From: Dudresnaya verticillata
Taxonomy: Eukaryota
Length of the DNA stretch: 64,000 bases
Assembly (NCBI GenBank): GCA_977862235.1
Contig: OZ374557.1
Coordinates: 992,001-1,056,000 of the forward strand
Reading direction: 5' to 3'
The translations under genes were made by a program, and so were the position numbers. How positions within the stretch are numbered: position 1 is the first letter of the stretch; each line of letters starts with the position of its first letter. Shown piece after piece: positions 1-64,000 of the stretch. The notes below the pieces were generated by a model. The model was not told the DNA's origin, did not search any database, and saw only the letters and a list, made by a program, of their open reading frames with translations.

Positions 1-45
1 GAACGGCATTCCGTACGGGCACCGGATAAACTGAAGTTTTCCCCA

Positions 46-1485
46 ATGGTTCCGACGTCTCTCATGTCGTCACAAACGATCACGCATCCGCCCGAAACCC
101 CTCCTATGTTGGACCCGTCGTCCTTGCGCAACGCACGGCCCACCCCAAATATTCGAGAGATGATACATGGTCTTGGACAGAGTTTGGCAGACCCCCAAAG
201 CCCCATAGCCGACTTACTTGCCACGCCAGACCCCATTGCGATGTATAACTTCCTGCAGATTGGCTCTCCAATCTTGCGGGACTTTTACCCCACTCGAAGT
301 CCATTGCCATTGGCCACTCTCAGCTATGAGCCCACTGAGTCCTTCGTGGAACGGGCGGAACGCATGTCTGGGGCACGATCGGAGATGAACGCTCTGTTCA
401 ATTACAACAACCTAGACCCCTACGGAGGGGACTTAGGTTGCAAGTCAGACATGAATCAGGATGGCGGTACGATAAGTGCAATGTCGTCTCCTGAACTGCG
501 AAAAATCACCACCGCTGATGAGAATGGATACACGGGCTTTGTCGCTGGAAAGGGAACCGTAAGTCGATGCGGAGCGCACTCTGTTACAGGAACCCGAGAA
601 ACTTCAAAGCTCGATGCTGACAGTAATAGGAAATGTATTTCACAGTCTTCGTCACGGACACGACCACCTGTTGACATGGACAGCTCGCCACCTACCTCAC
701 CGGAGGTAACGGACAAGGTGGCGACGCCAATTAGTGATGTCCCAAGCATAACAGATGAACATTCGAAGTCAACCAGAATTACTACAGGGCACAATTCAAA
801 ACAATCCCTTGGTAACGCGATTGGACGGCGCGAACGAACAGGGAAGAGGGCTGCTAAAGCTGTCGTAATCTCATCTGGCACATCAGCATCAGTTTCGCCA
901 GTCACAGCAAGCTACATGAGAGCACCTTCTCCTTTCACGGCAGCGCATACGATGGTCATGAATCCATTAATGGCCGCAGGCCTGATGCCGTTTGCTTGTG
1001 CATTAGCGCCAAGAATGGCCCAGCAATCGCTACAGACACGGAGCGTTAATTGCCAGGGTCGTCCCATGGCATTCGTACCGGGCTCACACGGAACGGAATT
1101 CGTTCCTATGGGTCTGCTCGCACAGACGTCCGCCACTTTGCAGTATAGTGCAGTGCAAGCAACAGAAAACAGGATGTGGAATCCTATAGGCCTTGCGGAT
1201 GGTATCCCAGCGCAGCCTGTGGCAGCGACGTTCGAGCCATTTGTGGGGAGTCGAAAGAAAATAAGAAAGCAGCTATTGGAGCGGAGTGGGTGTACTGCAG
1301 AGCAGGCACGGCAGAACCGCGCACAAGCGCTCAAAAGATTGAGACGAAAGAAAACCCTGAGAACACAGAAAAGCACAGTGAGGTATGCTTGCAGGAAACG
1401 AATAGCAATGGTGCGGCCGCGAGTTAACGGAAGGTTTGCGACAAAGGAAGAGGTGGAAGAATGCCAGCGGCAACGGCAACGCTAG
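46..1485 (+). CDS. CCT-domain (CONSTANS/CO-like/TOC1 motif) protein, intronless; N-terminus may extend beyond window
   Basis: 479-aa ORF ending in RAQALKRLRRKKTLRTQKSTVRYACRKRIAMVRPRVNGRFA, which matches the CCT consensus (..IRY.SRK..A..RPR.KGRF). The rest is Ser/Thr/Pro-rich. No B-box or pseudo-receiver domain is visible. The frame has no stop between base 1 and the ATG at 46. Confidence 0.85.
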   Translation: MVPTSLMSSQTITHPPETPPMLDPSSLRNARPTPNIREMIHGLGQSLADPQSPIADLLATPDPIAMYNFLQIGSPILRDFYPTRSPLPLATLSYEPTESFVERAERMSGARSEMNALFNYNNLDPYGGDLGCKSDMNQDGGTISAMSSPELRKITTADENGYTGFVAGKGTVSRCGAHSVTGTRETSKLDADSNRKCISQSSSRTRPPVDMDSSPPTSPEVTDKVATPISDVPSITDEHSKSTRITTGHNSKQSLGNAIGRRERTGKRAAKAVVISSGTSASVSPVTASYMRAPSPFTAAHTMVMNPLMAAGLMPFACALAPRMAQQSLQTRSVNCQGRPMAFVPGSHGTEFVPMGLLAQTSATLQYSAVQATENRMWNPIGLADGIPAQPVAATFEPFVGSRKKIRKQLLERSGCTAEQARQNRAQALKRLRRKKTLRTQKSTVRYACRKRIAMVRPRVNGRFATKEEVEECQRQRQR

Positions 1486-2309
1486 ATGGAGGGCTGCTTT
1501 CACTGCGGGCAATCAGCTCCTTTACATTGTCGCCCCTTTTTCGTAATAGTACTCAAGATGGACGCTCATTCTCATTTCCATCGGACTGCACACGGACTTC
1601 AGAATTTTCCTGCCGCAATCCTTTGTAAAAATCATGTACCCCGGAAGGAAAACATTCGTAATTTTCGCGACAACGGCCGCAGTGCCCAAGTACCGGCTAT
1701 GAAGGTATCAACACGAGTATACTAGCCTTTGTTTGGCTATATCTGTGTTGAACTCGAGTTGCAGCCCGTTCAGGCTGCAGAGTATGGCAGAAACATAGTG
1801 TTCCGACCTTAACCCATGATAAGAGGTAGGAATGCTGCGCTTCCACACTTTTGTCGAATATAGGGCGTTTCAGTATGGACTACCTCGAGAAGGCCTTTGA
1901 AGGCATCCATACTCTTGCAATACGAAAACAGAAATCCAGAGCTGAAGGGGTCCAGATGAGGCAAAACGGGCGCGTGTGGAGGCGAACGAGTGCTGAGGGC
2001 CAGTCGAAACAGGACCGTTTTCTTGTCGCGGCCCATGCAGTGCAGCATCGATGAGTGAGGTGCATGAGTACCAAATGTTGCTGCACACCGTGCAAAAGCT
2101 GCGTGATAACTACAAGATAGTGTCCGCGTTCATCGCAGGTCTCAGGTTTGTTCGGATTGATTTTGATCTGTCCTTGGGCAGTAGCCATCCGTTGAGTGTG
2201 AGGCACGACGAGATCGCAAGCTTGCGCGATGCTTTCTACAACAGAAACGAGCACAATTTTTACCTCGACGATCGGTACCCTCCGTCACAGCCGCGAAGGC
2301 TGAGTGATC

Positions 2310-2447
2310 AGATTCTACCAAGGGTTGGACTTGGAGGAGCCATCGAGGAGGAGTGTTGAGGACATGGTCGCTGGCGCCCCACGTCACGCGTCAGGCACTC
2401 CAGATGGCACCCCGGCACGCTGTCACCAAACCTTCCGGAGACGACAG
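2310..2447 (+). mobile_element. Ty1/Copia fragment: RNase H C-terminus, PPT and first 94 bp of 3' LTR
   Basis: ILPRVGLGGAIEEEC* then GAGGAGGAG|TGTTGAGG (LTR start 2354). Near-identical to 61290-61426, which ends a Copia pol. Confidence 0.75.
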
Positions 2448-3177
2448 TGTAGCGGTTGATTTGAGATCAATTGTGTTTTACTTGCTTTTGGTGTTGTTTT
2501 GTATTTGACTATTGGACTAATAAAAGAGGCTCTCCTGTTGGCTCTCTTTTGATGATGTGGTAGTTTCGGCGCCGGGGGTTAAGCCGGTTGTTGTCGCCTT
2601 GCCTCCGACTCTCTTCCTCGCTCATGCCAATTGCCCGTCGCCTTATATACTACTTTGCGTCTATACTAAAGGCTAAATCTTAAGCGCAACTAGCGCATAT
2701 TTGAAACTATCTAAAACCTTTCCTCACACCACTTTTTTACCCGTTTTTGTTTTTCCAGCATTGTTTATCACGTAGGATATGTATGCGTGTGACTAACCGA
2801 AACGAGTAAAATAAATAAACCATTCGACCAAAAAAACATAATCTCCACTGCAAAAAAATCGTGCCACCAAATAAAATCGTGTTCGTTACAACTCCTCCCC
2901 TTTTAAAAGAGTTATTCGTCCTCGAATAAATGGTTGTATTATGTTTAAACTAATAAATAAATGGTTGCAGTATGCCTATACGATTGCGGGATAATTGTTG
3001 AGATCTTCTTCGTTAATCCACGTATTCTTGATAGGACAGTGATCATTAAAATGCACAAGGAATTGTAGTGATCGAATGTGCATTCGGTGAGCAAGTATCT
3101 TATTCACTTGATTTCCCTGTGGAAAGAAAGCGCAAACGGGGTACTCGGTGTTGTGTGCGGATTTTTTATATCGTTAA
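2448..3177 (-). mobile_element. Element D: 3' end of a chromodomain Gypsy related to B (3' LTR 2448-2890, PPT 2892-2904, chromodomain ~2912-3110)
   Basis: The minus strand reads NKILAHRMHIRSLQFLVHFNDHCPIKNTWINEEDL..., then TTCGAGGACGAATAA, AAAAGGGGAGGAGT and TGTAAC...GCTACA. This parallels the 3' end of B at 18000-18186. Confidence 0.75.
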
Positions 3178-3600
3178 TTTGGTGTAGTGAAAAGTGTGGT
3201 GTAGTGAAAACCCACGAACTCCAAGACGGACATCTGGCTTGACTTTCCTTAACGGACGAGAGCAACACTATTACAAACAGTAACAAAACTGCACAGTGGC
3301 AAAATTACAAAGCGCCATAATAGCAGCTGACCTCAGCAATGTTTAATGAATTTTCAATCTACAAACGTGTTAGTCTTTATTGTAGTCTTTTCCTTAGTCT
3401 ATAGATTAAGTGCTAGTTTTAGTAAGTTCCATCGAGCTTTCTTTAACTACTAAAATTCTATAAAGGAGGTCTGCTCTCGACTCTCGTAGAGAAAGGGGGG
3501 CAAGCCGCAAAAGTCTGAAGCAAAAACTTCTGAGTCGGCGAGTCCAAGCAGTGTGTCAAAAGAACCGCGTGCTTCATCCACCACCCAAAAAAACCCAACA

Positions 3601-3689
3601 GTAAGTTTATTCATTACAGTGCTATCTGAGCCGCGACAAATTGGTAGCATCGCCTACTCGATCGCTAACGTTTATTTTTTTGTGTGCAG
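3601..3689 (+). other. Predicted spliceosomal intron spanning the LTR end and PBS of element B
   Basis: Donor GTAAGT at 3601 (conserved in the 3' LTR). Branch GCTAAC at 3664-3669, then a T-rich tract, and the first downstream AG is TGCAG ending at 3689. Confidence 0.75.
3642..3654 (+). other. Primer-binding site of B, probably initiator tRNA-Met
   Basis: TGGTAGCATCGCC 3 nt after the LTR. The TGGTAGC start matches iMet-type PBSs (e.g. yeast Ty1 TGGTAGCGCC). Confidence 0.65.
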
Positions 3690-4477
3690 TGAGCGCCAGC
3701 CCGCCCAGCATTGAGCCGAATAAGGCTAAGCAGCCTTTGAAAACAGCAGCACCGAATACGTCAAATACCGAGAAAACAATTGAAAAAGCAGAGAGTGAAA
3801 AACCAGGAAAAGAGAAGTTTGTGGTGAAGTGAGATTCGGCATCCGAAACGGTGGAAATGCATATAGTGTGGCCTGAACCGTTGTGGGATGTGTGCACGTG
3901 TACCCGTGTCGGTTTTGGGTTTGTTGTGTGCTGGCTTACATTGCTGTGCAGCAGTGGAGCGCATCAACCGCGGCGGAGTATTTGTAGTGTTTATTCTTTA
4001 TTTTTAGTGAGTATCTGTACAGTATGTAGAGTAGTACGCCAGCCAATGAGAATGCTGCGCATGTCCGTGTCGGGTATTGGGACCAGCAGGGCCGATTCCA
4101 CCATAGGACCAGACCACTAGGGTCTGGCCCCCGCGGACCGGACCGCTCGGTGCCACCCTGACTTGTATATCAGGGCGGCACCGCAGCGGCTCCTAAGGTA
4201 AACGGGTAAGCAACCTTAGCCCAATCCTTTACGGTTTTCCCCGCGCCGAGCCCGTTGCGGTCTACCACCACCACCGTTACGGAGTCCGTCCCGGGACTTG
4301 TACCACCCCCTTGTCTGTTGCTTCCCAATATTCGTCTCGGTTAGCCGCTCGCTGTTCTCCCGTCTCGGTGCGAACTGCTCTACCACCCCGTGGAGGTAGT
4401 GTTTCTCTCGTCCGTTAAGGAAAGTCAGGCCAGCTGTCCGTCTCGGAGTTCGTGGGTTTTCACTACACCGCATCTTT

Positions 4478-4495
4478 TGGTCTCCCGACCTAGAA
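4478..4495 (+). other. 18-nt primer-binding site TGGTCTCCCGACCTAGAA (A1)
   Basis: 5 nt after the LTR-terminal CA. The identical 18-mer follows LTRs at 20096, 38946 and 41748. Confidence 0.9.
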
Positions 4496-4620
4496 CACCG
4501 TCACGGTTGGAAGAAACAGCCGTCGAAATCCGCTACGGTAGGAATTCGGCTGTACCGACAACCCGTTACGGAATATTGGATAGACAAGCAAGAACAACCG
4601 TTGTGTTCCGTTAAGGTATC

Positions 4621-7100
4621 ATGCAGAACGAAGAACACGCAGACCCTCCCGTTACGGAACCTAAAGCGGGTGACACTACCCCCGCTGCGCGCAGTCTACG
4701 CAGTGAAGGAGGTGAAATCCGTTCCGGAGTGGAGAACCCAGAAGACATCCTAAAGGGTGCTGCTGGTAAAGCTCCCCGTTCCCGTGTCGGATCAGACGCC
4801 TCGAAGAAGGCAGCTCCGCAACCCAAGCCGGAATCCCATCGGGTCCACTGGGTCTTGTCGGAGGTCCTTCCTAGGGTGTTAGAGCATCTCCGATTGGAAG
4901 TACAACCTGGAATGGTAAAAGAGGTGGAGATATCCCTCTCGGAAACTGTTCCGTCTTTGGTTAATTCCTATCTGGAGCAGCACCTTCCTCGGATAGTGCA
5001 AGCTTTGATCCTACAGGAAAAGGTGGCCGCCGAGCTCGAGAGCCAGATTGCTCCCGGCATGGCAAGGCCTCCCGCTACGGAAGCTTTCACTGAGCAACCA
5101 CCGTTACGGAATGAATTCCCGGTCGAGGGAAGAACGCAGCAGCCGCAAAAAAACCCGTTATGGGATTTCCGCCGGGCATAGTACCCTCTGGGCCACTGCC
5201 ACCGGCTCCCGTAACGGATTCTCAACATCAACAAGCCCCTACGGGACCAACACACACTCAGCCACCGTTACGGCATTCTCCTGGACACGTAGATGTGCCT
5301 ACGCCAGGGCGCTATCAGCAAGAGCGCTATACCGTTCCGGTTCGATCAGGTGGAGGCAGCGGCCATCTCAGCGATGCGTCCAGCTCACCCCATCCGAGTC
5401 GGAGGACCGGTCGAGGTCGGCATAGACGAGGTGCCGGACACTCCCGCTCTGACCCTCCCCGTCGGTCGCACATGGGCGACCACACCCAGCGACGACGCCA
5501 CCAATCTGGTATGGAATCCAATGAGAGCAGCTCAGAGGATAGCCAACACCGCCGCCGCAAGAGGAGAAACAGAAGATCGCGGAAACGCGAAAAAAGGCAT
5601 GACTCCTCTACCTCTACGGATTCAGACTCAGAGAGTTCTTCCGTAACGGATAGAGAGAATAGGCACCGGGCCAGAAAACACGGTGCCAAATCCGGAAATG
5701 TTAAGGTAATCCGGCCGCTACATGACAAGTTTGTCAAGGCGCTGGACTACCGCACCTACCGATTGGATAAGAGGAGTAAGACCTACGGCTCTAAGTTCTC
5801 ACAGAACATGAGCCGTATACGGAAGAAACTCGACGTCCAGATGTCGTCCCATACATTCGATGGGACGGACCCTATTACCATCTTGGGATTTCTCGCTAAG
5901 TTCCGTGACGGTTGTAACATCAACGGCATCGCCGAAGGGGTTGCCGTCTGGTGCTTCCAGTTTTTCCTTAAAGGACAGGCCGAAGCCCTTCTACAGGCTA
6001 GGCTTGCTGGAGGTACCATGGCGGTTGATGTGGAGCAGTCCGAGATGCTCCGCACATATTCCGAGGTGGTGAACTTTTTATTGAGAACCTACGCTACGGA
6101 TGAAGTGATTGCTGAAGCCTATACGGATGTCAGTAACTTCAGGAAAACATCCGCCGTGACGGAAGAGCAGTACTCGAACCAGCTCTGGGCCAAGGCACTC
6201 CGTTGCGGTACAGTATTTTCCGATCGGGCATTGAAGTCACTGTTCGTTGGAGGACTCCTACCGGGCACTCGTCAACAGATGAGAAATTATCTAGCAACGC
6301 ATTCCCAGTTGGATTATCAGGCCATCACTCGCTATGCGACTGGCCTGGGTCAGTCCCATCGGGCAGCTCGACGCCAAACCATTCCGGCTCACGTCTTTGA
6401 TGGGCGCACTAAAGCACGCCCGTCTAAGGTGTTATCGCTGGACTCCGTCTCGGATGTACACTATGATCCGCAAGCAGATCCTTCCGTTACGGATGCTCAA
6501 GTCTAAGCTGTCGAGGGAGGCCACGGTGCCGCTACGGGAACGAGCACGGGGGTTACCTTTTCTACCCCGTACTCCTCGCCCCCGCAAAGCGTCCACCCTA
6601 CTCCGCCCAGGATGCCACGCGCGCAAGGTCCCCTCTATGGTGGATCTCGCCCGGCTCCTGGCCCCCAACAGCAGCCGAGTCACCGTTACGGAAATAATGC
6701 CCACGACGGGAGAGGACAGTAGCAACCAGCACCTCCGCTACGGGATGAGTCGGATCCTCGGGTCCGACGCCTTTACGGAAGTGGTAACTGTCGCATCTGC
6801 CTTTCGCCAGAGCACGTTGTTTGCCCATGGATACATGACTCCGATCGGGTTAGGCTTATGGAAGAGCGCGAGCGCAACTTCCAGAAGCATTACCCTGTCG
6901 GCCGCAGGTTCGTAGTAGGCACCAGTTCGAATCCACAAGGGAATCGGGGCAGGCCGCATACGCCCCCTCCGCAACGGAATGCCCCGATACTATCGGTGGA
7001 GGACCATGACGGAATGGAACTCGCAGAATTGCGCGAGTCCATGGAGGCGGATCCGACTGGTGCAACCTTGAATTCGGAAAACTCAAGGGGGGATGCGTAA
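4621..7100 (+). pseudogene. gag: A1 gag (frameshift ~5150, in-frame stops at 6504 and 6720)
   Basis: Arg/Ser-rich region, capsid-like FDGTDPITILGFL..GVAVWCFQFFL, and knuckle-like CRICLSPEHVVC. Confidence 0.85.
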
Positions 7101-10100
7101 GGGCGCCGCCATCCCCGCCTCACGGCGTTCCACCTCTCGCGAGTGTGGACCCGCCAGGGGATCGGCGAGATACCGTTACGGAACTCCCATTGGCTTATCA
7201 GACCAATGATACTATCTGCTTTATGCAACATCAAAATTACAAGATGCAAATTACCGTGGGACGGACAGATAGCGTGATGCTTCCTTTAATCTCCGTCTTG
7301 GACTCTGGCGCTGGGCCCAATCTCATTAGTGCCAGGCGCCTTCCGCGCCAATGGCTCCCATTCATACGCCCAGCAACCAGTCCTGCATTACGGGATGCGT
7401 CTAATCGTGCTATACGCCCTCTTGGTCAGATCCAACTTTTCGTCCGTATCGGAGAGATCCGTGCTCGCGTTGATTTTCTAGTGGTCGCGAACTTGGCGGC
7501 TCCCTGTATTTTGGGAACTACCTTCATCGACCGCTACGTGAAGGCAATCCTCCCTCCGTTACGGAAAGTTGTCTTTCATCATTACCCACCGGTATCCCTT
7601 GTTGGTCAAGCCAAAATTCCAATGACGGGAACCACTGCAACCCTACAGCCCTCACCTCTTTCTACCGCTACGGTTTCTCAGAAAATTCGTTTAGCAAAAT
7701 CTACCCTTATTCCCCCTATGACTCAAACCACCGTAACGGTTAATACCCCCACGGGTGGGTTATTCTTTCTACAAAATCATCCTAAGCCGGCTTTTAAGCA
7801 CCTTACGTTAATGGCTAATGGTATTATGGATGTTGTACCTAAAAAATCGTTTCGGATCTGGGTCTCTAATGTTTCTGATAAGCCGGTACGGTTGCCCAAA
7901 TCTACTGTCGTGGGCCTCGCTACTTCTGACCCTTCTGCTATTTTTACCGTCAACGGTATACCTCCATTTAAGGAGGGGGGAGGAATTATTCAATCATTTA
8001 ATTCTAACCCTACCTCCGAAAAGGCCAGCAGCATCTCCCCTCACGACGAGGAAGTAAGCAAACCCGTAACGGAAAATACAAATACTACCGACTGGAAGGA
8101 TCAGGTCCAGATCGGCACAGAAGAAGCATCGCTCCGTAATTGGATTTTAACCCTACTCGAGGAATATAAGTCGATTTGGAGTGGCGATCTTGGCAACATG
8201 ACAGCTGCCAAGCACCGCATCGAGTTAACTCCCGGAGCTAAGCCAGTATACCAAGCCCCATACCGTGCCGGACATAAGCAGCGAGATCTCGAAAAGACAG
8301 AGATCGATCGCATGCTTTCCGCTAAGGTAATTGAACCAGCCTCATCGGAGTGGGCCAGCCCCGTGGTTTTCGTTCTAAAAAAGGACGGCACCATGCGGTT
8401 CTGTGTGGACTATAGAAGTCTCAATTCCATAACGGTTAGGGACTCATATCCCTTGCCCAGGATGGATGAGTGCATGGATTCCCTTGGGGAAGCTACTGTA
8501 TTTACCACCCTGGATTGCAATAGCGGATATTGTCAAGTCGAGATTCCGGAAGAGGAAAGGGACAAAACTACCTTCACTAGCCATTTTGGCTTATACCATT
8601 GTCGGAGAATGCCATTTGGATTGAAAAATGCACCGGCAACCTTCCAACGGGCACTGGATATAATCCTTTCTACGGTTAAATGGCAATTTGCCCTCGTCTA
8701 CCTAGACGATGTAATTGTCTACTCAAAAACAGTTACGGAACATTTCCACCACCTGAAGGAAGTCCTTACGCTTTTACGATCCGCTGGGGTAACGTTGAAA
8801 TTGTCAAAGTGTGACTTCTTCAACGCGTCTGTACAATACCTGGGGCATGTTATCCGTCCCGGAAAATTAGAAGTGGATAATCGGAATATCCAATCCGTTA
8901 AGGTCGCGAAGCCGCCGACTAACCAAACGGAATTGCGATCCTTCTTGGGAATGTGCAACGTGTATCGTCGCTTTGTACCCAACTTCGCTCGGATTTCAGC
9001 ACCGCTAAATAAGAAAACCGGCAAGGGCTTATCCTTTGAGTTTGGAATATTATCCGATACGGAATATGAAGCCTTCGAGGAATTGAAGAGATGCCTTATC
9101 TCTCCACCTATATTGGCTCTACCCCGTCACGGATATAAATATACGTTGGACACTGACGCATGTGACCATCAAGTCGGCTGTGTCCTTCTGCAGGAACAAC
9201 CGAATGGCGCTCACCTCCCTATTGGATACTGGAGCCGAAGCCTCACCGATGCGGAGAAAAATTATACGACAACCGAAAAGGAATGCTTAGCCGTGGTCTG
9301 GAGCATGTTAACACTCCGACCCTACCTTTTCGGTGACAAGTTTATTCTCCGAACGGATCACGATGCCCTGCGATGGATCCTGAACCTCGCAGACTCATCT
9401 GCCCGCCTAGCCAGGTGAAGGCTCCGCCTATCGGAATTTGAATTCGAGGTGCAATACCGTCCTGGAATTAAGCATCAACTCGCCGATGGGATGTCGCGAC
9501 TCCGAACGGATGGCAGTGACGATAGACCTTTGGATGAAGAAATACCTTGCTTTGTCGCCGAAAACACCGTCGACGGATTATATGAGCATGGAGTTTATTT
9601 AACCGATTGGGCTACATCACAAGAAACCGCTACGGAAAATAACGTAATATGCGCCGTGGCGCCCGCCAGTGGGAGTGCATCCGCCTCCCCTGACAAGCCC
9701 GACGCAATAACGTCACGGTTTACTGTAATCCAAGAATCCGACGTTAAGGATGAGACAATTACCAGAGAGGAGTTCCTTGAAGTGCAAGCCCGAGACCCTT
9801 TCTGTCGTCTCAAAGCCGATACGGTAGGCTCTCCTGGATCACAGTTTGACTATGACCGTAACGGATTCTTGGTGCGCAAGTCCCAATTGGATGGTGCTCT
9901 GCAGAAGGTGGTACCAAGCGAACTCTGTGGACGGGTATTGTATTTATCCCACTACACCCTGATGTCGGGTCACCCAGGCGGAATTAAGATGTATTATACA
10001 CTCCGACAGGATTATTATTGGCCTCATATGGCCAACGATGTATTTGAATCCGTTCGGACATGTCGCTCCTGCGTGAAGACAAAGGGAACCCGCTTTCGGA

Positions 10101-11412
10101 ATCAAAGGTTTATGAAACTATTCCCCGCTAGCGGACCTTTGGAGTTTGTCGCTATCGACATTCTCGGGCCACTTCCGAAGACAAAACGGGGTTATGTCTA
10201 CGTTCTAGTAATAACCGATCGGTTCTCTAAGCTGACGCGCTGTATTCCGTTACGGACAACAACAGCCGTTGTGGTGGCTAGCGCCTTCCTGGACTTTTGG
10301 GTGTATGCGTATGGCGCACCCCAATTTGTCCTAACCGATAACGGACCGCAGTTTACTGCCAAGTTCTTTGACGCAGTGTGTTCCTTACTCGGAGTCAGGC
10401 ATCTACTTACCGCTGCCTACCATCCGCAGACAAGTGGGCAAGCTGAGCGATTTTATAAGACAATCGCCCAACGTTTGCGCCATTACGTTGAGGATCATCA
10501 CTCCGATTGGGATTTGTACCTGCAACTGTTGACATATGCGTACAAGATGCAGGTACACCGTATTACGGAAACAACGCCATTTGATTTGGTGCTGACACGC
10601 CACCCATCGGGTATTGTTGTACGAGGGGCTCCTGTCGAGCATCAAGAAACCGTTACGGAAGGGCGTATGACCCTGGTGCTACAGAAGCGGAGCACTATGC
10701 GCCGTTTACGGTATGCGCTCCAGACAGCGCACACTAAGCAGACGGTGGCTCAGCAAAAAGCCAAGGCACTGTTTGACCGTAAGGTGTGCTTTAGGGCCAT
10801 AATCCGTAACGGAGATCAAGTCTATGTCGACAGGCCGCGCCATAACTTGCGGCCTGCCGAACGTCGTGAACGGGACCGATTGGAAGGTAACCGGATGATG
10901 TGGGCGAGGTGGCTCAGGAAATGAAGAAACTCCTTCCGAGAGCCACGGGGCCTTATGAAGTGGAATCCGCAACGGAACATGTCGTTACAATCCGCAAGGA
11001 AGGGGTATTGATCCCCGTAAGTATCGATCGCATCACGAAGGTTCCGATCGGAGTTGCGGTTCAGCCGGCATCCTTAACAGTGCCGCCTGTCACGCCATCA
11101 ACCGTCTACGGAGAAGTAGTGCCACATCCAGAAGGTACTACAGTAGTACCTCCTTCTGAAGGTACTACTTCCTCCGCGACGGAACCACTGCAAGCCGATA
11201 CGGAATATGTGATCGACAAGATTGTCGGTCACCGCGACGAACCTACTGGGATGACGTACAAAGTCCGCTGGTATGGTTACCCTCCGGATCACGATACCTA
11301 CGAACCCGCCGAGGAATTGCCGCAGAACTTCATCTACCGCTATTGGAAGCAAAAACGCAAGAGCTCCGCTAAGGGAAAGCCACTGCGACGCCCAGCCAAG
11401 GCACGCCGCTAA
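7076..11412 (+). pseudogene. pol: A1 pol: protease, RT, RNase H, integrase, chromodomain
   Basis: LDSGA; RFCVDYR, MPFGL, YLDD; TDACD, EKECLAV; H..HPG..CRSC, IDILGP, TDNG, QAER; EYVIDKIVGHR..YKVRWYGY. Stop at 9416 and frameshift near 10890. Confidence 0.95.
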
Positions 11413-13648
11413 CCGTAACGGAAAACAAGCTACTGTCGCTTGCGGTAATCGCAACTCCCCGCGATGTGGCGACCCGGTTACGGGAACTGCGTCTTGTCGA
11501 CGCCTGCTACCGTTACGGGATTTCGTTGTTGCTCAAACTGGGGCATACCGCTCCGTCACGGATTTTGCCAGCGTGGGTCGCGTACCCTGCTGCTGACGTG
11601 ACCCATTTCCCGAAACGGTACTCTCGTTTTTCCGCAATATCGCAGCAGGCGTACTCTGCCCAGGTTCCACCGCTTATGCGGCACTCTTCCTTCACGGAAA
11701 TCGCTCTGAACACCGCGTCAGCCACCGTAACGGTGTTCGTCGTCGACCTTTCCGGGAGGGGCACGCCTTTTTCTTGCCATGGGTGGCCGCCCCATCACGT
11801 TTGGGCCAAGAACGGCCCCTTCCGCGACGGTACAGGAAAATTCCTCGGTCTCATTATTCTTCTCAGAGTCCCGGGGTATATATTAATATTGATGTTAATA
11901 TTAATGTTTTCAATATATTATTATATTGAAAATAATATATTAACACCGTCGCGGGTTGGGTTCATCTCAAGAGGGAGAGGTTCGTGGTGTGTCTCATACG
12001 GGCAGGGGTGAAGGTATTCGTCTGTAACCGCTACGGATTCCTGAAACACGCCACCTGCGACGGTTTGTGGCGTACCTAGCCCCCCAACTTCTCGCCACCC
12101 AAGTCGGAACAACTTCCGTCAGGAGGTAGCGGGTGTGCAATACCGTCATCCGATCGGAGTACGCATTGTCCATTGTGGATATGGGAGCGTAATCGACTGC
12201 GCGTTCGAGCAGACAGTTGGGGAAACGTATTCCGCTACGGTGAGAGCAACACTCTCCAAGCGTTTTTGCTCCTTTACGTGTGGTAGGACCCCCATGTCGG
12301 ATTTTTGCAAATGCGGCTGTCTGTGAGGTGTCTGGATTGCAATCCCGTTACGGTGAACGAGGGGTAAGATCTGGCGTCTGCTCCGTTGACACACGGGAGA
12401 AACCCGTTGCGGATGTTTTATGAGGCAGAAGACTGGCGACCAGCCTGGGCAAGAAATCCTTGCGGATGGCTCGCGACACTCGCGTATGCATATAGTGTGG
12501 CCTGAACCGTTGTGGGATGTGTGCACGTGTACCCGTGTCGGTTTTGGGTGCATTGTTGTGTGCTGGCTTACATTGCTGTGCAGCAGTGGAGCGCATCAAC
12601 CGCGGCGGAGTATTTGTAGTGTTTATTCTTTATTTTTAGTGAGTATCTGTACAGTATGTAGAGTAGTGCGCCAGCCAATGAGAATGCTGCGCATGTCCGT
12701 TTCGGGTATTGGGACCAGCAGGGCCGATTCCACCATAGGACCAGACCACTAGGGTCTGGCCCCCGCGGACCGGACCGCTCGGTGCCACCCTGACTTGTAT
12801 ATCAGGGCGGCACCGCAGCGGCTCCTAAGGTAAACGGGTAAGCAACCTTAGCCCAATCCTTTACGGTTTTCCCCGCGCCGAGCCCATTGCGGTCTACCAC
12901 CACCACCGTTACGGAGTCCGTCCCGGCACTTGTACCACCCCCTTGTCTGTTGCTTCCCAGTATTCGTCTCGGTTAGCTGCTCGCTGTTCTCCCGTCTCGG
13001 TGCGAACTGCTCTACCACCCCGTGGAGGTAGTGTTTCTCTCGTCCGTTAAGGAAAGTCAGGCCAGCTGTCCGTCTCGGAGTTCGTGGGTTTTCACTACAC
13101 CACAAAGTTAACAAACGTGGAAAATAAGGACAGATGTTTGGCAAAATTTCCGAGTGCTTTAACGGGACCGACATTCAATATTAAAGCCAAGCCTAATGAC
13201 AGTAACAAAAAGTGTTTCCAGTGCGGTCACACTAAATTTGCCAACCAATGCTGGGACGACCATAACACATCCAAATTACACCTGGAAGAAATATTCAAGA
13301 GAGAAGGATTTAATACGGCTGTAAGCCATTTAGATCGCCAATACGACCGTTTTGTTAACATTAACTGCGACCTTTGTGGAACGCGTTACAGTAGCAAAAT
13401 ATTATTCAAAAATCACCAATACGGTGAGGAACATATTAGGTGAGGAAATCAGCTTCGTGACCTAGTTAAGGCAGCTGCTGGGAGTGGCTATATTGACAAG
13501 TGGCACATCATAGCTAAACCACCAAAAGTCTACGTTCGGGAGATTTCTAAGGTGCTCAGAAACTGCAAAAAATAAGAATTAAATTGATCTTTGTGGGATT
13601 GAAAAAATAAAATAAAATATATAAATAAAATATATTACAATTAGGAAA

Positions 13649-14514
13649 ATGGACGCCACACAGCAGGTCCAAAATTTACAGAATCAAGTACCCGCCTTAC
13701 AGCAACAGCTCGGACAGGCAAACCAGACCTTGCAAGAAGCAACACAGACATATCAAAATGTGACGCAATCAAACATCGGCAATAACCTAAGAACGGGTAA
13801 ACCTGATAAGTTCAGCGGTAAATTTGCTCGGAGTTGGGTTAAAGCCTTGAAAATATTTTCAATAGCCAGAACAATCCTGTACCTGAAGATAAAAAGGTTA
13901 AGTATGCCGTAAGCTATATGACTGGTGCTGGAATACAATGGTGGGAGTTAATAAGTTTAAACAACATTGATATACCAACATTTGAGATATTTAAGATTAA
14001 ATTGTTGGAACACTTTGAACCTGTAAACAGAGAGTTGAATGCACGTAAGATGCTAAATGAATTAAAACAAATGGGAAGCTTCAACACAGTTAGAAAATAC
14101 AACCAAGAATTCTCTACGTGGTTGTTACAGATACCGAGCATGGCTCCAGCAGAACAGATATTTCACTACAGTCAGGGCCTGAAACACAGGACCAGGGTGG
14201 AAGTGGAAAGGGCTTACCCCAATACCCTACAATAAGCTATGCAAATAGCGGATAGACTAGACAGTCTATATACTCCACGATTTGGGGGCAATGGTTTCCG
14301 CAATGGAAACGGAAATGGAAACTCATCAGATGGGCCAGTACCTATGCAGATTGGAATAATTCCCTAGAGACGAGGAAATCGCCTATCACCAGCAGAAAGG
14401 AAACGCTATATGGATGAAAATCTTTGTTTCATATGTGCACAAAAAGGGTGTTATGCAAGAAAACATTACAAAACTGGGGCCAGCCAAGCCGTAAAACAGG
14501 AAGAGAAAAACTAA
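13649..14514 (+). pseudogene. gag: B gag (frameshift and stops)
   Basis: KPDKFSG, YMTGAGIQWW, LKQMGS..YNQEF, GPVPMQIG, and a degenerate knuckle LCFICAQKGCYAR. Confidence 0.85.
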
Positions 14515-17500
14515 TTGCTCCGTTGAGTCACTTCGGCACGGCGACGGAGAAACAAACAATAGCCGAGGGTCAAGAAAAAGATACAAAAAATACAAAAACA
14601 TTGCAAAAACAAGAAAAAGAACAAAACGAGAGAGTAGTAGGTAGTATAAAAGTATGTGCATTTTCACCATACAAAAAGAGAAGGAAGTCCAGGCGACAAG
14701 CATTGTTGGTATACAATGGGACAGTACGAAGCGGTACCAGTAAATTCCATTGCAAGACGCTGGTAGACTCTGGTTGTGAAGAAATAGTAATGTCAAAGAA
14801 ATACGCAGACGCGTTGGAACTGCAGAGAGAAAAGACTGATCTCAACGTAGAATTATGGGACCAGACACTTGTTCCGATGGAAAGGGGTGTGGAGGATCTG
14901 GAATTGCGGATTGGAGAGGCCGTTATAATGGTCAGACCATATATAGTTGATTGGATCGCTTACGACTTAATCCTAGGCAAGACGTGGCTTTCTGAAGCTA
15001 ATGCAATAATCAACTGGAAGTTGAACCCATGCTCCTTAAGCAAGGGGACAGATTAATAGCTCTGGACGCAGAGGCTTGTAATCATGGGGCATCCCTCCCG
15101 ACATATGTGCTTACAAGTAAACAATTTAAGAGATTAGTGAGAAGAGAAAAAAGTGTGATATATCACATATTGGTAAAGAACGCCAAAGAATAAGAAAAAG
15201 AAGCAGGTAATAGTCCTGGGAACCAAACAGGTAACAGCCCTGGAAGTGAAGCAGGTAATAGTCCTGAAAGTTCATCAGGTAATAGCCCTGAAGAAGATGA
15301 ATATAAAACAAAACTAAATAAAATATTGGCGGAGTACAAAGATGTATTCCCAGTCCAACTACCAAAGGGTCTACCCCCGGAGAGGGTAGTGGAGATGAAA
15401 ATAAACTTGGAAGAGGGTGTGAGACCCAAAATGGGACCACTCTACAAGTTATCAAAAACAGAACTTGAAGAGATGAAAAAACAATTAGAGGAAGCCCTCA
15501 CGCAAGGGTTCATCCGACCAAGCATCAGTCCTTGGGGCAGTCCAGTACTGTTCACTCCTAAAAAGGATGGAGGACTGAGAATGTGTATTGACTATAGGGC
15601 ACTGAACAAACAAACTATTAAAAACCAGGTTCCATTACCGAGAATTGATGAGGTGTGGGATCAGATTGGGGGAGCGCAATACTTCTCTACAGTGGATCTA
15701 AGATCAGGATATCACCAAATTCGAGTACATGAGAATGATATTGAAAAAGCTGCATTCCGCACAAGATACGGACAGTTTGAATATCTTGTAACACCATTTG
15801 GGTTAACTGGAGCATCAGGGTGTTTCCAGACTTTAATGAACATTATTTTCCAACCCTATTTGGACAAATTCGTACTAGTGTACTTGGACGATATACTTAT
15901 CTACAGTAAGACAAAAGAAGAACACCTAGAACATATCAAAGTAGTGTTGAAATTACTTAGAGAAAATAAGCTTTATGGGAAACTATCAAAGTGTGAGTTC
16001 CTAAAACAGAATCTAGAATATTTAGGCCACATAATAAGTGATCGAGGAATACAAGTTGACCAAAGAAAAATCAAAGCAGTACAGAAATGGGAAGTTCCCG
16101 AAACCGTAACACAAGTCCAGAGTTTTCTAGGACTTTTCAATTATTACAGGAGGTTCGTGAAGAATTTGCTACTATCGCAACTCCTTTAACGGAGCTGACG
16201 AAAAATAAAAATGCCTTTGTGTGGGGTGAAAAAGAACAAATTGCCTTTGAACCGTTAAAAGAAGCTTTAACGAAAACACCTGTGTTACGTTGTGCAGACC
16301 CAGGTTTACCCTACGATATAACAGCTGACGCTTCTGGGACAGGAATAGGAGCTGTATTATCACAAAAAGATGAACTGGGAATCCGACCAGTGGCTTATGC
16401 ATCAAGGAAATTGAATCCTGCAGAGCAAGGTTACAGTACCCATGAGCGAGAGCTATTAGCTATTGTGTATGCATTACAGACGTGGAGATCTTATCTACAT
16501 GGAGCTAAGTTCAAAATACATACAGATCACCATCCACGGAAGTACTTGGATACACAAAAGACCCTATCACGTAAACAAGCGAGGTGGGTTGAGTTTATGC
16601 AAGAGTTTGATTACGAAGTACACTATATCAAGGGAAAAGAAAACAAAGTCGCAGACGCTCTCTCTAGGAAGTACAAGGAAGTGTATAAGACATCCACCTC
16701 CTTCATATCAAAATTAATGACGATAACTACCGTATCCGTCTCAGAGCGGGTGCTTAAACGATTAGAAAAGGAGTATCTCGAAGACGAGAAATTTAAAGAA
16801 CATTACAATAAGCCATCAGAACCGTATAAGCGGAAGGACAAGAGACTTTATTTCGAAAATAGATTATGCCTACCAGAAGGCGAGACAAGAAAAACAGTGC
16901 TACATGATAACCATGAGTCCTTAATTGGAGCACACCGAGGTTACAAACGGACGCTTCATAATATATCGAGCCATTACTTCTGGCCAAACATGAAAAAGGA
17001 AGTTTACAACTATGTAAAGAGTTGCCAGAGGTGCCAAGAATCGAAAAGCAGAAACCAAAAGGCGCCAGGAACTAGTCGACCATTCCCTCCGCCAACACGT
17101 AAGTGGGAGGAAATATCCATTGACTTCATTTTTGACCTACCTAAGACGAAACGGAACAAAAACGCCATCATGGTTGTGGTGGACAAATTATCGAAACGAG
17201 CGCACTTTATCGCTCTAGAACCCAACTTTAACGGATTCAACGCTGCGCAGGTATTTTACGAGGAAGTATACAAACATCATGGAATACCGAAAAAATTATA
17301 TCAGATAGAGATACCCGCTTTACGGGGACATTTTGGCAAGAGCTGATGAAATTGCTGCAAGTTAAGCTGAATCTTTCAACCGCATTTCATCCACAGACAG
17401 ATGGCCAATCCGAGCGAGCGTTTAGGACGCTTGAAGAAATGTTGAGATGCTTCATCTCTAGTACACAGAAAGATTGGGACAAATACCTACCCGGAGTTGA

Positions 17501-18164
17501 ATTTGCATACAACAACTATACAAACGAGACAACCAAAAACAAGCCTTTCTATTTGGAATACGGACAACATCCATTAACAGTTTCCGATATACTACATACG
17601 GAACACTCAGTTAATGACCAATCCCAAACCTTCTTGGAGGACATGAAGAAGGCAAACGAGATCGCCCAACAAGCAATTAGAGATACAAACTTGCATACAC
17701 AGGACACAGAAAATGGAAACGAAAAACAATACGAAGTCGGAGACCACGTGATGTTATCAACTAAGAACCTACCCAAACCACTCGGTAAAACCAAGACATT
17801 CCTTCCGAAGTTCATTGGTCCATTCACCATCGTTAACAAAGTAGCTGACGGCAGAGCCTATCGACTAGAACTGCCATCCGAATATAAGGAGCTACATCCT
17901 ACATTTCATATTTCGTTACTCAAGCCTTATATGGACGACCAACATTAGAGAAATGTTCCAAAAAAGCTTCATTTAGGAAGATCACCTACAGGAAGACGCA
18001 TTGAGAAGATCGTCGCACACCGCCTACATGAAGGTCAAGTCGAGTTTCTAGTGCATTTTAGCAACACTGATGCCATTGAAAACACATGGTTACCTGAAAA
18101 CGAAGTCGCACAGCTTCCAGCGCTTATCCATAACTACTTCAACAAGTTATTCGAGGACGAGTAA
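14505..18164 (+). pseudogene. pol: B pol: protease, RT, RNase H, integrase with GPF motif, chromodomain
   Basis: LVDSGC; RMCIDYR, GYHQIR, YLDD; ADASG, ERELLA; HRG..CQRC, IDFIF, QSER; PKFIGPF; IEKIVAHR..FLVHF..NTWLP. Several frameshifts and stops. Confidence 0.95.
15200..15295 (+). repeat. Four 24-bp tandem repeats in the B protease-RT spacer
   Basis: Core CAGGTAAYAGYCCTG repeated four times at 24-bp spacing, encoding xxGNSPx. Confidence 0.8.
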
Positions 18165-20208
18165 GACAATTAAGAGGGGAGGAGTTGTTACAAACAGTAA
18201 CAAAACTGCACAGTGGCAAAATTACAAAGCGCCATAATAGCAGCTGACCTCAGCAATGTTTAATGAATTTTCAATCTACAAACGTGTTAGTCTTTATTGT
18301 AGTCTTTTACTTAGTCTATTGATTAAGTGCTAGTTTTAATAAGTTCCATCGAGCTTTCTCTAACTACCAAAATTCTATAAAGGAGGTCTGCTCTCGACTC
18401 TCGTAGAGAAAGGGGGCAAGCCGCAAAAGTCTGAAGCAAAAACTTCTGAGTCGGCGAGTCCAAGCAGTGTGTCAAAAGAACCGCGTGCTTCATCAACCAC
18501 CCAAGAAACCCAACAGTAAGTTTATTCATTACAGTGCTATCTGAGCCGCGACAAACACTACCTCCACGGGGTGCTAGAGCAGTTCTCACCGAGACGGGAG
18601 AACAGCTAGCGGCTAACCGAGACGGATATTGGGAAGCAACAGACAAGGGGGTGGTACAAGTGCCGGGACGGACTCAGTAACGGTGGTGGTGGTAGACCGC
18701 AATGGGCTCGGCGCGGGGAAAACCGTAAAGGATTGGGCTAAGGTTGCTTACCCGTTTACCTTAGGAGCCGCTGCGGTGCCGTCCTGATATACAAGTCAGG
18801 GTGGTACCGAGCGGTCCGGTCCGTGGGGGCCAGACCCTAGTGGTCTGGTCCTATGGTGGAATCGGCCCTGCTGGTCCCAATCTCCGACACGGACATGCGC
18901 AGCATTCTCATTGGCTGGCGCACTACTCTACATACTGTACATATACTCACTAAAAATAAAGAATAAACACTACAAATACTCCACTTCGGTTGGTGCGCTC
19001 CACTGCTGCACAGCAATGTACGCCAGCACACAACAATGCACCCAAAACCGACACGGGTACACGTGCACACATCCCACAACGGTTCAGGCCACACTATATG
19101 CATTTCCATCGTTTCGGATGCCGAATCTCACTTCACCACAGACCCCTCCTTAAATGGCGCCACGTCCTCGTGCGCCCACCTTCAAGGGGTTGCGGCTTGG
19201 GTCCGACGCACCGTCATCGGATTCGAGCAGCTTTTCCAGGTCCTTCGTCAACTGGTCTACTGCCGCCACGGTTTGCTTCGATGCGTTGGGAAACCCCACG
19301 CACCTCCAATACCAGGACTTCCGTCACGGAGAATAACCAAAACGCGCTTGACGCGAGTGTCGCGAGCCATCCGCAAGGATTTCTTGCCCAGGCTGGTCGC
19401 CAGTCTTCTGCCTCATAAAACATCCGCAACGGGTTCCTCCAGTGTGTCAGCGGAGCAGACGCCAGATCTTACCCCTCTTTCACCGTAACGGGAGTGCAAT
19501 CCAGACACCTCACAGACAGCCGCATTTGCAAAAATCCGACATGGGGGTCCTACCACACATAACGGAGCAAACCCTCTGTAATACAGTGAAGGGCTTACAG
19601 AAATGGGCCCTCTGCACCCCTGTATGCGGGGAAATAGCGTTACCTATAGGGCGCCAGCAGGGACAAGATGGGTAGTCTATGATTGGTCCAAGTGTCACCC
19701 TGCAGGTCAGTAGCTTAGTATCTGCCTATTTATTTTAGAAATTAAGCTTAGGATAGGGGCGTGTATATAGCCCAGTATGAGGGGTGCTGCCTGACAGTCG
19801 GAGTACCATATAAGGGTATCTCCCGTAGCGGTCACTGAACAGTAAAGGTAAGCACCTTCCGGCCCCAACTACGTCTCCAAGCTATCGGCTCCGCAGCACA
19901 CTTGTCACTCGTGCCCGGTTAACCACCCGCCCAGTGAACTACCTTCAGTATCGTGCTTCCAATCAGGTTACGTGCCCTCGTCTACCCTCTGGGTTCCTCC
20001 CGCTCTACCACCGCTACCAGGTACCCGCTCTGTGGCTTTCTCATTGAGTGCACTCTTTGAGTTCACAAGAGACCTAAAAGGCACTTCCTTACATCTGGTC
20101 TCCCGACCTAGAACTTCAAGATTGGTGAGCCGTTAAGAGGACGACGAATATCGTAACCCAATTGGATACTGAAGAAAATCAACCCACCAAGGCCCCTGTT
20201 ACTCCAAG

Positions 20209-22225
20209 ATGTCAACTCACTCTCAAAGTAGTTCCCGTCGTGGTCAGAAGGCGGAGCAGACCCCATTGGTCCCCCCAGTTGAGGACCCGGAGTCTTTGCT
20301 CCACCCTCCGAGAACTCCTGGAGTAGAAAAAGAGGAACCGCCTGGTCAAGCATCCACCAATCCCGTAACAGGTAAACCCTTAGCAGGTCCTTCCAAAGAA
20401 GTCGCAAGGCAGCCTCCGCTACATTCCAACCGTAACCATTGGGTCAATACTGATCTGATGCCCCGTCTGATCAACTGGCTACATGATGAGTTGACCCTTC
20501 GGTTACCTCAAACGGTTGAACCACTAGTGGGACACTTTCTAGAAGAACAAGGTCCAAGGACACTCTCGGAGTTTGCCGCCACGGCTACTGACAAGGTAGT
20601 CCAGTCATGGACCACCCAGCCGGACAGTAGCCCAATCTATGGGATGCTTACCAAAATGGTTCCCCCGTTGGTCTCTCAGTCTCTCGAGGCCTATGGGCAA
20701 GCAGCGGACCCTTCAACTGGACCAAAGTCTATACCCACAGGGGAAACCAAAGTGGAAAAGAAGGAGGATGATGTCGTCCCTCCTGGCATCGTTCTACGAA
20801 CCGAAACTGGTGATACAAACAAGAAACCCGAAGGGGGTTTTTCGGACTCCGAAGGTAGTAAGAGTAACCGACATGGATCGAAGTCCAAGAATTCTAAAAA
20901 GAAGAAGAAGGACAAACACAAGAAAAATAAGAAGAAACATTACTCATCTGAGTCTGACGCATCGTCAGTTACCTCAGATGGTTCAAGTTCGGATGATTCA
21001 TCCGATGCTGACCGACGGCGTCGCCGCCGGTCGTCTAAGTCCACAAGGGTGAGGGGGATTAAACCCCTCAACGACCTATTTACCAGAGTGGTTAGCTTTC
21101 AAAGTTACCGATTAGACAACCGCTCAAGGCTTTACTCTTCGAGAATCTCTCGGAAAGTAGATACCTACTATAAGAGGATGGCTATTCAGATGCCACCCTC
21201 TCGGTTTCGGTGTAGACCCGATTAACATCTTGGGTTTCCTTGCAAGGTTCAAGGATGCCTGTAATCACAATGATGTCCATGAAGGAGCTGCCGTTTGGTT
21301 ACTACAATACTTTATGACAGGCACCGCAAGGGACAACCTTCAGGCGAGGTTACAGACAAGAACCAGTATGGTCGTGGACTCCGAAGATGAGGGAGATTTG
21401 TTGACAACGTACCCCGAAGTGGTTAATTACCTTTTGGAAACTTATGCCACCGATGAGGTTATTGCGCTAGCCTATGCTGACGTAATCTCGTTGCGACAAG
21501 CAGAAGGAAAACGGAACGGGACTTCGCAGAGTTTTGTAAGAGCCAGAGCTCGCCGTTGCGGGTCGGTGTTTACAGAACACCGCCTCAAGGCGATCTTCGT
21601 TGATGGGCTCCTCCCGAGTATCCGTGCACCGGTTCGTAACCGGTTGGCTTCTTCAAAGAGTTTTTCCTATACGCAGATCACACAATATGCACAAGACCTT
21701 GGGGAAGCTCATAGGAGTACACGTGGGACGACAAACCTAAAAGGTAAAAGGGGAGTAATTCCCGTCGCCGCGGTTAGCTTCGAGAAACCACCGTCTCACT
21801 CCGCGAGGACGTCGACAGCTACCTCCAAGGGTTTACCGGGCATGGAAGACACTCATGAAGAGGAGATTTTCCAACTCGGTGAAGATTTATTCAACCAGTC
21901 TATGACACCCCCGTCTTCAATATCCACAGTGGGATCCCGAGATGGTGCACCGATACGGGCATGTTGGATCTGTGCTAACCCAGGCCATATGGAACATGAA
22001 TGTCCATTGGTAACCCCCGCGGTGCGCGCTGGCATAATTGCTTCCAGAAGGCAAAACCTCTATGGTTTAGCTAGAGCCCGAGCCATGCCAGGTAATCGAC
22101 AAGGTAACCCCGGGGCCTCCTCCTCAACAGGCCATCCGGGGCCCATCCAGGCTAAACGCACGGGATCACCCTCAGTGGAGCCCTCAAAGGCCGCTCAAGG
22201 AGTTTCCATTGCGGAAAACGTGTAG
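20209..22225 (+). pseudogene. gag: C gag (one frameshift ~21210)
   Basis: Homologous to A gag (LGFLARFKDACN..EGAAVWLLQYF, YATDEVIA). CCHC knuckle CWICANPGHMEHEC. Confidence 0.88.
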
Positions 22226-25200
22226 GAGGAGGCATAACGACGCATGCCCCCTCCCCAAATATGCGCCTTCCAGAACCGGTGTTACGACCCGATATCGTGG
22301 ATAACCAGGAGAGTGATGACTATGATGAAGTATGTTTACTTAAGAAGCAAAAATACAAAGTGGATCTATCGTTAGGGGTCTGGTCGTCTCAGATGATATC
22401 CGCAAGGGGCGTGATTGATTCTGGCGCCGGACCCAATCTGGTTGATGTTAAAATGTTACCTAATGGTTGGGAAAAGCGAGCCAAACCCTATAAGGAAACC
22501 ACGCGTAGCATCGTCGACGCTTCTAATAATCGAATATTACCTCTAGGAGTCATCCCCTTATATATCCGTGTCGGTAATCTCTATACGAAGACCCATTTTC
22601 TGGTTGTGGCTAATATGCCTGCCGAAGTTATACTTGGAACAGCCTTCATAGATCGACATGTCACAGCCATCATGCCGGGACCCCGAAGGTTACTCTTGAA
22701 GGATGCCCCAGCAGTACCTATCCTCGGTGTTTCCATGGGAGGGGTTACTGTTCCCGGCGCTACACAACCAACAGTTTCTACCAAAGTGAGAATAGCCAAA
22801 GACTGGGTCATACCTCCTAGGTCACGTTCGTTCGTGCCGGTGAGAACCAGCGCCTCTGGATTATGCCTGGTTCATAATACCCCGCGGTCACTACACAAGT
22901 CGTTAACCATTATGGCAAACGGGATCAGGGATGTTCTTCCGATGGAAGTTTTTCCTGTGCTAATGACCAATTTTGGTGATCGCCCTGCTCGCTTGAACAA
23001 GACTCAAGTAGTAGGCCATGTGTTACCAAGACCGGATCAGGTTTTGAGTATTGGAACTCTACAATAAGATCCCCGGTCGGATACCCCGGGGGAGAACTCA
23101 AAAGCGGAATCCGGTTGGGAAGACACTGTCCATATAGGTGTCGAAGACAGTGCTACTCGATCCCAAATAATGGAAAGGCTTCAAGAGTATCAAGAAATGT
23201 GGTCAGGCCAACTGGGGACCATTAAGGCCACTCAGCACAGGGTTGAGTTGATGGAAGGGGGAAAACCCATCTATCAACACCCTTACAGAGCTGACCCTAA
23301 AGCTCGAGAAGCCGAAAAGGCGGAAGTACAACGAATGTTACGCGAAGGCGTTATTGAACCCTCTGGGGCAGAATGGGCCAGTCCTGTAGTCCTTGTGTCC
23401 AAACCTGATGGGTCTCTGCGTTTTTGCGTCGACTATCGTCGACTTAATAGTATTACTCGACGAGATTCATATCCGTTACCTCCAATGGACGAATGTATCG
23501 ACTCACTGGGAGATGCTAAGGTATTTACGACGCTCGACTGTAATAGTGACTATTGGCAAGTTGAAGTCGATCCCGACGATCGCGATAAGACGACGTTCAC
23601 CTGCCACGAAGGGTTATACCGTTTTATCAGGATGCCATTTGGTCTCAAGAATGCGCCCGCCACATTCCAACGGACAGTCGACATTATGCTATCTCGATGC
23701 AAGTGGCAATACGCTTTGGTTTACCTCGACGACGTTATCGTGTACTCTCGGAGTATTAATGACCACTTCAACCATTTAGGTACTGTGCTTGATCTACTAA
23801 GAACCGCTGGGGTTTCTCTTAAGTTGTCTAAGTGTAAGTTCTTCGAAGCGTCCGTCGATTACCTCGGCCATATCATACGCCCAGGAAAGCTTGAAGTCGC
23901 CTCCAAGAACGTTACCGCACTAGGCCAGGCGAAACCTACCACGGATCAAACCGAGTTAAGGTCATTTCTTGGAGTATGTAACGTCTATCGACGTTTCGTC
24001 CCCAATTATGCACGAATTGCGTCTCCCCTCTCCAGGAAACTTCGCAAGGATCAACCCTTCACTTTTGAGTCACTCACAGAGGATGAGTACGACGCCTTCG
24101 ACGAACTCCGGCGTCGTCTTTTAACGGCACCCATATTGGCGTTACCTCGAAAGGGATTCCGTTATTATGTTGATACCGATGCGTGCGACCTTCAGGTTGG
24201 CTGTTGCTTACTTCAAGAAACAGAACAAGGGGATAAGCTGCCTATTGGTTATTGGAGTCGCACTCTTAATTCCGCCGAGCGTAATTATTCGGCCACCGAA
24301 CGGGAATGTCTCGCCGTTGTATGGAGTCCTTTAACACTCCGACCTTACCTTGAAGGTGACCGCTTTACGGTTAGAACCGACCACGAACCTCTTCAGTGGT
24401 TGTTAAACCTCTCGGATGCATCGGATCGCCTAGCACGTTGGCGATTAAGACTCTCGGAGTTCGACTTCCTAGTCACCTACAATCCTGGAAGGGAACATCA
24501 TTTGGCGGACACCATGTCACGGCTTTCGACTATAGGGAGTGACCAAACACCATTAGATGATGACATCCCCTGTTTTACCCTCGCGGTTGAAAATAGCACC
24601 CCGCTTCAGCTTAATTTACCTACCGTCCGTGACTTGGCAAACCAAAAAGGTTTACCCCGTCAGGTTAGTAAGCAAGAACTCCTCGGGGCACAATAAAGGG
24701 ATGAGTACTGCCAAAAGATGGCTAACCAAGTTGGTATCGCTGGCTCTCAATTTCAGTGGGACCATAATGGTTTTCTAATCCGCCAAGCGACACTCAATGG
24801 AGCACTTCAGATAGTGGTGCCAAAGTCCCTGCGTCCCCGCATCCTATACTTAGCCCACTATCCTCTCCTTTCTGGACACCCTGGTGGTTCAAGAATGTAT
24901 TATACCCTCCGGCGACAGTTTTATTGGCCGTATATGGCTAATGACGCATATGCCGTTATGGGTGACTGTACTAAGTGTGTCCAAAATCAGGGTACCTTAC
25001 GGAAACATCAGAACTACCTTAAGCTATTTCCCGCCGCTGGGCCACTGGAATTCCTTGCTATGGATCTCGCGGGGCCTTTTCCAAAAACAGAACACGGCAA
25101 CCGTTTCGTCTTGGTTATTACCGATCGGTTTTCTAAGCTTACACGCGCCATACCTTTACGGAATACCAATGCCCGCACGGTTGCGCAAGCTTTTCTGGAC

Positions 25201-26200
25201 CACTGGGTCTACCCTTACGGTGTTCCGTTATATGTGCTTTCCGATAATGGTCCACAGTTCGTGTCAAAGTTCTTTGCCACGATCTGCCAAACCCTGGGGT
25301 TACGGCAGCTATTCACAACCGCTTACCACCCCCAGACCAATGGACAGGTCGAACGGTTCAATAAGACTCTCGTCCAGCGGTTACGTCATTACGTCGCAGA
25401 TCATCAGCGTGACTGGGACAGTTACGTGCATCTGCTTACCTATGCGTATAACCTTCAGGTTCACCGCTCTACGGGTACCTCACCCTTCGATCTCGTCCTA
25501 TCCCGGCAACCTTCGGTTATACCTCTACAGGGTTCTCCCACAACGGGCTTTACCAATCAGTTGGATTCTCAACTCACCGCTGCTTCTGTTAAGCTTTTAA
25601 CCATTCAGAAACTTCGACAGGCTATTGCTACCGCTAAGGTCACCATCACGGCTGCCCAACAACGTTACAAATCTGCCTTTGACACCTCCGTGGCACGGCC
25701 CTTCTCGGTTACTGTTGGTGATTGGGTCTACCTCGATCGCCCTAAGTTCACTAAACGCCAAGTGGGTGAACTACAGGCATCTCTCGTGGACCCCGTTGAG
25801 GAACAGAACCTTTCGAGGAAACTTTTGCCCAAAGCGACCGGACCCTTTTTGGTTACCGCCGTTCATGCCAGCCATACGGTTACTATTACGTAATATGGGC
25901 TTTTTAATACCGTTTCACAAGACCGCATTTCGGTTGACCCTCATCGTGGTCCCCGCGCCCCTCTGGACGACCCTGAGCTTACTCAGGATCCCCCATCGGC
26001 TCCTCCGCCGCCTACGGCGACCGCCCACTCGGATTACTATACAGTTGACCATTTGGTTAAGCACCGTGTCACTGACCGTGGGTACCAATATAAGGTTCGC
26101 TGGTATGGTTAAGCCCCTAACGACGATACTTGGGAGCCACCCGCGCACATCCCTCTCAATTTTGTGTTACGCTACTGGCGCCGGCTTGACAAGACGCCAC
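22213..26200 (+). pseudogene. pol: C pol: protease, RT, RNase H, integrase, chromodomain (several in-frame stops)
   Basis: IDSGA; RFCVDYR, YLDD; TDACD; HPG..CTKC, MDLAGP, SDNG, QVERFN; ATGPF; YKVRWYG..DTWEP. Stops at 23065, 24694, 25891 and 26110. Confidence 0.95.
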
Positions 26201-26836
26201 CGCCTGGAGCTGGGGGTGTGGACTTCGTGCATTTTCGCAGGCTTCATGGGCTTTCGCGGACTCCAAAGTATCTCGTGAAGCGTCACTTAGGGAGTTAGCG
26301 TCACCCAATCAAAAGGTCTCGCGACGGCGTTATCTCCTAGAGTCAAAATGGAACAGCACCAAGTCTCTCTCCCTTCACTTTCTCTATTTATTTTACGCTA
26401 CTTACCTACAGTACTACTGTACTCTCATAGAAACCAAGACAAAGGAGAACCACTCAGGGAGATATGACACAAGACACAAGATGTTTATTGGACACTCTTC
26501 AGATCACCCTTGAGGTTCATCTATTAGGAATACCTACTGGTAACGGGAACGTTTCTCAGCCAACTCCTCGACGTCAGCGGAACGTGAAGACGCACAGCGA
26601 CGGGGCTGAAAAGGGGAAGCCCGACGAGTCGCCGCAGGCGTAGTAACTACAGGAGTCGCCTCGCGCAACGCCACCCGACTCCCTGATACCACGGGAGAAG
26701 CCCTACTGGTAGCAACCCCGGTAGAAAGGGGCTACGTTACCTTATAGGTCGAGGGGCCAGCGGGAGTCTCCTTAGGCTGTCCCCCCATAACCACGTTGGT
26801 AAGGTCCGCAGGGGCAGCGGATTGCTGTTCAGCTCC

Positions 26837-28638
26837 CTAAGTCCGCCCCGGCGATACCAGAGCCAAAGGGTCACCCGGTTGGTAGTTCACCACTTGATCA
26901 AGGGAGCTGGCCGCGCCACGGGCTATAGTCACCGGCTGGAGATCGCTCTTGCGCAATACCTCTCGGGTGAACTTATTGCAAGAAGTAACAAAACTCGTGG
27001 CGTTCTGTGGCATCGCAGCCGCCATACTTGCAAGAGACGCCCTGAGGGTTGCTCCTTCGGTTCCCAAACGGTCCATTGTCGCCATGTAGATACCCCGCTG
27101 GTTCACTTGAAAGTTTCCCATCTGGGCCACCTCCCGGAGTAAGCAAGTCAGGAGTGCCTCCTTCGACACACACTCCCGAGCGGCATCCAGAGCATCCTCT
27201 AAGGTAGCCGGCACCGGAATTTTCGCAGCGCGACACGCCTCTTGAAGTCGCCCAACCCGAAGGTGAACCGAGGCCGGTAGAGTCGCTACGGATGGGACCG
27301 TCGTTGTACCCGAGGGACCACTCGGTGAGACCAATGGGTTAGCGCGCTGAGTCGCGGCCTCAGGAGTTACCGTCGGGGGTCTGCCCATGGAGGTTGCTCG
27401 CGCGGGTGTCGCCGGACGCGCCTCACGCATTTGTGTTACTGTCCCCGGTGCCGCCTGTGGCTTTGGTGTCCCTGGACGCGCCCCAATGCCTCGGCGCTCG
27501 GTCCCCACTGGAATCGCATGTCCTGGCACCGCACGTGTCCTGTCGGGGTAACCACTATAGGTTGGCGCCTCCTCTTCTTCTACCACTTGGTTCCTCTCAG
27601 AGTTCGGCCCCATGTGGCCCCAGCCCCGACCTATACCCTCTTCCTCCTCAAAGGAGTAAAGCGGCGGACCAGGACGGTCATCAACGTTGTGTCGCCTACC
27701 AAATCGGCCCACCGCTTCGGAAACCTCGGCATCATATGCGACCCAAACCTCGCCGGCGTTCCACTTGAAGGTCTCCGATGCGGTTAACAGTCCCGCCAAG
27801 TCACCACCTGAAAAGGTACTACCTCCACAAATGAGGTCAACCCCAAGGGTGCGGATTGACTCAATGAGTGTCTTGGACAAGCGGAAGAGGCGACCATCCG
27901 GTAGACCATCTTGGGCATGGTAACCAGCTTCGGTGTAGGGCGTTGAGTCCCACATACCAAAATAGGCTGCCTGAAGAAAGGCCAGCGCTACGTGGAGTAC
28001 CTGCTCGGTTTTGGCGATTGACCACACTGGGTAATACCACCTCACCGAACTGTCACGCACATGGGCACCGAAGTACGCCAACACTCCCGGAGTTAACGAC
28101 GGCAATGAGCGCGGACCCTCGATGGCGTGCCACCAGCTGGGTTTCCTCACGTAGTGATCCCGACGCCGACCCATGGGGATATTCCACATTTCAACATTGT
28201 GAAACCCCGCTAGGAGACCATCGGTACGGTTGCGAATACGAGTCTCCGTCCAGATATCCACTGCCCACCGCTCGGTTAACCACCAAAGTTCGGGAAAAGG
28301 CTTCGACTCCAGGAGTGACTGGGGAAATAACTTGATTTCGTTCACCCACTGGTTACCCTCAAGGAAGCGGTAGAGCGAGGGGATGTAGTCTTCTTCAAAC
28401 CCGACACGCAGCCACTTGAGGTCACTACGGTAGTGATTCGGAATAAGGACGCTCGGCGGACAGTGACCCAACGCGCAACCCACTGGTTCTCGCGCTTACC
28501 CTCGGGGATCGCCCGGAAGCGGTAGGTGTCCGGATGGGTGTCCACGAGGTAACCTTGGAGTGGAAACTGCTCCAGCACCTCCTGATTGGAAAACGCCGAC
28601 AAACCGCCGTGGCTACCTATGGGGGAAGACTGGGCCAT
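26837..28638 (-). CDS. Antisense accessory ORF of element C, unknown function (~600 codons, one frameshift ~28475)
   Basis: 548-codon open frame plus an upstream frame from ATG 28638 (MAQSSPIG..). Trp/Tyr-rich globular-looking N-terminal half, P/A/T linker, helical-looking C-terminus. Lies between pol and the 3' LTR. Confidence 0.65.
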
Positions 28639-29984
28639 CGCGGCGTAGTAACGTCCGCGGCTTACGCAAGGCGTGACTGCAAAAAGACCACGTCGGGGTT
28701 GGAGAGACGACGACGACGGGGTGGTGAACGGCGTGGTGTTGGTTGCGGTTGACGTGGGACCATGTTGGAAAACCCTTTGAGGTAATGCTGCTGCGGAAGA
28801 GAAGTACTGCTGCACGCGGGATCGATTGCCGGCCGACGACGGTCATGGGCGTCGAGCCGTCTGGATACCAAACGGTTATGATTTCGCGCGAAACACGTGC
28901 AGTCTGCCCTGGCGTCCCGAGGACAGGCCGCAATCTCGGGGGGAGCTCTGTAATACAGTGAAGGGCTTACAAAAATGGGCCCTCTGCACCCGTGTATGCG
29001 CGGAAATAGCGTTACCTATAGGGCGCCAGCAGGGACAAGATGGGTAGTCTATGATTGGTCCAAGTGTCACCCTGCAGGTCAGTAGCTTAGTATCTGCCTA
29101 TTTATTTTAGAAATTATAGCTTAGGATAGGGGCGTGTATATAGCCCAGTATGAGGGGTGCTGCCTGACAGTCGGAGTACCATATAAGGGTATCTCCCGTA
29201 GCGGTCACTGAACAGTAAAGGTAAGCACCTTCCGGCCCCAACTACGTCTCCAAGCTATCGGCACCGCAGCACACTTGTCACTCGTGCCCGGTTAACCACC
29301 CGCCCAGTGAACTACCTTCAGTATCGTGCTTCCAATCAGGTTACGTGCCCTCGTCTACCCTCTGGGTTCCTCCCGCTCTCCAACCGCTACCAGGTACCCG
29401 CTCTGTGGCTTTCTCATTGAGTGCACTCTTTGAGGTCACAAGAGACCTAAAAGGAACTTCCTCACACACTCTTAGAGAGTGTTGCTCTCACCGCAGCGGA
29501 ATAAGTTTCCCCAACGGTCTGCTCGAACGCGCAGTCGATTACGCTCCCATATCCACAATGGACAATTCGTACTCCGATCGGATGACGGTACTTCACACCC
29601 GCTACCTCCTGACGGAAGTTGTTCCGACTTGGGTAGCGAGAAGTTGGGGGGCTAGGTACCCCACAAACCGTCGCAGGCGGCGTGTTTCAGGAATCCGTAG
29701 CGGTTACAGGCGAATACCTTCACCCCTGCCCTTATGAGACACACCACGAACCTCTCCCTCTTGAGATGAACCCAACCCGCGACGGTGTTAATATATTATT
29801 TTCAATATAATAATATATTGAAAATATTAATATTAACATCACTATTAATATATACCCCGGGACTCTGAGAAGAATAATGAGACTGAGGAGTTTTCCTGTA
29901 CTGTCGCGGAAGGGGCCGTTCTTGGCCCAAACGTGCTGGGGCGGCCGCCCATCGCAAGAAAAAGGCGTGCCCCTCCCAGAATGG

Positions 29985-32900
29985 CTACGACGAACACCGT
30001 AACGGCTCTGTCGAGGTGTCCAGAGCGCGTTCCGTGACGGAATAGTGCCGCGGAAGCGGTGAAACCTCGGCGGATTCGTAGGTGTCCTGATCCGGAGGGT
30101 AGCCGTACCAGCGGACTTTGTACGTCATCCCAGTCGGTTCGTCACGGTGACCGACAATCTTGTCGATCACATATTCCGTATCGGCTTGCAGTGGTTCCGT
30201 CGCGGAGTAGTACCTTCTGATTGAGGGACTACTGTAGTACCTTCTGGATTTGGCACTACTTCTCCGTAGACGGTTGATGGCGTGACAGGCGGCATTATCA
30301 AGGGTGCCGGCTGAACCGCAACTCCGATCGGAAACTTCGTGATGCGATCGGTACTTACTGGGATCAATACCCCTTCCTTGCGGATTGTAACGACATGTTC
30401 CGTTGCGGATTCCACTTCATAAGGCCCCGTGGCTCTCGGAAGGAGTTTCTTCATTTCTTGAGCCACCTCGCCCACATCATCCGGTTTGCCTTCCAATCGG
30501 TCCCGCTCACGGCGTTCGGCAGGCCGCAAGTTATGGGGCGGCCGGTCGACATAGACTTGATCTCCGCTACGGATTATGGCCCTAAAGCGCACCTTACGGT
30601 CAAACAGTGCCTTGGCCTTTTGTTGAGCCACCGTCTGCTTAGTGTGCGCTGTCTGGAGCGCATACCGTAAACGGCGCATGGTGCTCCGCTTCTTTAGCAC
30701 CAGGGTCATACGCCCTTCCGTAACGGCTTCTTGATGCTCGACAGGAGCCCCTCGTACAACAATACCCGATGGGTGGCGTGTCAGCACCAAATCAAATGGC
30801 GTTGTTTCCGTAATACGGTGTACCTGCATCTTGTACGCATATGTCAACAGTTGCAGGTACAAATCCCAATCGGAGTGATGATCCTCAACGTAATGGCGCA
30901 AACGTTGGGCGATTGTCTTATAAAATCGCTCAGCTTGCCCACTTGTCTGCGGATGGTAGGCAGCGGTGAGCAGGTGCCTGACTCCGAGTAAGGAACACAC
31001 TGCGTCAAAGGACTTAGCAGTAAACTGCGGTCCGTTATCGGTTAGGACAAATTGGGGTGCGCCATACGCATACACCCAAAAGTCCAGGAAGGCGTTAGCC
31101 ACCACAACGGCTGTTGTTGTCCGTAACGGAATACAGCGCGTCAGCTTAGAGAACCGATCGGTTATTACTAGAACGTGGACATAACCCCGTTTTGTCTTCG
31201 GAAGTGGCCCGAGAATGTCGATAGCGACAAACTCCAAAGGTCCGCTAGCGGGGAAACTTTTCATAAATCTTTGATTCCGAAAGCGGGTTCCCTTTGTCTT
31301 CACGCAGGAGCGACATGTCCGAACGGATTCAAATACATCGTTGGCCATATAAGGCCAATAATAATCCTGTCGGAGTGTATAATACATCTTAATTCCGCCT
31401 GGGTGACCCGACATCAGGGTGTAGTGGGATAAATACAATACCCGTCCACGGAGCTCGCTTGGCACCACCTTCTGCAGAGCACCATCCAATTGGGACTTGC
31501 GTACCAAGAATCCGTTACGGTCATAGTCAAACTGTGATCCAGGGGAGCCTACCGTATCGGCTTTGAGACGGCAGAAAGGGTCTCTGGCTTGCGCTTCAAG
31601 GAACGCCTCCCTGGTAATTGTCTCATCCTTAACGTCGGATTCTTGAATTACAGTAAACCGTGACGGTATTGCGTCGGGCTTGTCAGGGGAGGCGGATGCA
31701 CTCCCACTGGCGGGCGCCACGGCGCATATTACGTTATTTTCCGTATCGGTTTCTTGTGATGTAGCCCAATCGGTTAAATAAACTCCATGCTCATATAATC
31801 TGTCGACGGTGTTTTCGGCGACAAAGCAAGGTATTTCTTCATCCAAAGGTCTATCGTCACCGCCATCCGTTCGGAGTCGCGACATCCCATCGGCGAGTTG
31901 ATGCTTAATTACAGGACGGTATTGCACCTCGAATTCAAATTCCGATAGGCGGAGCCTCCACCTGGCTAGGTGGCCAGATGAGTCTGCGAGGTTCGGGATC
32001 CACCGCAGGGCATCGTGATCCGTTCGGAGAATAAACTTATCACCGTAAAGGTAAGCTCGGAGTGTTAACATGCTCCAGACCACGGCTAAGCATTCCTTTT
32101 CGGTTGTCGTATAAGTTTTCTCCGCATCGGTGAGGCTTCTGCTCCAGTATCCAATAGGGAAGTGGTCGCCATTCGGTTGTTCCTGCAGAAGGACACAGCC
32201 GACTTGATGGTCACATGCGTCAGTGTCCAACGTATATTTATATCCGTGACGGGGTAGAGCCAATATAGGTGGAGAGATAAGGCGTCTCTTCAGTTCCTCG
32301 AAGGCTTCATATTCCGTATCGGATAATATTCCAAACTCAAAGGGTGAGCCCTTGCCGGGTTTCTTATTTAGCGGTGCTGAAATCCGAGAGAAGTTGGGTA
32401 CAAAGCGACGATACACGTTGCACATTCCCAAGAAGGATCGCAATTCCGTTTGGTTAGCCGGCGGCTTCGCGACCTTAATGGATTGGATATTCCGATTATC
32501 CACTTCTAATTTTCCGGGACGGATAACATGCCCCAGGTATTGTACAGACGCGTTGAAGAAGTCACACTTTGACAATTTCAACGTTACCCCAGCGGATCGT
32601 AAAAGTGTAAGGACTTCCTTCAGGTGGTGGAAATGTTCTGTAACGGTTTTTGAGTAGACAATTACATCGTCTAGGTAGACGAGGGCAAATTGCCATTTAA
32701 CCGTAGAAAGGATTATATCCACTGCCCGTTGGAAGGTTGCCGGTGCATTTTTCAATCCGAATGGCATTCTCCGACAATGGTATAAGCCAAAATGGCTAGT
32801 GAAGGTAGTTTTGTCCCTTTCCTCTTCCGGAATCTCGACTTGACAATATCCGCTATTGCAATCCAGGGTGGTAAATACAGTAGCTTCCCCAAGGGAATCC

Positions 32901-34300
32901 ATGCACTCATCCATCCTGGGCAAGGGATATGAGTCCCTAACCGTTACGGAATTGAGACTTCTATAGTCCACACAGAACCGCATGGTGCCGTCCTTTTTTA
33001 GAACGAAAACCACGGGGCTGGCTCACTCCGATGAGGCTGGTTCAATTACCTTAGCGGAAAGAATGCGGTCGATCTCTGTCTTTTCGAAATCTCGCTGCTT
33101 ATGTCCGGCACGGTATGGGGCTTGATATACTGGCTTCGCTCCGGACGTTAACTCGATGCGGTGCTTGGTAGCTGTAACGTTGCCAAGATCGCCACTCCAC
33201 ATCGACTTATATTCCTCGAGTAGGGTTAAAATCCAATTACGGAGCGATGCTTCTTCTGTGCCGATCTGGACTTGATCCTTCCAGTCGGTAGTATTTGTAT
33301 TTTCCGTTACGGGTTTGCTTACTTCCTCGTCGTGAGGGGAGATGCTGCTGGCGTTTTCGGAGGTAGGGTGAGAATTAAATGATTAAATAATTCCTCCCCC
33401 CTCCTTAAATGGAGGTATACCGTCAACGGTAAAAATAGCAGAAGGGGCAGCAGTAGCAAGGCCCATGACAGTAGATTTGGGCAACCGTACTGGCTTGTTA
33501 GAAAAATTAGAGACCCAGATCCGAGACGGTTTGTTAGGTACAACATCCATAATACCATTAGCCATTAACGTAAGGTGCTTAAAAGCCGGCTTAGGATGAT
33601 TTTGTAGAATGCATAACCCACCCGTGGGGGTATTAACCGTTACGGAGGTTTGAGTCATAGGGGGAATAAGGGTAGATCTTGCTAAACGAATTTTCTGAGA
33701 AACCGTAGCGGCGGATAGAGATGAGGGCTGTAGGGTTGCGGCGTTACCCGTCTTCGGATTTTTGGCTTGACCAACAAGGGATACCGGTGGGTAATGATGA
33801 AAAACAACTTTCCGTAACGGAGGGAGGATTGCCTTCACGTAGCGGTCGATGAAGGTAGTTCCCAAAATACAGGGAGCCGCCAAGTTCGCGACCACTAGAA
33901 AATGGACGCGAACACGGAGCTCTCCGATACGGACGAAAAGTTGGATCTGACCAAGAGGGCGTATAGCGCGATTAGACGCATCCCGTAATGGAGGACTGGC
34001 TGCTGGGCGTATGAGTGGGAGCCATTGCCACGGAAGGCGCCTGGTACTAATGAGATTGGGCCCAGCGCCAGAGTCCAAGACGGAGATTAAAGGAAGCATC
34101 ACGCTATCTGTCCGTCCCACGGTAATTTGCATCTTGTAATTTTGATGTTGCATAAAGCAGGTAGTATCATTGGTCTGATAAGCCAATGGGAGTTCCGTAA
34201 CGGTATCTCGCCGATCCCCTGGCGGGTCCACACTCGAGAGAGGTGGAACGCCGTGAGGCGGGGATGGCGGCGCCCTTACGCATCCCCCTTTGAGTTTTCC
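29985..34300 (-). pseudogene. pol: A2 pol (stops ~33383 and ~33022; chromodomain truncated by deletion)
   Basis: 948-aa RT-RH-IN frame 30167-33013 and protease frame 33383-34231, near-identical to A1. Confidence 0.95.
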
Positions 34301-36590
34301 GAATTCAAGGTTGCACCGGTCGGATCCGCCTCCATGGGCTCGCGCAATTCTGCGAGTTCCATTCCGTCATGGTCCTCCACCGATAGTATCGGGGCATTCC
34401 GTTGCGGAGGGGGCGTATGCGGCCTGCCCCGATTCCCTTGTGGATTCGAACTGGTGCCTACTACGAACCTGCGGCCGACAGGGTAACGCTTCTGGAAGTT
34501 GCGCTCGCGCTCTTCCATAAGCCTAACCCGATCGGAGTCATGTATCCATGGGCAAACAACGTGCTCTGGCGAAAGGCAGATGCGACAGTTACCACTTCCG
34601 TAAAGGCGTCGGACCCGAGGATCCGACTCATCCCGTAGCGGAGGTGCTGGTTGCTACTGTTCTCTCCCGTCGTGGGCATTATTTCCGTAATGGTGACTCG
34701 GCTGCTGTTGGGGGCCAGGAGCCGGGCGAGATCCACCATAGAGGGGACCTTGCGCGCGTGGCATCCTGGGCGGAGTAGGATGGACGCTTTGCGGGGGCGA
34801 GGAGTACGGGGTAGAAAAGGTAACCCCCGTGCTCGTTCCCGTAGCGGCACCGTGGCCTCCCTCGACAGCTTAGACTTGAGCATCCGTAACGGAAGGATCT
34901 GCTTGCGGATCATAGTGTACATCCGAGACGGAGTCCAGCGATAACACCTTAGACGGGCGTGCTTTAGTGCGCCCATCAAAGACGTGAGCCGGAATGGTTT
35001 GGCGTCGAGCTGCCCGATGGGACTGACCCAGGCCAGTCGCATAGCGAGTGATGGCCTGATAATCCAACTGGGAATGCGTTGCTAGATAATTTCTCATCTG
35101 TTGACGAGTGCCCGGTAGGAGTCCTCCAACGAACAGTGACTTCAATGCCCGATCGGAAAATACTGTACCGCAACGGAGTGCCTTGGCCCAGAGCTGGTTC
35201 GAGTACTGCTCTTCCGTTATGGCGGGTGTTTGCCTGAAGTTGCTGACATCCGTATAGGCTTCAGCAATCACTTCATCCGTAGCGTAGGTTCTCAATAAAA
35301 GGTTCACCACCTCGGAATATGTGCGGAGCATCTCGGCCTGCTCCACGTCAACCGCCATGGTACCTCCAGCAAGCCTAGCCTGTAGAAGGGCTTCGGCCTG
35401 TCCTTTAAGGAAAAACTGGAAGCACCAGACGGCAACCCCTTCGGCGATGCCGTTGATGTTACAACCGTCACGGAACTTAGCGAGAAATCCCAAGATGGTA
35501 ATAGGGTCCGTCCCATCGAATGTATGGGACGAAATCTGGACGTCGAGTTTCTTCCGTATACGGCTCATGTTCTGTGAGAACTTAGAGCCGTAGGTCTTAC
35601 TCCTCTTATCCAATCGGTAGGTGCGGTAGTCCAGCGCCTTGACAAACTTGTCATGTAGCGGCCGGATTACCTTAACATTTCCGGATTTGGCACCGTGTTT
35701 TCTGGCCCGGTGCCTATTCTCTCTATCCGTTACGGAAGAACTCTCTGAGTCTGAATCCGTAGAGGTAGAGGAGTCATGCCTTTTTTCGCGTTTCCGCGAT
35801 CTTCTGTTTCTCCTCTTGCGGCGGCGGTGTTGGCTATCCTCTGAGCTGCTCTCATTGGATTCCATACCAGATTGGTGGCGTCATCGCTGGGTGTGGTCGC
35901 CCATGTGCGACCGACGGGGAGGGTCAGAGCGGGAGTGTCGGGCACCTCGTCTATGCCGACCTCGACCGGTCCTCCGACTCGGATGGGGTGAGCTGGACGC
36001 ATCGCTGAGATGGCCGCTGCCTCCACCTGATCGAACCGGAACGGTATAGCGCTCTTGCTGATAGCGCCCTGGCGTAGGCACATCTACGTGTCCAGGAGAA
36101 TGCCGTAACGGTGGCTGAGTGTGTGTTGGTCCCGTAGGGGCTTGTTGATGTTGAGAATCCGTTACGGGAGCCGGTGGCAGTGGCCCAGAGGGTACTATGC
36201 CCGGCGGAAATCCCATAACGGGTTTTTTTTGCGGCTGCTGCGTTCTTCCCTCGACCGGGAACTCATTCCGTAACGGTGGTTGCTCAGTGAAAGCTTCCGT
36301 AGCGGGAGGCCTTGCCATGCCGGGAGCAATCTGGCTCTCGAGCTCGGCGGCCACCTTTTCCTGTAGGATCAAAGCTTGCACTATCCGAGGAAAGTGCTGC
36401 TCCAGATAGGAATTAACCAAAGACGGAACAGTTTCCGAGAGGGATATCACCACCTCTTTTACCATTCCAGGTTGTACTTCCAATCGGAGATGCTCTAACA
36501 CCCGAGGAAGGACCTCCGACAGGACCCAGTGGACCCGATGGGATTCCGGCTTGGGTTGCGGAGCTGCCTTCTTGGAGGCGTCTGATCCGA
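34276..36590 (-). pseudogene. gag: A2 gag, 5'-truncated
   Basis: Near-identical to A1 gag. Fused at 36590/36591 to LTR sequence; the equivalent of A1 4375-4786 is missing. Confidence 0.9.
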
Positions 36591-37561
36591 TTCGCACCGA
36601 GACGGGAGAACAGCGAGCGGCTAACCGAGACGGATATTGGGAAGCAACAGACAAGGGGGTGGTACAAGTGCCGGGACGGACTCCGTAACGGTGGTGGTGG
36701 TAGACCGCAACGTGCTCGGCGCGGGGAAAACCGTAAAGGATTGGGCTAAGGTTGCTTACCCGTTTACCTTAGGAGCCGCTGCGGTGCCGTCCTGATATAC
36801 AAGTCAGGGTGGCACCGAGCGGTCCGGTCCATGGGGGCCAGACCCTACTGGTCTGGTCCTATGGTGGAATCGGCCCTGCTGGTCCCAATCTCCGACACGG
36901 ACCTGCGCAGCATTCTCATTGGCTGGCGCACTACTCTACATACTGTACATATACTCACTAAAAATAAAGAATAAATACTACAAATACTCCACTTCGGTTG
37001 GTGCGCTCCACTGCTGCACAGCAATGTACGCCAGCACACAACAATGCACTCAACACCGACACGGGTACACGTGGACACATCCCATACCAGTTCAGGCCAC
37101 ACTATATGCATTTCTACCGTTGCGGATGCCGAATCGCACTTCACCAAAGAAGCCCCTCCTTAAATGGCGCCACGTCGTCGTGCGCCCACCTTCGCGGAGT
37201 TGCAGCTGCGGTCCGACACCGTCAACGGATTCCAGAAGCTTTTCCAGGTCTCACTTCAACTGCTCTACTGCCGTCATGGTTTGCTTCGATGCTTTGGGAA
37301 ACTCCACGCACCTCCCATACCAGGACTTCTGTTACGGAGAATAATCAAAACGCGCTTGACGCGAGTGTCGCTCTTATCCGCAAGGGTTTCCTGTCCAGGC
37401 TGGTCGCCGTCTTCTGCCTCATAAAACAACCGCAACCGGTTCCTCCCGTGTGTCAGGGGAGCAGACGTTAGGACTTGTCTCACTTTCACCCTAACGGGAT
37501 TGCAATCCAGGCACCTCACAGACAGCTTCATTTGCAAAACTCCGACATGGGGGTCCTACCA
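36591..37561 (-). mobile_element. Element A3: 3' internal region, PPT and 3' LTR (36591-37148) of a more diverged A copy; LTR tip probably at 3178-3194
   Basis: This LTR is preceded on the minus strand by the PPT AAGGAGGGG and 3' sequence homologous to 19141-19556, so it is a 3' LTR and not A2's 5' LTR. Confidence 0.8.
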
Positions 37562-37636
37562 TTTGGTGCAACTCACCTGTGCTCATTTCCCTCAAATCGC
37601 GGATTCACCGCCAGCAATGTACTTGGGGGCTGCCCC

Positions 37637-38164
37637 TGTAAGGCGCACGGCCTGTAAGTCGTGCGCGCCGGTGGTGACGGGTGGCGGATTATGGTGGCGG
37701 ATCTTCGCTACTGTACGCACTGTCAGACGCCCTTAATTTTAGTTACTTTTCGTTAATCCCTTCCCACGTGCCACGAATTGTCAAGTGGCTCGCTCCCTTC
37801 CCCTCTTCATTTGCGGCGCACCCGCGTGTACATAGTATATTAGGGCCCCGAGGTGCGCACTCATACAATAAACCAGCCAAGCTTGGGCCCAGCGAGACAC
37901 ACCCTCCTACCCTATCGACTCCGTCGCTAGGCTGGACTCCAGCGGGTACGCTACCCTTCTTCATCGTACAAAATCCTGTTTTTCCTTTATTTTTCCTTTG
38001 TTTTCTTTAAGGATTTCCTTTCTAGGGTATCCCCCTGCTTGGTCTCGTTTTGCTTTACAGTCGCGCTACGGGGCTATTCCCCTGCTCTACCGCTACTACC
38101 TCACCTGCTACCACCGGGCCATCGAACAGCCTGAGGTGCATCCTCTCACCTACCCCGTGGATTG
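37637..38164 (+). mobile_element. Possible LTR fragment of an unassigned family
   Basis: TGTAAG start shortly after a G-run, non-coding, with an AATAAA. No partner copy in the window. Confidence 0.3.
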
Positions 38165-39025
38165 TGTAGTATCTCGAAAGACACCACCGAGTCCGGCGCC
38201 GGAATGAGACCCCAAAGGATCAGGAAGACCTATCGGATTTCGTAGCAAACGGCCGAACGTAGAACGGACCTGCGCGCCGGTAGCAAGCGTGGTAGAGCGG
38301 GAGCGCGCAGACGAAGTCACGGCCAAAATCCTGGATGAGCAGTGGAAAATGCCAAGTTGGGAAAAGGTTGCAAAACTTTACTCCCAACCTCTGGCGGGAC
38401 GGCTTCGTACCTATCCTGGCCGAGCCGTAGTTTGTGGCCGTCTAAGTAGACCCTCAATCGGCCATTGGAGCTAATCTAGAGCTATTCTACAGTTAGTGGC
38501 CGAGGTTACTCCCCGTCGGCCACTACTTGTGTTTCGGTGTCGGGCCAATGTTATACCCTTACCAGACTAAACCAAGTACTTTTCCGTTAGTGGTTACCCA
38601 AAGGAGTTAGATTTTCCCTTGATTTTTCTGCTGCCTTCCTCTTGATTTCACTTGCGGCCAAATCCAATTTCCTCTTTTCACTTGTCTCCAGATCCGATCA
38701 CACTGATCACGCGTGTACAGCGGGCCACGTGGTGCGCTTGGGTGTCGTAGGTGGCCACGTGTGACACACGTGTACACTTGTTGGACACGTGCGTCTCTTG
38801 CGCATGTTCATTGGCGTCCGCCCGGCCGCACTGTCGTCGGTTGGGCAAACGTATCTTTTCGATTGGGCCGACTGTCCCACTTGGCCCGGCCGGTTGCGTC
38901 CGTTTCGGAGACCCCTTGGCGTTGCGTCACAGATTGCGCCACATTTGGTCTCCCGACCTAGAAGTTCGGAACTCCCGATTGGCTACCTCACTTACGCTAC
39001 GGAACTACACTGATCACGGCAATTA
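38165..39025 (+). mobile_element. Element E: 5' LTR (38165-38943) and PBS (38946-38963), truncated
   Basis: TGTAGT...CCACA followed by the shared 18-nt PBS. Inverted homology to 62947-63704. Confidence 0.75.
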
Positions 39026-41095
39026 GACCCGACCAGATTAAATAGGAACTCCGAGATTTTGCCGCCCTCTCCACCAATTAATATGGTCCAGAGTAATTCT
39101 GAACCAAGGGTAATTAGGGTGTGCTCACAAAAGGTTCAGACCAGATTAATACATGGGCATGGTGACGTGTAATGGAAACGTGTAACAATTTCATTCGTCT
39201 ACTCAACGGGTGCTCCTTCAAAGTGGTTTCTGTGCTCGGCAATTATGACCTGGAGCTGCTCAAAGAGCTGGCACTCCTCCCATCTGCCAGTTGTGTTCAA
39301 AGACATTCCACACTTAATCATTGCCTCGCGGGCGTACGACATACCATCGCCGTCCCTTTGACCATTAACTTCGCGCACAGAAAGCGCAGCAATTTCGAGA
39401 AAGAATTACTTTCCGGGGTTACAAAGCTTTCCGCTCGACCCTTCCACTCCTGGCATCCAGCGATTCTCGTTGATCATCTGCAACTTATGCTGATCCCACA
39501 CACGGCGCCAGGCATCCTTGATCTTAGCAATAAGGAAGGAGTCAGCGGGTTGCACTAGGTCAGTCGCGTTTGCCGGCAGCTTGCGGAGTTCCGTGTTAAT
39601 GGCTGCGCATGCACGGTCAATGCTTTCATTCTGGTTGTGACTAGAACAATTGTCAACCAAAAGCACCCTCTTCTTCCGATCTGACAATGCTCGTATCGCG
39701 CGCGGTTCTCCCAACCATTCCTTGAATACACGGTTATCCATCCATCTTTTCCTCCCAGTGCGGTAACAAACGCCGCAAACATCATCTTTGACGCCACGAA
39801 TTGGGTATGAGCAGTTGTCATTTTTTAAGACTAGCATTGGCACTTCAATGGAGGCATTTACACCCCCTGTAACACGAATAATCATCTTAATTCCCTCATC
39901 GTCAGATAACGCATCTACATATTTGACATGCTCGTCGCCACGAAAACCAAGTGTCCTTCTTTTATCCATATTGAAACAGAAATGAGTTCCATCGGCGTTT
40001 TCGATTGTGTTCTCATCAAGTTCTCCACTCTCAAAACCTCGTCTTAGCGTTCCGAGATGATAAGCTACAGTCTTGCGAATGTGCAGTTGCTTCTCTGGAC
40101 TCGGAGAAAGATTTCCCGTCTGACGTCGAATGACAAGGTTATTGCTGGACATGAATGTCTGTACCCATCGAATAGTAATCTTGCTCACGGCATCTACATT
40201 TGCCAATGATACAGCCACGCTCAGGTAGGATTCAACGGGGTTAGTCGGGAGCATGTGTTTTGCTCAGGTCATTAGAAGAGATGGTGTCACTTTAACACCT
40301 GCAGAACGCAGCCTGTCAAACTCCAGTAGCATGGCCTGGTACAGGATTGTAACCCATTCCTTGCGCTTGCGGCCGCGTCCTGAAAGAGCTTTGAAGTTGA
40401 CCCTTTTGACGCCATGATGAGCATGCCCACTCAAGTTTCCTGGACGAGTGGTACCTGCTCGGAGGGCAATAAATTGTGGCCTTTTACGCCACCACGAAGT
40501 AACCTTTGCGTGGTTGGCTTTGTAAGAGCCCGGCAAGAGCTGTGCGAATTGTCTTAACGCTCGGCCAATAAAAAAACAGAGCCGTGGTGGACATCTTGAC
40601 TTGCATCTCGCCAAACTGGTTCTTCACCTCTTGTTGTCACTCGGCCGTCCGACGCTTATACTGGTAGAACTCTTACCGGTCCAACCAAACGTCCTGTTCT
40701 GGCTGGGAATCATCATCAACCGGAGGCGGCCGAAGATTGGAGGGAGCGGCCAGCGGAGTCATCGGCGGCGCTGAGGCCGCTGGTAGCGTGCGAAACGGCG
40801 AAATCGGAGGGGCTGCCCGCAGCGGTACCTCATTACGGACGGCACCTACCGTGAAGGACGACCCTGCTCGGCCGACTGTTGGAGGCATACCCTGGCCAGT
40901 CGATAACGGGACCGGAGGGGCTGGTGGTGGCCCCGATAACGGTGGATATAGGCCAGGAGCAGGTGGTGGGCCTATAAGAGCGCCCAATGTGGAGGAAGGC
41001 GGAGCCGAGCCTTGTAAGGACTGCGGTTGTCCGCCTGCCGGTGAGGAAGAAGAAGAGATGAAGAAGTGCGTCGAAGACTGATCGGCCAGATACAT
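39026..41095 (-). mobile_element. pogo/Tigger-like (DDE_1) DNA transposon, frameshifted transposase ~39197-41095
   Basis: ENADGTHF, LLVDNCSSH, LPANATDLVQPAD..IAKIK are typical pogo DDD motifs. Possible left end TA|GACCCGACCAGATTAA, with ACCAGATTAA repeated near 39140. No second terminus found. Confidence 0.8.
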
Positions 41096-41099
41096 CTAG

Positions 41100-44000
41100 C
41101 GATTTTTGGACACCCCGTGGCCGACGTGTGCAAAGTGGCCTACCTGGGAACCACACTGTCGTGTGCAAAACGCAGGGGTGGGAACGGACGATTCCGAGGT
41201 ACTAGTGCCTATACCAAGGGCCGGATACTGCCGTGTGCAAAGCTCCCTGTGCTGGGAACGAACCAGCGAGTGTGCAAAGTGGCCGCCCTGGGAACGAACC
41301 AAGCGACGGGTGTCTGGCCTGTGACCTAGACTGGTTGGTTCCGCCGCAGGCCCTGTAGTCTATTTAGTAGTCGCCCCTCTGGGCTCGAGTAAACAAAGGA
41401 AAGCCAGCCTACGCCAGGTTTATCCCTTTCTGCTTTGGTTTCTTTCCAAGTCTTTCGCCCTACGGCTTCCCTCTTTCCCTAGCCGCCTAAGCTTTCCTTT
41501 TCCTTTTCCCACCGTCGTCTTCGTGCCGCCACACGACGGGGAACACAGGGAACCGGCCGCTGCCACCCGCGTACGATCCGCCCCGTGCGCGCTTAGGCTT
41601 CTACGCACGTTGATCCGCGACCGTCGACGGCGCGCGCGGCCGACACCACCGCTCTAACACCTACTGCTACCACTCTTCGACGGGTCTGGGTGAGACGACG
41701 AGACCAGCCGCGCTAGACATCAGTTCGACCTGACGTCTATGCGACACTGGTCTCCCGACCTAGAAGTCGCAGAAGACCCTATCACCTCTCGCGTTGACGC
41801 GATCGAGGCCAAGAATGCCACTGCTACCTACTTCGGCCGCTGCCGGTTCGGCAGATACCGCGGCAGGTGAGGTTGGCGGTCGACGCACTTCCCTGCTGAG
41901 TAACGTTGGAGTCTCGGGACCTCCCTTAGAGGAACCGCGCATCGAGCGCAGGACGGCTATAGCCAAGGCCCTAGGAGGGACAACGGTCTCTGCGACCGAC
42001 CTCCAGTTACTCTACGAGGAGACGATGGACTCACTCTCGGAAGTGTACACCACCTTCATGGTCTCAGTCGCAGGAGCGCGGGCACGAGGTCAGAGTGACC
42101 TGGAATCGCTTCGACGCGGAACTCTGGCCTCCGTCGAGGAAGGATTAACCCGAACGCAAGGGCTCCACTACGAGCTACGCTAACGCGTTGCGTTGATCGA
42201 GCACTCACCGACGCGGTATTACCAGCGGGCGCCTAGGCCATCGCCGGTGTGAAGCCGTCCTCCGCGATAGCCGTCCCAAGCGGATCCGGTTCGCAAGCTG
42301 GCCCAAGCCCTCCTTGCTGCGCGTCGTAGTGAGCGAACTCACTTTTCTCCACCGGCTCCTCCGCCTAGTAATAGGCAAGGGTCCCCTCGACCTACAAGGG
42401 ATGACGACCCCTTCTACGGGGCCGACCCCAAGATACTGCAACGCGCCCTCGACGGGCGTGGAGTCGGAGGGGCGTCTCGCAGCTCACCATACGAAGATGC
42501 CGCGGTGGCCTACTGGCACTGGTGAGCATTGATGCCGGGCGTCGAGCCACTGGGCACCTTGGTCCCCGAATTCGGAAAGTCTATTAACTACCTCTCTCAT
42601 CGTCGAGACGAAATCAGGCAGGGGGACAATCAGCAGCAAATCTGTAACGACAACACCGCCGAGATTTTCAGCAGGATGAAAGCTCTCATGCCGTGGCTCG
42701 ATCGCAACGACGGCAAGAAGCCCATCCGCTTGCTTGGTGTGCTTATTCAGCTACGCCAAGCCTTCAAAGGCGTCGGCCTGTCGGAAGGCACAGCGGTGGG
42801 AGTGGTATCCTGGTTCCTAGACGGAACAGCATCCCAGGTGTATTCGAGTCACCTTTTCTCGGGGATCCGGACGACTAGTCACGGCACCCCCCGTGCTGGG
42901 CCTCGGTGTTCAATACCCTCGTCGAGAGGTTCGTCACCGACGACGTTATCGCCGACGCGTACGACCGACTGACCACCTCCAGGTAGCGGGACGCCGAGTC
43001 AGAACTCGAGTTCGCCTCTCGTCTAGAAGGCTACGCAGATGACTGTGCTGGCGTCTACTCAGACGAGAACCGGACGCACCAGTTCCTGCGTGGTCTGTTT
43101 CCGACCACATGATCCTCCGTGGTGGAGAAGGTACGGCAGATGCCTATGGTGGAGCAGACCAACTTCAGTACCGTTCATCGGATCGCTCACAGTGAGGGCA
43201 CAACCTACCGCGCCCGCATGGCCAAGGCGTCGACGCCGGCTATCGCTTCGTGGCGCGTTAGGGGGAGCAGTTCGGCAAGCGGCCGCACTCTTCTTATCGA
43301 GGCGCCACGTACCCCCGATAGGGAAGTGTCCTTCGACGGTACGATGTTGGTGGCGCCCGATGACGATGGTTTCGAACACGTCATGGTCGTGCCCACGCTT
43401 TCGACAGCCGGGGCGGCGCAAGTCGAGGAGACCTTCGCTATATCAGGACGCATCGACGCAGTCCTGCCGGATGTCCTGCCGGAGAGGATCCCTCCGCTCA
43501 CACCGTTGCAAGAGGTAATGGCCCGCGCTGTCACCCCTGATCGACAGGGGTGGTACACCTGCTGGTTCTGCCAAGAACGCAGGCAAATAATGTACTCGTG
43601 CCCGTTCCTGACTAAGGAACAGCATTTTTACTGCTCGTATGCGAACGGAAACCATAGACGTGACACGCAGCCGCAAGCGCGCAACAACTTGCAGCAGCTC
43701 ATCGATGAGCGCATGCCGGCAGGCTCCAAGGCAAGTTACTCCGCAAGACGCTTCGACGCGCACCGGGGTGGGGACCGACGCTTCGACGCGAGAGGTACCC
43801 GCAGCGCTTCGACGCGCAAAGGTATCGCGGGGAAACGCAAAGGTACCGAGGGGATCGTCGAGATCCGCGCCGCGAATTCCAAAGGGCAGACGTCCCGCGG
43901 TTCCTCACTAGCGACGAGCGGATCGGGTTTGACGACCAAGCCGGTCGTCAACCTCGGGCGTCGACGCACTCGAGGCCCGACCGGCAGCGAGAACTGCTCC

Positions 44001-44580
44001 GAGAAGTGATTACCGTGCAGGAGCACATCGGGCTAACAGCCGACGAGTGGCTCCCGCAAGCGCTCGACGCGCATAGCAAGTATGCGTCCGCCCGGGAGTA
44101 GGGCGAGGATCCCTAGCTCCTTTTTGACACGCTGCCGCGATCGACGCGAGGCGAAGGCTGGGCGTCTAGCCAGCTAATGGGATCCGAGGAAGATAGCTCG
44201 ATTCGGAAACTAATTTTGACCGGATCGACCCGGAAAAGAGTGAAGGCGGTGCCGTTCGTGCGTTCGCGCGCACCGTCTTTCTCTACCGGATATCCACCAC
44301 CCTCCTCAAAGCAATCAACGGCAAGTGGGACGTCGAGTCCCACTCAAGGCAGGACCTCCTCGCCAAGCATCGCTCGGAGCCCCCCTACGCGAGGAGTCGT
44401 CGAAGGCTATACCTATATACCACGTGTCTGGGTCGCTAGGCGCTGACCCAGGGGTACTGTTACCCCACACTATCGCGGTGGAGTCCGGGTACACCCTCAT
44501 CGCGAAGCGACGCTGCCATCCGGATGGGAAAAGCATGCGGCGGCGATGGAGTCGATCTTCCGGAAACGCCGCGACCTCCT
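41100..44580 (+). mobile_element. Element F: decayed Gypsy (LTR to 41746, PBS 41748-41765, gag remnant)
   Basis: Shared PBS. DGKKPIRLLGVL..LSEGTAVGVVSWFLDG is homologous to A/C gag, with knuckle remnant CWFC..SCP. Outer boundaries approximate. Confidence 0.7.
41126..41306 (+). repeat. Four copies of GTGTGCAAA..TGGGAAC in the F LTR
   Basis: Direct repeats at ~41126, 41161, 41233 and 41270. Confidence 0.7.
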
Positions 44581-47500
44581 CATCTCTCGCAACATCCCGG
44601 ACGCCTCCACCGCCGGAAATATCTACTAATCCGTTGCCCGGATGCTCTACCAGACATCGGAACTGGACTTCTGCATCCAGCATATCGACAGCCTTCTCGA
44701 CACCCGCTGTCCCTCCATCTCCGCCTCTCCTCCTCCGGCTCCTCAGTCCTCTGCTCCCACCGACGTCTCTACCTCCACGGTCTCCGCCCAGAAACTCGCA
44801 GCGAACATGTCACAACGTTTCAGAACCCCTGCTCGCAAATTCTCGGGAACCGAAAATCTTCATTCCTTCATCCTCGGATACCAATATACCGTCAAAGATT
44901 TTCCCTCACTTCGGAGCAACGTATGCAATATATCCACCTTCTATTCCGCGATGATTCTCTTCTCTTCTATTAAACCCATATCGAAGGTCGTATTCATAAC
45001 TTTGGATCCGCCATTACGTTACTAGATAAGCACTTGTACCCGCTGGCGCGCCAAAATCAGTTCTATGGTTATCTTCGCAACCTACTTATCGGAGATCACA
45101 CTCCCAACGCTACTTCCCTTTCTGACGCCCTCGATAAGGTTAACTCCATTATCACTCGCTACATGCGCTGTGTACCACTACACAAGCGAAATGAAGACAC
45201 CAAGGTCGAGATAATCCGCGGCACGGTAGCCGGTTGTTCCTGGGCTCATCACATCCTGGTACACTCCTCCAATTACGCTACATCCTACCAGGATCTGCTC
45301 GCCCGCCTCCATGGTGCTATTCAAACTGAGGAAGAGATTCGTTTAGCACGCCCTCGTTCCACCTCCTCCGATACCTATCTGGCCGCTAGCCGACCAATGT
45401 ACTCCCCTCGCCTCCCCCGTTTTCGCTCCCAGAGTGCTCCGCACGCTCCCCGCCGTGGCTCGTCACATAACTCTGCCCCGCCCCGCACCCTTGCGTACTG
45501 GAACTGTGGCAAAAACCACCGTTTGATCCACTGCCCTGATCCTCAAAACATCTCTTGCATCACTGCCAACCGGCTCAAGCACTACAATTCTCGCCCTAAC
45601 GCTCGTGGCACTGACGGCAAAAACCGGGTCCTCAAACGCGTTCTCTACGAGCTCGTCAGTCAGGTCGACCCTGACTCTTCCCTTGACCCTCTCCCCTCCG
45701 ACCACTATGACAACAACCCCGAGGCATACAGACTCTCCTCGCCTCTTGACGTCGAGCCTGTCGCTGCCAATGAACCTTTGGCACCCCTTCCAGATATTGT
45801 CTCCCACGAGCCCACACCCTCTCCTGTTCCCGATCCTTCCCTCCAGGATATGCTTCATTCCCTTTCTATTTCCGCAGAGGACCACGCTCAGGCTTAACCT
45901 TCCCTTCAGGACGCCCTTCTGGATTTTTAGAACGGAGTCCCACACCCAGCCGCAGCCCGGCTCCTAGTTCTCCTCTGCGCCCTCCCCCTATTCCCCCTCC
46001 CTCATCTTCCACTTGCCCCAAATCCATAAACCTCTCCCTCCATCGTTCCGGAAACTTTATTGATATCCCTCACACTCGTGTCAAGGACATCTCCATTCCC
46101 AAAGTCCAACAATTCCATGGAGCCTGTCTCGACATTGGCGCATCTCGCTCTGTCATCGGGCGCAACCAAGCACGTGCCTATTGCCGGGCCACCGGATATA
46201 AATTCCGCTTTCGCCCCTCACCTACTTATTTCCGTTTTGGTGACGGCTGCTTCCCGAGTCTTGGTCTACTCCCCGTCCGCATCCCGTGTCCCGATGGTAA
46301 CTTCATACACCTGGAGATGGATGTCGTCGCCGTTGACGTCCCCATGCTTATTGTTCTTGATGTCCTAGACAGCGAACAACTCATCGCTGAAAATGTCGCC
46401 AATACCCTCATCAGCAAACAACACGACTGGTCCATGCCTATCAAAGGCCAAGACGGCCACCTATATCTCAAGTGGAAATTTTCTTCCGTTCTCTTCTCTC
46501 GAAATGATCTCAAGCGCCTTCACTACCACTTCTTTCACCCCTCCGTTCAGAAATTGTTCAACGTCATTTCCCGGGCTACCCCTGACCAAGCCACCCCAGC
46601 TACCAGTAAACGTCTTCAGGACATTAGTGACTCTTGCCGCACCTGCCAGCATTTCGTCCCCAAGCCCCAATCTTTCAAAGTCTCCCTCCCGGACAAAATC
46701 GTCTTCAATTATACCCTCTCCCTCGACCTTATGAAAGTACGAAAACGCCCCATCCTACACGTTGTTGATGTCCACACCCACTTCTCCGCCGCCCGCTATC
46801 TCCGCAGTGAGTCTGCAGAAGACGTCTGGAATGCCTTCCTTTCCTGTTGGGCTTCGATCTACACCGGATTCCCTGATAATATTCGCGCTGACTAAGGCTC
46901 CGTATTTACCAGTCATCTCTTTTCCGAACAGGCCTTTCTGAACGGTATCCGCCTTGCACTATCTGGCGTCGAAAGCCACAACTCACTTGGCGTTGGCGAA
47001 CGTTACCATGGCCCCCTTCGCCGCATCTATGAGAAGATTTTATCCGACTTCCCGTCCCTTGATCCAGAGCTTATCCTGGCTCTCTCCTTTAAGGCCATGA
47101 ATGATACTATGAACTTCGATGGCCTTATCCCCTCACTCCTCGTGTTCGGGGCCCTCCCTCGCTTTCCATCAGTCCACACTCACTTCCTTCTGAAGCAGAC
47201 CGCATGCAGGCACTTGCGTCTGTGCGCCGCGAAATGGAAACTATCACATGCCAACTCCGTATCCGACAAGCCCTCCAATCGAACCTCCCCGCTCCTACTA
47301 AGTTTGAATTTTCCGTCGACCAGGAGGTGCTGGTTTATCGCGAAAAGGAAAAAGTCGAAAATGGCTTGGCCCTTGCCGCATCACCCGCATCAACGGCAAA
47401 CAAGCCTTTATTGATCGCGACGACACTGACGTCCAACACTCCCTTGCCCAGCTCCGTCCATACACTTGAGACCTTAGTCACCTCCCTGATCCATTACCCA

Positions 47501-49330
47501 CCTTGCTGAACTCAATTCTTCAGCCTCTCTCTTCCCCGGCTAATCCCCCTTCCCTGACATACTTCTTACAGAGACTTTAAACCCTTCGAACACCCGCCGC
47601 AACTGGCCCCAACTCTTCCAGGCCAAACGCAAGGAAATCAAAGGCCTCATCGATCGTGGTACTTGGAAACCCGTCCTCCGCCGCGAACTTCCCGACGACG
47701 CCAACATCCTCTCTGGTCGCTTCGTCCTCGTTATCAAGAACACTGAAACCGATGAACCCGTCTTCAAAGCCCGCTTCGTCGTCCAAGGACACAAGGATAA
47801 GGACAAAAACATTCTCGTCCACAACTCTACGAACCTTCGCCAAAGCTCTACACGCATTTTTCCTCAATGGCTGCTCTTCATATCTTCCGCGTCTGGAGCC
47901 ACGACGTCAGTCAGGCTTACCTAAAGTCTTCCGAGGCTCTTTTGCGAAAGGTATACCTCAAACCCCCGAAAGAACTCAACCTCTCCTCCGACGAAGTCCT
48001 CGAACTCCTCAAGCCCTTGTACGGTCTCCCTGATGCCGGCGACTATTGTAATCGCACCATGGCTGCCCACCTTCGTTGCGATCTCGGAATGTCGCCCTCC
48101 TTCGGTGATCCCGGCCTCTACTTTAAACGGGACAAAACCGGTCTACTTGGTCTCATCGGCGTCTACGTCGATGACTCCCTGCTGTGTGGAAATGACACCT
48201 TTCTACGCCTCTCGGACCGTTTCCTTGAGACTTTCGATTCTCGCGACCGTGAACGTGACTCCACAACCTTCGTTGGCGTCCATATTTCTTCCACGCCTGG
48301 CTACGTCTGTCTTGACCAATCCGCCTATATATCTAAACTGTCTCCCTTGGATCCCGACGCATCGTTTCAGGCCTATCGCTCCCTCCGCGCCAAAGTAGCT
48401 TGGGCCACACACACACGACCGGACATTTGTTACTCCGTGGCTATGGCTGCTCGAGTCAGGGAACAAAACTTCACCCCCGAGGATATCAATTCTCTCAACA
48501 AGGTAGTAACGCACTTACGCCAACTACCCCATTTACCTCTGCGATACACCCCACTATATATCAACTCCCTTCAACTCAAGGTTTATGCTGATGCCACTTT
48601 TTCCAACAACCCGGACTTAAGCTCTCAGCTTGGCTATTTCGTTCTCCTTACGGATCGCTCCGACCGTTGCCATCTTCTTCACTTTTCCAGCAAGAAGAGC
48701 CACCGGGTCGTCCGCTCTGTTCTCGGTGCTGAATTCTATGCTTTCGCTGACGCTTTCGACTACGCCTTCACACTTCGTAAGGACCTGGAACGCATTCACA
48801 ACCGACGCATCCCTTTGACAATGCTCACGGACTCCAAGTCTCTCTTTGACATTATCAAGAAATGCACTGTTACTGCCGAAAAGCGTTTAATGATTGACAT
48901 TACCACCGTCCGCGATGCTTACGACAACGAAGAAATCTCGAAACGTGGGCTTCGTGCGCACTAACCAGAATCCAGCCAATGCCTTCACAAAAATCACCAA
49001 GTGCGCCGCCCTGTCGTCCATCCTATCCTCTTCCACCTGCTCGCTTCCCGTCGAACAGTGGGTTGTTCGCCTTACCCGCTCTTCCGACCCGTATCGCATC
49101 AAAAAAGTGGGGAGTGTAGAAATACAGTGATAGTGACGACTCGACGGCTATGCCACGTAATGCTGACTCTCCTCCTTCAAGGAGAATCAAGGCTACCGCG
49201 TGAGTCTTAGTAATTCTTTAGCTGCTCTCTCTCCGGTTCCGACTAGCGGAACCGGACTAGCAAAGCGTACTTAAGATGCTCTCGTCTGCCGGCTAGCGGC
49301 AGACAGATACACACACAGACCAACACGCTC
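44580..49330 (+). mobile_element. Element G: Ty1/Copia, GalEa-like (gag, PR, IN, RT, RNase H, PPT, 3' LTR from 49115); 5' LTR absent
   Basis: Order PR (CLDIGASRSVIG), IN (HYHFFH..CRTC, SLDL, IRAD), RT (KARFVVQG, YGLPDA, YVDD), RH (YADA, KRLMIDI, NPANAFTK). AAAAAAGTGGGGAG|TGTAGA. Clade call is from recalled motif style only. Confidence 0.85.
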
Positions 49331-49706
49331 ACCTCACCTCAGTAAAGGTCCTTCTACCCTACGACTTTTTGCCGTCCGCACTGCGCGCATCCCCGCCCCC
49401 GAGGCACCCCGTAGCGAAACCCGACCAAGTCGCCGCTACCGCCCACCACCGCCTACGCGCTTACAGTTCGCGTGTTCCGACAATCCGTATTTTACGGACA
49501 CCGACTGTCCTCAACATTTTCCAAGTCAAGCTACAAGAACCAAGTTGAAGAAGTACCCTACAAGATCCTGTTTACGTCACTGCTCTATTTTCCAGCCTTG
49601 TTCACCCGGCGTCTACTCCCAGTTGGAGCGTGACCCCGCGTGACAAGCCTCGCATATAATTTACTAACAAAACATTGTACCGTCCATCCGTACCACCGCT
49701 TTACAG

Positions 49707-50494
49707 TGAATGACCGCACACCCATCCACTCGTCGACGCCAAGCTTCGACGAATTCTGCGGCAGCAAACCCGCGCCGCTGCGCGAAGAAGCGGCGTCGAA
49801 GAAACCAATTCCCGGCGTCAGGAACCGAACGGGCAAACGGTCACTACAAACAATCCCAGAAGCAGTTTCGCGCCGCCTTCTACGTATCGCTGAAGCAAGA
49901 GCCGGCCGGCCAAGGGGTGCTACAAAAATACTCAAGAAACCCCATAAAGCCGCTCGCAAAGGTCACGCACCGGCGCGTAAACTGGCTTCAAGCTCCGCGG
50001 CCCCCTTTGTGCTCCCTGATAGCACAGAGACGCGGCGCCTGCGATCTTCACGCGCACCGACGCCTCCAACACCCGAGTACCGCACCGAGTTGCCGCGGAT
50101 TCCGAGGCGCCCACTTGAACGCCGCCAGGTCACGCGTGCAACTACGGCTTCTACGGACAAGGCCCCTGCTCCGGCAGCCCGCGCCACGACGCAATCTCGC
50201 CGTGCGCCCCGTGAGCGCGGTCTGCGTGACAATCGCACCGCCGTGGTGACACCGCGCGCAAAATATAATTACACGCAGTGCTCTTTTAGCACGCATGACG
50301 TGATTCTATACAACGTTCATATAACCTCGACGCGTCATTTTGGCAACGTGCTACGTGCCAAAACCCTCTTCGAATGCCAAATTTGCGACAGCTTTTTGCC
50401 GGACTCGCGCAATTTTCAGCGTCACGCAGCCGGTTTAAAGCATTCCAAAAAAGCTCTCCGCGCACCGTGCTCTCTTCTAGAAATACACCTTTAA
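49707..50494 (+). CDS. Basic low-complexity protein with two JAZ/matrin-type zinc fingers (exon 2; first finger has a C>Y change)
   Basis: YTQC-x12-HITSTRH and CQIC-x12-HAAGLKH. No in-frame ATG. Preceded by ACTAAC (49663) and TTTACAG (ending 49706). Confidence 0.6.
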
Positions 50495-50877
50495 AACAAA
50501 ATCAACACAGCAAAAAGAGCAGAAAATAAATGAAAAACGGGAAACCCCCCAAAAGAAAACAAAACCCAAAAAATGACCCCCCAACACCCGTTCGAAGAGT
50601 CAGTCATCCGGACCAAATGGTCCCGGGAATTCTGGACCTACTGGGGCTTCAAGCTCAACCAACCACGCCGGCGGTTACCGTCCAATATCCCCCGGGCCCC
50701 ATCGGGACACCGAAAGCCCACCCTGCCTCCCCCCACAACGACACCCCTCATAGTGGCCCGCCAAGACCCCAAGCACACGGTAACCCCAGTGCCCCACACA
50801 CCACCGGTGCACCTCAAACCTACATGCACACCTACATACCGGGCTCCTCTCACCCCTCCCCAGGCCCCTCGGCCCGA

Positions 50878-51640
50878 GTGGTGGAGGTGACGATGATGCA
50901 TCAAGTCCAGTCTTATGCTCATCATTCATTGATAAAATTATCCAGTGACAAACCGTCATGGGAAACCGAAGTGCATACAACACATTCAGTTTAGTACTCG
51001 TAGTCCTCATCCGAAGTTATCTTGTCTTGCCCATACTCGGAAACGCTTGGGGCACCTGGGAACTTGGACTCAATAAATTTCAGATAGCGTGATTCAACTC
51101 CACGCGTTATACCTTCATCATCAGTGATTAGTACTCTGCAGATCCCATGCTCAAGTGTTTCTAAGTACACATCTTGCACGTGTCTCGAACTTGGATCCGC
51201 GAGGGAGCCGTAGTACGTATGCAGCACATCCAAAGACCCATAAGTGCTTCAGATCAGGTATTTAACCGGTCACGAGCGAGTATAGCATCGTACGAACAGA
51301 TGAATGCGGTACCAGATTGCGCACATAATTGACATTATTCAGTGCAAACGGCCACAAACATCCTGACAAATCAGCTTAGGTAAGCAAAGTAAGTGCGGCC
51401 TCCACCATTGTTCGGTTCACTCGTTCTTCAATTCCGTTGGGCTCTGGAGTGTACAGCGGGGAGAAATATTTTCCAGCATCACCAACTCCTCACAAATCAT
51501 TCCGGAGAGCCAAGTACTCCTTGGCTCCATCTGAATGGATCTTAACACTGCTGTCGAGATCTTCAAAATCTGTTTCGCGAAACAGACTGAACCAAAGTTG
51601 CCCTAATTGCGGATTTCTTTCATGTCATAAAACGACAGGC
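50878..51640 (-). mobile_element. Copia integrase remnant
   Basis: KIHSDGAKEY and YTPEPNGIEERVNRTMVEAA on the minus strand. 50878-50990 is an inverted copy of ~52120-52225. Confidence 0.7.
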
Positions 51641-52099
51641 ACGAGGTGAAGACCATGGTGTGATCGGTTTTCGAGTAGCCAGCGTAGTTACGGAGTTATG
51701 TGGCTCTCAACATAGCCCCTATTTGCCTCGAAACGTACACGAAAATATGCAACTTTCCCGAATATATAAATAAAACGTTCTACTTTTCCGCAAAATACAC
51801 TGCTTTTCCAAACTTTTACCTCATTGCTGCGCAGTCTTCAGTGTGCAACGTGGCGGTTATGAAGGGGAGATTGCTCCCACGACAGGCTCACCGTCTCGCG
51901 GGACCAGACTCTCAAGCTCGCCGAGCCGCCAAAGTCACCCAACACTGCAGACCTCTGGAACGGACACTCAACCCTGTTGTGCGCCAGCAGCCCGCGCTCT
52001 GCCACCTCGCACATCACCAGCGCCGCCTGCTCCGTAAGAACCACCGGTACTGCCGTCTGCACGCGACGCTGCCGTTTCATCGCGCAGTTCACCGGGTGC

Positions 52100-52960
52100 G
52101 GACTAGGATTCCGAAACATAAGGTTCTGTATGCACTCCGGTTTCCGATGATGTTTTGTCACTGGATAATTTTATCAATGATGAGCATAAGACTGGACTTG
52201 ATGCACCATCGTCACCTCCACCACCTGCATCAGAATTGCGTTCCTCTGAATCTGATGGTACGGATGACGAGGCCGATGACTTCGACAAATCACCCAGTTA
52301 AGACAGATCCAGTACAGGAAACGCAACAAGAGAGTCGATATCCTCGCCGCCAGTGTCGCCAAACTTCCAAATGGTGTCCGGCAGGCTCGGCTAAATCTGA
52401 AACCTTAGTCACTATCACGAAAAGAGATGAGCCTACTCTCTGAGAGGCTATGGCCACAACTCGGGAGCAGCGTGAATTATGGTAGTCTGCAGTTGACGAC
52501 GCGTTTGCCTCATTAGACTCGAAATTGACATCGGTGCGGGACAACAGTCCCGGTGTACAGCTGCTTCCAACCCATATTGTGTTAAAGGTCAAGGGAAAGT
52601 CAGACGGTACGGTCGGCAGATTTAAAGCCCACGCTGTTGCCGGGGGAACCTTCCAGACGTATGGTGAGGACTATGAGGAAACCTATGCCCCAGCAGCGTC
52701 GTTTTCTCTGGTACGAATTTTCCAGTATTTGGTACTATGTCTGAACATGTTTGTGGCACAATTTGATCTGCAACGGCCTTTCTGAATGATGATCTGGCAG
52801 AAAGCGTGTGGGTTGTGTTACTGAAGACGAGGGATTACCTCGTGTGGTTGAGTCGCGCCATGTCACATTCGACGAGTCCAAGTTCCCATTTGCCCCAAGC
52901 CTGTTGGAATATGGGCAGGACGAAACAGATTCAGATGAGGACTACGAGTCTGACTCAGAG
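52100..52960 (+). mobile_element. Copia RT N-terminal remnant (same family as 59520-61338)
   Basis: LPTHIVLKVKGKSDGTVGRFKAHAVAGGTFQTYGEDYEETYAP. Confidence 0.75.
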
Positions 52961-52969
52961 GTGTGAAGG

Positions 52970-53104
52970 TATATGGAGAGGTTGAAGAAGATGTGAGTTT
53001 TGAGAAATTGAAGTCGCTTGACTTCGTTTATGATAAGGAATATGGAGAGGTTGAAGTTGAACAAGATGAGGGTTTTGAGAAATGGAAGTCGCTTGACTTC
53101 GTTT
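52970..53104 (+). repeat. Tandem duplication of ~65-70 bp
   Basis: TATGGAGAGGTTGAAG...GAAGTCGCTTGACTTCGTTT occurs twice. Confidence 0.75.
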
Positions 53105-53134
53105 CCTGCAGTCGAACATCTGACACCGCTTATA

Positions 53135-53440
53135 TTATCTTCTCGGATGAGTCGCTGCGTGAACACAAACAAAAAATTCATAAAAGGAACGCCCAAACTC
53201 CCTATCCTCAAATGAGCCGGAAAAAGTAAGACAATCACATCTATCAAATTATACCCCCAACACACTCACATCCGCCACTAAAATGAGCGGGAACTTGCAA
53301 ACCAGTCTTGCTAACTGCTGACATCGCCAAGCCCTCTTGCGACCGCATTTCACGACGTCCAGCACTACCCCAACTTTGCATCGGAACTTCAAAGTCTTGG
53401 GTGTTCCCACATGCCTGCTGTCGGACAGCACTGCAATTAT
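53135..53440. repeat. Dispersed ~300-bp repeat; inverted copy at ~61910-62220
   Basis: CACTCACATCCGCCAC.AAAATGA.CGGGAACTTG and flanks match the reverse complement of 62050-62100 and surroundings. Probably TE-derived non-coding sequence. Confidence 0.7.
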
Positions 53441-53789
53441 TGTGGACAGGTTGGAAGTTGAAGAGGGTAAACGTTTGAGAAATGAAACTCGCTTCACTCA
53501 TTGTACTAGGCTACAATGTTTCAGCATGGTCATATACCACTAATATATCTCAGTCACAACATTAGAGTATCGATATATCGCGCACAGTTCTTACAGCAAC
53601 ATTTTCGAGTGCTGTACTACAAGGCGTAGTCAATATCACACTTGTGCTACAATACTGTATCGCTCCATTCTCACTGTAGCACACTGTATTGTTACACACT
53701 GCGCCCGTTTTGGTGCACGAAGCATACCAGCAACAGCACTGTAGTATCTCATTGTAACACCGTATATCTGGGTAAGGTATGTGCAGATC

Positions 53790-54095
53790 CCCGTAACCCA
53801 AAACTTGACAACAACACTGAACGCTCTTGCTGTAGCACCGCAGTCTTCAGTACGGTGTGTAAAATTTGATACAGAACAGCGATCGACAGCAGCACTGCAC
53901 TCCCGCACTGTAGCACGGCAGTACGCCGTACAGTGTGTGTAGTTTCATACAGAGCTGTGCTCCACAACATTACTGCACTCCCTGACTGTAGCACTGCAGT
54001 ACGCGGTACAGTGTGTCCTTTTTGATACAGAAAAGTGCACTACAACAGCATCGCACTCCCTCAATGTAGCATTGCAGACTTCTGTACAGTGCGGG
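53790..54095 (+). repeat. Degenerate ~77-bp minisatellite, about four units
   Basis: ATACAGA..GCACTCCC..TGTAGCA..GCAG..GTACAGTG recurring near 53868, 53946 and 54022. Confidence 0.65.
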
Positions 54096-54165
54096 AAATT
54101 TTGCGCACAGCTAGTCTCAACAACAGCAGGGTACCGAGGTATGGAGTTATACATTGATTTATACG

Positions 54166-57100
54166 TCAACAGATAGCACTTCCTGTCATCGTGAACACAA
54201 AGGCCTCCGTGGGCTTCCGTGATTCAGCGCATCCTGCCAAATCTGAATCATAGAAGCCAGTGATGGCCGTTCCTGCGGACGATCCATACTGGATGCCCAG
54301 GTTTGGCGTGCCTTTAACGTAGTGGTGGACACGCCTGAAAGCCTTCCACCGACACTTGAGGGGCTTTTCACAGTACTGGGAGAGCCTATTGACGGCGAAT
54401 CCGAGATCCGGGCGAGTGCAGATCATGAGGTACATGAGCCTGCCGAGGGCCGAACGGTAGGGGATAGTATCGGGACGCGGTTCATTTTCATCGGAGGGCG
54501 ATGTGGAGCCCGTTATTTACATGGGAGTGTTTATGGGCGTCCGACATCTGCAACATAGGCTTCCTGGGAAAGCAGTAGAGTTTTCAATTTGCGATTACGC
54601 GTAACTTGAATCCCAATAAATTATTGCACTACATCAAGGTCCTTCATTCGTATTGCCTCATGAGCTCTCTTTTCAAGCGCTTGAAGACCTTCGAGTTGTT
54701 TCGAGCAATGCGTAGGTCATCCGAGTAAAGTGTGATGAGCAGGAGAACGTTACCTTCACGGAGGACATACAAACAGGGCTCATATCCACTGCTCACAAAC
54801 TTAATCACGCAGATAAGCAACCTGTGGAGTTTTGCGTAACACTGTCCCGGTTCTTGTTTCAATCCATACCAAGGTTTTAGTAAGCGGCAAACGGGAATGG
54901 GGCGAATCATATCGCAAAAGCCAGCGGGCACCTCCATGAAAATTTCTTCATCTAAGTATCCGTTTAGGAATGCCGTTACGATATATATCTGATCGCAATC
55001 GAGGCCTAGGACATTTAAGAGGCACAAGAAGAGGCGAACAATAGCTAGAGATACAACAGCTGCATAAGTCTTGTGATATTCGAACCCGGGGAGCCATTGG
55101 ATTCCCTTGGCGACGATTCGCACTTTGGGGCCCACGTCCTTTTTGACGCGAAAAACATAGCGGCATGGGATAACGTGCATTCCTGGCTTGCGCTCAACCA
55201 GGTCAAAGGTGTTGTTGGCACGGATATAGTCCTCCTCCTTCCTGCTTCCGGGTCCTCAGACGTCCTTGTGGTCAGGTGGCATTGCTTGCGCATACCAGGT
55301 AGGGTTCTATATATCCATGAGGGAGAGCTCGGGTCTGCTTCAGCAGTAGCGAGGAGGACAGGTTTGCTATCCACCATTTTATGGGTTTGTTGGTGATCTG
55401 GAGGAGCGTCGAGGAGACGGAGGAACATTATTGGTGACATTTCTATCATCTTCTTCGACGTCATCGGATATTTTAACATGGCCGGGGACGAGTACGGTGG
55501 GGACCGAGTCATCCGAGATGGAGATGGGGGCATCAGAGTTGCCTCCAGAGGGTTTGGACACCGGAGCGGAAGGAGCCAAAATAGATCCCATGGGGTCAGA
55601 GGTGGGTTCTACAGTTAGGCGAATGGTGTTTGAGGTTGAGTCGGAAACTCCGATGGGTCTTCCGGCACAGTGTCGTCGTTCGCAGAAGACTCGGCTGTGC
55701 CTTATGATACAACATGGATCCCCAACTCGTTGCAACAAACGTCCCTTGAAACAACAAACTTGTTTACATCCGTATCCAATAACCTGTAACCTTTACTTTG
55801 TGACGAATATCCCATCATCCGTGCAGGTCGAGAACGAGCGTGCAGCTTTTTGGAACCACTTTTGCGAACCATAAACCAACATTTGGCACCGCACGCATAC
55901 GTTTGAGACGTCGGGAGCCTATCCATACCATGAATGGTGTGGCGTGACGTTGGGGACAGTGCGTAGATGGTAACACGGTTACACACATACACAGCAGTGG
56001 CCAAAACGTCAGCCCAGAAGTGTTTGGGAATCGATTTGTGGTGCAGCATGGATCGCACTAAGTCGAGGACGGTACAATTCATGCGCCCTGCAACCCCATT
56101 CTGCTGGGGATTATTTCAGACCGTGAGTTGATGCTGGATTCGGTGGTCTACAAAAACAGTCTTAAAGTCGCCAGAGAGGTATGATCCACCATTATCGGAC
56201 CATAGGGGCTTGAGGCGTAGGGCTGATCAGTGTCGTCAAAACATGGCATCATGAAACTCGTGGACATGAATTTCCTGCACAACGCGATTTGTATGGTTCT
56301 CGGCCATGCCTTGAACCTTCTTAAAGCATTCTAGCTCCGCGGGTTTCCGCCCCATCGTACATTAGACAGTCCCTTTAGAGAAACCATCGATGAAGGACAA
56401 AACATATCTTGCGCCCCCTAACGACCGAACTTCAACAGGACCAAGTATTTCGGAATTTAGAGTTGTAGAAGCCGCGTAGAGCGGTTCCCGCGTACTTTCG
56501 GAACATTGGCACGCTGCCACTTACCCAGGACACACCCAATGCATTTGCAAACCCAATGCATTCGCCAGAATGTTGCTCGTTGGCAACGTTTATACCCTTC
56601 ACCACCCCGCGAGTGACCATTGCGCGGATGCCGGATATGCTCACATGTGCGAGGCGCTGATGCCAAAGGTTAAGGGAAGCAGTTAAGGGAAGCAACCAAG
56701 GCAGTTTTGGGGTAACGTACGTTTCGTGTTTTGGGATTCCAGGTCAACATCAAGGGTGTAGAGTCCTTTGGTGAGTATTCCGAAATCAGCAGTGGACAAT
56801 GGGGAATGACGACGGAGTGCAGCACCGGAGTCGGTTTTGACCGTTTCTATTCCTAGATTGGCCATAGCGGAAACGGAAATCAGGTGGTAAGGCAGATAAG
56901 GAACGTGTAATACGTTGCGAATGATGCAATTGGCCGAATTGCCGTTGACGCACAGCTTCAGCATGACATCACCTCGCCCAACAATGCGAGTGTTGTTGTT
57001 TGCACCAAGTGCCAAAGTGGAAGTGGCAGTAAGTTGGTGGTAGGTCACGAAGCTGAAGCGGTCAAAGTGAAATGCGAAAGGCAACCAGAGTCAATAATGC

Positions 57101-59374
57101 ATTGTCCGGAGGTGTTCAGAGAGACACCGGGGGAGTGCAAGGCGATACTGTTCAGAACAGGGGACTTCCAAAGGCAAAAATACTCATGGACCATACCATC
57201 CAGGGGCAGGAGAGTTGTTGGAAATGAACGCTTTGTTCTTGTTACCGTCGTTGCCCAGGTGTACACGAGCCGGGTGACCAACGGGAGCCAGATGGGGGTA
57301 TTTATTGTAGCAACGGGAGCTGTCCTGATGGTTTCCGCAGTGTACGCAGGTCTCCGCAGAGGGACTCTTGCGCGAGTTGGAACTATTGGTGGCCATTAGG
57401 ACTGCAGTATGAGAAGTATTGAGAGCCTCCTTATCCCAATCAGCTTGCCTCTGTTATTCCTGCAAGCACCGACTCTGCACAAACTCGAATGTGAAGAGTT
57501 TGTCATCGATATGCGCGGCATGCAAAACCGAAATAAGGCTCTCAAACCCATCCGGAAGGCCATTCAGTAGTGCCATGGCCATTTCGGGGTCCTCAATACT
57601 GACCGACATGGGCTTAAGAGCGGCGCAGAGTTGGCGAATGAGAGCGGCAAAGCGCAGAAACTTTTCATTTTCATGCATTCTTGCTGTGTAAAAACGGTGT
57701 CTTGCAGCGAGCTTGTTGAGGAGGAAATGTTTCTCGTAAATGTCACAGATGAGAGACCACATCTCCTTGGCGGAATATGCATGCTGCACTTGCTCCAGCT
57801 GCGCGTCAGAAATAGTTCATCCGACTAGGCGTTTGCTTTGCGGTCGCTCTTGCACCATTCTTCATATTCTTTCGAGGAATTTTCAGGATGGTCATCCGAA
57901 ATGTAGCCGTTAATCTCCTTCAGGGACAGAACAAGCTGCATGCGGGTCTTCCAAGTGTGGAAGATGTTGTCCCGCAGCTAGTTGATCTTGATGTCAGAGG
58001 TGGTTTCCATGGTCCAGGAGAGCTAAGGAAGTTTACATGTTGTGCTTAATGAGGTTCTTATCGCGATCGTGGCGAGTAGGGAACACGCGCTGATAGTGAC
58101 CACAAGTTGTACTTGCGGACAGTCGTTCTACCTGGTTCCTAAAGTTCTTACTGTTCCGGTAGCGAATGGGCTGCTTGAAACCGGACACCTCGATACCGCA
58201 CAAGTCGCAAATTGGTCGCTTTGCGTTTGGTCGGGCTGAACTTGTGAAGACAAGCGACAAAAATACGGATACTGCTGTGGGCGTTGGTGGAGGTGAACGA
58301 GGAGGCTTTCGAACCTACTTGATGACGGGCCTGACAGGGGAAGATGATGGAGTAGTGGTAGTTGAGCGCACGTTACCACCCTCATAGTGAGACTAAATGG
58401 CAGAATCGTAGACGGGCGAGTGCTTCGGGCGTGGGCGAGGGCAGACAGCAAGGGGTATGCGAACAGCCCGGGGGACGCGGATGATGCGGGATACACGAGG
58501 TTGGCGGGAAGGGTCGTTGTTGAAGTTGAGTTAACGAACGATGGGTCGCGGCGCGATATGCGAATACCGCGGTAGCGGATAGATCGACAGATGGGCACTG
58601 GAGGGGGGTTAGGCTCAGGGAAAGAGGAAAGAGTGAAGAAAAGAGGATTGTAAGTCGCAAGAAAAGTACTGCCGAATAGCGAAGCGGGCCAAGAAACAAC
58701 CGAAGTATGTGAAGCAGAGACGGAAGGGCGATTCAACACCGGCAACACGCACCGCGGGACAAACCGAAGTATGTAACGCAGAGACGAGCCATCGGCGAGT
58801 AGATAGGAGCGTTACTGGGCCCATAACCTATTGGAGAGGTAGTGGGAGCCATCAGGGGAGGAGAGAAGTGGATAGCTGAGAGGAGAGGGTGACGAATGGA
58901 GTTGTCTGAGTCTACTGGAAGCGTGAGGAGAGAAGCTGTTTAAGTAGATCATGGGTCCCAGAGTTGGAGGATGCGCAAGATGTGCTTGACGTCGGCGATA
59001 ATGTGCACACCTAAGTGACGACGGCGACGGTGGACAAATCTAGGTCACGACGGCGACGGTGCATAAGCCTCACCTAAGTGACGACGGCGGTGGTGCATAA
59101 ACCTAAGTGATGACAGCGACGGTGCACAACCCTAGCCTAAGTGACGCCGTTGACGATGCGTAAACCTAAGTTACGACGGCGCCGGTGCGTCAGTGATCTG
59201 AGCTGAATCAGGATCTGATCTCGTTGCGCACCGTGCAACTTCGTAAGCGACACACAGCGGTCCAAGCATGACTGAGGTGTGGAGGAGGCCAGTGGGGACA
59301 CACCAAATGCCCACTCACACTAATGCAGCAAAATGATAGAGTGCTAGGTTGGACAGATATCGCTTAATCTACCA
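54166..59374 (-). mobile_element. Decayed Ty1/Copia: LTR 58829-59374, PBS 58815-58828, gag, PR, IN, RT, truncated RNase H
   Basis: PBS GGTTATGGGCCCAG is the copia-type site for the iMet half-tRNA. Gag ALLNGLPDGFE; IIDSGC; LWHQRLAH; QQNGVA; TAFLNG, YGLKQ; MYLMICTRPDL. Confidence 0.88.
59009..59191 (+). repeat. Six tandem units CCTAAGTGACGACGGCGACGGTGCA, alternating ~29 and ~35 bp
   Basis: Direct reading; lies within the putative Copia LTR. Confidence 0.8.
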
Positions 59375-59510
59375 CTCCCCTCGAACTAGGACTCAAAGAA
59401 GTATCTAGAAGATAGCCTAACATAGACCCATGAGAGCGCGGAACTTCTCAAACAGAATGCGCAGAAGGGGTTTGGTCAGGATGTCGGCAACTTGGTCTGA
59501 TGTTGAACAA
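59375..59510 (-). mobile_element. Copia RNase H C-terminus and PPT
   Basis: STSDQVADILTKPLLRILFEKFRALMG, then GAGGGGAG|TGGTAG. Confidence 0.75.
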
Positions 59511-59519
59511 TACGAGCGA

Positions 59520-61430
59520 GCAACCGACTTGCAGGAGACAACATCACGCATCACTTTGAGGATGAAGAGGATGCGATTGAAGTTGACACACCCTCTTCAG
59601 CTCTACTATCTCCGTCAGAACCCAGCTCATTCTAATCTGATAACACAACTGAGGAAGAAAACGACTCTGACAATCGTCCGGCCGGTGTGAGGTCAGATCA
59701 AACCCCAGCAATAGAGTCGATATCCTCGTCACCAACGTCGTCAGACGTCTAAATAGTTCTTCGCAAGCTCTTCCGAAGCTCAAAAACAGATTGTCATCAT
59801 AACGGACGATGAGCCCCCTTTCCCAGAGGCCATTTCTCCCACTCCGGAGGAGCGTGATTTGAGGTATTCTGCTGTCGATGATGCGTTCGCGTCCTTGGAA
59901 ATCAAAGGAACGTAGGCCCGTGATGATAGTACTAGTTCACAGCCGCTTCCAACGCATGCCGTGCTGAACGTTAAACGTAAGTCTGATGGGACCGCCGTGC
60001 ACTTCAGAGCGCGGGTCGTCGCTGGTGGAAAGGTCCGGACGTATGGTGAAGACTACATGGAAACGTATGCCCCAGTTGTGTCATTCTCGCGCGCATGTTC
60101 CTATACTTGGAACTGTGTTTGAACCTTTTTGTCGTGCAGATGGACGTGAAGACGGCTTTCCTGAATGGGCATCTGGCAGACAAAGTGTGAGTATTGTCAC
60201 CACGTTGGATTCCTGGAATGGAATGTCTCTGTTACAGACTCCTGAAAGCTACGTATAGCTCAAAACAGGCTCACCCAGCTTGGCAAACCAAGCTGTTTAG
60301 TGACCTTGTTAGAATGATAGGTTAGGAATTGCCAAGTGAGCCTCGTATGTTTTGTCGCAAATCCAAGTCTTCCCGATATGCATACATCTTGGTTTAAGTG
60401 GATACGTGCTCCTTATAGCACCCACAAAGGTGGAGAGACGCCATTGTGAAGGAACTGCAGGGGCTTTACGATCTACGGCTGTCTGAAGGGGTTGACCTCT
60501 TCCTCGGAATAGAGTTTGGATGGGAGCTAGACTCTGATGGAAGATTTGTATCCCTCAAGATGTCTCCACAGGCGTACACTGAAAGTATTGTTCGCGGCTT
60601 TGGACTGCAGAACTCGAAGTCGGCGTGCACACCAATGGTTAAGTCGCTCTTCTCTGGACTTGAATCCGAAAAAGACAAGGCCGGTATGTTGGTTGAGAGG
60701 TACCAGTAGATGATCGGACCTCTTCTGTATTTGGGACCTCGCACAGGGCTGGACGCCCTGGCGTCCATGCTCATCCTCGCACGGTTTCCGAAGGCTCCAA
60801 CTGCGTACTATCATCAGGGTGCAAAGCGGGTGCTGCGATATATCCGAGGTACTTCCAAGCTTATGTGGACGCTGACTATGCCGGGAACACCACAGACCGA
60901 AAGTATATGTCTGGTTACACGGTGAAACTGGGAGATGCAGTGTGTATTTGAGGATCCAAGAAGCATTCAACTGTTGCTCTCTCAACCTGCGACTCGGAGT
61001 ACTATGCAATGCCTCTGGCTGCAAAAGAGACTGTTTGGGTCACGCGAGTGTTGAAGGAGACCGACTTGGACGTCGAAGGCCCGGTTACATTCAGATCAGA
61101 CAATCAGTCTGCCATCAATTGGGGTACTGCAGAACGCTGTCCATCTGGTCGTGCCAAGCACATCTACGTTCGCGTACACTTCATTCGCGAACTTGTCGCC
61201 GGCTCTGTTCTGGAATTATTGTATGTGCCGTCACGAGACAACGACGCGGAACTGATGACAAAGCCACTCGGGCCGTCCGTGCTCAATAGAATTCTACCAA
61301 GGGTTAGAATTGGAGGAGGCATCGAGGAGGAGTGTTGAGGACATGGTTGCTGGCGCCTCACGTCATGGGTCAGGCACCCCAGATGGCACCCTGACACGCT
61401 GTCACCAAACCTTCCGGAGACGACAGCCCT
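59520..61430 (+). mobile_element. Decayed Copia RT/RNase H with 3' LTR starting at 61333 (right end not resolved)
   Basis: YGEDYMETYAPV, QMDVKTAFLNG, FLGIEF, AKRVLRYI, SDNQSAI, AKHIYVRVHFIRE, AELMTKPL; PPT GAGGAGGAG. Confidence 0.85.
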
Positions 61431-62499
61431 TTTTCCGGGCTTTCCCAAATCACGGCGCATTTAGGCCTTTTGCAATAGCAACTTGAAACGGGCTTCTGAT
61501 TGGTTGCTACCTACCGCCTCTATGGTCGGTCTATATGGCTTACAAGTGTTGTGCTGGAATTGCCGGTTATTACATGAACGGCCAAGTGGAACGATCCGAT
61601 TGGATCACATGGATACAGTGTATGTGTCACGTGGTATCGCATGGAATGGTATTGGTATGATGCGTGCAGTAATTCCACAGTACATATAAGGGTGCCACGC
61701 AATATACTGATGGAGTCTTTGTAACCGTCTTAACAGGATCATTGTTGCTGACATCAGCAGATGCAGTCGTCGTGCGGCCGACTCGTTGGTTATTTACAGT
61801 TACCACGTAGCCAAATCTGGGTGATAATGGCCGATGATCAAAGTTGGATATTCATGGACGGAGTTCAGCTTGTGAGTGCGGCCACGCGGTGTGTAGTGCT
61901 GTCCAACAGCGTACAGTACTATCGGAAAGCAGCCATGCGGGAACACGCAAGACATTAAAGTTCCCGCCCAAAGTTGGAGTAGTGCTGGACTGAACATGGA
62001 CGCACTGAAATGCGATCACAAGAGGGCTTGCTCATGTCAGCAGTTAGAAAGACTGATTTACAAGTTCCCGTTCATTTTGGTGGCGGATGTGAGTGCGCTG
62101 GGACTATGATTTGGGAGATTTGATTGTTTTACGTTTCCTGCCCATTTGATGAGAGGGACTTTGGGCGTTCCTTTGACGATTTGTTTTGCTTGTGGTCACG
62201 CAGCGACTCATTCGAGAAGAAGTTCCAGTTTCATCTTAATCTTTTGTCCAGGTGATTCCGTCCTCGCCTGAGAGTTTAATTACTCCGAAGGTGGGAGCTA
62301 CTTGAAAACGTTGCTCCGCGCCTGACTGTTTCTTCTTCATCGAAGGGAATCACTTTGTCCTCACATCCCCTTCGGGTGTGTTGCACTACTCGGATTCACC
62401 TGCGATATCTCTGTGGACAATAAAATTATTTCCTGAACAAATATTGTCCCAACCTTTCCTTTCTTCAAAAAGTTACAAAGTCGCCTCCACTACCGGTTC

Positions 62500-62946
62500 A
62501 ATTAGCCATGGTTGATACCGAGCCCGAGTTGGATACTTCGAGAGGGTCAAAAATACCCGTTTCCACGGCAATAGAAGTGACAGCTACGGAATCTGACGCC
62601 ATCGTCTTAGTGCTGCATGCCGAATCAAGGGTTTTAGGGATGTTGTCCACACCCTCTCTGATGAATCCAATCCCTCAGAGTCTACTGGAAGTTCGTTGGC
62701 AGACACAGCCATTATTGAATCTAGGCTGCTGGCCGAGTGTAAGAAGGACTGTGGAATCATTATTTCAGCCCCTGTGGAATCATTATTTCAGCCCGTGGTG
62801 ATGTTCCGACTCGCGCTGTTATGGAGGTCCATGATGACCCCAGGCGCATGTTGGAGTTACTGGACTCCCGCAATACCTCCAATCAAACAGACTCGCGTAT
62901 TGCAGTGCAGACCGAGCTGTTCCGTCTGAAATTTACTGGTTGGAAT
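62500..62946 (+). pseudogene. Copia gag remnant, interrupted by an E-family LTR
   Basis: DDPRRMLELLDSR..SRIAVQTELFRLKFTG resembles Copia gag (UBN2-type). Confidence 0.5.
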
Positions 62947-64000
62947 TGTGGTACAACGGCAAGCGGGCCACTGAAATGGACGCAGTCGAGCGGGCCAAGT
63001 GGGGCGATTGGCCCAACCAAACGAAGACACTTGGCCAAAAGGGGCCACAACATCGGCGAGCGGTGAACGCGCACATGTATAACACGTGTCTACCGAGCAT
63101 ACACGTGTGTCACACGTGGGCAGCTACAATACCGCAGTCCACCACGTGTCACGTTGTACACGTATGATCTCATTCAAGGGGCCGGACACAAAGGGAAATT
63201 AGATTTGGCCGCAAATGAAATCAGGAAGACAGTGGCAAAATCAAGGGCACATCTAACTCATATGGCCAATGACTAAGGGACAAGTACTTGATTTAGTCTG
63301 GTAGTGGCATGATATTGGCTCGACACCGGAACAAAAGTAGATATTATGGCCAACGGGGAGTAAACTCGGAGGCTAACTGTAGAGTAGCTCTAGAATAGCT
63401 CAGATGGCCGATTTTGGGCCGATTTAGATGGCCACACACTACTGCCCGGCCAGGATAGGGGCCAAGCCGCCCGATCAGAGGTTGGGACTAACATTTTTCA
63501 ATCTTCCCCAACCTGTAACTTCTACTGTTCTCATCTAGTTGGTGGCCACGACTTCGTCTACGCGCACCCGCTCTATCACGCTTGCTATCGGCGCGTAGAT
63601 CCATTATACGTTCGGCCAGTCCTTCAGAAATCCGATCGGTCTTCCTGGTCCTTTGGGGTCTCCTTTTTGGCGCCGCACTCGGTGGTGCTTTTCGAGATAC
63701 TGCACTGGTCTCCCTATTCGTATACCTAGAAGACGAGCTGTGATCTTGGCCGTATTTCTCCGTTAGAAGACTCATGTAGCTGACCGTAGTCGACGACGGC
63801 CAGTGTGAATTCCTGGATCTAGCGACGCGGTGGGCAACGCGGTTTTCTTGACTATGCTAGTCCCGACGGCTGTCGGAAGGTTGTAGGAGCTGGCCTGAAT
63901 GTGGATCAATAGTCTCCAACTCAAACGGAAGGTGCTCCGGAAAGTTCAGGTTGAGATCTCAGAAGTTCAGATCTCGGAAGTAGAGGTCTGAGTTATTGCA
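62947..64000 (-). mobile_element. E-family Gypsy 3' LTR (62947-63704) and internal 3' region running off the window
   Basis: Inverted homology to 38165-38943. Purine tract AATAGGGAGA just before the minus-strand TGCAGT start. Confidence 0.7.

Follow-up and report, generated by a model that had tools for sequence, protein, structure and literature searches.

The window, by which we mean the whole 64-kb stretch of DNA that was analysed, contains a long terminal repeat (LTR) retrotransposon, element B, which is interrupted by a second Gypsy element, A1, and carries an extra reading frame between its primer binding site (PBS) and gag. Its features are as follows.

3269..3638, + strand: element B, 5′ LTR (97% identity with its 3′ partner; AACAC flanks)
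3459..3466, + strand: TATA-like box, called from sequence only; transcript start presumably about 30 nt downstream
3600, + strand: final nucleotide of the predicted first exon, which supplies the A of the split start codon; A at −3
3601..3689, + strand: predicted GT–AG intron of 89 nt, its layout matched in relatives L012 and L010
3642..3654, + strand: PBS, TGGTAGCATCGCC, within the predicted intron
3690..3819, + strand: 5′ piece of the accessory gene, the TG of the start codon plus 42 low-complexity codons
3820..13104, + strand: nested Gypsy element A1, splitting the accessory gene
13110..13575, + strand: 3′ piece of the accessory gene, two fingers and a basic helical tail
13213..13281, + strand: zinc finger 1, C-x2-C-x12-H-x5-H
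13366..13434, + strand: zinc finger 2, C-x2-C-x12-H-x5-H; its zf-met match is weak and under the cut-off (E 0.011)
13576..13648, + strand: spacer, rich in A and T and lacking ATG, in which AATTGA and four A(A/T)TAAA hexamers occur; possibly an early poly(A) site
13649..18164, + strand: gag-pol, split over several frames (capsid, protease, reverse transcriptase (RT), RNase H, integrase, chromodomain)
18186..18553, + strand: 3′ LTR of element B, with a polypurine tract just before it and a second donor copy at 18516

Element B has the LTRs, PBS, polypurine tract and gag–protease–RT–RNase H–integrase order of a chromovirus (Ty3/Gypsy), with a chromodomain at the integrase end (PF00385, 36.3 bits; cut-off 25.1). 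Its LTRs differ by 8 mismatches and 2 gap columns in 370, its target duplication is AACAC, and we take its PBS, going by the A1–U72 rule, to resemble the complement of the 3′ end of an initiator-methionine tRNA. An RT tree built without named reference elements places B in its own clade (support 98/99) beside land-plant RTs. The insertion of A1 duplicated AAGTT (3815–3819 and 13105–13109), and the accessory-gene pieces on either side of it keep phase (128 nt, then offset 1). The gag ATG at 13649 has A at −3 and G at +4. Element B is a damaged member of a chromodomain Gypsy family in which an additional gene with two zinc fingers is conserved ahead of gag.

The original prediction held that an intron removes the PBS and, on splicing, creates the start codon of this gene. 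The signals it named are in place: a GTAAGT donor 38 nt before the LTR end in both LTRs (3601 and 18516) and, beyond the 5′ LTR end at 3638 and the PBS, the branch GCTAAC at 3664, a T-tract and the acceptor CAG at 3687–3689. The predicted intron covers the LTR end and PBS and is bordered by A on its 5′ side and TG on its 3′ side (A^GT…AG^TG, carets marking predicted exon boundaries). The predicted lack of a genomic in-frame ATG was also borne out, as the accessory frame of B holds no methionine and, read back from the acceptor, the genomic frame runs into a stop codon before reaching one. Both forecast lengths, 154 codons to the TGA at 13441–13443 and 198 to the TAA at 13573–13575, were recovered, and the TGA is a lesion, because all 18 relatives that reach this column read through it. 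The strict pattern of A^donor, branch and YAG^TG has a single occurrence in the 64-kb window, the B site itself, against a mean of 0.08 in 60 dinucleotide-resampled windows (5 of the 60 had one), a null computed before requiring PBS overlap or a reading frame. A looser intron pattern is at chance level in the window (8 seen, 6.6 expected).

Beyond B, A^GTAAGT, a branch and YAG^TG are present in three of four other elements with a readable 5′ end. A split start with donor, branch and acceptor lies in frame with a methionine-free finger ORF in B, L012 (predicted intron 86 nt, finger protein 202 aa), L010 (138 nt, 257 aa) and L034 (88 nt, 233 aa); this full layout is known as DNA from these four elements only, three of them contigs that probably collapse multi-copy families, two of which share one bin. 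The branch, CT(A/G)AC, sits 21–26 nt ahead of the first AG and is accompanied by a pyrimidine tract. L034 belongs to a separate lineage outside the 98/99-supported B clade, and since its donor is located 3′ of the PBS, loss of the PBS is a lineage-specific trait and not part of the general design. Among 79 chance donor-plus-PBS control loci (79 of 87 viral-contig loci), YAG^TG occurred in none, and branch and YAG in two; a donor near the PBS was found in none of four tRNA-Tyr-type elements of the same bin. No RNA fold shared over the intron was detected (z 0.6, −1.1, −0.9 and −2.8). The expected conservation of signals and split start extends to three of the four readable elements but not to L011, a degraded relative (stop and frameshift). 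In L011 a search of 150 nt around the PBS found no canonical donor, AG^TG is likewise missing nearby, and position 787 has an in-frame ATG. These comparisons show that the splice signals and split start are conserved, and splicing is predicted from these signals.

The protein itself belongs to a family of at least 24 clusters with 21–53% identity to B, in which the cysteines and histidines are conserved despite the divergence. The B, L012 and L010 proteins share merely 30–38% amino-acid identity, with third codon positions near random (0.30–0.34), and the gene lies between PBS and gag alike in L009, L010 and L012. The ratio dN/dS could not be computed in five of six pairs because dS was saturated; the sixth gave 1.02/2.64. 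Of 26 family proteins, 15 have both fingers intact and the remainder are truncated or damaged. For most database proteins the first residue is known at the protein level only, and where the database start ‘M’ could be compared with a sibling call, that residue was V or L in six of six cases; in four more families, P0129, P0131, P0154 and P0167, the over-called N termini appear to resemble translated PBS, branch or acceptor. P0143 and P0146 were left out as unrelated, and L013 is a fragment only. The L034 protein has the finger pattern in common with the B family and may be related to it; the hhalign probability is 21%, and there was no profile hit. Five protein scans found no relatives in viral contigs, three DNA patterns matched 87 viral-contig loci with no sign of such elements, and a first metagenome scan returned no relatives; among 257, 401 and 401 bacterial genomes searched, such contigs occurred in G001 only. 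The style of the introns and the bin label Algimonas, a genus associated with algae, tentatively suggest a red seaweed as host. On this comparative evidence, the accessory ORF is a real, conserved gene.

The leaders of these elements, 0.8–1.4 kb up to gag, are nearly devoid of ATG in any frame. Five leaders together contain 8 ATGs where 58.4 are expected from dinucleotides (P 2e-16); that of B itself holds three, out of frame. Internal methionine makes up 9 of 5,518 residues (0.16%) in 27 family proteins, compared with 1.6–2.1% in RT proteins. Before G, 1 of 30 cases is NAT, compared with 44 of 130 where another base follows (P 0.0005), and the figures for the gag-pol control are 113 of 177 and 236 of 429; ATG avoidance therefore extends to synonymous sites. 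The start codon formed at the junction has a purine at −3 in four of four elements and G at +4 in none of the four, and the gag start has G at +4 in five of five. An upstream ORF without internal AUG in all frames, the feature examined in a test modelled on rice tungro virus (RTBV), is present. Given the near-absence of ATG and the rarity of methionine, ribosomes on unspliced RNA likely scan across the extra gene to gag. An internal promoter or a second intron for gag is disfavoured, because neither requires ATG avoidance over the whole extra gene. The ATG-free leader lends independent support to a switch that uses unspliced RNA as the message for gag.

We consider it probable, from these sequence features, that spliced RNA encodes the finger protein and that unspliced, nearly ATG-free RNA serves as gag-pol message and genome. 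The predicted intron would be spliced in part of the transcripts. On unspliced RNA, ribosomes would scan the 0.8–1.4-kb leader as far as the strong gag ATG, and on spliced RNA the junction start, with its purine at −3 and no G at +4, would capture most of them while some leak past. In the B clade, where the LTR end and PBS fall inside the predicted intron, spliced RNA would not be reverse-transcribable and retrotransposition would offer no route to intron loss. The original switch is supported by the recurring splice signals and split start and by the ATG-free leader, whereas the L034 donor after the PBS makes PBS removal a lineage-specific extra.

The least certain step is what the protein does. 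By analogy with CERV or Rev, it may act back on the RNA of its own element and help the unspliced form to be retained, exported or stabilised, a suggestion we make tentatively. A leucine-rich export motif of the Rev type has no common position among 23 family proteins, which weakens a strict Rev analogy. The B fingers have the C-x2-C-x12-H-x5-H spacing of JAZ/matrin fingers (PF12171/PF12874), as predicted, and the HxxSKxH motif noted in B is there but is not typical across the family. The profile search proposed for the joined protein against zf-met and zf-C2H2_jaz came out below cut-off (16.5 bits, 21.2 needed), none of 17 B-family members passes (best family E 0.0038), and acidic residues occupy the positions of the basic KK of JAZ in 15 of 23 rows for finger 1 and in 19 of 20 for finger 2. 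The basic G-K-K motif between the histidines of JAZ fingers has a role in RNA contact, and the B-family fingers lack it. With sub-cut-off scores and acidic residues between the histidines, the JAZ label is weak for the B family, although its spacing and its long helix with basic residues past the second histidine are shared with matrin/U1/JAZ C2H2 fingers (PF12874, PF12171; ZNF346, U1C, SF3a); the L034 protein alone passes (zf-C2H2_jaz 38.3 bits, zf-met 32.7 bits). The top structural neighbours of the finger 2 model are matrin-type RNA-binding fingers, with weak similarity (Z 4.4–3.8 over 37–67 residues; four of the five best with rmsd 0.9–2.3; model pTM 0.34) and Foldseek matches at E 0.6 or worse. 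We describe the accessory protein as a predicted RNA-binding protein.

The same switch might instead produce a dsRNA/siRNA-binding suppressor of host RNA silencing, a role that we regard as rather unlikely. JAZ finger 3 (2mkd/2mkn) is the best PDB sequence match (E 0.049) and ranks second in both fold searches, but U1C, SF3a, TUT and tRNA-modifying fingers tie with it in structure comparison. Core and tail are both basic (about +10 to +15 in the majority of full-length members), and the L034 protein passes both JAZ-type cut-offs; the failure of B-family members to do so and their acidic residues at the KK positions count against this role, as does a weak Atlas lead (recognition 1999, 158 shared features). 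RTBV P4, made from spliced RNA, is implicated in RNAi suppression in the accessible part of its source (PMC5902531). Overall, the protein is no less likely to regulate the RNA of its own element than to suppress silencing.

Two further readings concern the messages. Spliced RNA could be the sole, bicistronic message, from which Gag-Pol is made by leaky scanning in addition to the finger protein, with unspliced RNA only packaged. The junction codon without G at +4, the G at +4 of gag and the ATG-poor downstream leader would suit this arrangement, which is nevertheless improbable: a weak genomic ATG would suffice without an intron, and separate lineages have kept the codon split, which implies a need for ATG-free unspliced RNA and hence its translation. 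Alternatively, splicing may play no part, and translation of the gene could begin on unspliced RNA at GTG (acceptor G plus TG) while ribosomes that pass it reach gag by leaky scanning; RTBV ORF I is a real precedent. Such a start is automatically in frame, is used by gene callers and is equally compatible with an ATG-free leader; it leaves unexplained a perfect A^GTAAGT donor, CT(A/G)AC branch and pyrimidine tract despite saturated neutral sites, and the GTG of L010 has T at −3. We consider this reading very improbable. That the ORF is a captured host fragment with chance splice signals, as the chance-level loose motifs in the window would allow, is already refuted by 24 diverged clusters with conserved cysteines and histidines, the codon-position pattern and the shared PBS–gag location in L009, L010 and L012.

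The single ingredients of the preferred splice switch have precedents (springer env, foamy virus, rice tungro virus), described here as in the accessible parts of the sources. In the Drosophila springer subclade of insect endogenous retroviruses, a splice junction completes the env start codon, AU plus the env exon, as predicted for the B family; in springer, gag-pol is spliced out and the gene follows pol, whereas here a predicted intron of 86–138 nt at the PBS would switch on a gene before gag and the codon is split A^TG (PMC12992720). RTBV and badnaviruses, a different family without LTRs, have accessory ORFs upstream of the polyprotein in which a stretch of about 900 nt has been purged of internal AUGs, letting ribosomes reach the polyprotein, much as in the B family, and RTBV makes an accessory protein through splicing, as predicted for the B family; its ORFs I and II start at a genomic AUU or weak AUG on the same RNA, unlike the split start here, and a splice-built start for an upstream ORF is not described in that part of the source (PMC5902531). 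With its major splice donor (+53) placed in the LTR, ahead of the PBS, prototype foamy virus makes spliced RNAs without PBS, as predicted for element B, but its introns are long, its start codons genomic and its leader filled with short ORFs and crossed by shunting (PMC2761275). The Gypsy element Cer1 of C. elegans encodes a Rev-like accessory protein, CERV, on a spliced mRNA, a model for the function suggested here; its gene, unlike the B-family gene, is multi-exon, overlaps gag and has a normal ATG (PMC10309623). MDG1-group elements likewise have conserved accessory ORFs upstream of gag (sORF1/sORF2), on a short, early-polyadenylated transcript; in the accessible text splicing is not seen and the proteins are not zinc fingers (bioRxiv 10.1101/2025.03.14.642691). 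The suggestion that the arrangement was undescribed thus holds for the combination, as our literature search found neither it nor the finger-protein family, but not for its ingredients.

Taken as a whole, we tentatively propose, with less than even confidence, an old, overlooked chromovirus strategy in which a micro-intron at the PBS would build the sole start codon of a hidden gene in an AUG-free kilobase leader, its product being a matrin-finger, Rev-like feedback regulator of the element's own splicing or export. If this reading is true, ATG-based annotation misses the whole class, because such genes have no ATG; it would overlook them, as would a 250-codon threshold such as that used in PMC6317226. 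The arrangement offers a search signature for hidden retrotransposon genes, A^GT…AG^TG near the PBS followed by an ATG-free leader, and adds an unnamed family of element-encoded zinc-finger proteins, of at least 24 clusters, with candidate roles as RNA regulator or in counter-defence. For one group of LTR elements, it suggests how one promoter could yield genome, Gag-Pol and an accessory protein.

Re-reading the sequence bore out every coordinate originally predicted for element B, a chromodomain Gypsy element with a two-finger accessory gene between its primer-binding site (PBS) and gag.

Features of element B in the window
3269-3638 and 18186-18553, LTRs, with AACAC target duplication
3601, splice donor GTAAGT
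3642, PBS
3664, branch; the first AG downstream ends at 3689
Predicted intron, 89 nt, preceded by A and followed by TG
3820-13104, A1, a Gypsy element nested in the accessory gene, with AAGTT duplication
From 13649, gag-pol (capsid, protease, reverse transcriptase (RT), RNase H, integrase, chromodomain), with several broken frames

The accessory frame runs for 42 codons, is interrupted by A1 and resumes in phase, with a TGA at 13441 and its end at 13573 (154 or 198 codons); it carries two C-x2-C-x12-H-x5-H fingers and no methionine. The strict form of the split start, in which the start codon is divided as A, predicted intron, TG, occurs once in the window versus 0.08 times in resampled windows. 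This copy of B is dead. It sits in a minus-strand LTR of the A1 family (3190-3268, 18554-19121) and later received A1 itself, so that the nesting of B and the A1 family is reciprocal. About 37 bases are missing from the start of A1's 3′ LTR (12486), as is the purine tract next to it.

Searching the full library with the accessory protein gave 26 matches, 24 of them family members, and a further search added four. Members are mostly 170-235 aa long and 21-53% identical to B (22 aligned), the closest by identity matching 99% of B's 3′ piece at 53%; no member among those looked up bears a name. The ORF belongs to a gene family of diverged relatives with the codon-position pattern of coding sequence: positions 1 and 2 are conserved at 0.39-0.66 versus 0.28-0.38 for the third, and dS is saturated in five of six pairs of accessory genes. 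B's TGA is a lesion: each of the 18 relatives whose alignment extends to that column has a sense codon there. In three contig loci (L009, L010 and L012), the accessory gene lies directly 5′ of a gag related to B's. The gag of L012 has an in-frame stop (L012:2282), and L010 opens with the 3′ end of an element (1-530), followed by the LTR, a layout that collapsed copies or tandem ones would give. Shortly past the stop, all four B-clade elements (window 13573-13648; L009, L010, L012) have an AT-rich spacer with AATTGA, a possible 3′-end signal.

Split starts in other elements (slash, predicted splice site)
L012, A/GTAAGT, PBS, CTGAC, CAG/TG; predicted intron 86 nt; 202-aa frame without methionine
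L010, A/GTAAGT, PBS, CTAAC, TAG/TG; predicted intron 138 nt; 257 aa without methionine
L034 (G001:C118), oriented 9-96, A/GTAAGT, CTAAC, CAG/TG; predicted intron 88 nt
L034, oriented 99-797, accessory ORF; 233 aa without methionine, two fingers, Pro-rich arm

The predicted splice signals therefore recur in three of four readable relatives, the misfit being L011 (640-1124), a degraded relative with an in-frame ATG at 787 and no canonical donor; L009 was excluded for its missing 5′ end. L034 came up during collection of control loci; its RT is of the chromovirus type and groups outside the B clade in the RT tree, and its predicted intron encloses a 10-codon ORF. Removal of the PBS with the intron, part of the original prediction, would take place in B, L012 and L010 and not in L034, where the donor begins immediately 3′ of the PBS and spliced RNA would retain it. 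None of 79 chance loci and none of four other Gypsy elements of the same bin had a split start. Database start residues were V or L in all six sibling comparisons, and four further families may have over-called N-termini that resemble translated PBS, branch or acceptor. The split-start layout is a real, conserved feature.

The bin in question, G001, is a 2.5-Mb bacterial bin with 16 RT loci (L012, L016-L046), at least 12 of them Gypsy-type; these loci are eukaryotic contamination. Four Gypsy elements in the window (4478, 20096, 38946, 41748) have a common PBS, TGGTCTCCCGACC, presumably tRNA-Tyr-like, and its presence in four G001 contigs points to a related host. The host of B might, at a guess, be a red seaweed. 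A 63-nt tandem repeat of 3-4 units lies by the end of a Copia-like element (58979-59196).

Leaders, taken from the TATA-like box to gag (in L009 and L034, from where the contig begins), hold few ATGs: three in B, one in L012, none in L010 and two each in L009 and L034, or 8 observed versus 58.4 expected, and gag stretches of equal length hold 18-23. Avoidance extends to synonymous sites (1/30 versus 44/130), and family proteins are depleted of methionine (9 of 5518 residues). Under the scanning model, an ATG-poor leader lets ribosomes pass an extra gene and initiate at gag, whose start context here is strong. On unspliced RNA, ribosomes would scan past the whole accessory gene to gag; its own start codon would be assembled by splicing, so that the unspliced leader stays open. 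A genomic ATG would block this scanning, a conflict that the splice-built start resolves, and we infer that this is why the codon is split. Expression of gag from a promoter of its own inside the element, or through another intron, is disfavoured, as neither would require ATG avoidance. As a prediction from sequence, the splice switch is well supported.

The fold model of the family-related protein P0123 is moderate (pLDDT 76, pTM 0.34). Finger 2 is most like matrin-type RNA-binding fingers, all structural matches being weak, with a tRNA-modifying enzyme, JAZ, U1 snRNP chains and TUT1 tied at Z 3.8-4.4. By profile search, the JAZ/zf-met label holds for the L034 protein, which exceeds the jaz cut-off, and is weak for B's family, which falls below Pfam cut-offs. 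That family has acidic residues at JAZ's KK positions and retains Arg-Arg after the last His plus a basic tail. The protein is likely to bind RNA. We tentatively rank first a role in regulating the element's own RNA, since its genome RNA has to retain a short intron whose signals match the consensus perfectly. No export motif is conserved in the family. Suppression of silencing comes second and seems rather unlikely, and packaging or chromatin roles follow.

Each part has a precedent in the literature: a start codon completed by splicing in springer-subclade env (PMC12992720), a donor upstream of the PBS in foamy virus (PMC2761275), AUG-free upstream ORFs in RTBV and badnaviruses (PMC5902531), an accessory export factor from spliced RNA in CERV (PMC10309623) and upstream accessory ORFs in MDG1 (bioRxiv 2025.03.14.642691). 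Neither the arrangement nor the protein was described in the titles, abstracts and passages searched in openly available papers, which took in plant surveys, one with a 250-codon threshold (PMC6317226) and others (PMC7264820, PMC3350952, PMC7828637, PMC5408684). The design of the element is a new combination of known parts.

What the first reader, a model, noticed from the sequence alone, without database searches (positions are those of the whole stretch)
3820..13104. Element A is saturated with the palindrome CCGTWACGG, including inside gag and pol
By eye there are at least 22 exact CCGTTACGG/CCGTAACGG sites in 9.3 kb (e.g. 4274, 4563, 4649, 5101, 5209, 5265, 5641, 6484, 6683, 7173, 7556, 7731, 8064, 9856, 10804). 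There are also many one-off variants (CCGCTACGG, CCGTSACGG, CCGATACGG). About 0.07 are expected at uniform composition. They occur in LTR, UTRs and different reading frames, and I saw no exact site in B. Established analogy: Arabidopsis VANDAL elements accumulate short motifs bound by their VANC anti-silencing proteins; TAACGG is also a MYB/MSA core. Inference: a family barcode for a dimeric DNA-binding factor.
Basis: partly seen in the sequence, partly recalled or inferred. Interest (0 to 1): 0.78.

Follow-up and report, generated by a model that had tools for sequence, protein, structure and literature searches.

The report
Retrotransposons studded with family-specific palindromes
A jumping gene, probably from a red seaweed, carries one short palindrome about every 130 bases, even inside its protein genes, and about half of its relatives carry different short palindromes, likely self-recognition marks read by a protein that has not been found.

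Summary
Element A, a Ty3/gypsy chromodomain retrotransposon (3820-13104), has 22 exact CCGTWACGG sites and 72 CCG-N3-CGG sites. All 38 exact sites in the window lie in A-family DNA (18.5 kb); none lie in the other 45.5 kb. In A's coding DNA there are 13 exact sites against 0.5 under synonymous shuffles (0 of 2000 reached it). Sites use all three frames, and 13 of 16 compatible peptides use the exact motif. Sister element B carries other palindromes on the same CC-N5-GG frame. Among relatives, 34 of 69 close ones and 0 of 59 distant ones have excess perfect 4-bp-arm inverted repeats with 3- or 4-nt spacers in coding DNA. These are strictly Watson-Crick and show no clear strand bias, and their sequences mostly vary. 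A is the sequence-fixed extreme of this clade trait. It differs from VANDAL (sites dispersed, in coding DNA, no tandem origin, no extra gene in A) and is not a MYB-core effect. No reader was found; the clade's unnamed antisense protein is missing from A and does not track the trait. Best guess (0.4): a DNA-level self-mark read by a dyad-binding protein. Rivals: RNA packaging stem-loops, mutational drive.

The parts
3820..13104 (+). Element A, Ty3/gypsy chromodomain LTR retrotransposon, 5-bp target duplication AAGTT; 22 exact and 72 CCG-N3-CGG sites
3820..4472 (+). 5' LTR of A; about 15 CCG-N3-CGG sites per kb
4478..4495 (+). Primer-binding site, identical in A and B
   Evidence: the tRNA it matches was not tested
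4621..6950 (+). gag region (long low-complexity N-terminus with a helical repeat, capsid-like part, Cys/His knuckle by eye); frame broken in this copy; 6-9 sites per kb
   Evidence: (weak Retrotrans_gag hit on A')
7274..11412 (+). pol: protease-like start (by eye), RT, RNase H, integrase, chromodomain; broken by a stop and a frameshift; 4-6 sites per kb, mostly at variable residues or reached by synonymous codons
11413..12485 (+). 3' untranslated region, about 10 sites per kb; no homologue of the clade's antisense protein
12486..13104 (+). 3' LTR of A (its 5' end and the polypurine tract are deleted); 7 differences in 616 nt from the 5' LTR
29466..37146 (-). A', second family copy (97% identical to A), LTR and internal part; 15 exact sites
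18554..19576 (-). 3' end and 3' LTR of A' (split from the rest by B, and interrupted by C, with the remainder at 3190-3270); 1 exact site at 19483
19577..29465 (+). Element B, sister family (about 50-53% amino-acid identity in pol) nested in A'; no exact site; own palindromes ACC-N5-GGT (34 vs 5.2) and CTC-N3-GAG (20 vs 2.7); shares the CC-N5-GG peak with A
26837..28495 (-). Antisense ORF of B (552 aa): unnamed clade-wide domain with a confident predicted fold; candidate reader, not supported for A
13110..18553 (+). Element C, distant gypsy (about 36% identity) that hosts A; internal control with no motif and no inverted-repeat excess

Best explanation
Element A is saturated along its whole length with a fixed-spacing palindrome that is likely a family self-recognition mark, likely selected site by site and likely read on DNA by a two-fold symmetric protein of the element's lineage that has not been identified. 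Shown: the saturation, the family restriction, survival of codon controls, the imprint on the protein sequence, the dispersed non-tandem origin, and the related inverted-repeat excess in half of the close relatives. Point mutations that create a site at a tolerant position are then kept. A would be the state with one sequence fixed, B the state with two, and most relatives a state in which pairing matters more than sequence, possibly as tiny hairpins on either DNA strand.
For: Fixed half-sites at one spacing with a loose centre. Single variants at the inner G are equally common on both halves whether or not they could pair (CCA/CGG 9, CCG/TGG 7, CCT 7, AGG 9, CCC 6, GGG 8, about 3 expected each). 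The outer W/W positions are independent (paired 45 vs 47.3 expected). No G.U gain in A (11 vs 15). In relatives, perfect pairs are 2.78-fold, G.U 1.11-fold and C.A 1.09-fold. No sense/antisense difference in predicted hairpin formation (A p=0.65-0.68; 744 hairpins of seven relatives p=0.09). 13 of 16 compatible peptides use the exact motif, and A's pol has 6.5 compatible peptides per 1000 aa against a mean of 1.05, with 0 of 120 homologues as high. Density follows coding constraint: 10-20 per kb non-coding, 4 per kb in RT and integrase. Spacing is slightly more even than random (CV 0.77, P=0.03). Families in one window or one assembly differ, which points to a family-level rather than host-wide cause.
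Against: No reader was found. The only extra gene of the clade is absent from the three A-family 3' regions here. It is present in 8 relatives with no inverted-repeat excess. Relatives have about 41-49 distinct arms among 53-56 repeats and covarying arms, which a single sequence-specific dimer does not predict. Purifying selection is not shown: A vs A' share 34 of 40 sites, no better than neutral decay. The L089/L090 retention of 10 of 15 sites (P=1.6e-5 raw) falls to P about 0.05-0.06 once ascertainment is allowed for. A's centre has a mild sense bias (symmetry test p=0.035; CTA 8, TAG 0). No helical phasing. The genome-wide background could not be measured.
Confidence: 0.4

Rival explanations
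1. The sites are tiny RNA stem-loops (in A a CCG/CGG stem with a UUA/UAA/CUA triloop) that act as many dispersed packaging or Gag-binding signals, letting each family select its own genomic RNA.
For: One mechanism would cover the whole clade. Arms covary in relatives (L089/L090 inner pairs 43-50 vs 19-20 expected over all four pair types; L078 outer pair 48 vs 22). In B, ACC/GGT 34 and ACT/AGT 16 have only 5 hybrids. Spacers of 3-4 nt are the smallest hairpin loops (established knowledge). Enrichment needs at least 2 G-C pairs in most groups. Mild sense bias in A's centre. Small G.U excess in odd-spacer relatives (122 vs 102; C.A 117 vs 117). The analogy to dispersed packaging signals of RNA viruses is recalled, not read.
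Against: G.U is no commoner than C.A overall (1.11 vs 1.09), including at the fifth outer pair. In A no other stems close TWA loops (3 seen, 3.3 expected), and no general excess remains once CCG is removed (z 0.7). The hairpin is predicted at P>0.5 for only 6 of 64 sites, with no sense advantage and no help from the flanks. Compensatory changes are not in excess of a rough expectation.
Confidence: 0.25
2. Mutational drive: the family's reverse transcriptase or a repair step creates or perfects short inverted repeats (fold-back copying), so sites pile up without function, as proposed for the origin of HIP1.
For: Strict Watson-Crick symmetry with arbitrary sequence and no strand bias in relatives. 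Selection is not demonstrated. No measurable cost to the protein. A mutational ratchet has been proposed for HIP1 (PMC5861425, section 25).
Against: No overwrite signature: where a relative differs at two arm positions, both lie on one arm in 35% of repeats vs 42% of background windows in close pairs, and 34% vs 37% in distant pairs, with no 5'/3' bias. Fold-back copying would not single out CCG (64) over other G+C-rich arms (8 or fewer), nor give the base preferences at unpaired flanks.
Confidence: 0.2
3. The sites bind a host transcription or chromatin factor (MYB-type or another dimer) that the family has hijacked to stay expressed.
For: Highest density is in the LTR and UTRs. A encodes no extra protein.
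Against: Lone CCGTTA/TAACGG is not enriched (6 vs 5.4), and 43 of 64 sites are not the exact motif. Other elements in the same window lack the motif. Geometry changes by subclade within shared assemblies. Sequence-diverse paired arms in relatives do not fit host factor motifs.
Confidence: 0.1

Closest known systems
VANDAL transposons and VANC anti-silencing proteins (Arabidopsis; PMC5735166, passages read)
   Same: Short motifs in many copies, differing between related families of one transposon group.
   Different: Here the sites are palindromic, dispersed, made independently and half in coding DNA, and A has no extra gene.
HIP1 of cyanobacteria (PMC5861425, abstract and section 25)
   Same: A hyper-abundant palindrome within and between ORFs, replaced by other palindromes in some lineages, with function unresolved.
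   Different: HIP1 is genome-wide in bacteria, ungapped and shown to be conserved. This motif is confined to one retrotransposon family within the window, is gapped, and its conservation is not established.
Antisense additional ORFs of Retand/Grande/RIRE2 gypsy elements (PMC7264820 parts 1-2 of 3; PMC11963269 passages)
   Same: B and at least 19 related loci carry a conserved antisense ORF between pol and the 3' LTR, function unknown; DNA binding has been predicted for the Retand domain.
   Different: The domain here has no Pfam match and no clear structural match, occurs in chromodomain elements, is missing from the A copies, and does not track the palindrome trait.
Dispersed stem-loop packaging signals of single-stranded RNA viruses (recalled; two papers sought by DOI were not held)
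   Same: Many small, degenerate hairpins spread through coding RNA.
   Different: As recalled, those conserve the loop and tolerate stem changes and G.U. In A the arms are fixed, and G.U is not favoured anywhere in the clade.

Membership tests
Ty3/gypsy chromodomain LTR retrotransposon | LTRs, target duplication, primer-binding site; RT-RNase H-integrase order; C-terminal chromodomain | tested here: met
VANDAL/VANC anti-silencing system | Motif specific to a family among related elements | tested here: met
VANDAL/VANC anti-silencing system | Motifs confined to non-coding regions and amplified as tandem repeats | tested here: not met
   35 of 64 sites in coding segments; no shared flanks beyond 2-3 nt, longest shared stretch 15 nt
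VANDAL/VANC anti-silencing system | Element-encoded sequence-specific binding protein | tested here: inconclusive
   No extra ORF or remnant in A, A' or the third 3' fragment; copies elsewhere in the genome could not be searched; binding is untestable here
VANDAL/VANC anti-silencing system | Loss of silencing marks on target copies | not testable with these tools
   No reads or methylation data; CpG observed/expected is about 1.0 and CpG is not hypermutable between A and A'
HIP1-type iterated palindrome | Over-represented in coding DNA in all frames beyond codon usage | tested here: met
HIP1-type iterated palindrome | Genome-wide abundance | tested here: not met
   0 exact sites in 45,514 nt outside the A family; window only
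HIP1-type iterated palindrome | Sites conserved by selection | tested here: inconclusive
MYB/MSA element | TAACGG core enriched independently of palindromic context | tested here: not met
   6 lone cores vs 5.4 expected
RNA stem-loop packaging signals | Covarying stems | tested here: inconclusive
   Absent in A; present in B and relatives
RNA stem-loop packaging signals | G.U tolerated on the sense strand; sense-strand folding advantage | tested here: not met
   the test is weak for marginal 3-4 bp stems
Integrase target-site consensus | Motif matches the family's own insertion sites | tested here: not met
   Flanks of the A and B insertions do not match CC-N5-GG; n=2

The most novel reading that the evidence does not exclude
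A lineage of probably red-algal chromodomain retrotransposons writes a family identity code into every part of its genome, genes included: dozens of mini-palindromes whose geometry and sequence co-evolve with an element-encoded reader. This would be a HIP1-like whole-genome self-mark in a retroelement, letting each family protect, package or unsilence only its own copies.
Probability: 0.4. Interest if true: 0.88.

Novelty: new variant of a known kind. Interest (0 to 1): 0.74.

Why it matters
How a retrotransposon tells its own genome from those of other families is usually credited to LTR ends and a local packaging region (established knowledge). Saturating reverse transcriptase and integrase genes with a family-specific palindrome, strongly enough to show in the protein sequence, implies a selective or mutational force acting on every copied base. 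The clade offers natural contrasts: one fixed motif (A), two motifs (B), sequence-free paired arms, and a subclade with none. A reader with changeable palindrome specificity would be a retrotransposon counterpart of VANC. The unnamed antisense domain is a separate uncharacterised protein family.

Tried and rejected
Genome-wide background: no genome is held for this window. Sequencing runs: none was listed, which is no evidence. Earlier scan findings: nothing in three look-ups. Literature: the exact 9-mer occurs in 61 papers, and none of the 20 listed concerns retrotransposons by title. Searches listed nothing that describes this trait by title or abstract start; the library lacks most subscription papers, and no supplements were read. 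Tandem or duplication origin: rejected. Helical phasing: none. CpG methylation decay: none seen. Integrase target match: rejected on two sites. Amino-acid cost at sites: not detected (p=0.54). Fold-back overwrite signature: none. That protein had no hit in the word-based search, only unnamed or low-sharing Atlas rows, no Pfam family beyond weak coiled-coil hits, no solved sequence relative, no Foldseek match and a best VIA Z of 4.6; this shows neither a new fold nor a function. A homodimer prediction for it gave no verdict. Gag N-terminal helical repeat: no Pfam hit and no homologues; the Atlas query on it did not complete. My early reading that sites are under strong purifying selection was weakened by the ascertainment correction. 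My early reading that every family has one fixed motif was overturned.
Full report
Observation. The window holds 38 exact CCGTWACGG sites, 22 of them in 3820-13104 at the coordinates given. Expectation is 0.07-0.08 from base composition and 0.16 from an order-2 Markov model, against 21 observed with one LTR. The underlying motif is W-CCG-YNR-CGG-W: 72 CCG-N3-CGG sites in A, 64 with one LTR against 5.4 expected. Spacing is strict, with at most 9 sites at any other spacer from 0 to 11. All 38 exact sites lie in 18,486 nt of A-family DNA and none in the other 45,514 nt; for CCG-N3-CGG the split is 132 to 15.

Anatomy. A is a Ty3/gypsy element with RT, RNase H, integrase and chromodomain hits, a 5-bp target duplication and LTRs 1.1% apart. 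It sits in a distant gypsy element C, which sits in the 3' LTR of A', a 97%-identical copy on the minus strand. B, a sister family with the same primer-binding site, is also nested in A'. LTR divergences (A 1.1%, B 1.7%, C 1.9%, A' 3.6%) fit this order. Both A copies are broken by stops and frameshifts. The host is inferred to be a red alga: the only eukaryote named among 120 listed pol homologues is Agarophyton chilense, in two rows.

Codon controls. In 6000 nt of A's coding segments, analysed as they lie, the exact motif occurs 13 times against 0.51 under synonymous shuffles, and CCG-N3-CGG 35 times against 4.3; 0 of 2000 shuffles reached either, and all three frames are used. Of 16 peptides that could encode the exact motif, 13 do. 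A's pol has 6.5 such peptides per 1000 aa against a mean of 1.05 in 120 homologues, none as high (regions are not exactly matched). Sites fall mostly at variable residues and do not depart from homologues more than other positions. Density is 10-20 per kb in LTR and UTRs and about 4 per kb in RT and integrase. Flanks are unrelated beyond 2-3 nt, so sites arose independently. Lone MYB-type cores are not enriched (6 vs 5.4).

B and the clade. B lacks the exact motif but has ACC-N5-GGT (19 vs 4.0 in coding DNA) and CTC-N3-GAG (8 vs 1.3), again 0 of 2000 shuffles. A and B share a CC-N5-GG peak (150 vs 49 and 135 vs 57) that C and the flanks lack. I fetched 164 related loci. Of these plus A, B and C, 128 had at least 2000 nt of coding match and 39 were dropped: 69 close (RT identity 48% or more, with A and B) and 59 distant. 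For single 3+3 palindromic motifs, 5 of 69 and 0 of 59 passed log P<-4, and non-palindromic control pairings gave none. For any perfect 4-bp arms with a 3- or 4-nt spacer, 34 of 69 and 0 of 59 exceeded z=4; A itself scores 3.5 and B 3.1 on this general measure. These elements are not independent: they fall into about six subclades, each with its own geometry, and one large subclade lacks the trait. In those relatives the arms are diverse (for example 41-49 distinct arms among 53-56 repeats) and covary. In A no general excess remains after removing CCG (z 0.7); in B some does (z about 3). A is therefore the sequence-fixed extreme of a clade trait. The motif-by-locus table used motifs chosen from the same loci and is descriptive only.

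DNA or RNA. Pooled over the 34 positives, perfect pairing is enriched 2.78-fold, one G.U 1.11-fold and one C.A 1.09-fold. The fifth outer pair shows no G.U preference. Predicted hairpin formation does not differ between strands for A or for 744 repeats in seven relatives (p=0.09). In A, inner-G variants are symmetric regardless of pairing, and the outer W/W bases are independent, as expected for a duplex site. Against this, covariation in B and relatives, a G-C threshold in most groups, a mild sense bias in A's centre (p=0.035) and a small G.U excess in odd-spacer relatives keep the RNA hairpin reading alive. The G.U test is weak for such short stems.

Selection or drive. A and A' share 34 of 40 sites, about neutral decay. 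L089 and L090 (73% identical) keep 10 of 15 sites against a 16% background, but only P about 0.05-0.06 after allowing for ascertainment. Fold-back copying predicts differences clustered on one arm; none was seen, and it would not single out CCG among G+C-rich arms. Selection is thus inferred from specificity and peptide occupancy, not shown.

Reader. B carries a 552-aa antisense ORF between pol and the 3' LTR. Its N-terminal domain recurs in at least 19 loci and in 60 protein-cluster representatives, and folds confidently (pLDDT 91). It has no Pfam name; three relatives show weak coiled-coil hits. Antisense ORFs of unknown function are known in plant gypsy elements, and VANC21 is predicted to dimerise through a coiled coil (PMC13547354 passages). 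A review reports DNA methylation with small RNAs on transposons in one red seaweed and H3K27me3 on repeats in another red alga (PMC8566409 passages), so an anti-silencing role is possible, but nothing here tests it.

Comparison. The pattern works like HIP1 in invading coding DNA and like VANDAL in being family-specific, but fails defining tests of both (not window-wide; not non-coding tandem repeats). Searches listed no description of it in the held library. Also consulted without bearing on the claim: bioRxiv 2026.08.24.746577 (abstract), PMC12859917 and PMC12786077 (passages). No supplements were read.

Verdict. Mechanism odds: DNA-level self-mark with a dyad-binding reader 0.40, RNA stem-loop tags 0.25, mutational drive 0.20, host factor 0.10. 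Interest 0.74.

Noticed in passing
window 26837-28495 (-); L089:7213-10233, L086:10134-12692, L036, L028, L009 and others: Clade-wide antisense ORF between pol and the 3' LTR with an unnamed W-rich domain (pLDDT 91, no Pfam name, no clear fold match); a protein family worth study in itself.
   Followed up: yes
L019, L027, L030, L032, L041, L042, L078; L086-L090; L001, L003, L010, L033; L036, L052, L056: Subclades with a 2-4-fold excess of perfect short inverted repeats in coding DNA, each with its own arm and spacer geometry; a sister subclade (L002, L005, L018, L024, L025, L057 and others) has none.
   Followed up: yes
L009: Carries CCGASTCGG, the same 3+3+3 geometry as A with a different centre (8 of 20 CCG-N3-CGG sites listed).
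   Followed up: partly
window about 4800-5050 and 20390-20620: Gag N-terminal helical repeat shared by A and B (32% identity), followed by Ser-rich and Arg/Lys-rich stretches; no Pfam hit and no homologues found.
   Followed up: partly
window 11880-11945: A+T-rich self-complementary block in A's 3' UTR, conserved in A', just downstream of a short antisense frame (11994-12347) with no database match.
   Followed up: partly
window 38164-38924 and 62954-63705: Inverted pair of about 770 nt at 75% identity, enclosing Copia RT fragments (47801-48961 +, 54647-55255 -), a DDE_1 fragment (39409-40263 -) and a gag-like hit (42897-43214).
   Followed up: no
window 58979-59196: Imperfect tandem repeat with a period of about 29-63 nt.
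   Followed up: no
L086-L096 and other genome-contig loci: Eukaryotic gypsy retrotransposon contigs lie inside bacterial MAG records, probably host contamination of those bins.
   Followed up: no

Follow-up and report, generated by a model that had tools for sequence, protein, structure and literature searches.

Genes on the antisense strand 3′ of pol have been described in Ty3/Gypsy retrotransposons. The plant 3′ antisense ORFs (aORF-3R) belong to Tat/Retand-type elements and include gene23 of maize Grande, that of rice RIRE2 and ORF4 of Silene Retand, as set out in the passages of PMC7264820 and PMC11963269 that treat them. The GENE23 protein of Grande is nuclear, and its gene has its own promoter (PMC7264820). 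The sections of PMC7264820 and PMC8365987 on Boty/BcGypsy1 of Botrytis cinerea describe an antisense gene in this element, brtn. What such 3′ antisense accessory ORFs do for LTR retrotransposons is treated as an open question (PMC7264820, PMC11963269). The Plavaka DNA transposons of red algae carry the accessory genes PAG1-3, which are mobile between TE families and of which PAG1 has no known domain, according to the part of bioRxiv 10.1101/2025.02.11.637652 devoted to them; the same part describes TE silencing in red seaweeds as unexplored.

Here we describe an antisense ORF in a Gypsy element, element C, within a 64,000-nucleotide stretch of DNA (the window). As with the plant aORF-3R, an antisense gene lies between pol and the 3′ LTR and is kept in most family members under selection. 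The initial annotation had likened the ORF to those of Grande, RIRE2 and Retand; the likeness holds for the layout and does not extend to the TRP28 domain, which is absent.

Element C and its antisense reading frame

The 64-kb window contains retrotransposons inserted into one another. Element C lies, inverted, in copy A2 of a further family (family A), about 16 bp from the A2 3′ LTR, and copy A1 carries the corresponding empty site. The features are as follows, in window coordinates.

3809–13104: family A copy A1
29467–37561 plus 18583–19571: family A copy A2
19577–29466: element C, Ty3/Gypsy LTR retrotransposon of 9.9 kb
19572–19576, plus strand: left target-site duplication CCCTC; the right copy, CACTC at 29467–29471, matches at 4 of 5 positions
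19577–20093, plus strand: 5′ LTR of element C, TG...CA, 517 bp, 98% identical to the 3′ LTR
From about 20096, 3′ of the 5′ LTR: putative PBS-like TGG... stretch
20173–22225, plus strand: gag region, two frames, weak zinc knuckle
22156–26298, plus strand: pol, with protease-like region, RT, RNase H, integrase and C-terminal chromodomain; four in-frame stops
26299–26533, minus strand: tail-to-tail spacer, AT-rich (43% GC), with minus-strand AATAAA at 26484–26489 and 26387–26392
26534–26836, minus strand: likely C-terminal tail of the accessory ORF, as judged from homologue C-termini; second TAG at 26734–26732, NLS-like KRSR near the end, final TAG at 26536–26534
26837–28495, minus strand: 552-codon stop-free frame (P0001), with the conserved domain at residues ~11–264 (28465–27725), a low-complexity linker and a small helical module at ~417–448
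28465–28638, minus strand: 5′ piece of the accessory gene in another frame, ATG at 28638, matching the N-terminal part of the family domain
28639–28948, minus strand: leader, 311 bp from 3′ LTR to ATG, including a polypurine-tract-like G run at 28934–28948 on the plus strand
28949–29466, plus strand: 3′ LTR of element C, with a palindromic TATATA at 29137; an antisense promoter may reside here

Element C is a Ty3/Gypsy LTR retrotransposon with a chromodomain integrase. Pfam places RVT_1, RT_RNaseH, Integrase_H2C2 and rve along pol in the Gypsy order. The Chromo match (E = 0.0023, on a stop-broken piece) falls under the curated cut-off, and PF00385 is present on many of the nearest integrase relatives; chromodomain Gypsy lineages outside the chromoviruses are known, as noted in the relevant passage of PMC12477816. 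Among named integrases, the closest come from Chondrus crispus and Agarophyton chilense, which suggests a florideophyte red alga as the likely host. The two gag frames overlap and pol begins in a third frame, through either a lesion or a programmed frameshift; the gag zinc knuckle (zf-CCHC, E = 0.0049) is under the Pfam cut-off.

Other residents of the window were also recorded. Element B (13104–18100) is a third Gypsy-type element, AT-richer, with a 24-bp tandem repeat at 15200–15290; it showed neither motif enrichment nor a match to the accessory ORF. By eye, ORF translations indicate two degraded Copia-like elements (44974–48964 and 54644–55255) and a minus-strand ORF like a pogo/Tigger-type DDE transposase (39406–40263), the latter near 75%-identical inverted segments at 38164–38924 and 62954–63705.

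The antisense ORF starts at the ATG at 28638, 311 bp from the LTR start at 28949, and runs for about 600 codons to the first TAG (26839–26837), in agreement with the distance of ~310 bp and the length initially annotated. The frameshift near 28465–28470 is real and falls inside the conserved domain: homologues switch frame there in tblastn, and the upstream piece scored E = 1.1e-6 with a profile built without window sequence. Past the TAGs at 26839–26837 and 26734–26732 the same minus frame resumes and reaches the TAG at 26536–26534, ending in EKRSRYQ, much as homologues end in KRxR. A basic motif of this kind closes 8 of 17 full-length homologues, and the accessory gene stops 0–190 nt from the pol stop in several intact relatives; the frame therefore probably ran originally to 26534, the 100-residue tail being placed by terminal motif and spacing and not by homology. 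This extended reading has three lesions in 701 codons, compared with four in 1380 for pol (at 23065, 24694, 25891 and 26110; binomial p = 0.69), and therefore this copy is as decayed as pol; even a single lesion would not differ significantly (p = 0.67). The frameshift and the four pol stops thus stand as first reported; the count of only one lesion gives way to two further TAGs if the frame ended at 26534, and the argument that the ORF is better kept than pol falls for this copy. The element C copy is probably no better preserved than its pol and, like it, likely dead.

The spacer offers hints of a transcript end. A minus-strand AATAAA at 26484–26489 is followed by a GU-rich stretch; the initial annotation had placed this signal at 26485–26490, and its other signal (26387–26392) and the AT-rich patch were correct. 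On the minus strand, T prevails in the spacer of all 11 measurable relatives (14 examined), with only +0.08 in the window itself; an AATAAA sits at the AT-richest spot in only 5 of 26 relatives, which all belong to one subclade. From these signals, the spacer is likely the 3′-end region of an antisense transcript, and it is plausible that the accessory gene has a transcript of its own.

Protein family, position and selection

We searched P0001 against 1.84 billion representative proteins with exhaustive phmmer and obtained 60 matches at E ≤ 1e-3, 11 of them at E ≤ 1e-10. One repeat protein (P0148), aligning with residues 464–518 only, was dropped. The 59 remaining homologues match within residues ~7–264, two of them extending further. 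Names were looked up for 30 of the 60 matches, and 3 of the 30 clusters were named: a Gracilaria changii transcriptome protein (P0122, from an assembly without stated strandedness) and hypothetical proteins of Gracilariopsis chorda, one cluster comprising four near-identical members. Such multi-copy "hypothetical proteins" of G. chorda are likely transposon genes, and some of the 59 homologues could lie outside LTR elements. Pfam found no domain in P0001, as the initial reading had it, or in the 59 homologues, save weak coiled-coil-type matches on two tails. The protein family is uncatalogued in the catalogues searched, and we found no red-algal description of this gene in the open literature, that is, outside subscription papers and Repbase.

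Full-length members have about 550–950 residues and consist of the conserved domain, a low-complexity linker, a helical module and often a terminal KRxR; in P0001, the module at ~417–448 is followed by a predicted helical or coiled-coil stretch. AlphaFold2 modelling of a natural homologue (P0123) from a 60-row alignment gave a mostly helical domain of ~320 residues (pLDDT 89.9, pTM 0.89), and the protein is thus predicted to fold, with an N-terminal domain of ~300–320 residues. Of 17 full-length homologues, 8 have an NLS-like motif within their final 20 residues and 9 have none there; among internal windows, 12 of 569 have one. The domain is rich in Arg (6–12%) and Trp (2–5%); its net charge averages +2.2 across 40 sequences, so that it is not strongly basic, and no DNA-binding motif was recognised in it. 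Conserved polar residues are D25, R30, E34, E84-R86-R88, H99-N100-E102 and E164 (P0001 numbering). The highest 19-residue hydropathy is 1.1 in P0001 and 1.1–2.2 in 10 homologues, mostly in a helix with a conserved Glu in the modelled domain. The orientation argues against an env-like ORF: env-like genes lie in sense, and this ORF runs antisense both in the window and in all relatives where it was located.

To ask where the gene occurs, loci were fetched with the integrase, and not the ORF, as the query: the best 80 of 578 metagenome-contig matches plus one viral contig (81 loci), and a second, integrase-selected set of 78 from genome contigs. The domain profile was built from protein homologues only, without window or locus sequences. 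It matched 22 of the 81 loci at E ≤ 1e-3; three rounds of iteration raised this to 28. The best E among 5197 ORFs of a reversed-ORF null was 0.5. Among the 31 loci with at least 2.5 kb 3′ of the integrase, 21 have a minus-strand match at E ≤ 1e-3 and 24 at E ≤ 1e-2, with none in 7. Every match lies 3′ of an integrase and on the strand opposite its pol; in L008 and L029, where the match is on the plus strand, it is part of an inverted neighbouring element. In L025 and L030, where both LTRs are present, the gene lies between integrase and 3′ LTR. The second set yielded antisense matches in L087 and L088 and no profile match in L083, L084 (2.3 kb flank) or 43 more distant loci with enough flank. 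Matches are spread over most subclades of the integrase tree.

Long antisense ORFs also occur in GC-rich subclades with at best a weak profile match (L049:8209–10740, L050:2325–3956, L061:11797–13323, and L009, L052 and L055). Those of L049 and L061, both among the seven non-matching loci, are clearly similar to that of the weakly matching L050, and the ORFs of these subclades are probably very divergent family members. Upstream of the accessory ORF of one locus (L026:5789–6324) lies a 57-bp tandem array recalling the Retand 3′ arrays. Loci L082–L088 and others of the genome-contig set are eukaryote-type Gypsy elements in contigs filed as bacterial MAGs, two of which carry the accessory gene; bin contamination is the likely source. 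The clade that carries the gene is probably red algal.

Selection was measured in 11 disjoint pairs of at least 50% identity, aligned at the DNA level; these and the conservation above concern related families and not other copies of element C. dN/dS is 0.12–0.55 in the gene frame and 0.89–2.82 in the remaining two frames of that strand; for the shadow plus-strand frame it is 0.28–0.59, a tie with the gene frame in 2 of the 11 pairs. Mismatches at codon positions 1, 2 and 3 are 0.163, 0.138 and 0.316. By these sequence measures the accessory gene is under purifying selection, and the integrase is under stronger constraint in most of the same pairs. Gene and integrase distances are correlated (Mantel rho 0.745 with n = 25, where none of 999 permutations exceeded 0.383), which shows inheritance together with the element and says nothing on physical interaction. 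Between subclades the gene diverges faster (distance 0.84, compared with 0.54 for the integrase). The initial annotation had proposed an accessory gene, which is strongly supported by the homologues, by the constancy of place and strand in related elements, by purifying selection and by divergence in step with the integrase; the ORF is conserved among relatives, and the dN/dS values speak against a captured host gene without selection. We conclude that this is, with little doubt, a conserved accessory gene family of a Ty3/Gypsy clade and not a chance frame.

Candidate functions of the accessory protein

We propose that the protein is a nuclear, trans-acting regulator of its own element, a reading to which we give a probability of about 0.5 as a whole. 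An antisense mRNA would start in or near the 3′ LTR and end in the tail-to-tail spacer. The predicted product, in which a mostly helical domain of ~320 residues is followed by a flexible linker, a small helical or coiled-coil module and, at the C-terminus, an NLS-like motif, would be imported into the nucleus by way of its NLS-like end. There it would act in trans on the DNA or chromatin of its own element, as a trans-activator or anti-silencing factor that keeps the element expressed. Judged from the sequences, a nuclear location is likely, and action on element DNA or chromatin stands near even odds. The architecture, the putative separate transcription unit, the fast divergence and the dispensability in cis fit a diffusible nuclear factor, for which the nuclear GENE23 of Grande is a precedent. 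Against the proposal stand the low net charge of the domain and its lack of a recognised DNA-binding motif, the 9 of 17 full-length homologues that do not end in an NLS-like motif, an AATAAA placed at the AT-richest spot in one subclade only, and palindromes that do not follow the gene. Dispensability follows from family A: its copies are 97% identical and it looks recently active, with no accessory gene in either window copy. Family A lies near C on the integrase tree (low support), with only ~0.5 kb from chromodomain to 3′ LTR (29468–29985), and is possibly a deletion lineage that lacks the accessory ORF.

Regulation at the level of DNA or chromatin is favoured over help with RNA export or with integration. 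An RNA chaperone of the Rev/CERV kind, which would bind genomic RNA in the nucleus and promote its export or packaging, suits the Arg/Trp-rich domain, the NLS-like tail and the helical module, and has precedents in CERV of Cer1, as far as PMC10309623 describes it, and in the retroviral accessory factors discussed in PMC7264820. No RNA-binding motif was recognised in P0001 or its homologues, however, and family A does without the gene in cis; we regard this role as unlikely.

The initial annotation had named the ORF as an obvious candidate reader of the family motif. In element C, GGT[AT]ACC-like words with at most one mismatch number 87, compared with 31±7 in dinucleotide shuffles, and the excess over synonymous shuffles is seen separately in gag (23 to 9), pol (33 to 17) and the accessory ORF (17 to 11.5). 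The GGTTACC arrays it envisaged proved to be eight exact GGT[AT]ACC words dispersed over 9.9 kb, and TRF found no tandem array in 26298–28948. Family A has 38 exact pseudo-palindromes CCGT[AT]ACGG, 22 of them in A1 and 16 in A2, that occur in LTR, gag and pol alike, with none elsewhere in the 64 kb; in a comparison with expectation for A2, 15 were observed and 0.14 expected. This palindrome is possibly the more striking feature of the window.

A new-fold nuclear protein could recognise such family palindromes, coding sequence included, and protect or activate the family in trans, with gene-less A exploiting it through its dense, perfect motif; the protein could come from A copies outside the window. 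In its favour are the two enrichments, the palindromes that some subclades were found to have of their own in a first scan, a protein divergence fast enough to suit changing targets, and the precedent of VANC in the pertinent part of PMC5735166. The strongest motif nonetheless resides in a family whose two window copies have no homologue, and palindromes do not track the gene: with more controls, the null is exceeded by 9 of the 18 elements that carry the gene and by 22 of the 46 distant ones (p = 0.18), some of the distant controls having strong palindromes as well. The link between gene and motif is therefore unsupported. Moreover, CCGTAACGG contains TAACGG, which we take to be a Myb-type site, and a host factor could therefore be the motif reader. 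We thus consider specific reading of the dispersed palindromes doubtful, and service to family A in trans, as a VANC-like reader, equally so.

Somewhat less probable again is a partner of integrase or Gag that helps the cDNA–integrase complex into the nucleus or in the choice of insertion site. Such a role has been proposed for plant antisense ORFs (PMC7264820), and would accord with the NLS-like C-terminus and with the tight co-divergence with integrase; yet physical linkage alone accounts for that co-divergence, the integrase already has a chromodomain, and the gene diverges far faster than the integrase between subclades. An enzyme acting on DNA or chromatin would explain the conserved polar residues, and red-algal DNA transposons carry modifying accessory enzymes, as reported in part of bioRxiv 2025.02.11.637652. 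No column is invariant over the 60 sequences, though, and in the part of the alignment columns compared, Pro, Trp and Leu make up most of the residues that the two sequence sets share, which makes an enzyme improbable; the companion idea of a recently captured host gene riding passively is ruled out by its presence in most subclades of the integrase tree together with purifying selection, and is contradicted by co-divergence. Finally, a frame open by chance in GC-rich DNA (the region has 58–60% GC, and GC-rich relatives have long spurious frames on both strands), or an antisense RNA that alone matters, is largely refuted by 552 codons against a longest frame of 337 in 1000 base shuffles of the region, by protein-level homology, by codon-position bias and by the confident predicted fold.

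The nuclear regulator acting on DNA or chromatin remains the reading we prefer, and the family is directly testable: naturally intact copies exist, the model is confident and selection can be measured. If it is correct, a TE-encoded nuclear regulator would provide a handle on TE silencing in red seaweeds; were palindrome reading true, the protein would be the equivalent of VANC in a retrotransposon.

Relation to known systems

The plant aORF-3R proteins have the TRP28 domain (PF04195), whereas the seaweed family has neither TRP28 nor another Pfam domain: TRP28 was absent from the Pfam matches of P0001 and the 60 phmmer matches, and from the 25 of 40 families listed at E ≤ 10. Retand is a non-chromovirus, while the host element here has a chromodomain integrase, and the tandem arrays in the 3′ region of Retand-type elements have no TRF-detected equivalent in 26298–28948 of element C. 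The hosts differ as well, being plants in one case and likely a red alga in the other. Boty, compared by description only, is likewise a Gypsy element from outside the plants that carries an additional antisense gene 3′ of pol, and its host is a fungus.

VANC, the anti-silencing protein of the Arabidopsis VANDAL elements, is similar as a fast-evolving TE accessory protein associated with family-specific short motifs, a functional analogy; no Pfam match in P0001 or the 60 matches points to VANC, while the fold searches leave room for a distant structural relationship. VANDALs are DNA transposons, and in the account given in part of PMC5735166 the VANC motifs are non-palindromic, tandem, non-coding arrays to which binding was shown. 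The motifs of the present elements are palindromes scattered over coding as well as other DNA, binding is putative, and co-occurrence of gene and motif was not found. PAG1 of Plavaka is, like the present gene, a red-algal TE accessory gene without a known domain; it comes from DNA transposons, and the two, compared by description only, might be the same gene. Thus, the arrangement is already known from Grande, Retand and Boty and the protein family is uncatalogued: a second, unrelated-looking family in the same antisense position, in another element lineage and other hosts.

Follow-up and report, generated by a model that had tools for sequence, protein, structure and literature searches.

The window analysed here is a stretch of 64,000 nucleotides, which is rich in retrotransposons and holds at 1-1485 a single clear host gene, with a CCT domain, whose best named relatives come from Gracilariopsis, Agarophyton, Gracilaria and Chondrus (39-62% identity), which makes a florideophyte red alga the likely host. 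The locus described below lies directly behind a decayed Ty1/copia element and consists of a long terminal repeat (LTR), a set of predicted splice signals, and an open reading frame (ORF) without ATG that ends in two zinc fingers. Its features, together with those of a Ty3/gypsy element of the same window (element B) used for comparison, are the following (a slash marks the predicted splice junction):

3271-18555, plus strand: element B, Ty3/gypsy, the comparison element (LTRs at 3271-3640 and 18188-18555)
3601, 3643, 3664, 3689 and 13213-13437, plus strand: donor, PBS-like site, branch site, acceptor and fingers of element B, as read from the sequence
44537-49060, plus strand: decayed GalEa-type Ty1/copia gag-pol, 5'-truncated within gag, with several stops and frameshifts (gag profile, RVT_2, RT identity)
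49101-49114, plus strand: polypurine tract, positioned as in the related element L083
49115-49465, plus strand: LTR, probably common to the upstream unit (as 3' LTR) and the finger unit (as 5' LTR), with TGTA...TACA ends, the polypurine tract before it and a TTCGCG core behind it
49342-49627, plus strand: zone of candidate splice donors, none of them consensus
49462-49508, plus strand: post-LTR hairpin, reminiscent of the hairpin that is conserved in PBS-less GalEa elements (folding; TTCGCG at 49467)
49662-49668, plus strand: predicted branch site TACTAAC, the sole plus-strand instance
49704-49708, plus strand: predicted phase-1 acceptor CAG/TG, at which an A-preceded donor would complete an ATG
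49707-50494, plus strand: ATG-less ORF, with a basic low-complexity region rich in Arg, Pro and Ala followed by two fingers
50270-50338, plus strand: finger 1, degenerate, with Tyr at the first ligand position (alignment of fingers)
50375-50443, plus strand: finger 2, C-x2-C-x12-H-x5-H, of matrin/JAZ type (Pfam matches below cut-offs, structure model)
50495-50877, no strand assigned: homopolymer-rich segment with ATGs at 50530 and 50573 and no assignable match

An earlier note on this DNA had described the finger frame as lacking an ATG, and indeed the plus strand is open from 49634 to 50491 (stop codon 50492-50494) for 286 codons from stop to stop, none of which encodes Met. Counted from the predicted splice-made start the ORF has 262 codons; when the region was simulated with a Markov model, 113 of 20000 runs gave an open frame of that length or more. 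Its basic low-complexity part carries a net charge of +33. The branch site and acceptor that had been pointed out before are present as well: TACTAAC at 49662 (containing ACTAAC at 49663) occurs only once on the plus strand of the 64 kb, and the first AG past it, which ends at 49706, belongs to TTTACAG/TG and splits an in-frame GTG. In both strands of the window there are 29 RCTAAC sites, four of which have TG after their first AG, and only those at 3664 (element B) and 49663 have a YAG at 15 nt or more together with an open frame of 45 or more codons. Among the features of a red-algal-type intron, the ACTAAC branch and the first YAG are thus found here, while a donor of the A/GTAAGT type is not; a motif scan found no GTAAGT in 49116-49690. 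Of the donors proposed previously, A/GTACCC (49553), A/GTTCGC (49466) and A/GTAAAG (49342) exist as written, but each of them agrees with GTAAGT at only three to four of six bases and none is a consensus site. The A-preceded GT sites in the donor zone are those at 49342, 49429, 49466, 49525, 49544, 49553 and 49622; use of 49525 would give an intron of 182 nt (178 nt in L083) and use of 49622 one of 85 nt (86-89 nt in L099, L088 and B).

The earlier description of two C-x2-C-x12-H-x5-H fingers holds for finger 2 and fails for finger 1, in which Tyr replaces the first Cys; L083 and B have the full spacing in both fingers. With E 0.006 for zf-C2H2_jaz and E 0.007 for zf-met, finger 2 stays below the Pfam cut-offs (17.2 of 22.6 and 17.1 of 21.2 bits), which are passed by L083 and L088 and are not reached by L099 and L041. 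In a structure model built from a seven-row alignment (mean pLDDT 74, pTM 0.45), a beta-hairpin followed by helix-kink-helix is predicted twice, with helices H16-24/H26-34 and H51-59/H61-67. The best PDB matches by sequence were classical DNA-binding C2H2 arrays, and Foldseek searches against PDB and viral libraries gave nothing at E 0.001; the same searches gave short, low-rmsd alignments with spliceosome chains (0.5-1.1 Å over 27-32 columns, E 1.3-2.3), which we take as a lead only. When the whole ORF was compared with predicted proteins of 157-501 residues, none of 2812 candidates was a match at E 0.01, and the 103 finger proteins that were found for it are generic (24-42% identity). An origin of the fingers from giant viruses was considered and rejected, as the Atlas and viral-fold matches were generic.

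The upstream element was recognised by a gag profile match that begins at 44537 (E 6e-12), in a gag that extends to 45897, and by its reverse transcriptase (RT; RVT_2, E 5.8e-14), and it has the gag and RT/RNaseH kinship of the GalEa type together with the copia domain order. It has 102 relatives at E 1e-30, and 85 loci gathered by RT similarity formed the comparison set; its RT is 55-56% identical to those of L083 and L084, the top identity (56-58%) being that to L083, and loci bearing the fungal CTGATCAGT site group among its relatives. The name GalEa rests on the RT/gag kinship and the post-LTR site, in a tree without a named reference element.

The LTR has a firm start at 49115, where it reads TGTAGAAATA and resembles L083 (TGTGGAAATA). 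Its end at 49465, seen in a single copy, is the best of several candidates, those at 49562 and 49621 being weaker. An LTR end with a primer-binding site (PBS) CA-GT-TGG had been suggested near 49620; the end at 49465 fits better, and the suggested site is not the PBS of B, L088 or L099. These three share the gypsy PBS TGGTAGCATCGC, which is absent from 49100-49720. The stretch 49630-49645 may resemble a tRNA-Trp PBS, and the window holds no tRNA genes for a PBS comparison. Among the CA positions folded in 49300-49640, the 49465 end ranked top, with 11 of the first 14 nt paired and z -2.4, in a test of low power in which true junctions also score weakly. The palindrome after 49465 is imperfect, with the hairpin and the TTCGCG core (GTTCGCG) present; GalEa-type relatives carry palindromes such as TTCGCGAAT directly after the 5' LTR, and the TTCGCG core also stands behind the 5' LTRs of L005, L006, L009, L012, L015, L085 and others.

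Downstream of the finger ORF, the homopolymer fraction around the ORF at 50530 is 0.25 (window median 0.057), the highest of any stretch in the window. This ORF had been read as a gag in the position known from B, a reading we could not sustain: it has no Pfam match and no significant match to GalEa gags, and the gag profile run over the segment gave E 0.53, so that neither 50530 nor 50573 is supported as a gag start. At the DNA level the segment scores 56 against the upstream gag (mean 22, sd 10), the best along the copia body, and this alignment ranks third of 500 window tiles, in a register that disagrees with the gag profile. An unrelated minus-strand copia piece begins at 50878, where it cuts the ORF at 50530 short, and the view that the noisy segment extends it was rejected (score 33 vs. 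a shuffle mean of 30). Possibly, 50495-50877 is a garbled spacer with the start of gag, or simply poor sequence.

The earlier note had also taken the locus for a second family with the design of B, and hence for a recurring system. The comparisons support this view and allow it to be extended to the GalEa copia L083 and the gypsy elements L088 and L099, so that the cassette spans copia and gypsy and is wider than first proposed. In L083 we find, in this order, the LTR, the palindrome, A/GTAAGT, ACTAAC, ACAG/TG, the finger ORF, a spacer and gag; the ORF has 189 codons, is basic and carries two terminal fingers 12 residues apart (12 residues in the window copy too), the spacer to gag measures 174 nt, and gag and pol lie in separate frames. 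L088, which came from a search of the genome behind L083, has A/GTAAGT just past the PBS, then ACTAAC, CAG/TG and a double-finger ORF before gag. Furthermore, a profile made from four finger regions, none of them from L099, L089 or L041, retrieved all three of these (E 5e-6, 3e-4 and 5e-3, in that order). L099 is a gypsy element whose RT region is 74% identical to that of B, with the donor inside the LTR and an acceptor TTTACAG/TG identical to that of the window locus. L041, a distant GalEa element with both LTRs, has an in-frame CAG/TG, no canonical branch site, no clear donor and seven ATGs in its spacer, while in L089, a classic copia, a single finger is seen where the contig ends, upstream of gag. 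Finger matches were also obtained for L033, L034 and L047, but these are probably spurious. In B, a stop codon and a nested element (3857-13104) interrupt the finger ORF.

In all four elements with a clear donor (L083, L088, L099 and B) it is a GTAAGT preceded by A, and the predicted introns are 178, 88, 86 and 89 nt long, respectively. In locus coordinates the predicted junctions are 130/309 for L083 and, on the reverse strand, 8/97 for L088 and 1153/1240 for L099. An in-frame YAG/TG with a branch motif within the first 70 codons was present in four of five finger ORFs and in five of 540 other ORFs of at least 150 aa (Fisher P 1.7e-7), a signature that was defined after the examples had been seen. 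In G001, fingers are carried by 4 of the 24 RT-bearing contigs, many of the others being without 5' ends, and four of the five finger-profile matches fall on RT-bearing contigs, the fifth being an L099-type fragment. L083, L088, L089 and L099 all come from one assembly, which is filed as bacterial; judging from their kinship to the elements of the window, they are likely of red-algal origin. In viral contigs, searches with single proteins, namely the copia RT, the fingers and the RT of B, found no relatives. By alignment, two GalEa-type loci and one gypsy locus were found there, none with fingers, and the nine viral loci showing the PBS-plus-donor pattern had no finger match below E 0.19.

Met accounts for 1 of 1249 codons in six finger ORF regions vs. 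41 of 1743 in gag/pol controls; out-of-frame ATGs are fewer than codon shuffles predict in the finger ORFs (8 vs. 22.4 expected, P 4e-4) and more in the controls (60 vs. 46.9 expected), and between acceptor and gag there are 17 ATGs where 54.7 would be expected. Between B and L099 all finger ligands and 26 of 76 residues are kept, with a pN of 0.43 vs. a pS of 0.84 (saturated). The finger frames are therefore coding while behaving like a 5' UTR, as is needed for scanning through to gag. The window copy itself is not depleted in ATGs (3 vs. 4.0 expected from codon shuffles, and 3 vs. 5.9 in the acceptor-to-gag-type count) and has an out-of-frame ATG at 49710. It is a real feature, decayed at this locus and intact in other elements, and it is probably inactive.

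Taken together, the existence of a leader cassette that combines a retrotransposon-borne finger gene with a splice-made start appears highly probable to us. As for the window locus, we consider it a decayed accessory zinc-finger gene behind the LTR of a GalEa-type copia element, with a predicted splice-made start, and assign this reading a probability of roughly 0.6. The cassette would be expressed from one transcript starting in the LTR. In the unspliced leader, finger frame included, AUGs are scarce, so ribosomes would scan on to gag, and this RNA would serve both as gag-pol message and as genome. Splicing of the short leader intron (86-178 nt in the intact relatives) would join A to TG, whereby the finger frame would gain its first AUG and the RNA would be translated into a basic two-finger protein. 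In B and L099 the intron would also take the primer-binding site with it, which would make the spliced RNA unfit for reverse transcription. The finger protein would then most likely bind structured or double-stranded RNA and act back on the RNA of the element, with a feedback that may favour unspliced RNA through export or splice blocking, as Rev and CERV do. Judging from the finger type and the predicted fold, RNA binding is likely and may fail for some types: the fingers of L099 carry acidic residues between their histidines, give no Pfam match at E 0.01 and fit RNA binding poorly. That the protein acts on splicing or export of its own element's RNA is a tentative proposal, to which we give somewhat less than an even chance.

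A different function for the same protein would be that of a silencing suppressor that coats double-stranded RNA derived from the element and regulates neither splicing nor export. The top Pfam families, zf-met and zf-C2H2_jaz, point in this direction, as ZNF346/JAZ fingers are described to bind double-stranded RNA without sequence specificity (PMC10957929), and a general anti-silencing tool would explain why unrelated superfamilies use it. On its own, however, such a role does not explain a start codon tied to splicing or the avoidance of ATG, and B-type fingers lack the basic residues; we regard suppression as a possible function, somewhat less likely than control of splicing or export.

The assignment of the locus to an owner rests on several lines of evidence. 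Most likely, the finger locus is the leader of the GalEa-type copia directly upstream, probably as part of a second tandem copy that shares the LTR and is broken after the finger gene; the tandem arrangement of two copia units is a likely one, judged by its layout, and both outer ends of the tandem unit are lost. In agreement with this, the C-rich strand skew runs continuously from pol through the finger ORF. From these sequence comparisons the ORF probably belongs to the upstream GalEa family, and the family concerned here is most likely that of the upstream pol and not a B-like element. Direct similarity between the window ORF and that of L083 is weak: the alignment scores 69, and 2 of 1000 shuffles did as well. 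Masking of Cys and His raised this count to 104 of 1000, and for the N-terminal part it was 241 of 1000, neither being significant. In blastn and tblastn searches of the locus against the 85 loci nothing was returned for the finger ORF, and L083 was recognised by motif and position, not by BLAST.

Alternatively, the finger unit could form the 5' part of a different LTR element, be it gypsy or another copia, with the GalEa element inserted in its LTR or leader and the adjacency accidental. Nested insertions are frequent in the window, the LTR end is seen in a single copy, and L084, whose RT is as close as that of L083 and which lies nearest by path length in the tree, shows no finger ORF, its leader being perhaps incomplete. 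The finger ORF is likewise found in only 2 of 38 GalEa-type loci that have the post-LTR palindrome, five being without a downstream ORF. The finger-bearing GalEa elements did not form a single clade in a quick 37-row tree (three changes for three rows), from which L089 and L090 were left out owing to short RT overlap. The 28-residue finger linker of B and L099 does not occur at the window locus, but the gypsy element L088 also has a short linker (13 residues), so linker length is not diagnostic for gypsy. Against a foreign owner stand the TGTA...TACA LTR with the TTCGCG core and a hairpin immediately after it, the absence of the TGGTAGCATCGC PBS, the unbroken strand skew and the same cassette in L083; we therefore judge it improbable and retain the GalEa leader as the preferred reading.

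Two further explanations dispense with splicing or with retrotransposons. In the first, the frame would begin at the near-cognate GTG, which is in frame in every case; weak initiation there would also pass ribosomes on to gag, and the window copy and L041 have no consensus donor. A GTG start, however, needs none of the signals seen in the four elements that have a perfect A/GTAAGT 86-178 nt upstream and a branch motif 22-40 nt before the YAG, and this reading, with its splice-like signals incidental, is very unlikely. The second, a host zinc-finger gene fragment or a frame open by chance, whose acceptor would be an ordinary one or equally fortuitous, could draw on the lack of a close homologue among predicted proteins and on the downstream end of the segment in sequence without assignment, yet the same layout before gag in L083, L088, L099, L041 and B, and the finger matches of G001 on RT-bearing contigs or in an L099-type fragment, leave it barely tenable.

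Only for a few LTR retrotransposons is it known how spliced and unspliced RNA are balanced, and accessory regulators mark the complex retroviruses. That copia and gypsy elements of apparently one algal group have the same leader layout suggests strong selection for a regulator or the exchange of modules. A wider hypothesis can be formulated from this: one leader cassette, with an intron-built AUG and a matrin/JAZ double-finger gene, would be shared by at least three red-seaweed LTR lineages (Ty3/gypsy, GalEa copia and classic copia), having been swapped across superfamilies or repeatedly reinvented, and its finger protein would bind the leader splice site or hairpin of its own element as a self-limiting switch from making the regulator to making Gag and genome. 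We consider this combined proposal doubtful; if true, the cassette would give copia elements a circuit of the Rev kind, made from a spliceosome-type finger. Since the finger ORF has no ATG, gene callers and transposable element annotation would miss it, and each family offers one predicted junction (A/TG) that would be visible in ordinary RNA-seq. The value of the decayed window copy lies in its having pointed to the intact L083, L088 and L099.

Among known systems, Ogre ORF1 is a family-borne extra ORF of a plant LTR retrotransposon. The extra ORFs reported from such plant elements lie mostly between pol and the 3' LTR and usually have no known domain (PMC7264820, PMC9289625); they are family-borne and sometimes upstream of gag, as here, while the available text of these papers describes neither a splice-made start nor a matrin/JAZ finger. 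The fungal PBS-less type of the GalEa clade of Ty1/copia has no PBS but a palindrome and hairpin behind its LTR (PMC5445492). The elements studied here resemble it in RT/gag kinship and, for the window copy as far as its best LTR end and imperfect palindrome allow, in the TGT...CA LTR and the post-LTR palindrome and hairpin. They differ in having a finger ORF before gag and, in L083, separate gag and pol frames, since the fungal elements, as far as that account extends, have one large ORF, LTRs mostly of 138-311 bp and no described extra ORF or leader intron. For the introns, the consensus of Cyanidiales, and of these only, is GUAAGU / ACUAACC / AG (10.64898/2026.05.17.725761, from the portion available); those of L083, L088, L099 and B fit it, as does TACTAAC of the window as a branch site. 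Concerning the fingers, those of ZNF346 combine a hairpin with a kinked helix (PMC10957929), and ZNF346/JAZ, ZNF385, zf-met and small finger proteins of giant viruses share the C-x2-C-x12-H-x5-H spacing and the kinked helix predicted here. The cassette protein has only two fingers behind a basic disordered region, and its likeness to those proteins is generic, with no donor lineage shown.

Splice-made start codons of an extra ORF are already known from env of Drosophila gypsy and the springer subclade of insect ERVs (PMC2585583, PMC12992720). There, too, splicing creates the start of an extra ORF of an LTR element; according to the text available, however, the split is AT/G, the intron removes gag-pol and the ORF is the downstream envelope gene, whereas here the split is A/TG, the intron is a short one in the leader, and a soluble finger protein, not an envelope, is encoded upstream of gag, in copia as well as in gypsy. 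In the full-text literature we found no matrin/JAZ finger ORF upstream of gag and no such leader intron in red algae, and no finger-gene leader cassette of this kind (subscription journals, Repbase entries and supplements lay outside the scope of this search). The functional model adopted here is CERV of the C. elegans element Cer1. This accessory protein, which is translated from a spliced mRNA and has a putative zinc-binding contact to RNA, is needed for the fate of the unspliced RNA of its LTR retrotransposon; HIV Rev is described alongside it (PMC10309623). In the parts of that study available, CERV is large and contains G and M domains and a loop of the C4 type, and experiments have established its role, while the proteins here measure about 190-260 aa, have two C2H2 fingers of matrin/JAZ type and a function that is predicted only. 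By analogy, then, the cassette would work like the spliced accessory gene of complex retroelements, and it would do so with a protein that belongs to none of the env, Rev or CERV families.

Element B, the window Ty3/gypsy element with a double-finger ORF ahead of gag whose start is predicted to be made by splicing, was complete (3271-18555), with two LTRs that were 97.6% alike and a second gypsy element (3857-13104) nested inside its finger ORF. In the inferred copia LTR lying ahead of the other finger ORF of the window, two strong hairpins with CTAG loops were found at 49232-49304 (z -4.55), one on each side of a TATA-like motif. Further features of the window were the following:

1-1485, host CCT-domain gene
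26837-28495, minus strand, antisense ORF of 552 codons within the gypsy element 19574-29466, located after pol and before the 3' LTR
39406-40263, minus strand, DDE_1 transposase fragment (E 7e-16)
50878-53000, both strands, classic copia in rearranged pieces with inverted repeats
50878-51013 with 52224-52093, inverted-repeat pair of classic copia pieces
50996-51125 with 52949-52820, inverted-repeat pair of classic copia pieces

The top named matches of the CCT-domain gene came from Gracilariales and Chondrus, which makes a florideophyte red alga the likely host.

Eukaryote-type retrotransposon contigs were present inside two genomes filed as bacteria, G001 (24 RT matches; loci L083-L084 and L088-L109) and G002 (three RT matches; loci L085, L110, and L111), and probably represent binning contamination with algal DNA. 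The window antisense ORF had no Pfam match and, in a pairwise comparison, showed weak similarity (E 3e-7) to the antisense ORF of the G001 locus L100. ORFs at the equivalent position were found in L098 and L103.

Post-LTR palindromes (TTCGCGAAT, TTCCGGAAT, TTGGATCCAAT) were detected in nine GalEa-type copia elements (L004, L005, L006, L009, L012, L015, L041, L083, and L085), for all of which an algal source is likely. In L085, a GalEa element without a finger ORF, GTAAGT occurs 14 nt past the palindrome, preceded by a G and immediately ahead of the gag ATG (4363-4403). The palindromes behind the LTRs of these nine loci resemble the PBS-less site of fungal elements, a post-LTR palindrome site that PMC5445492 reports from fungi only.
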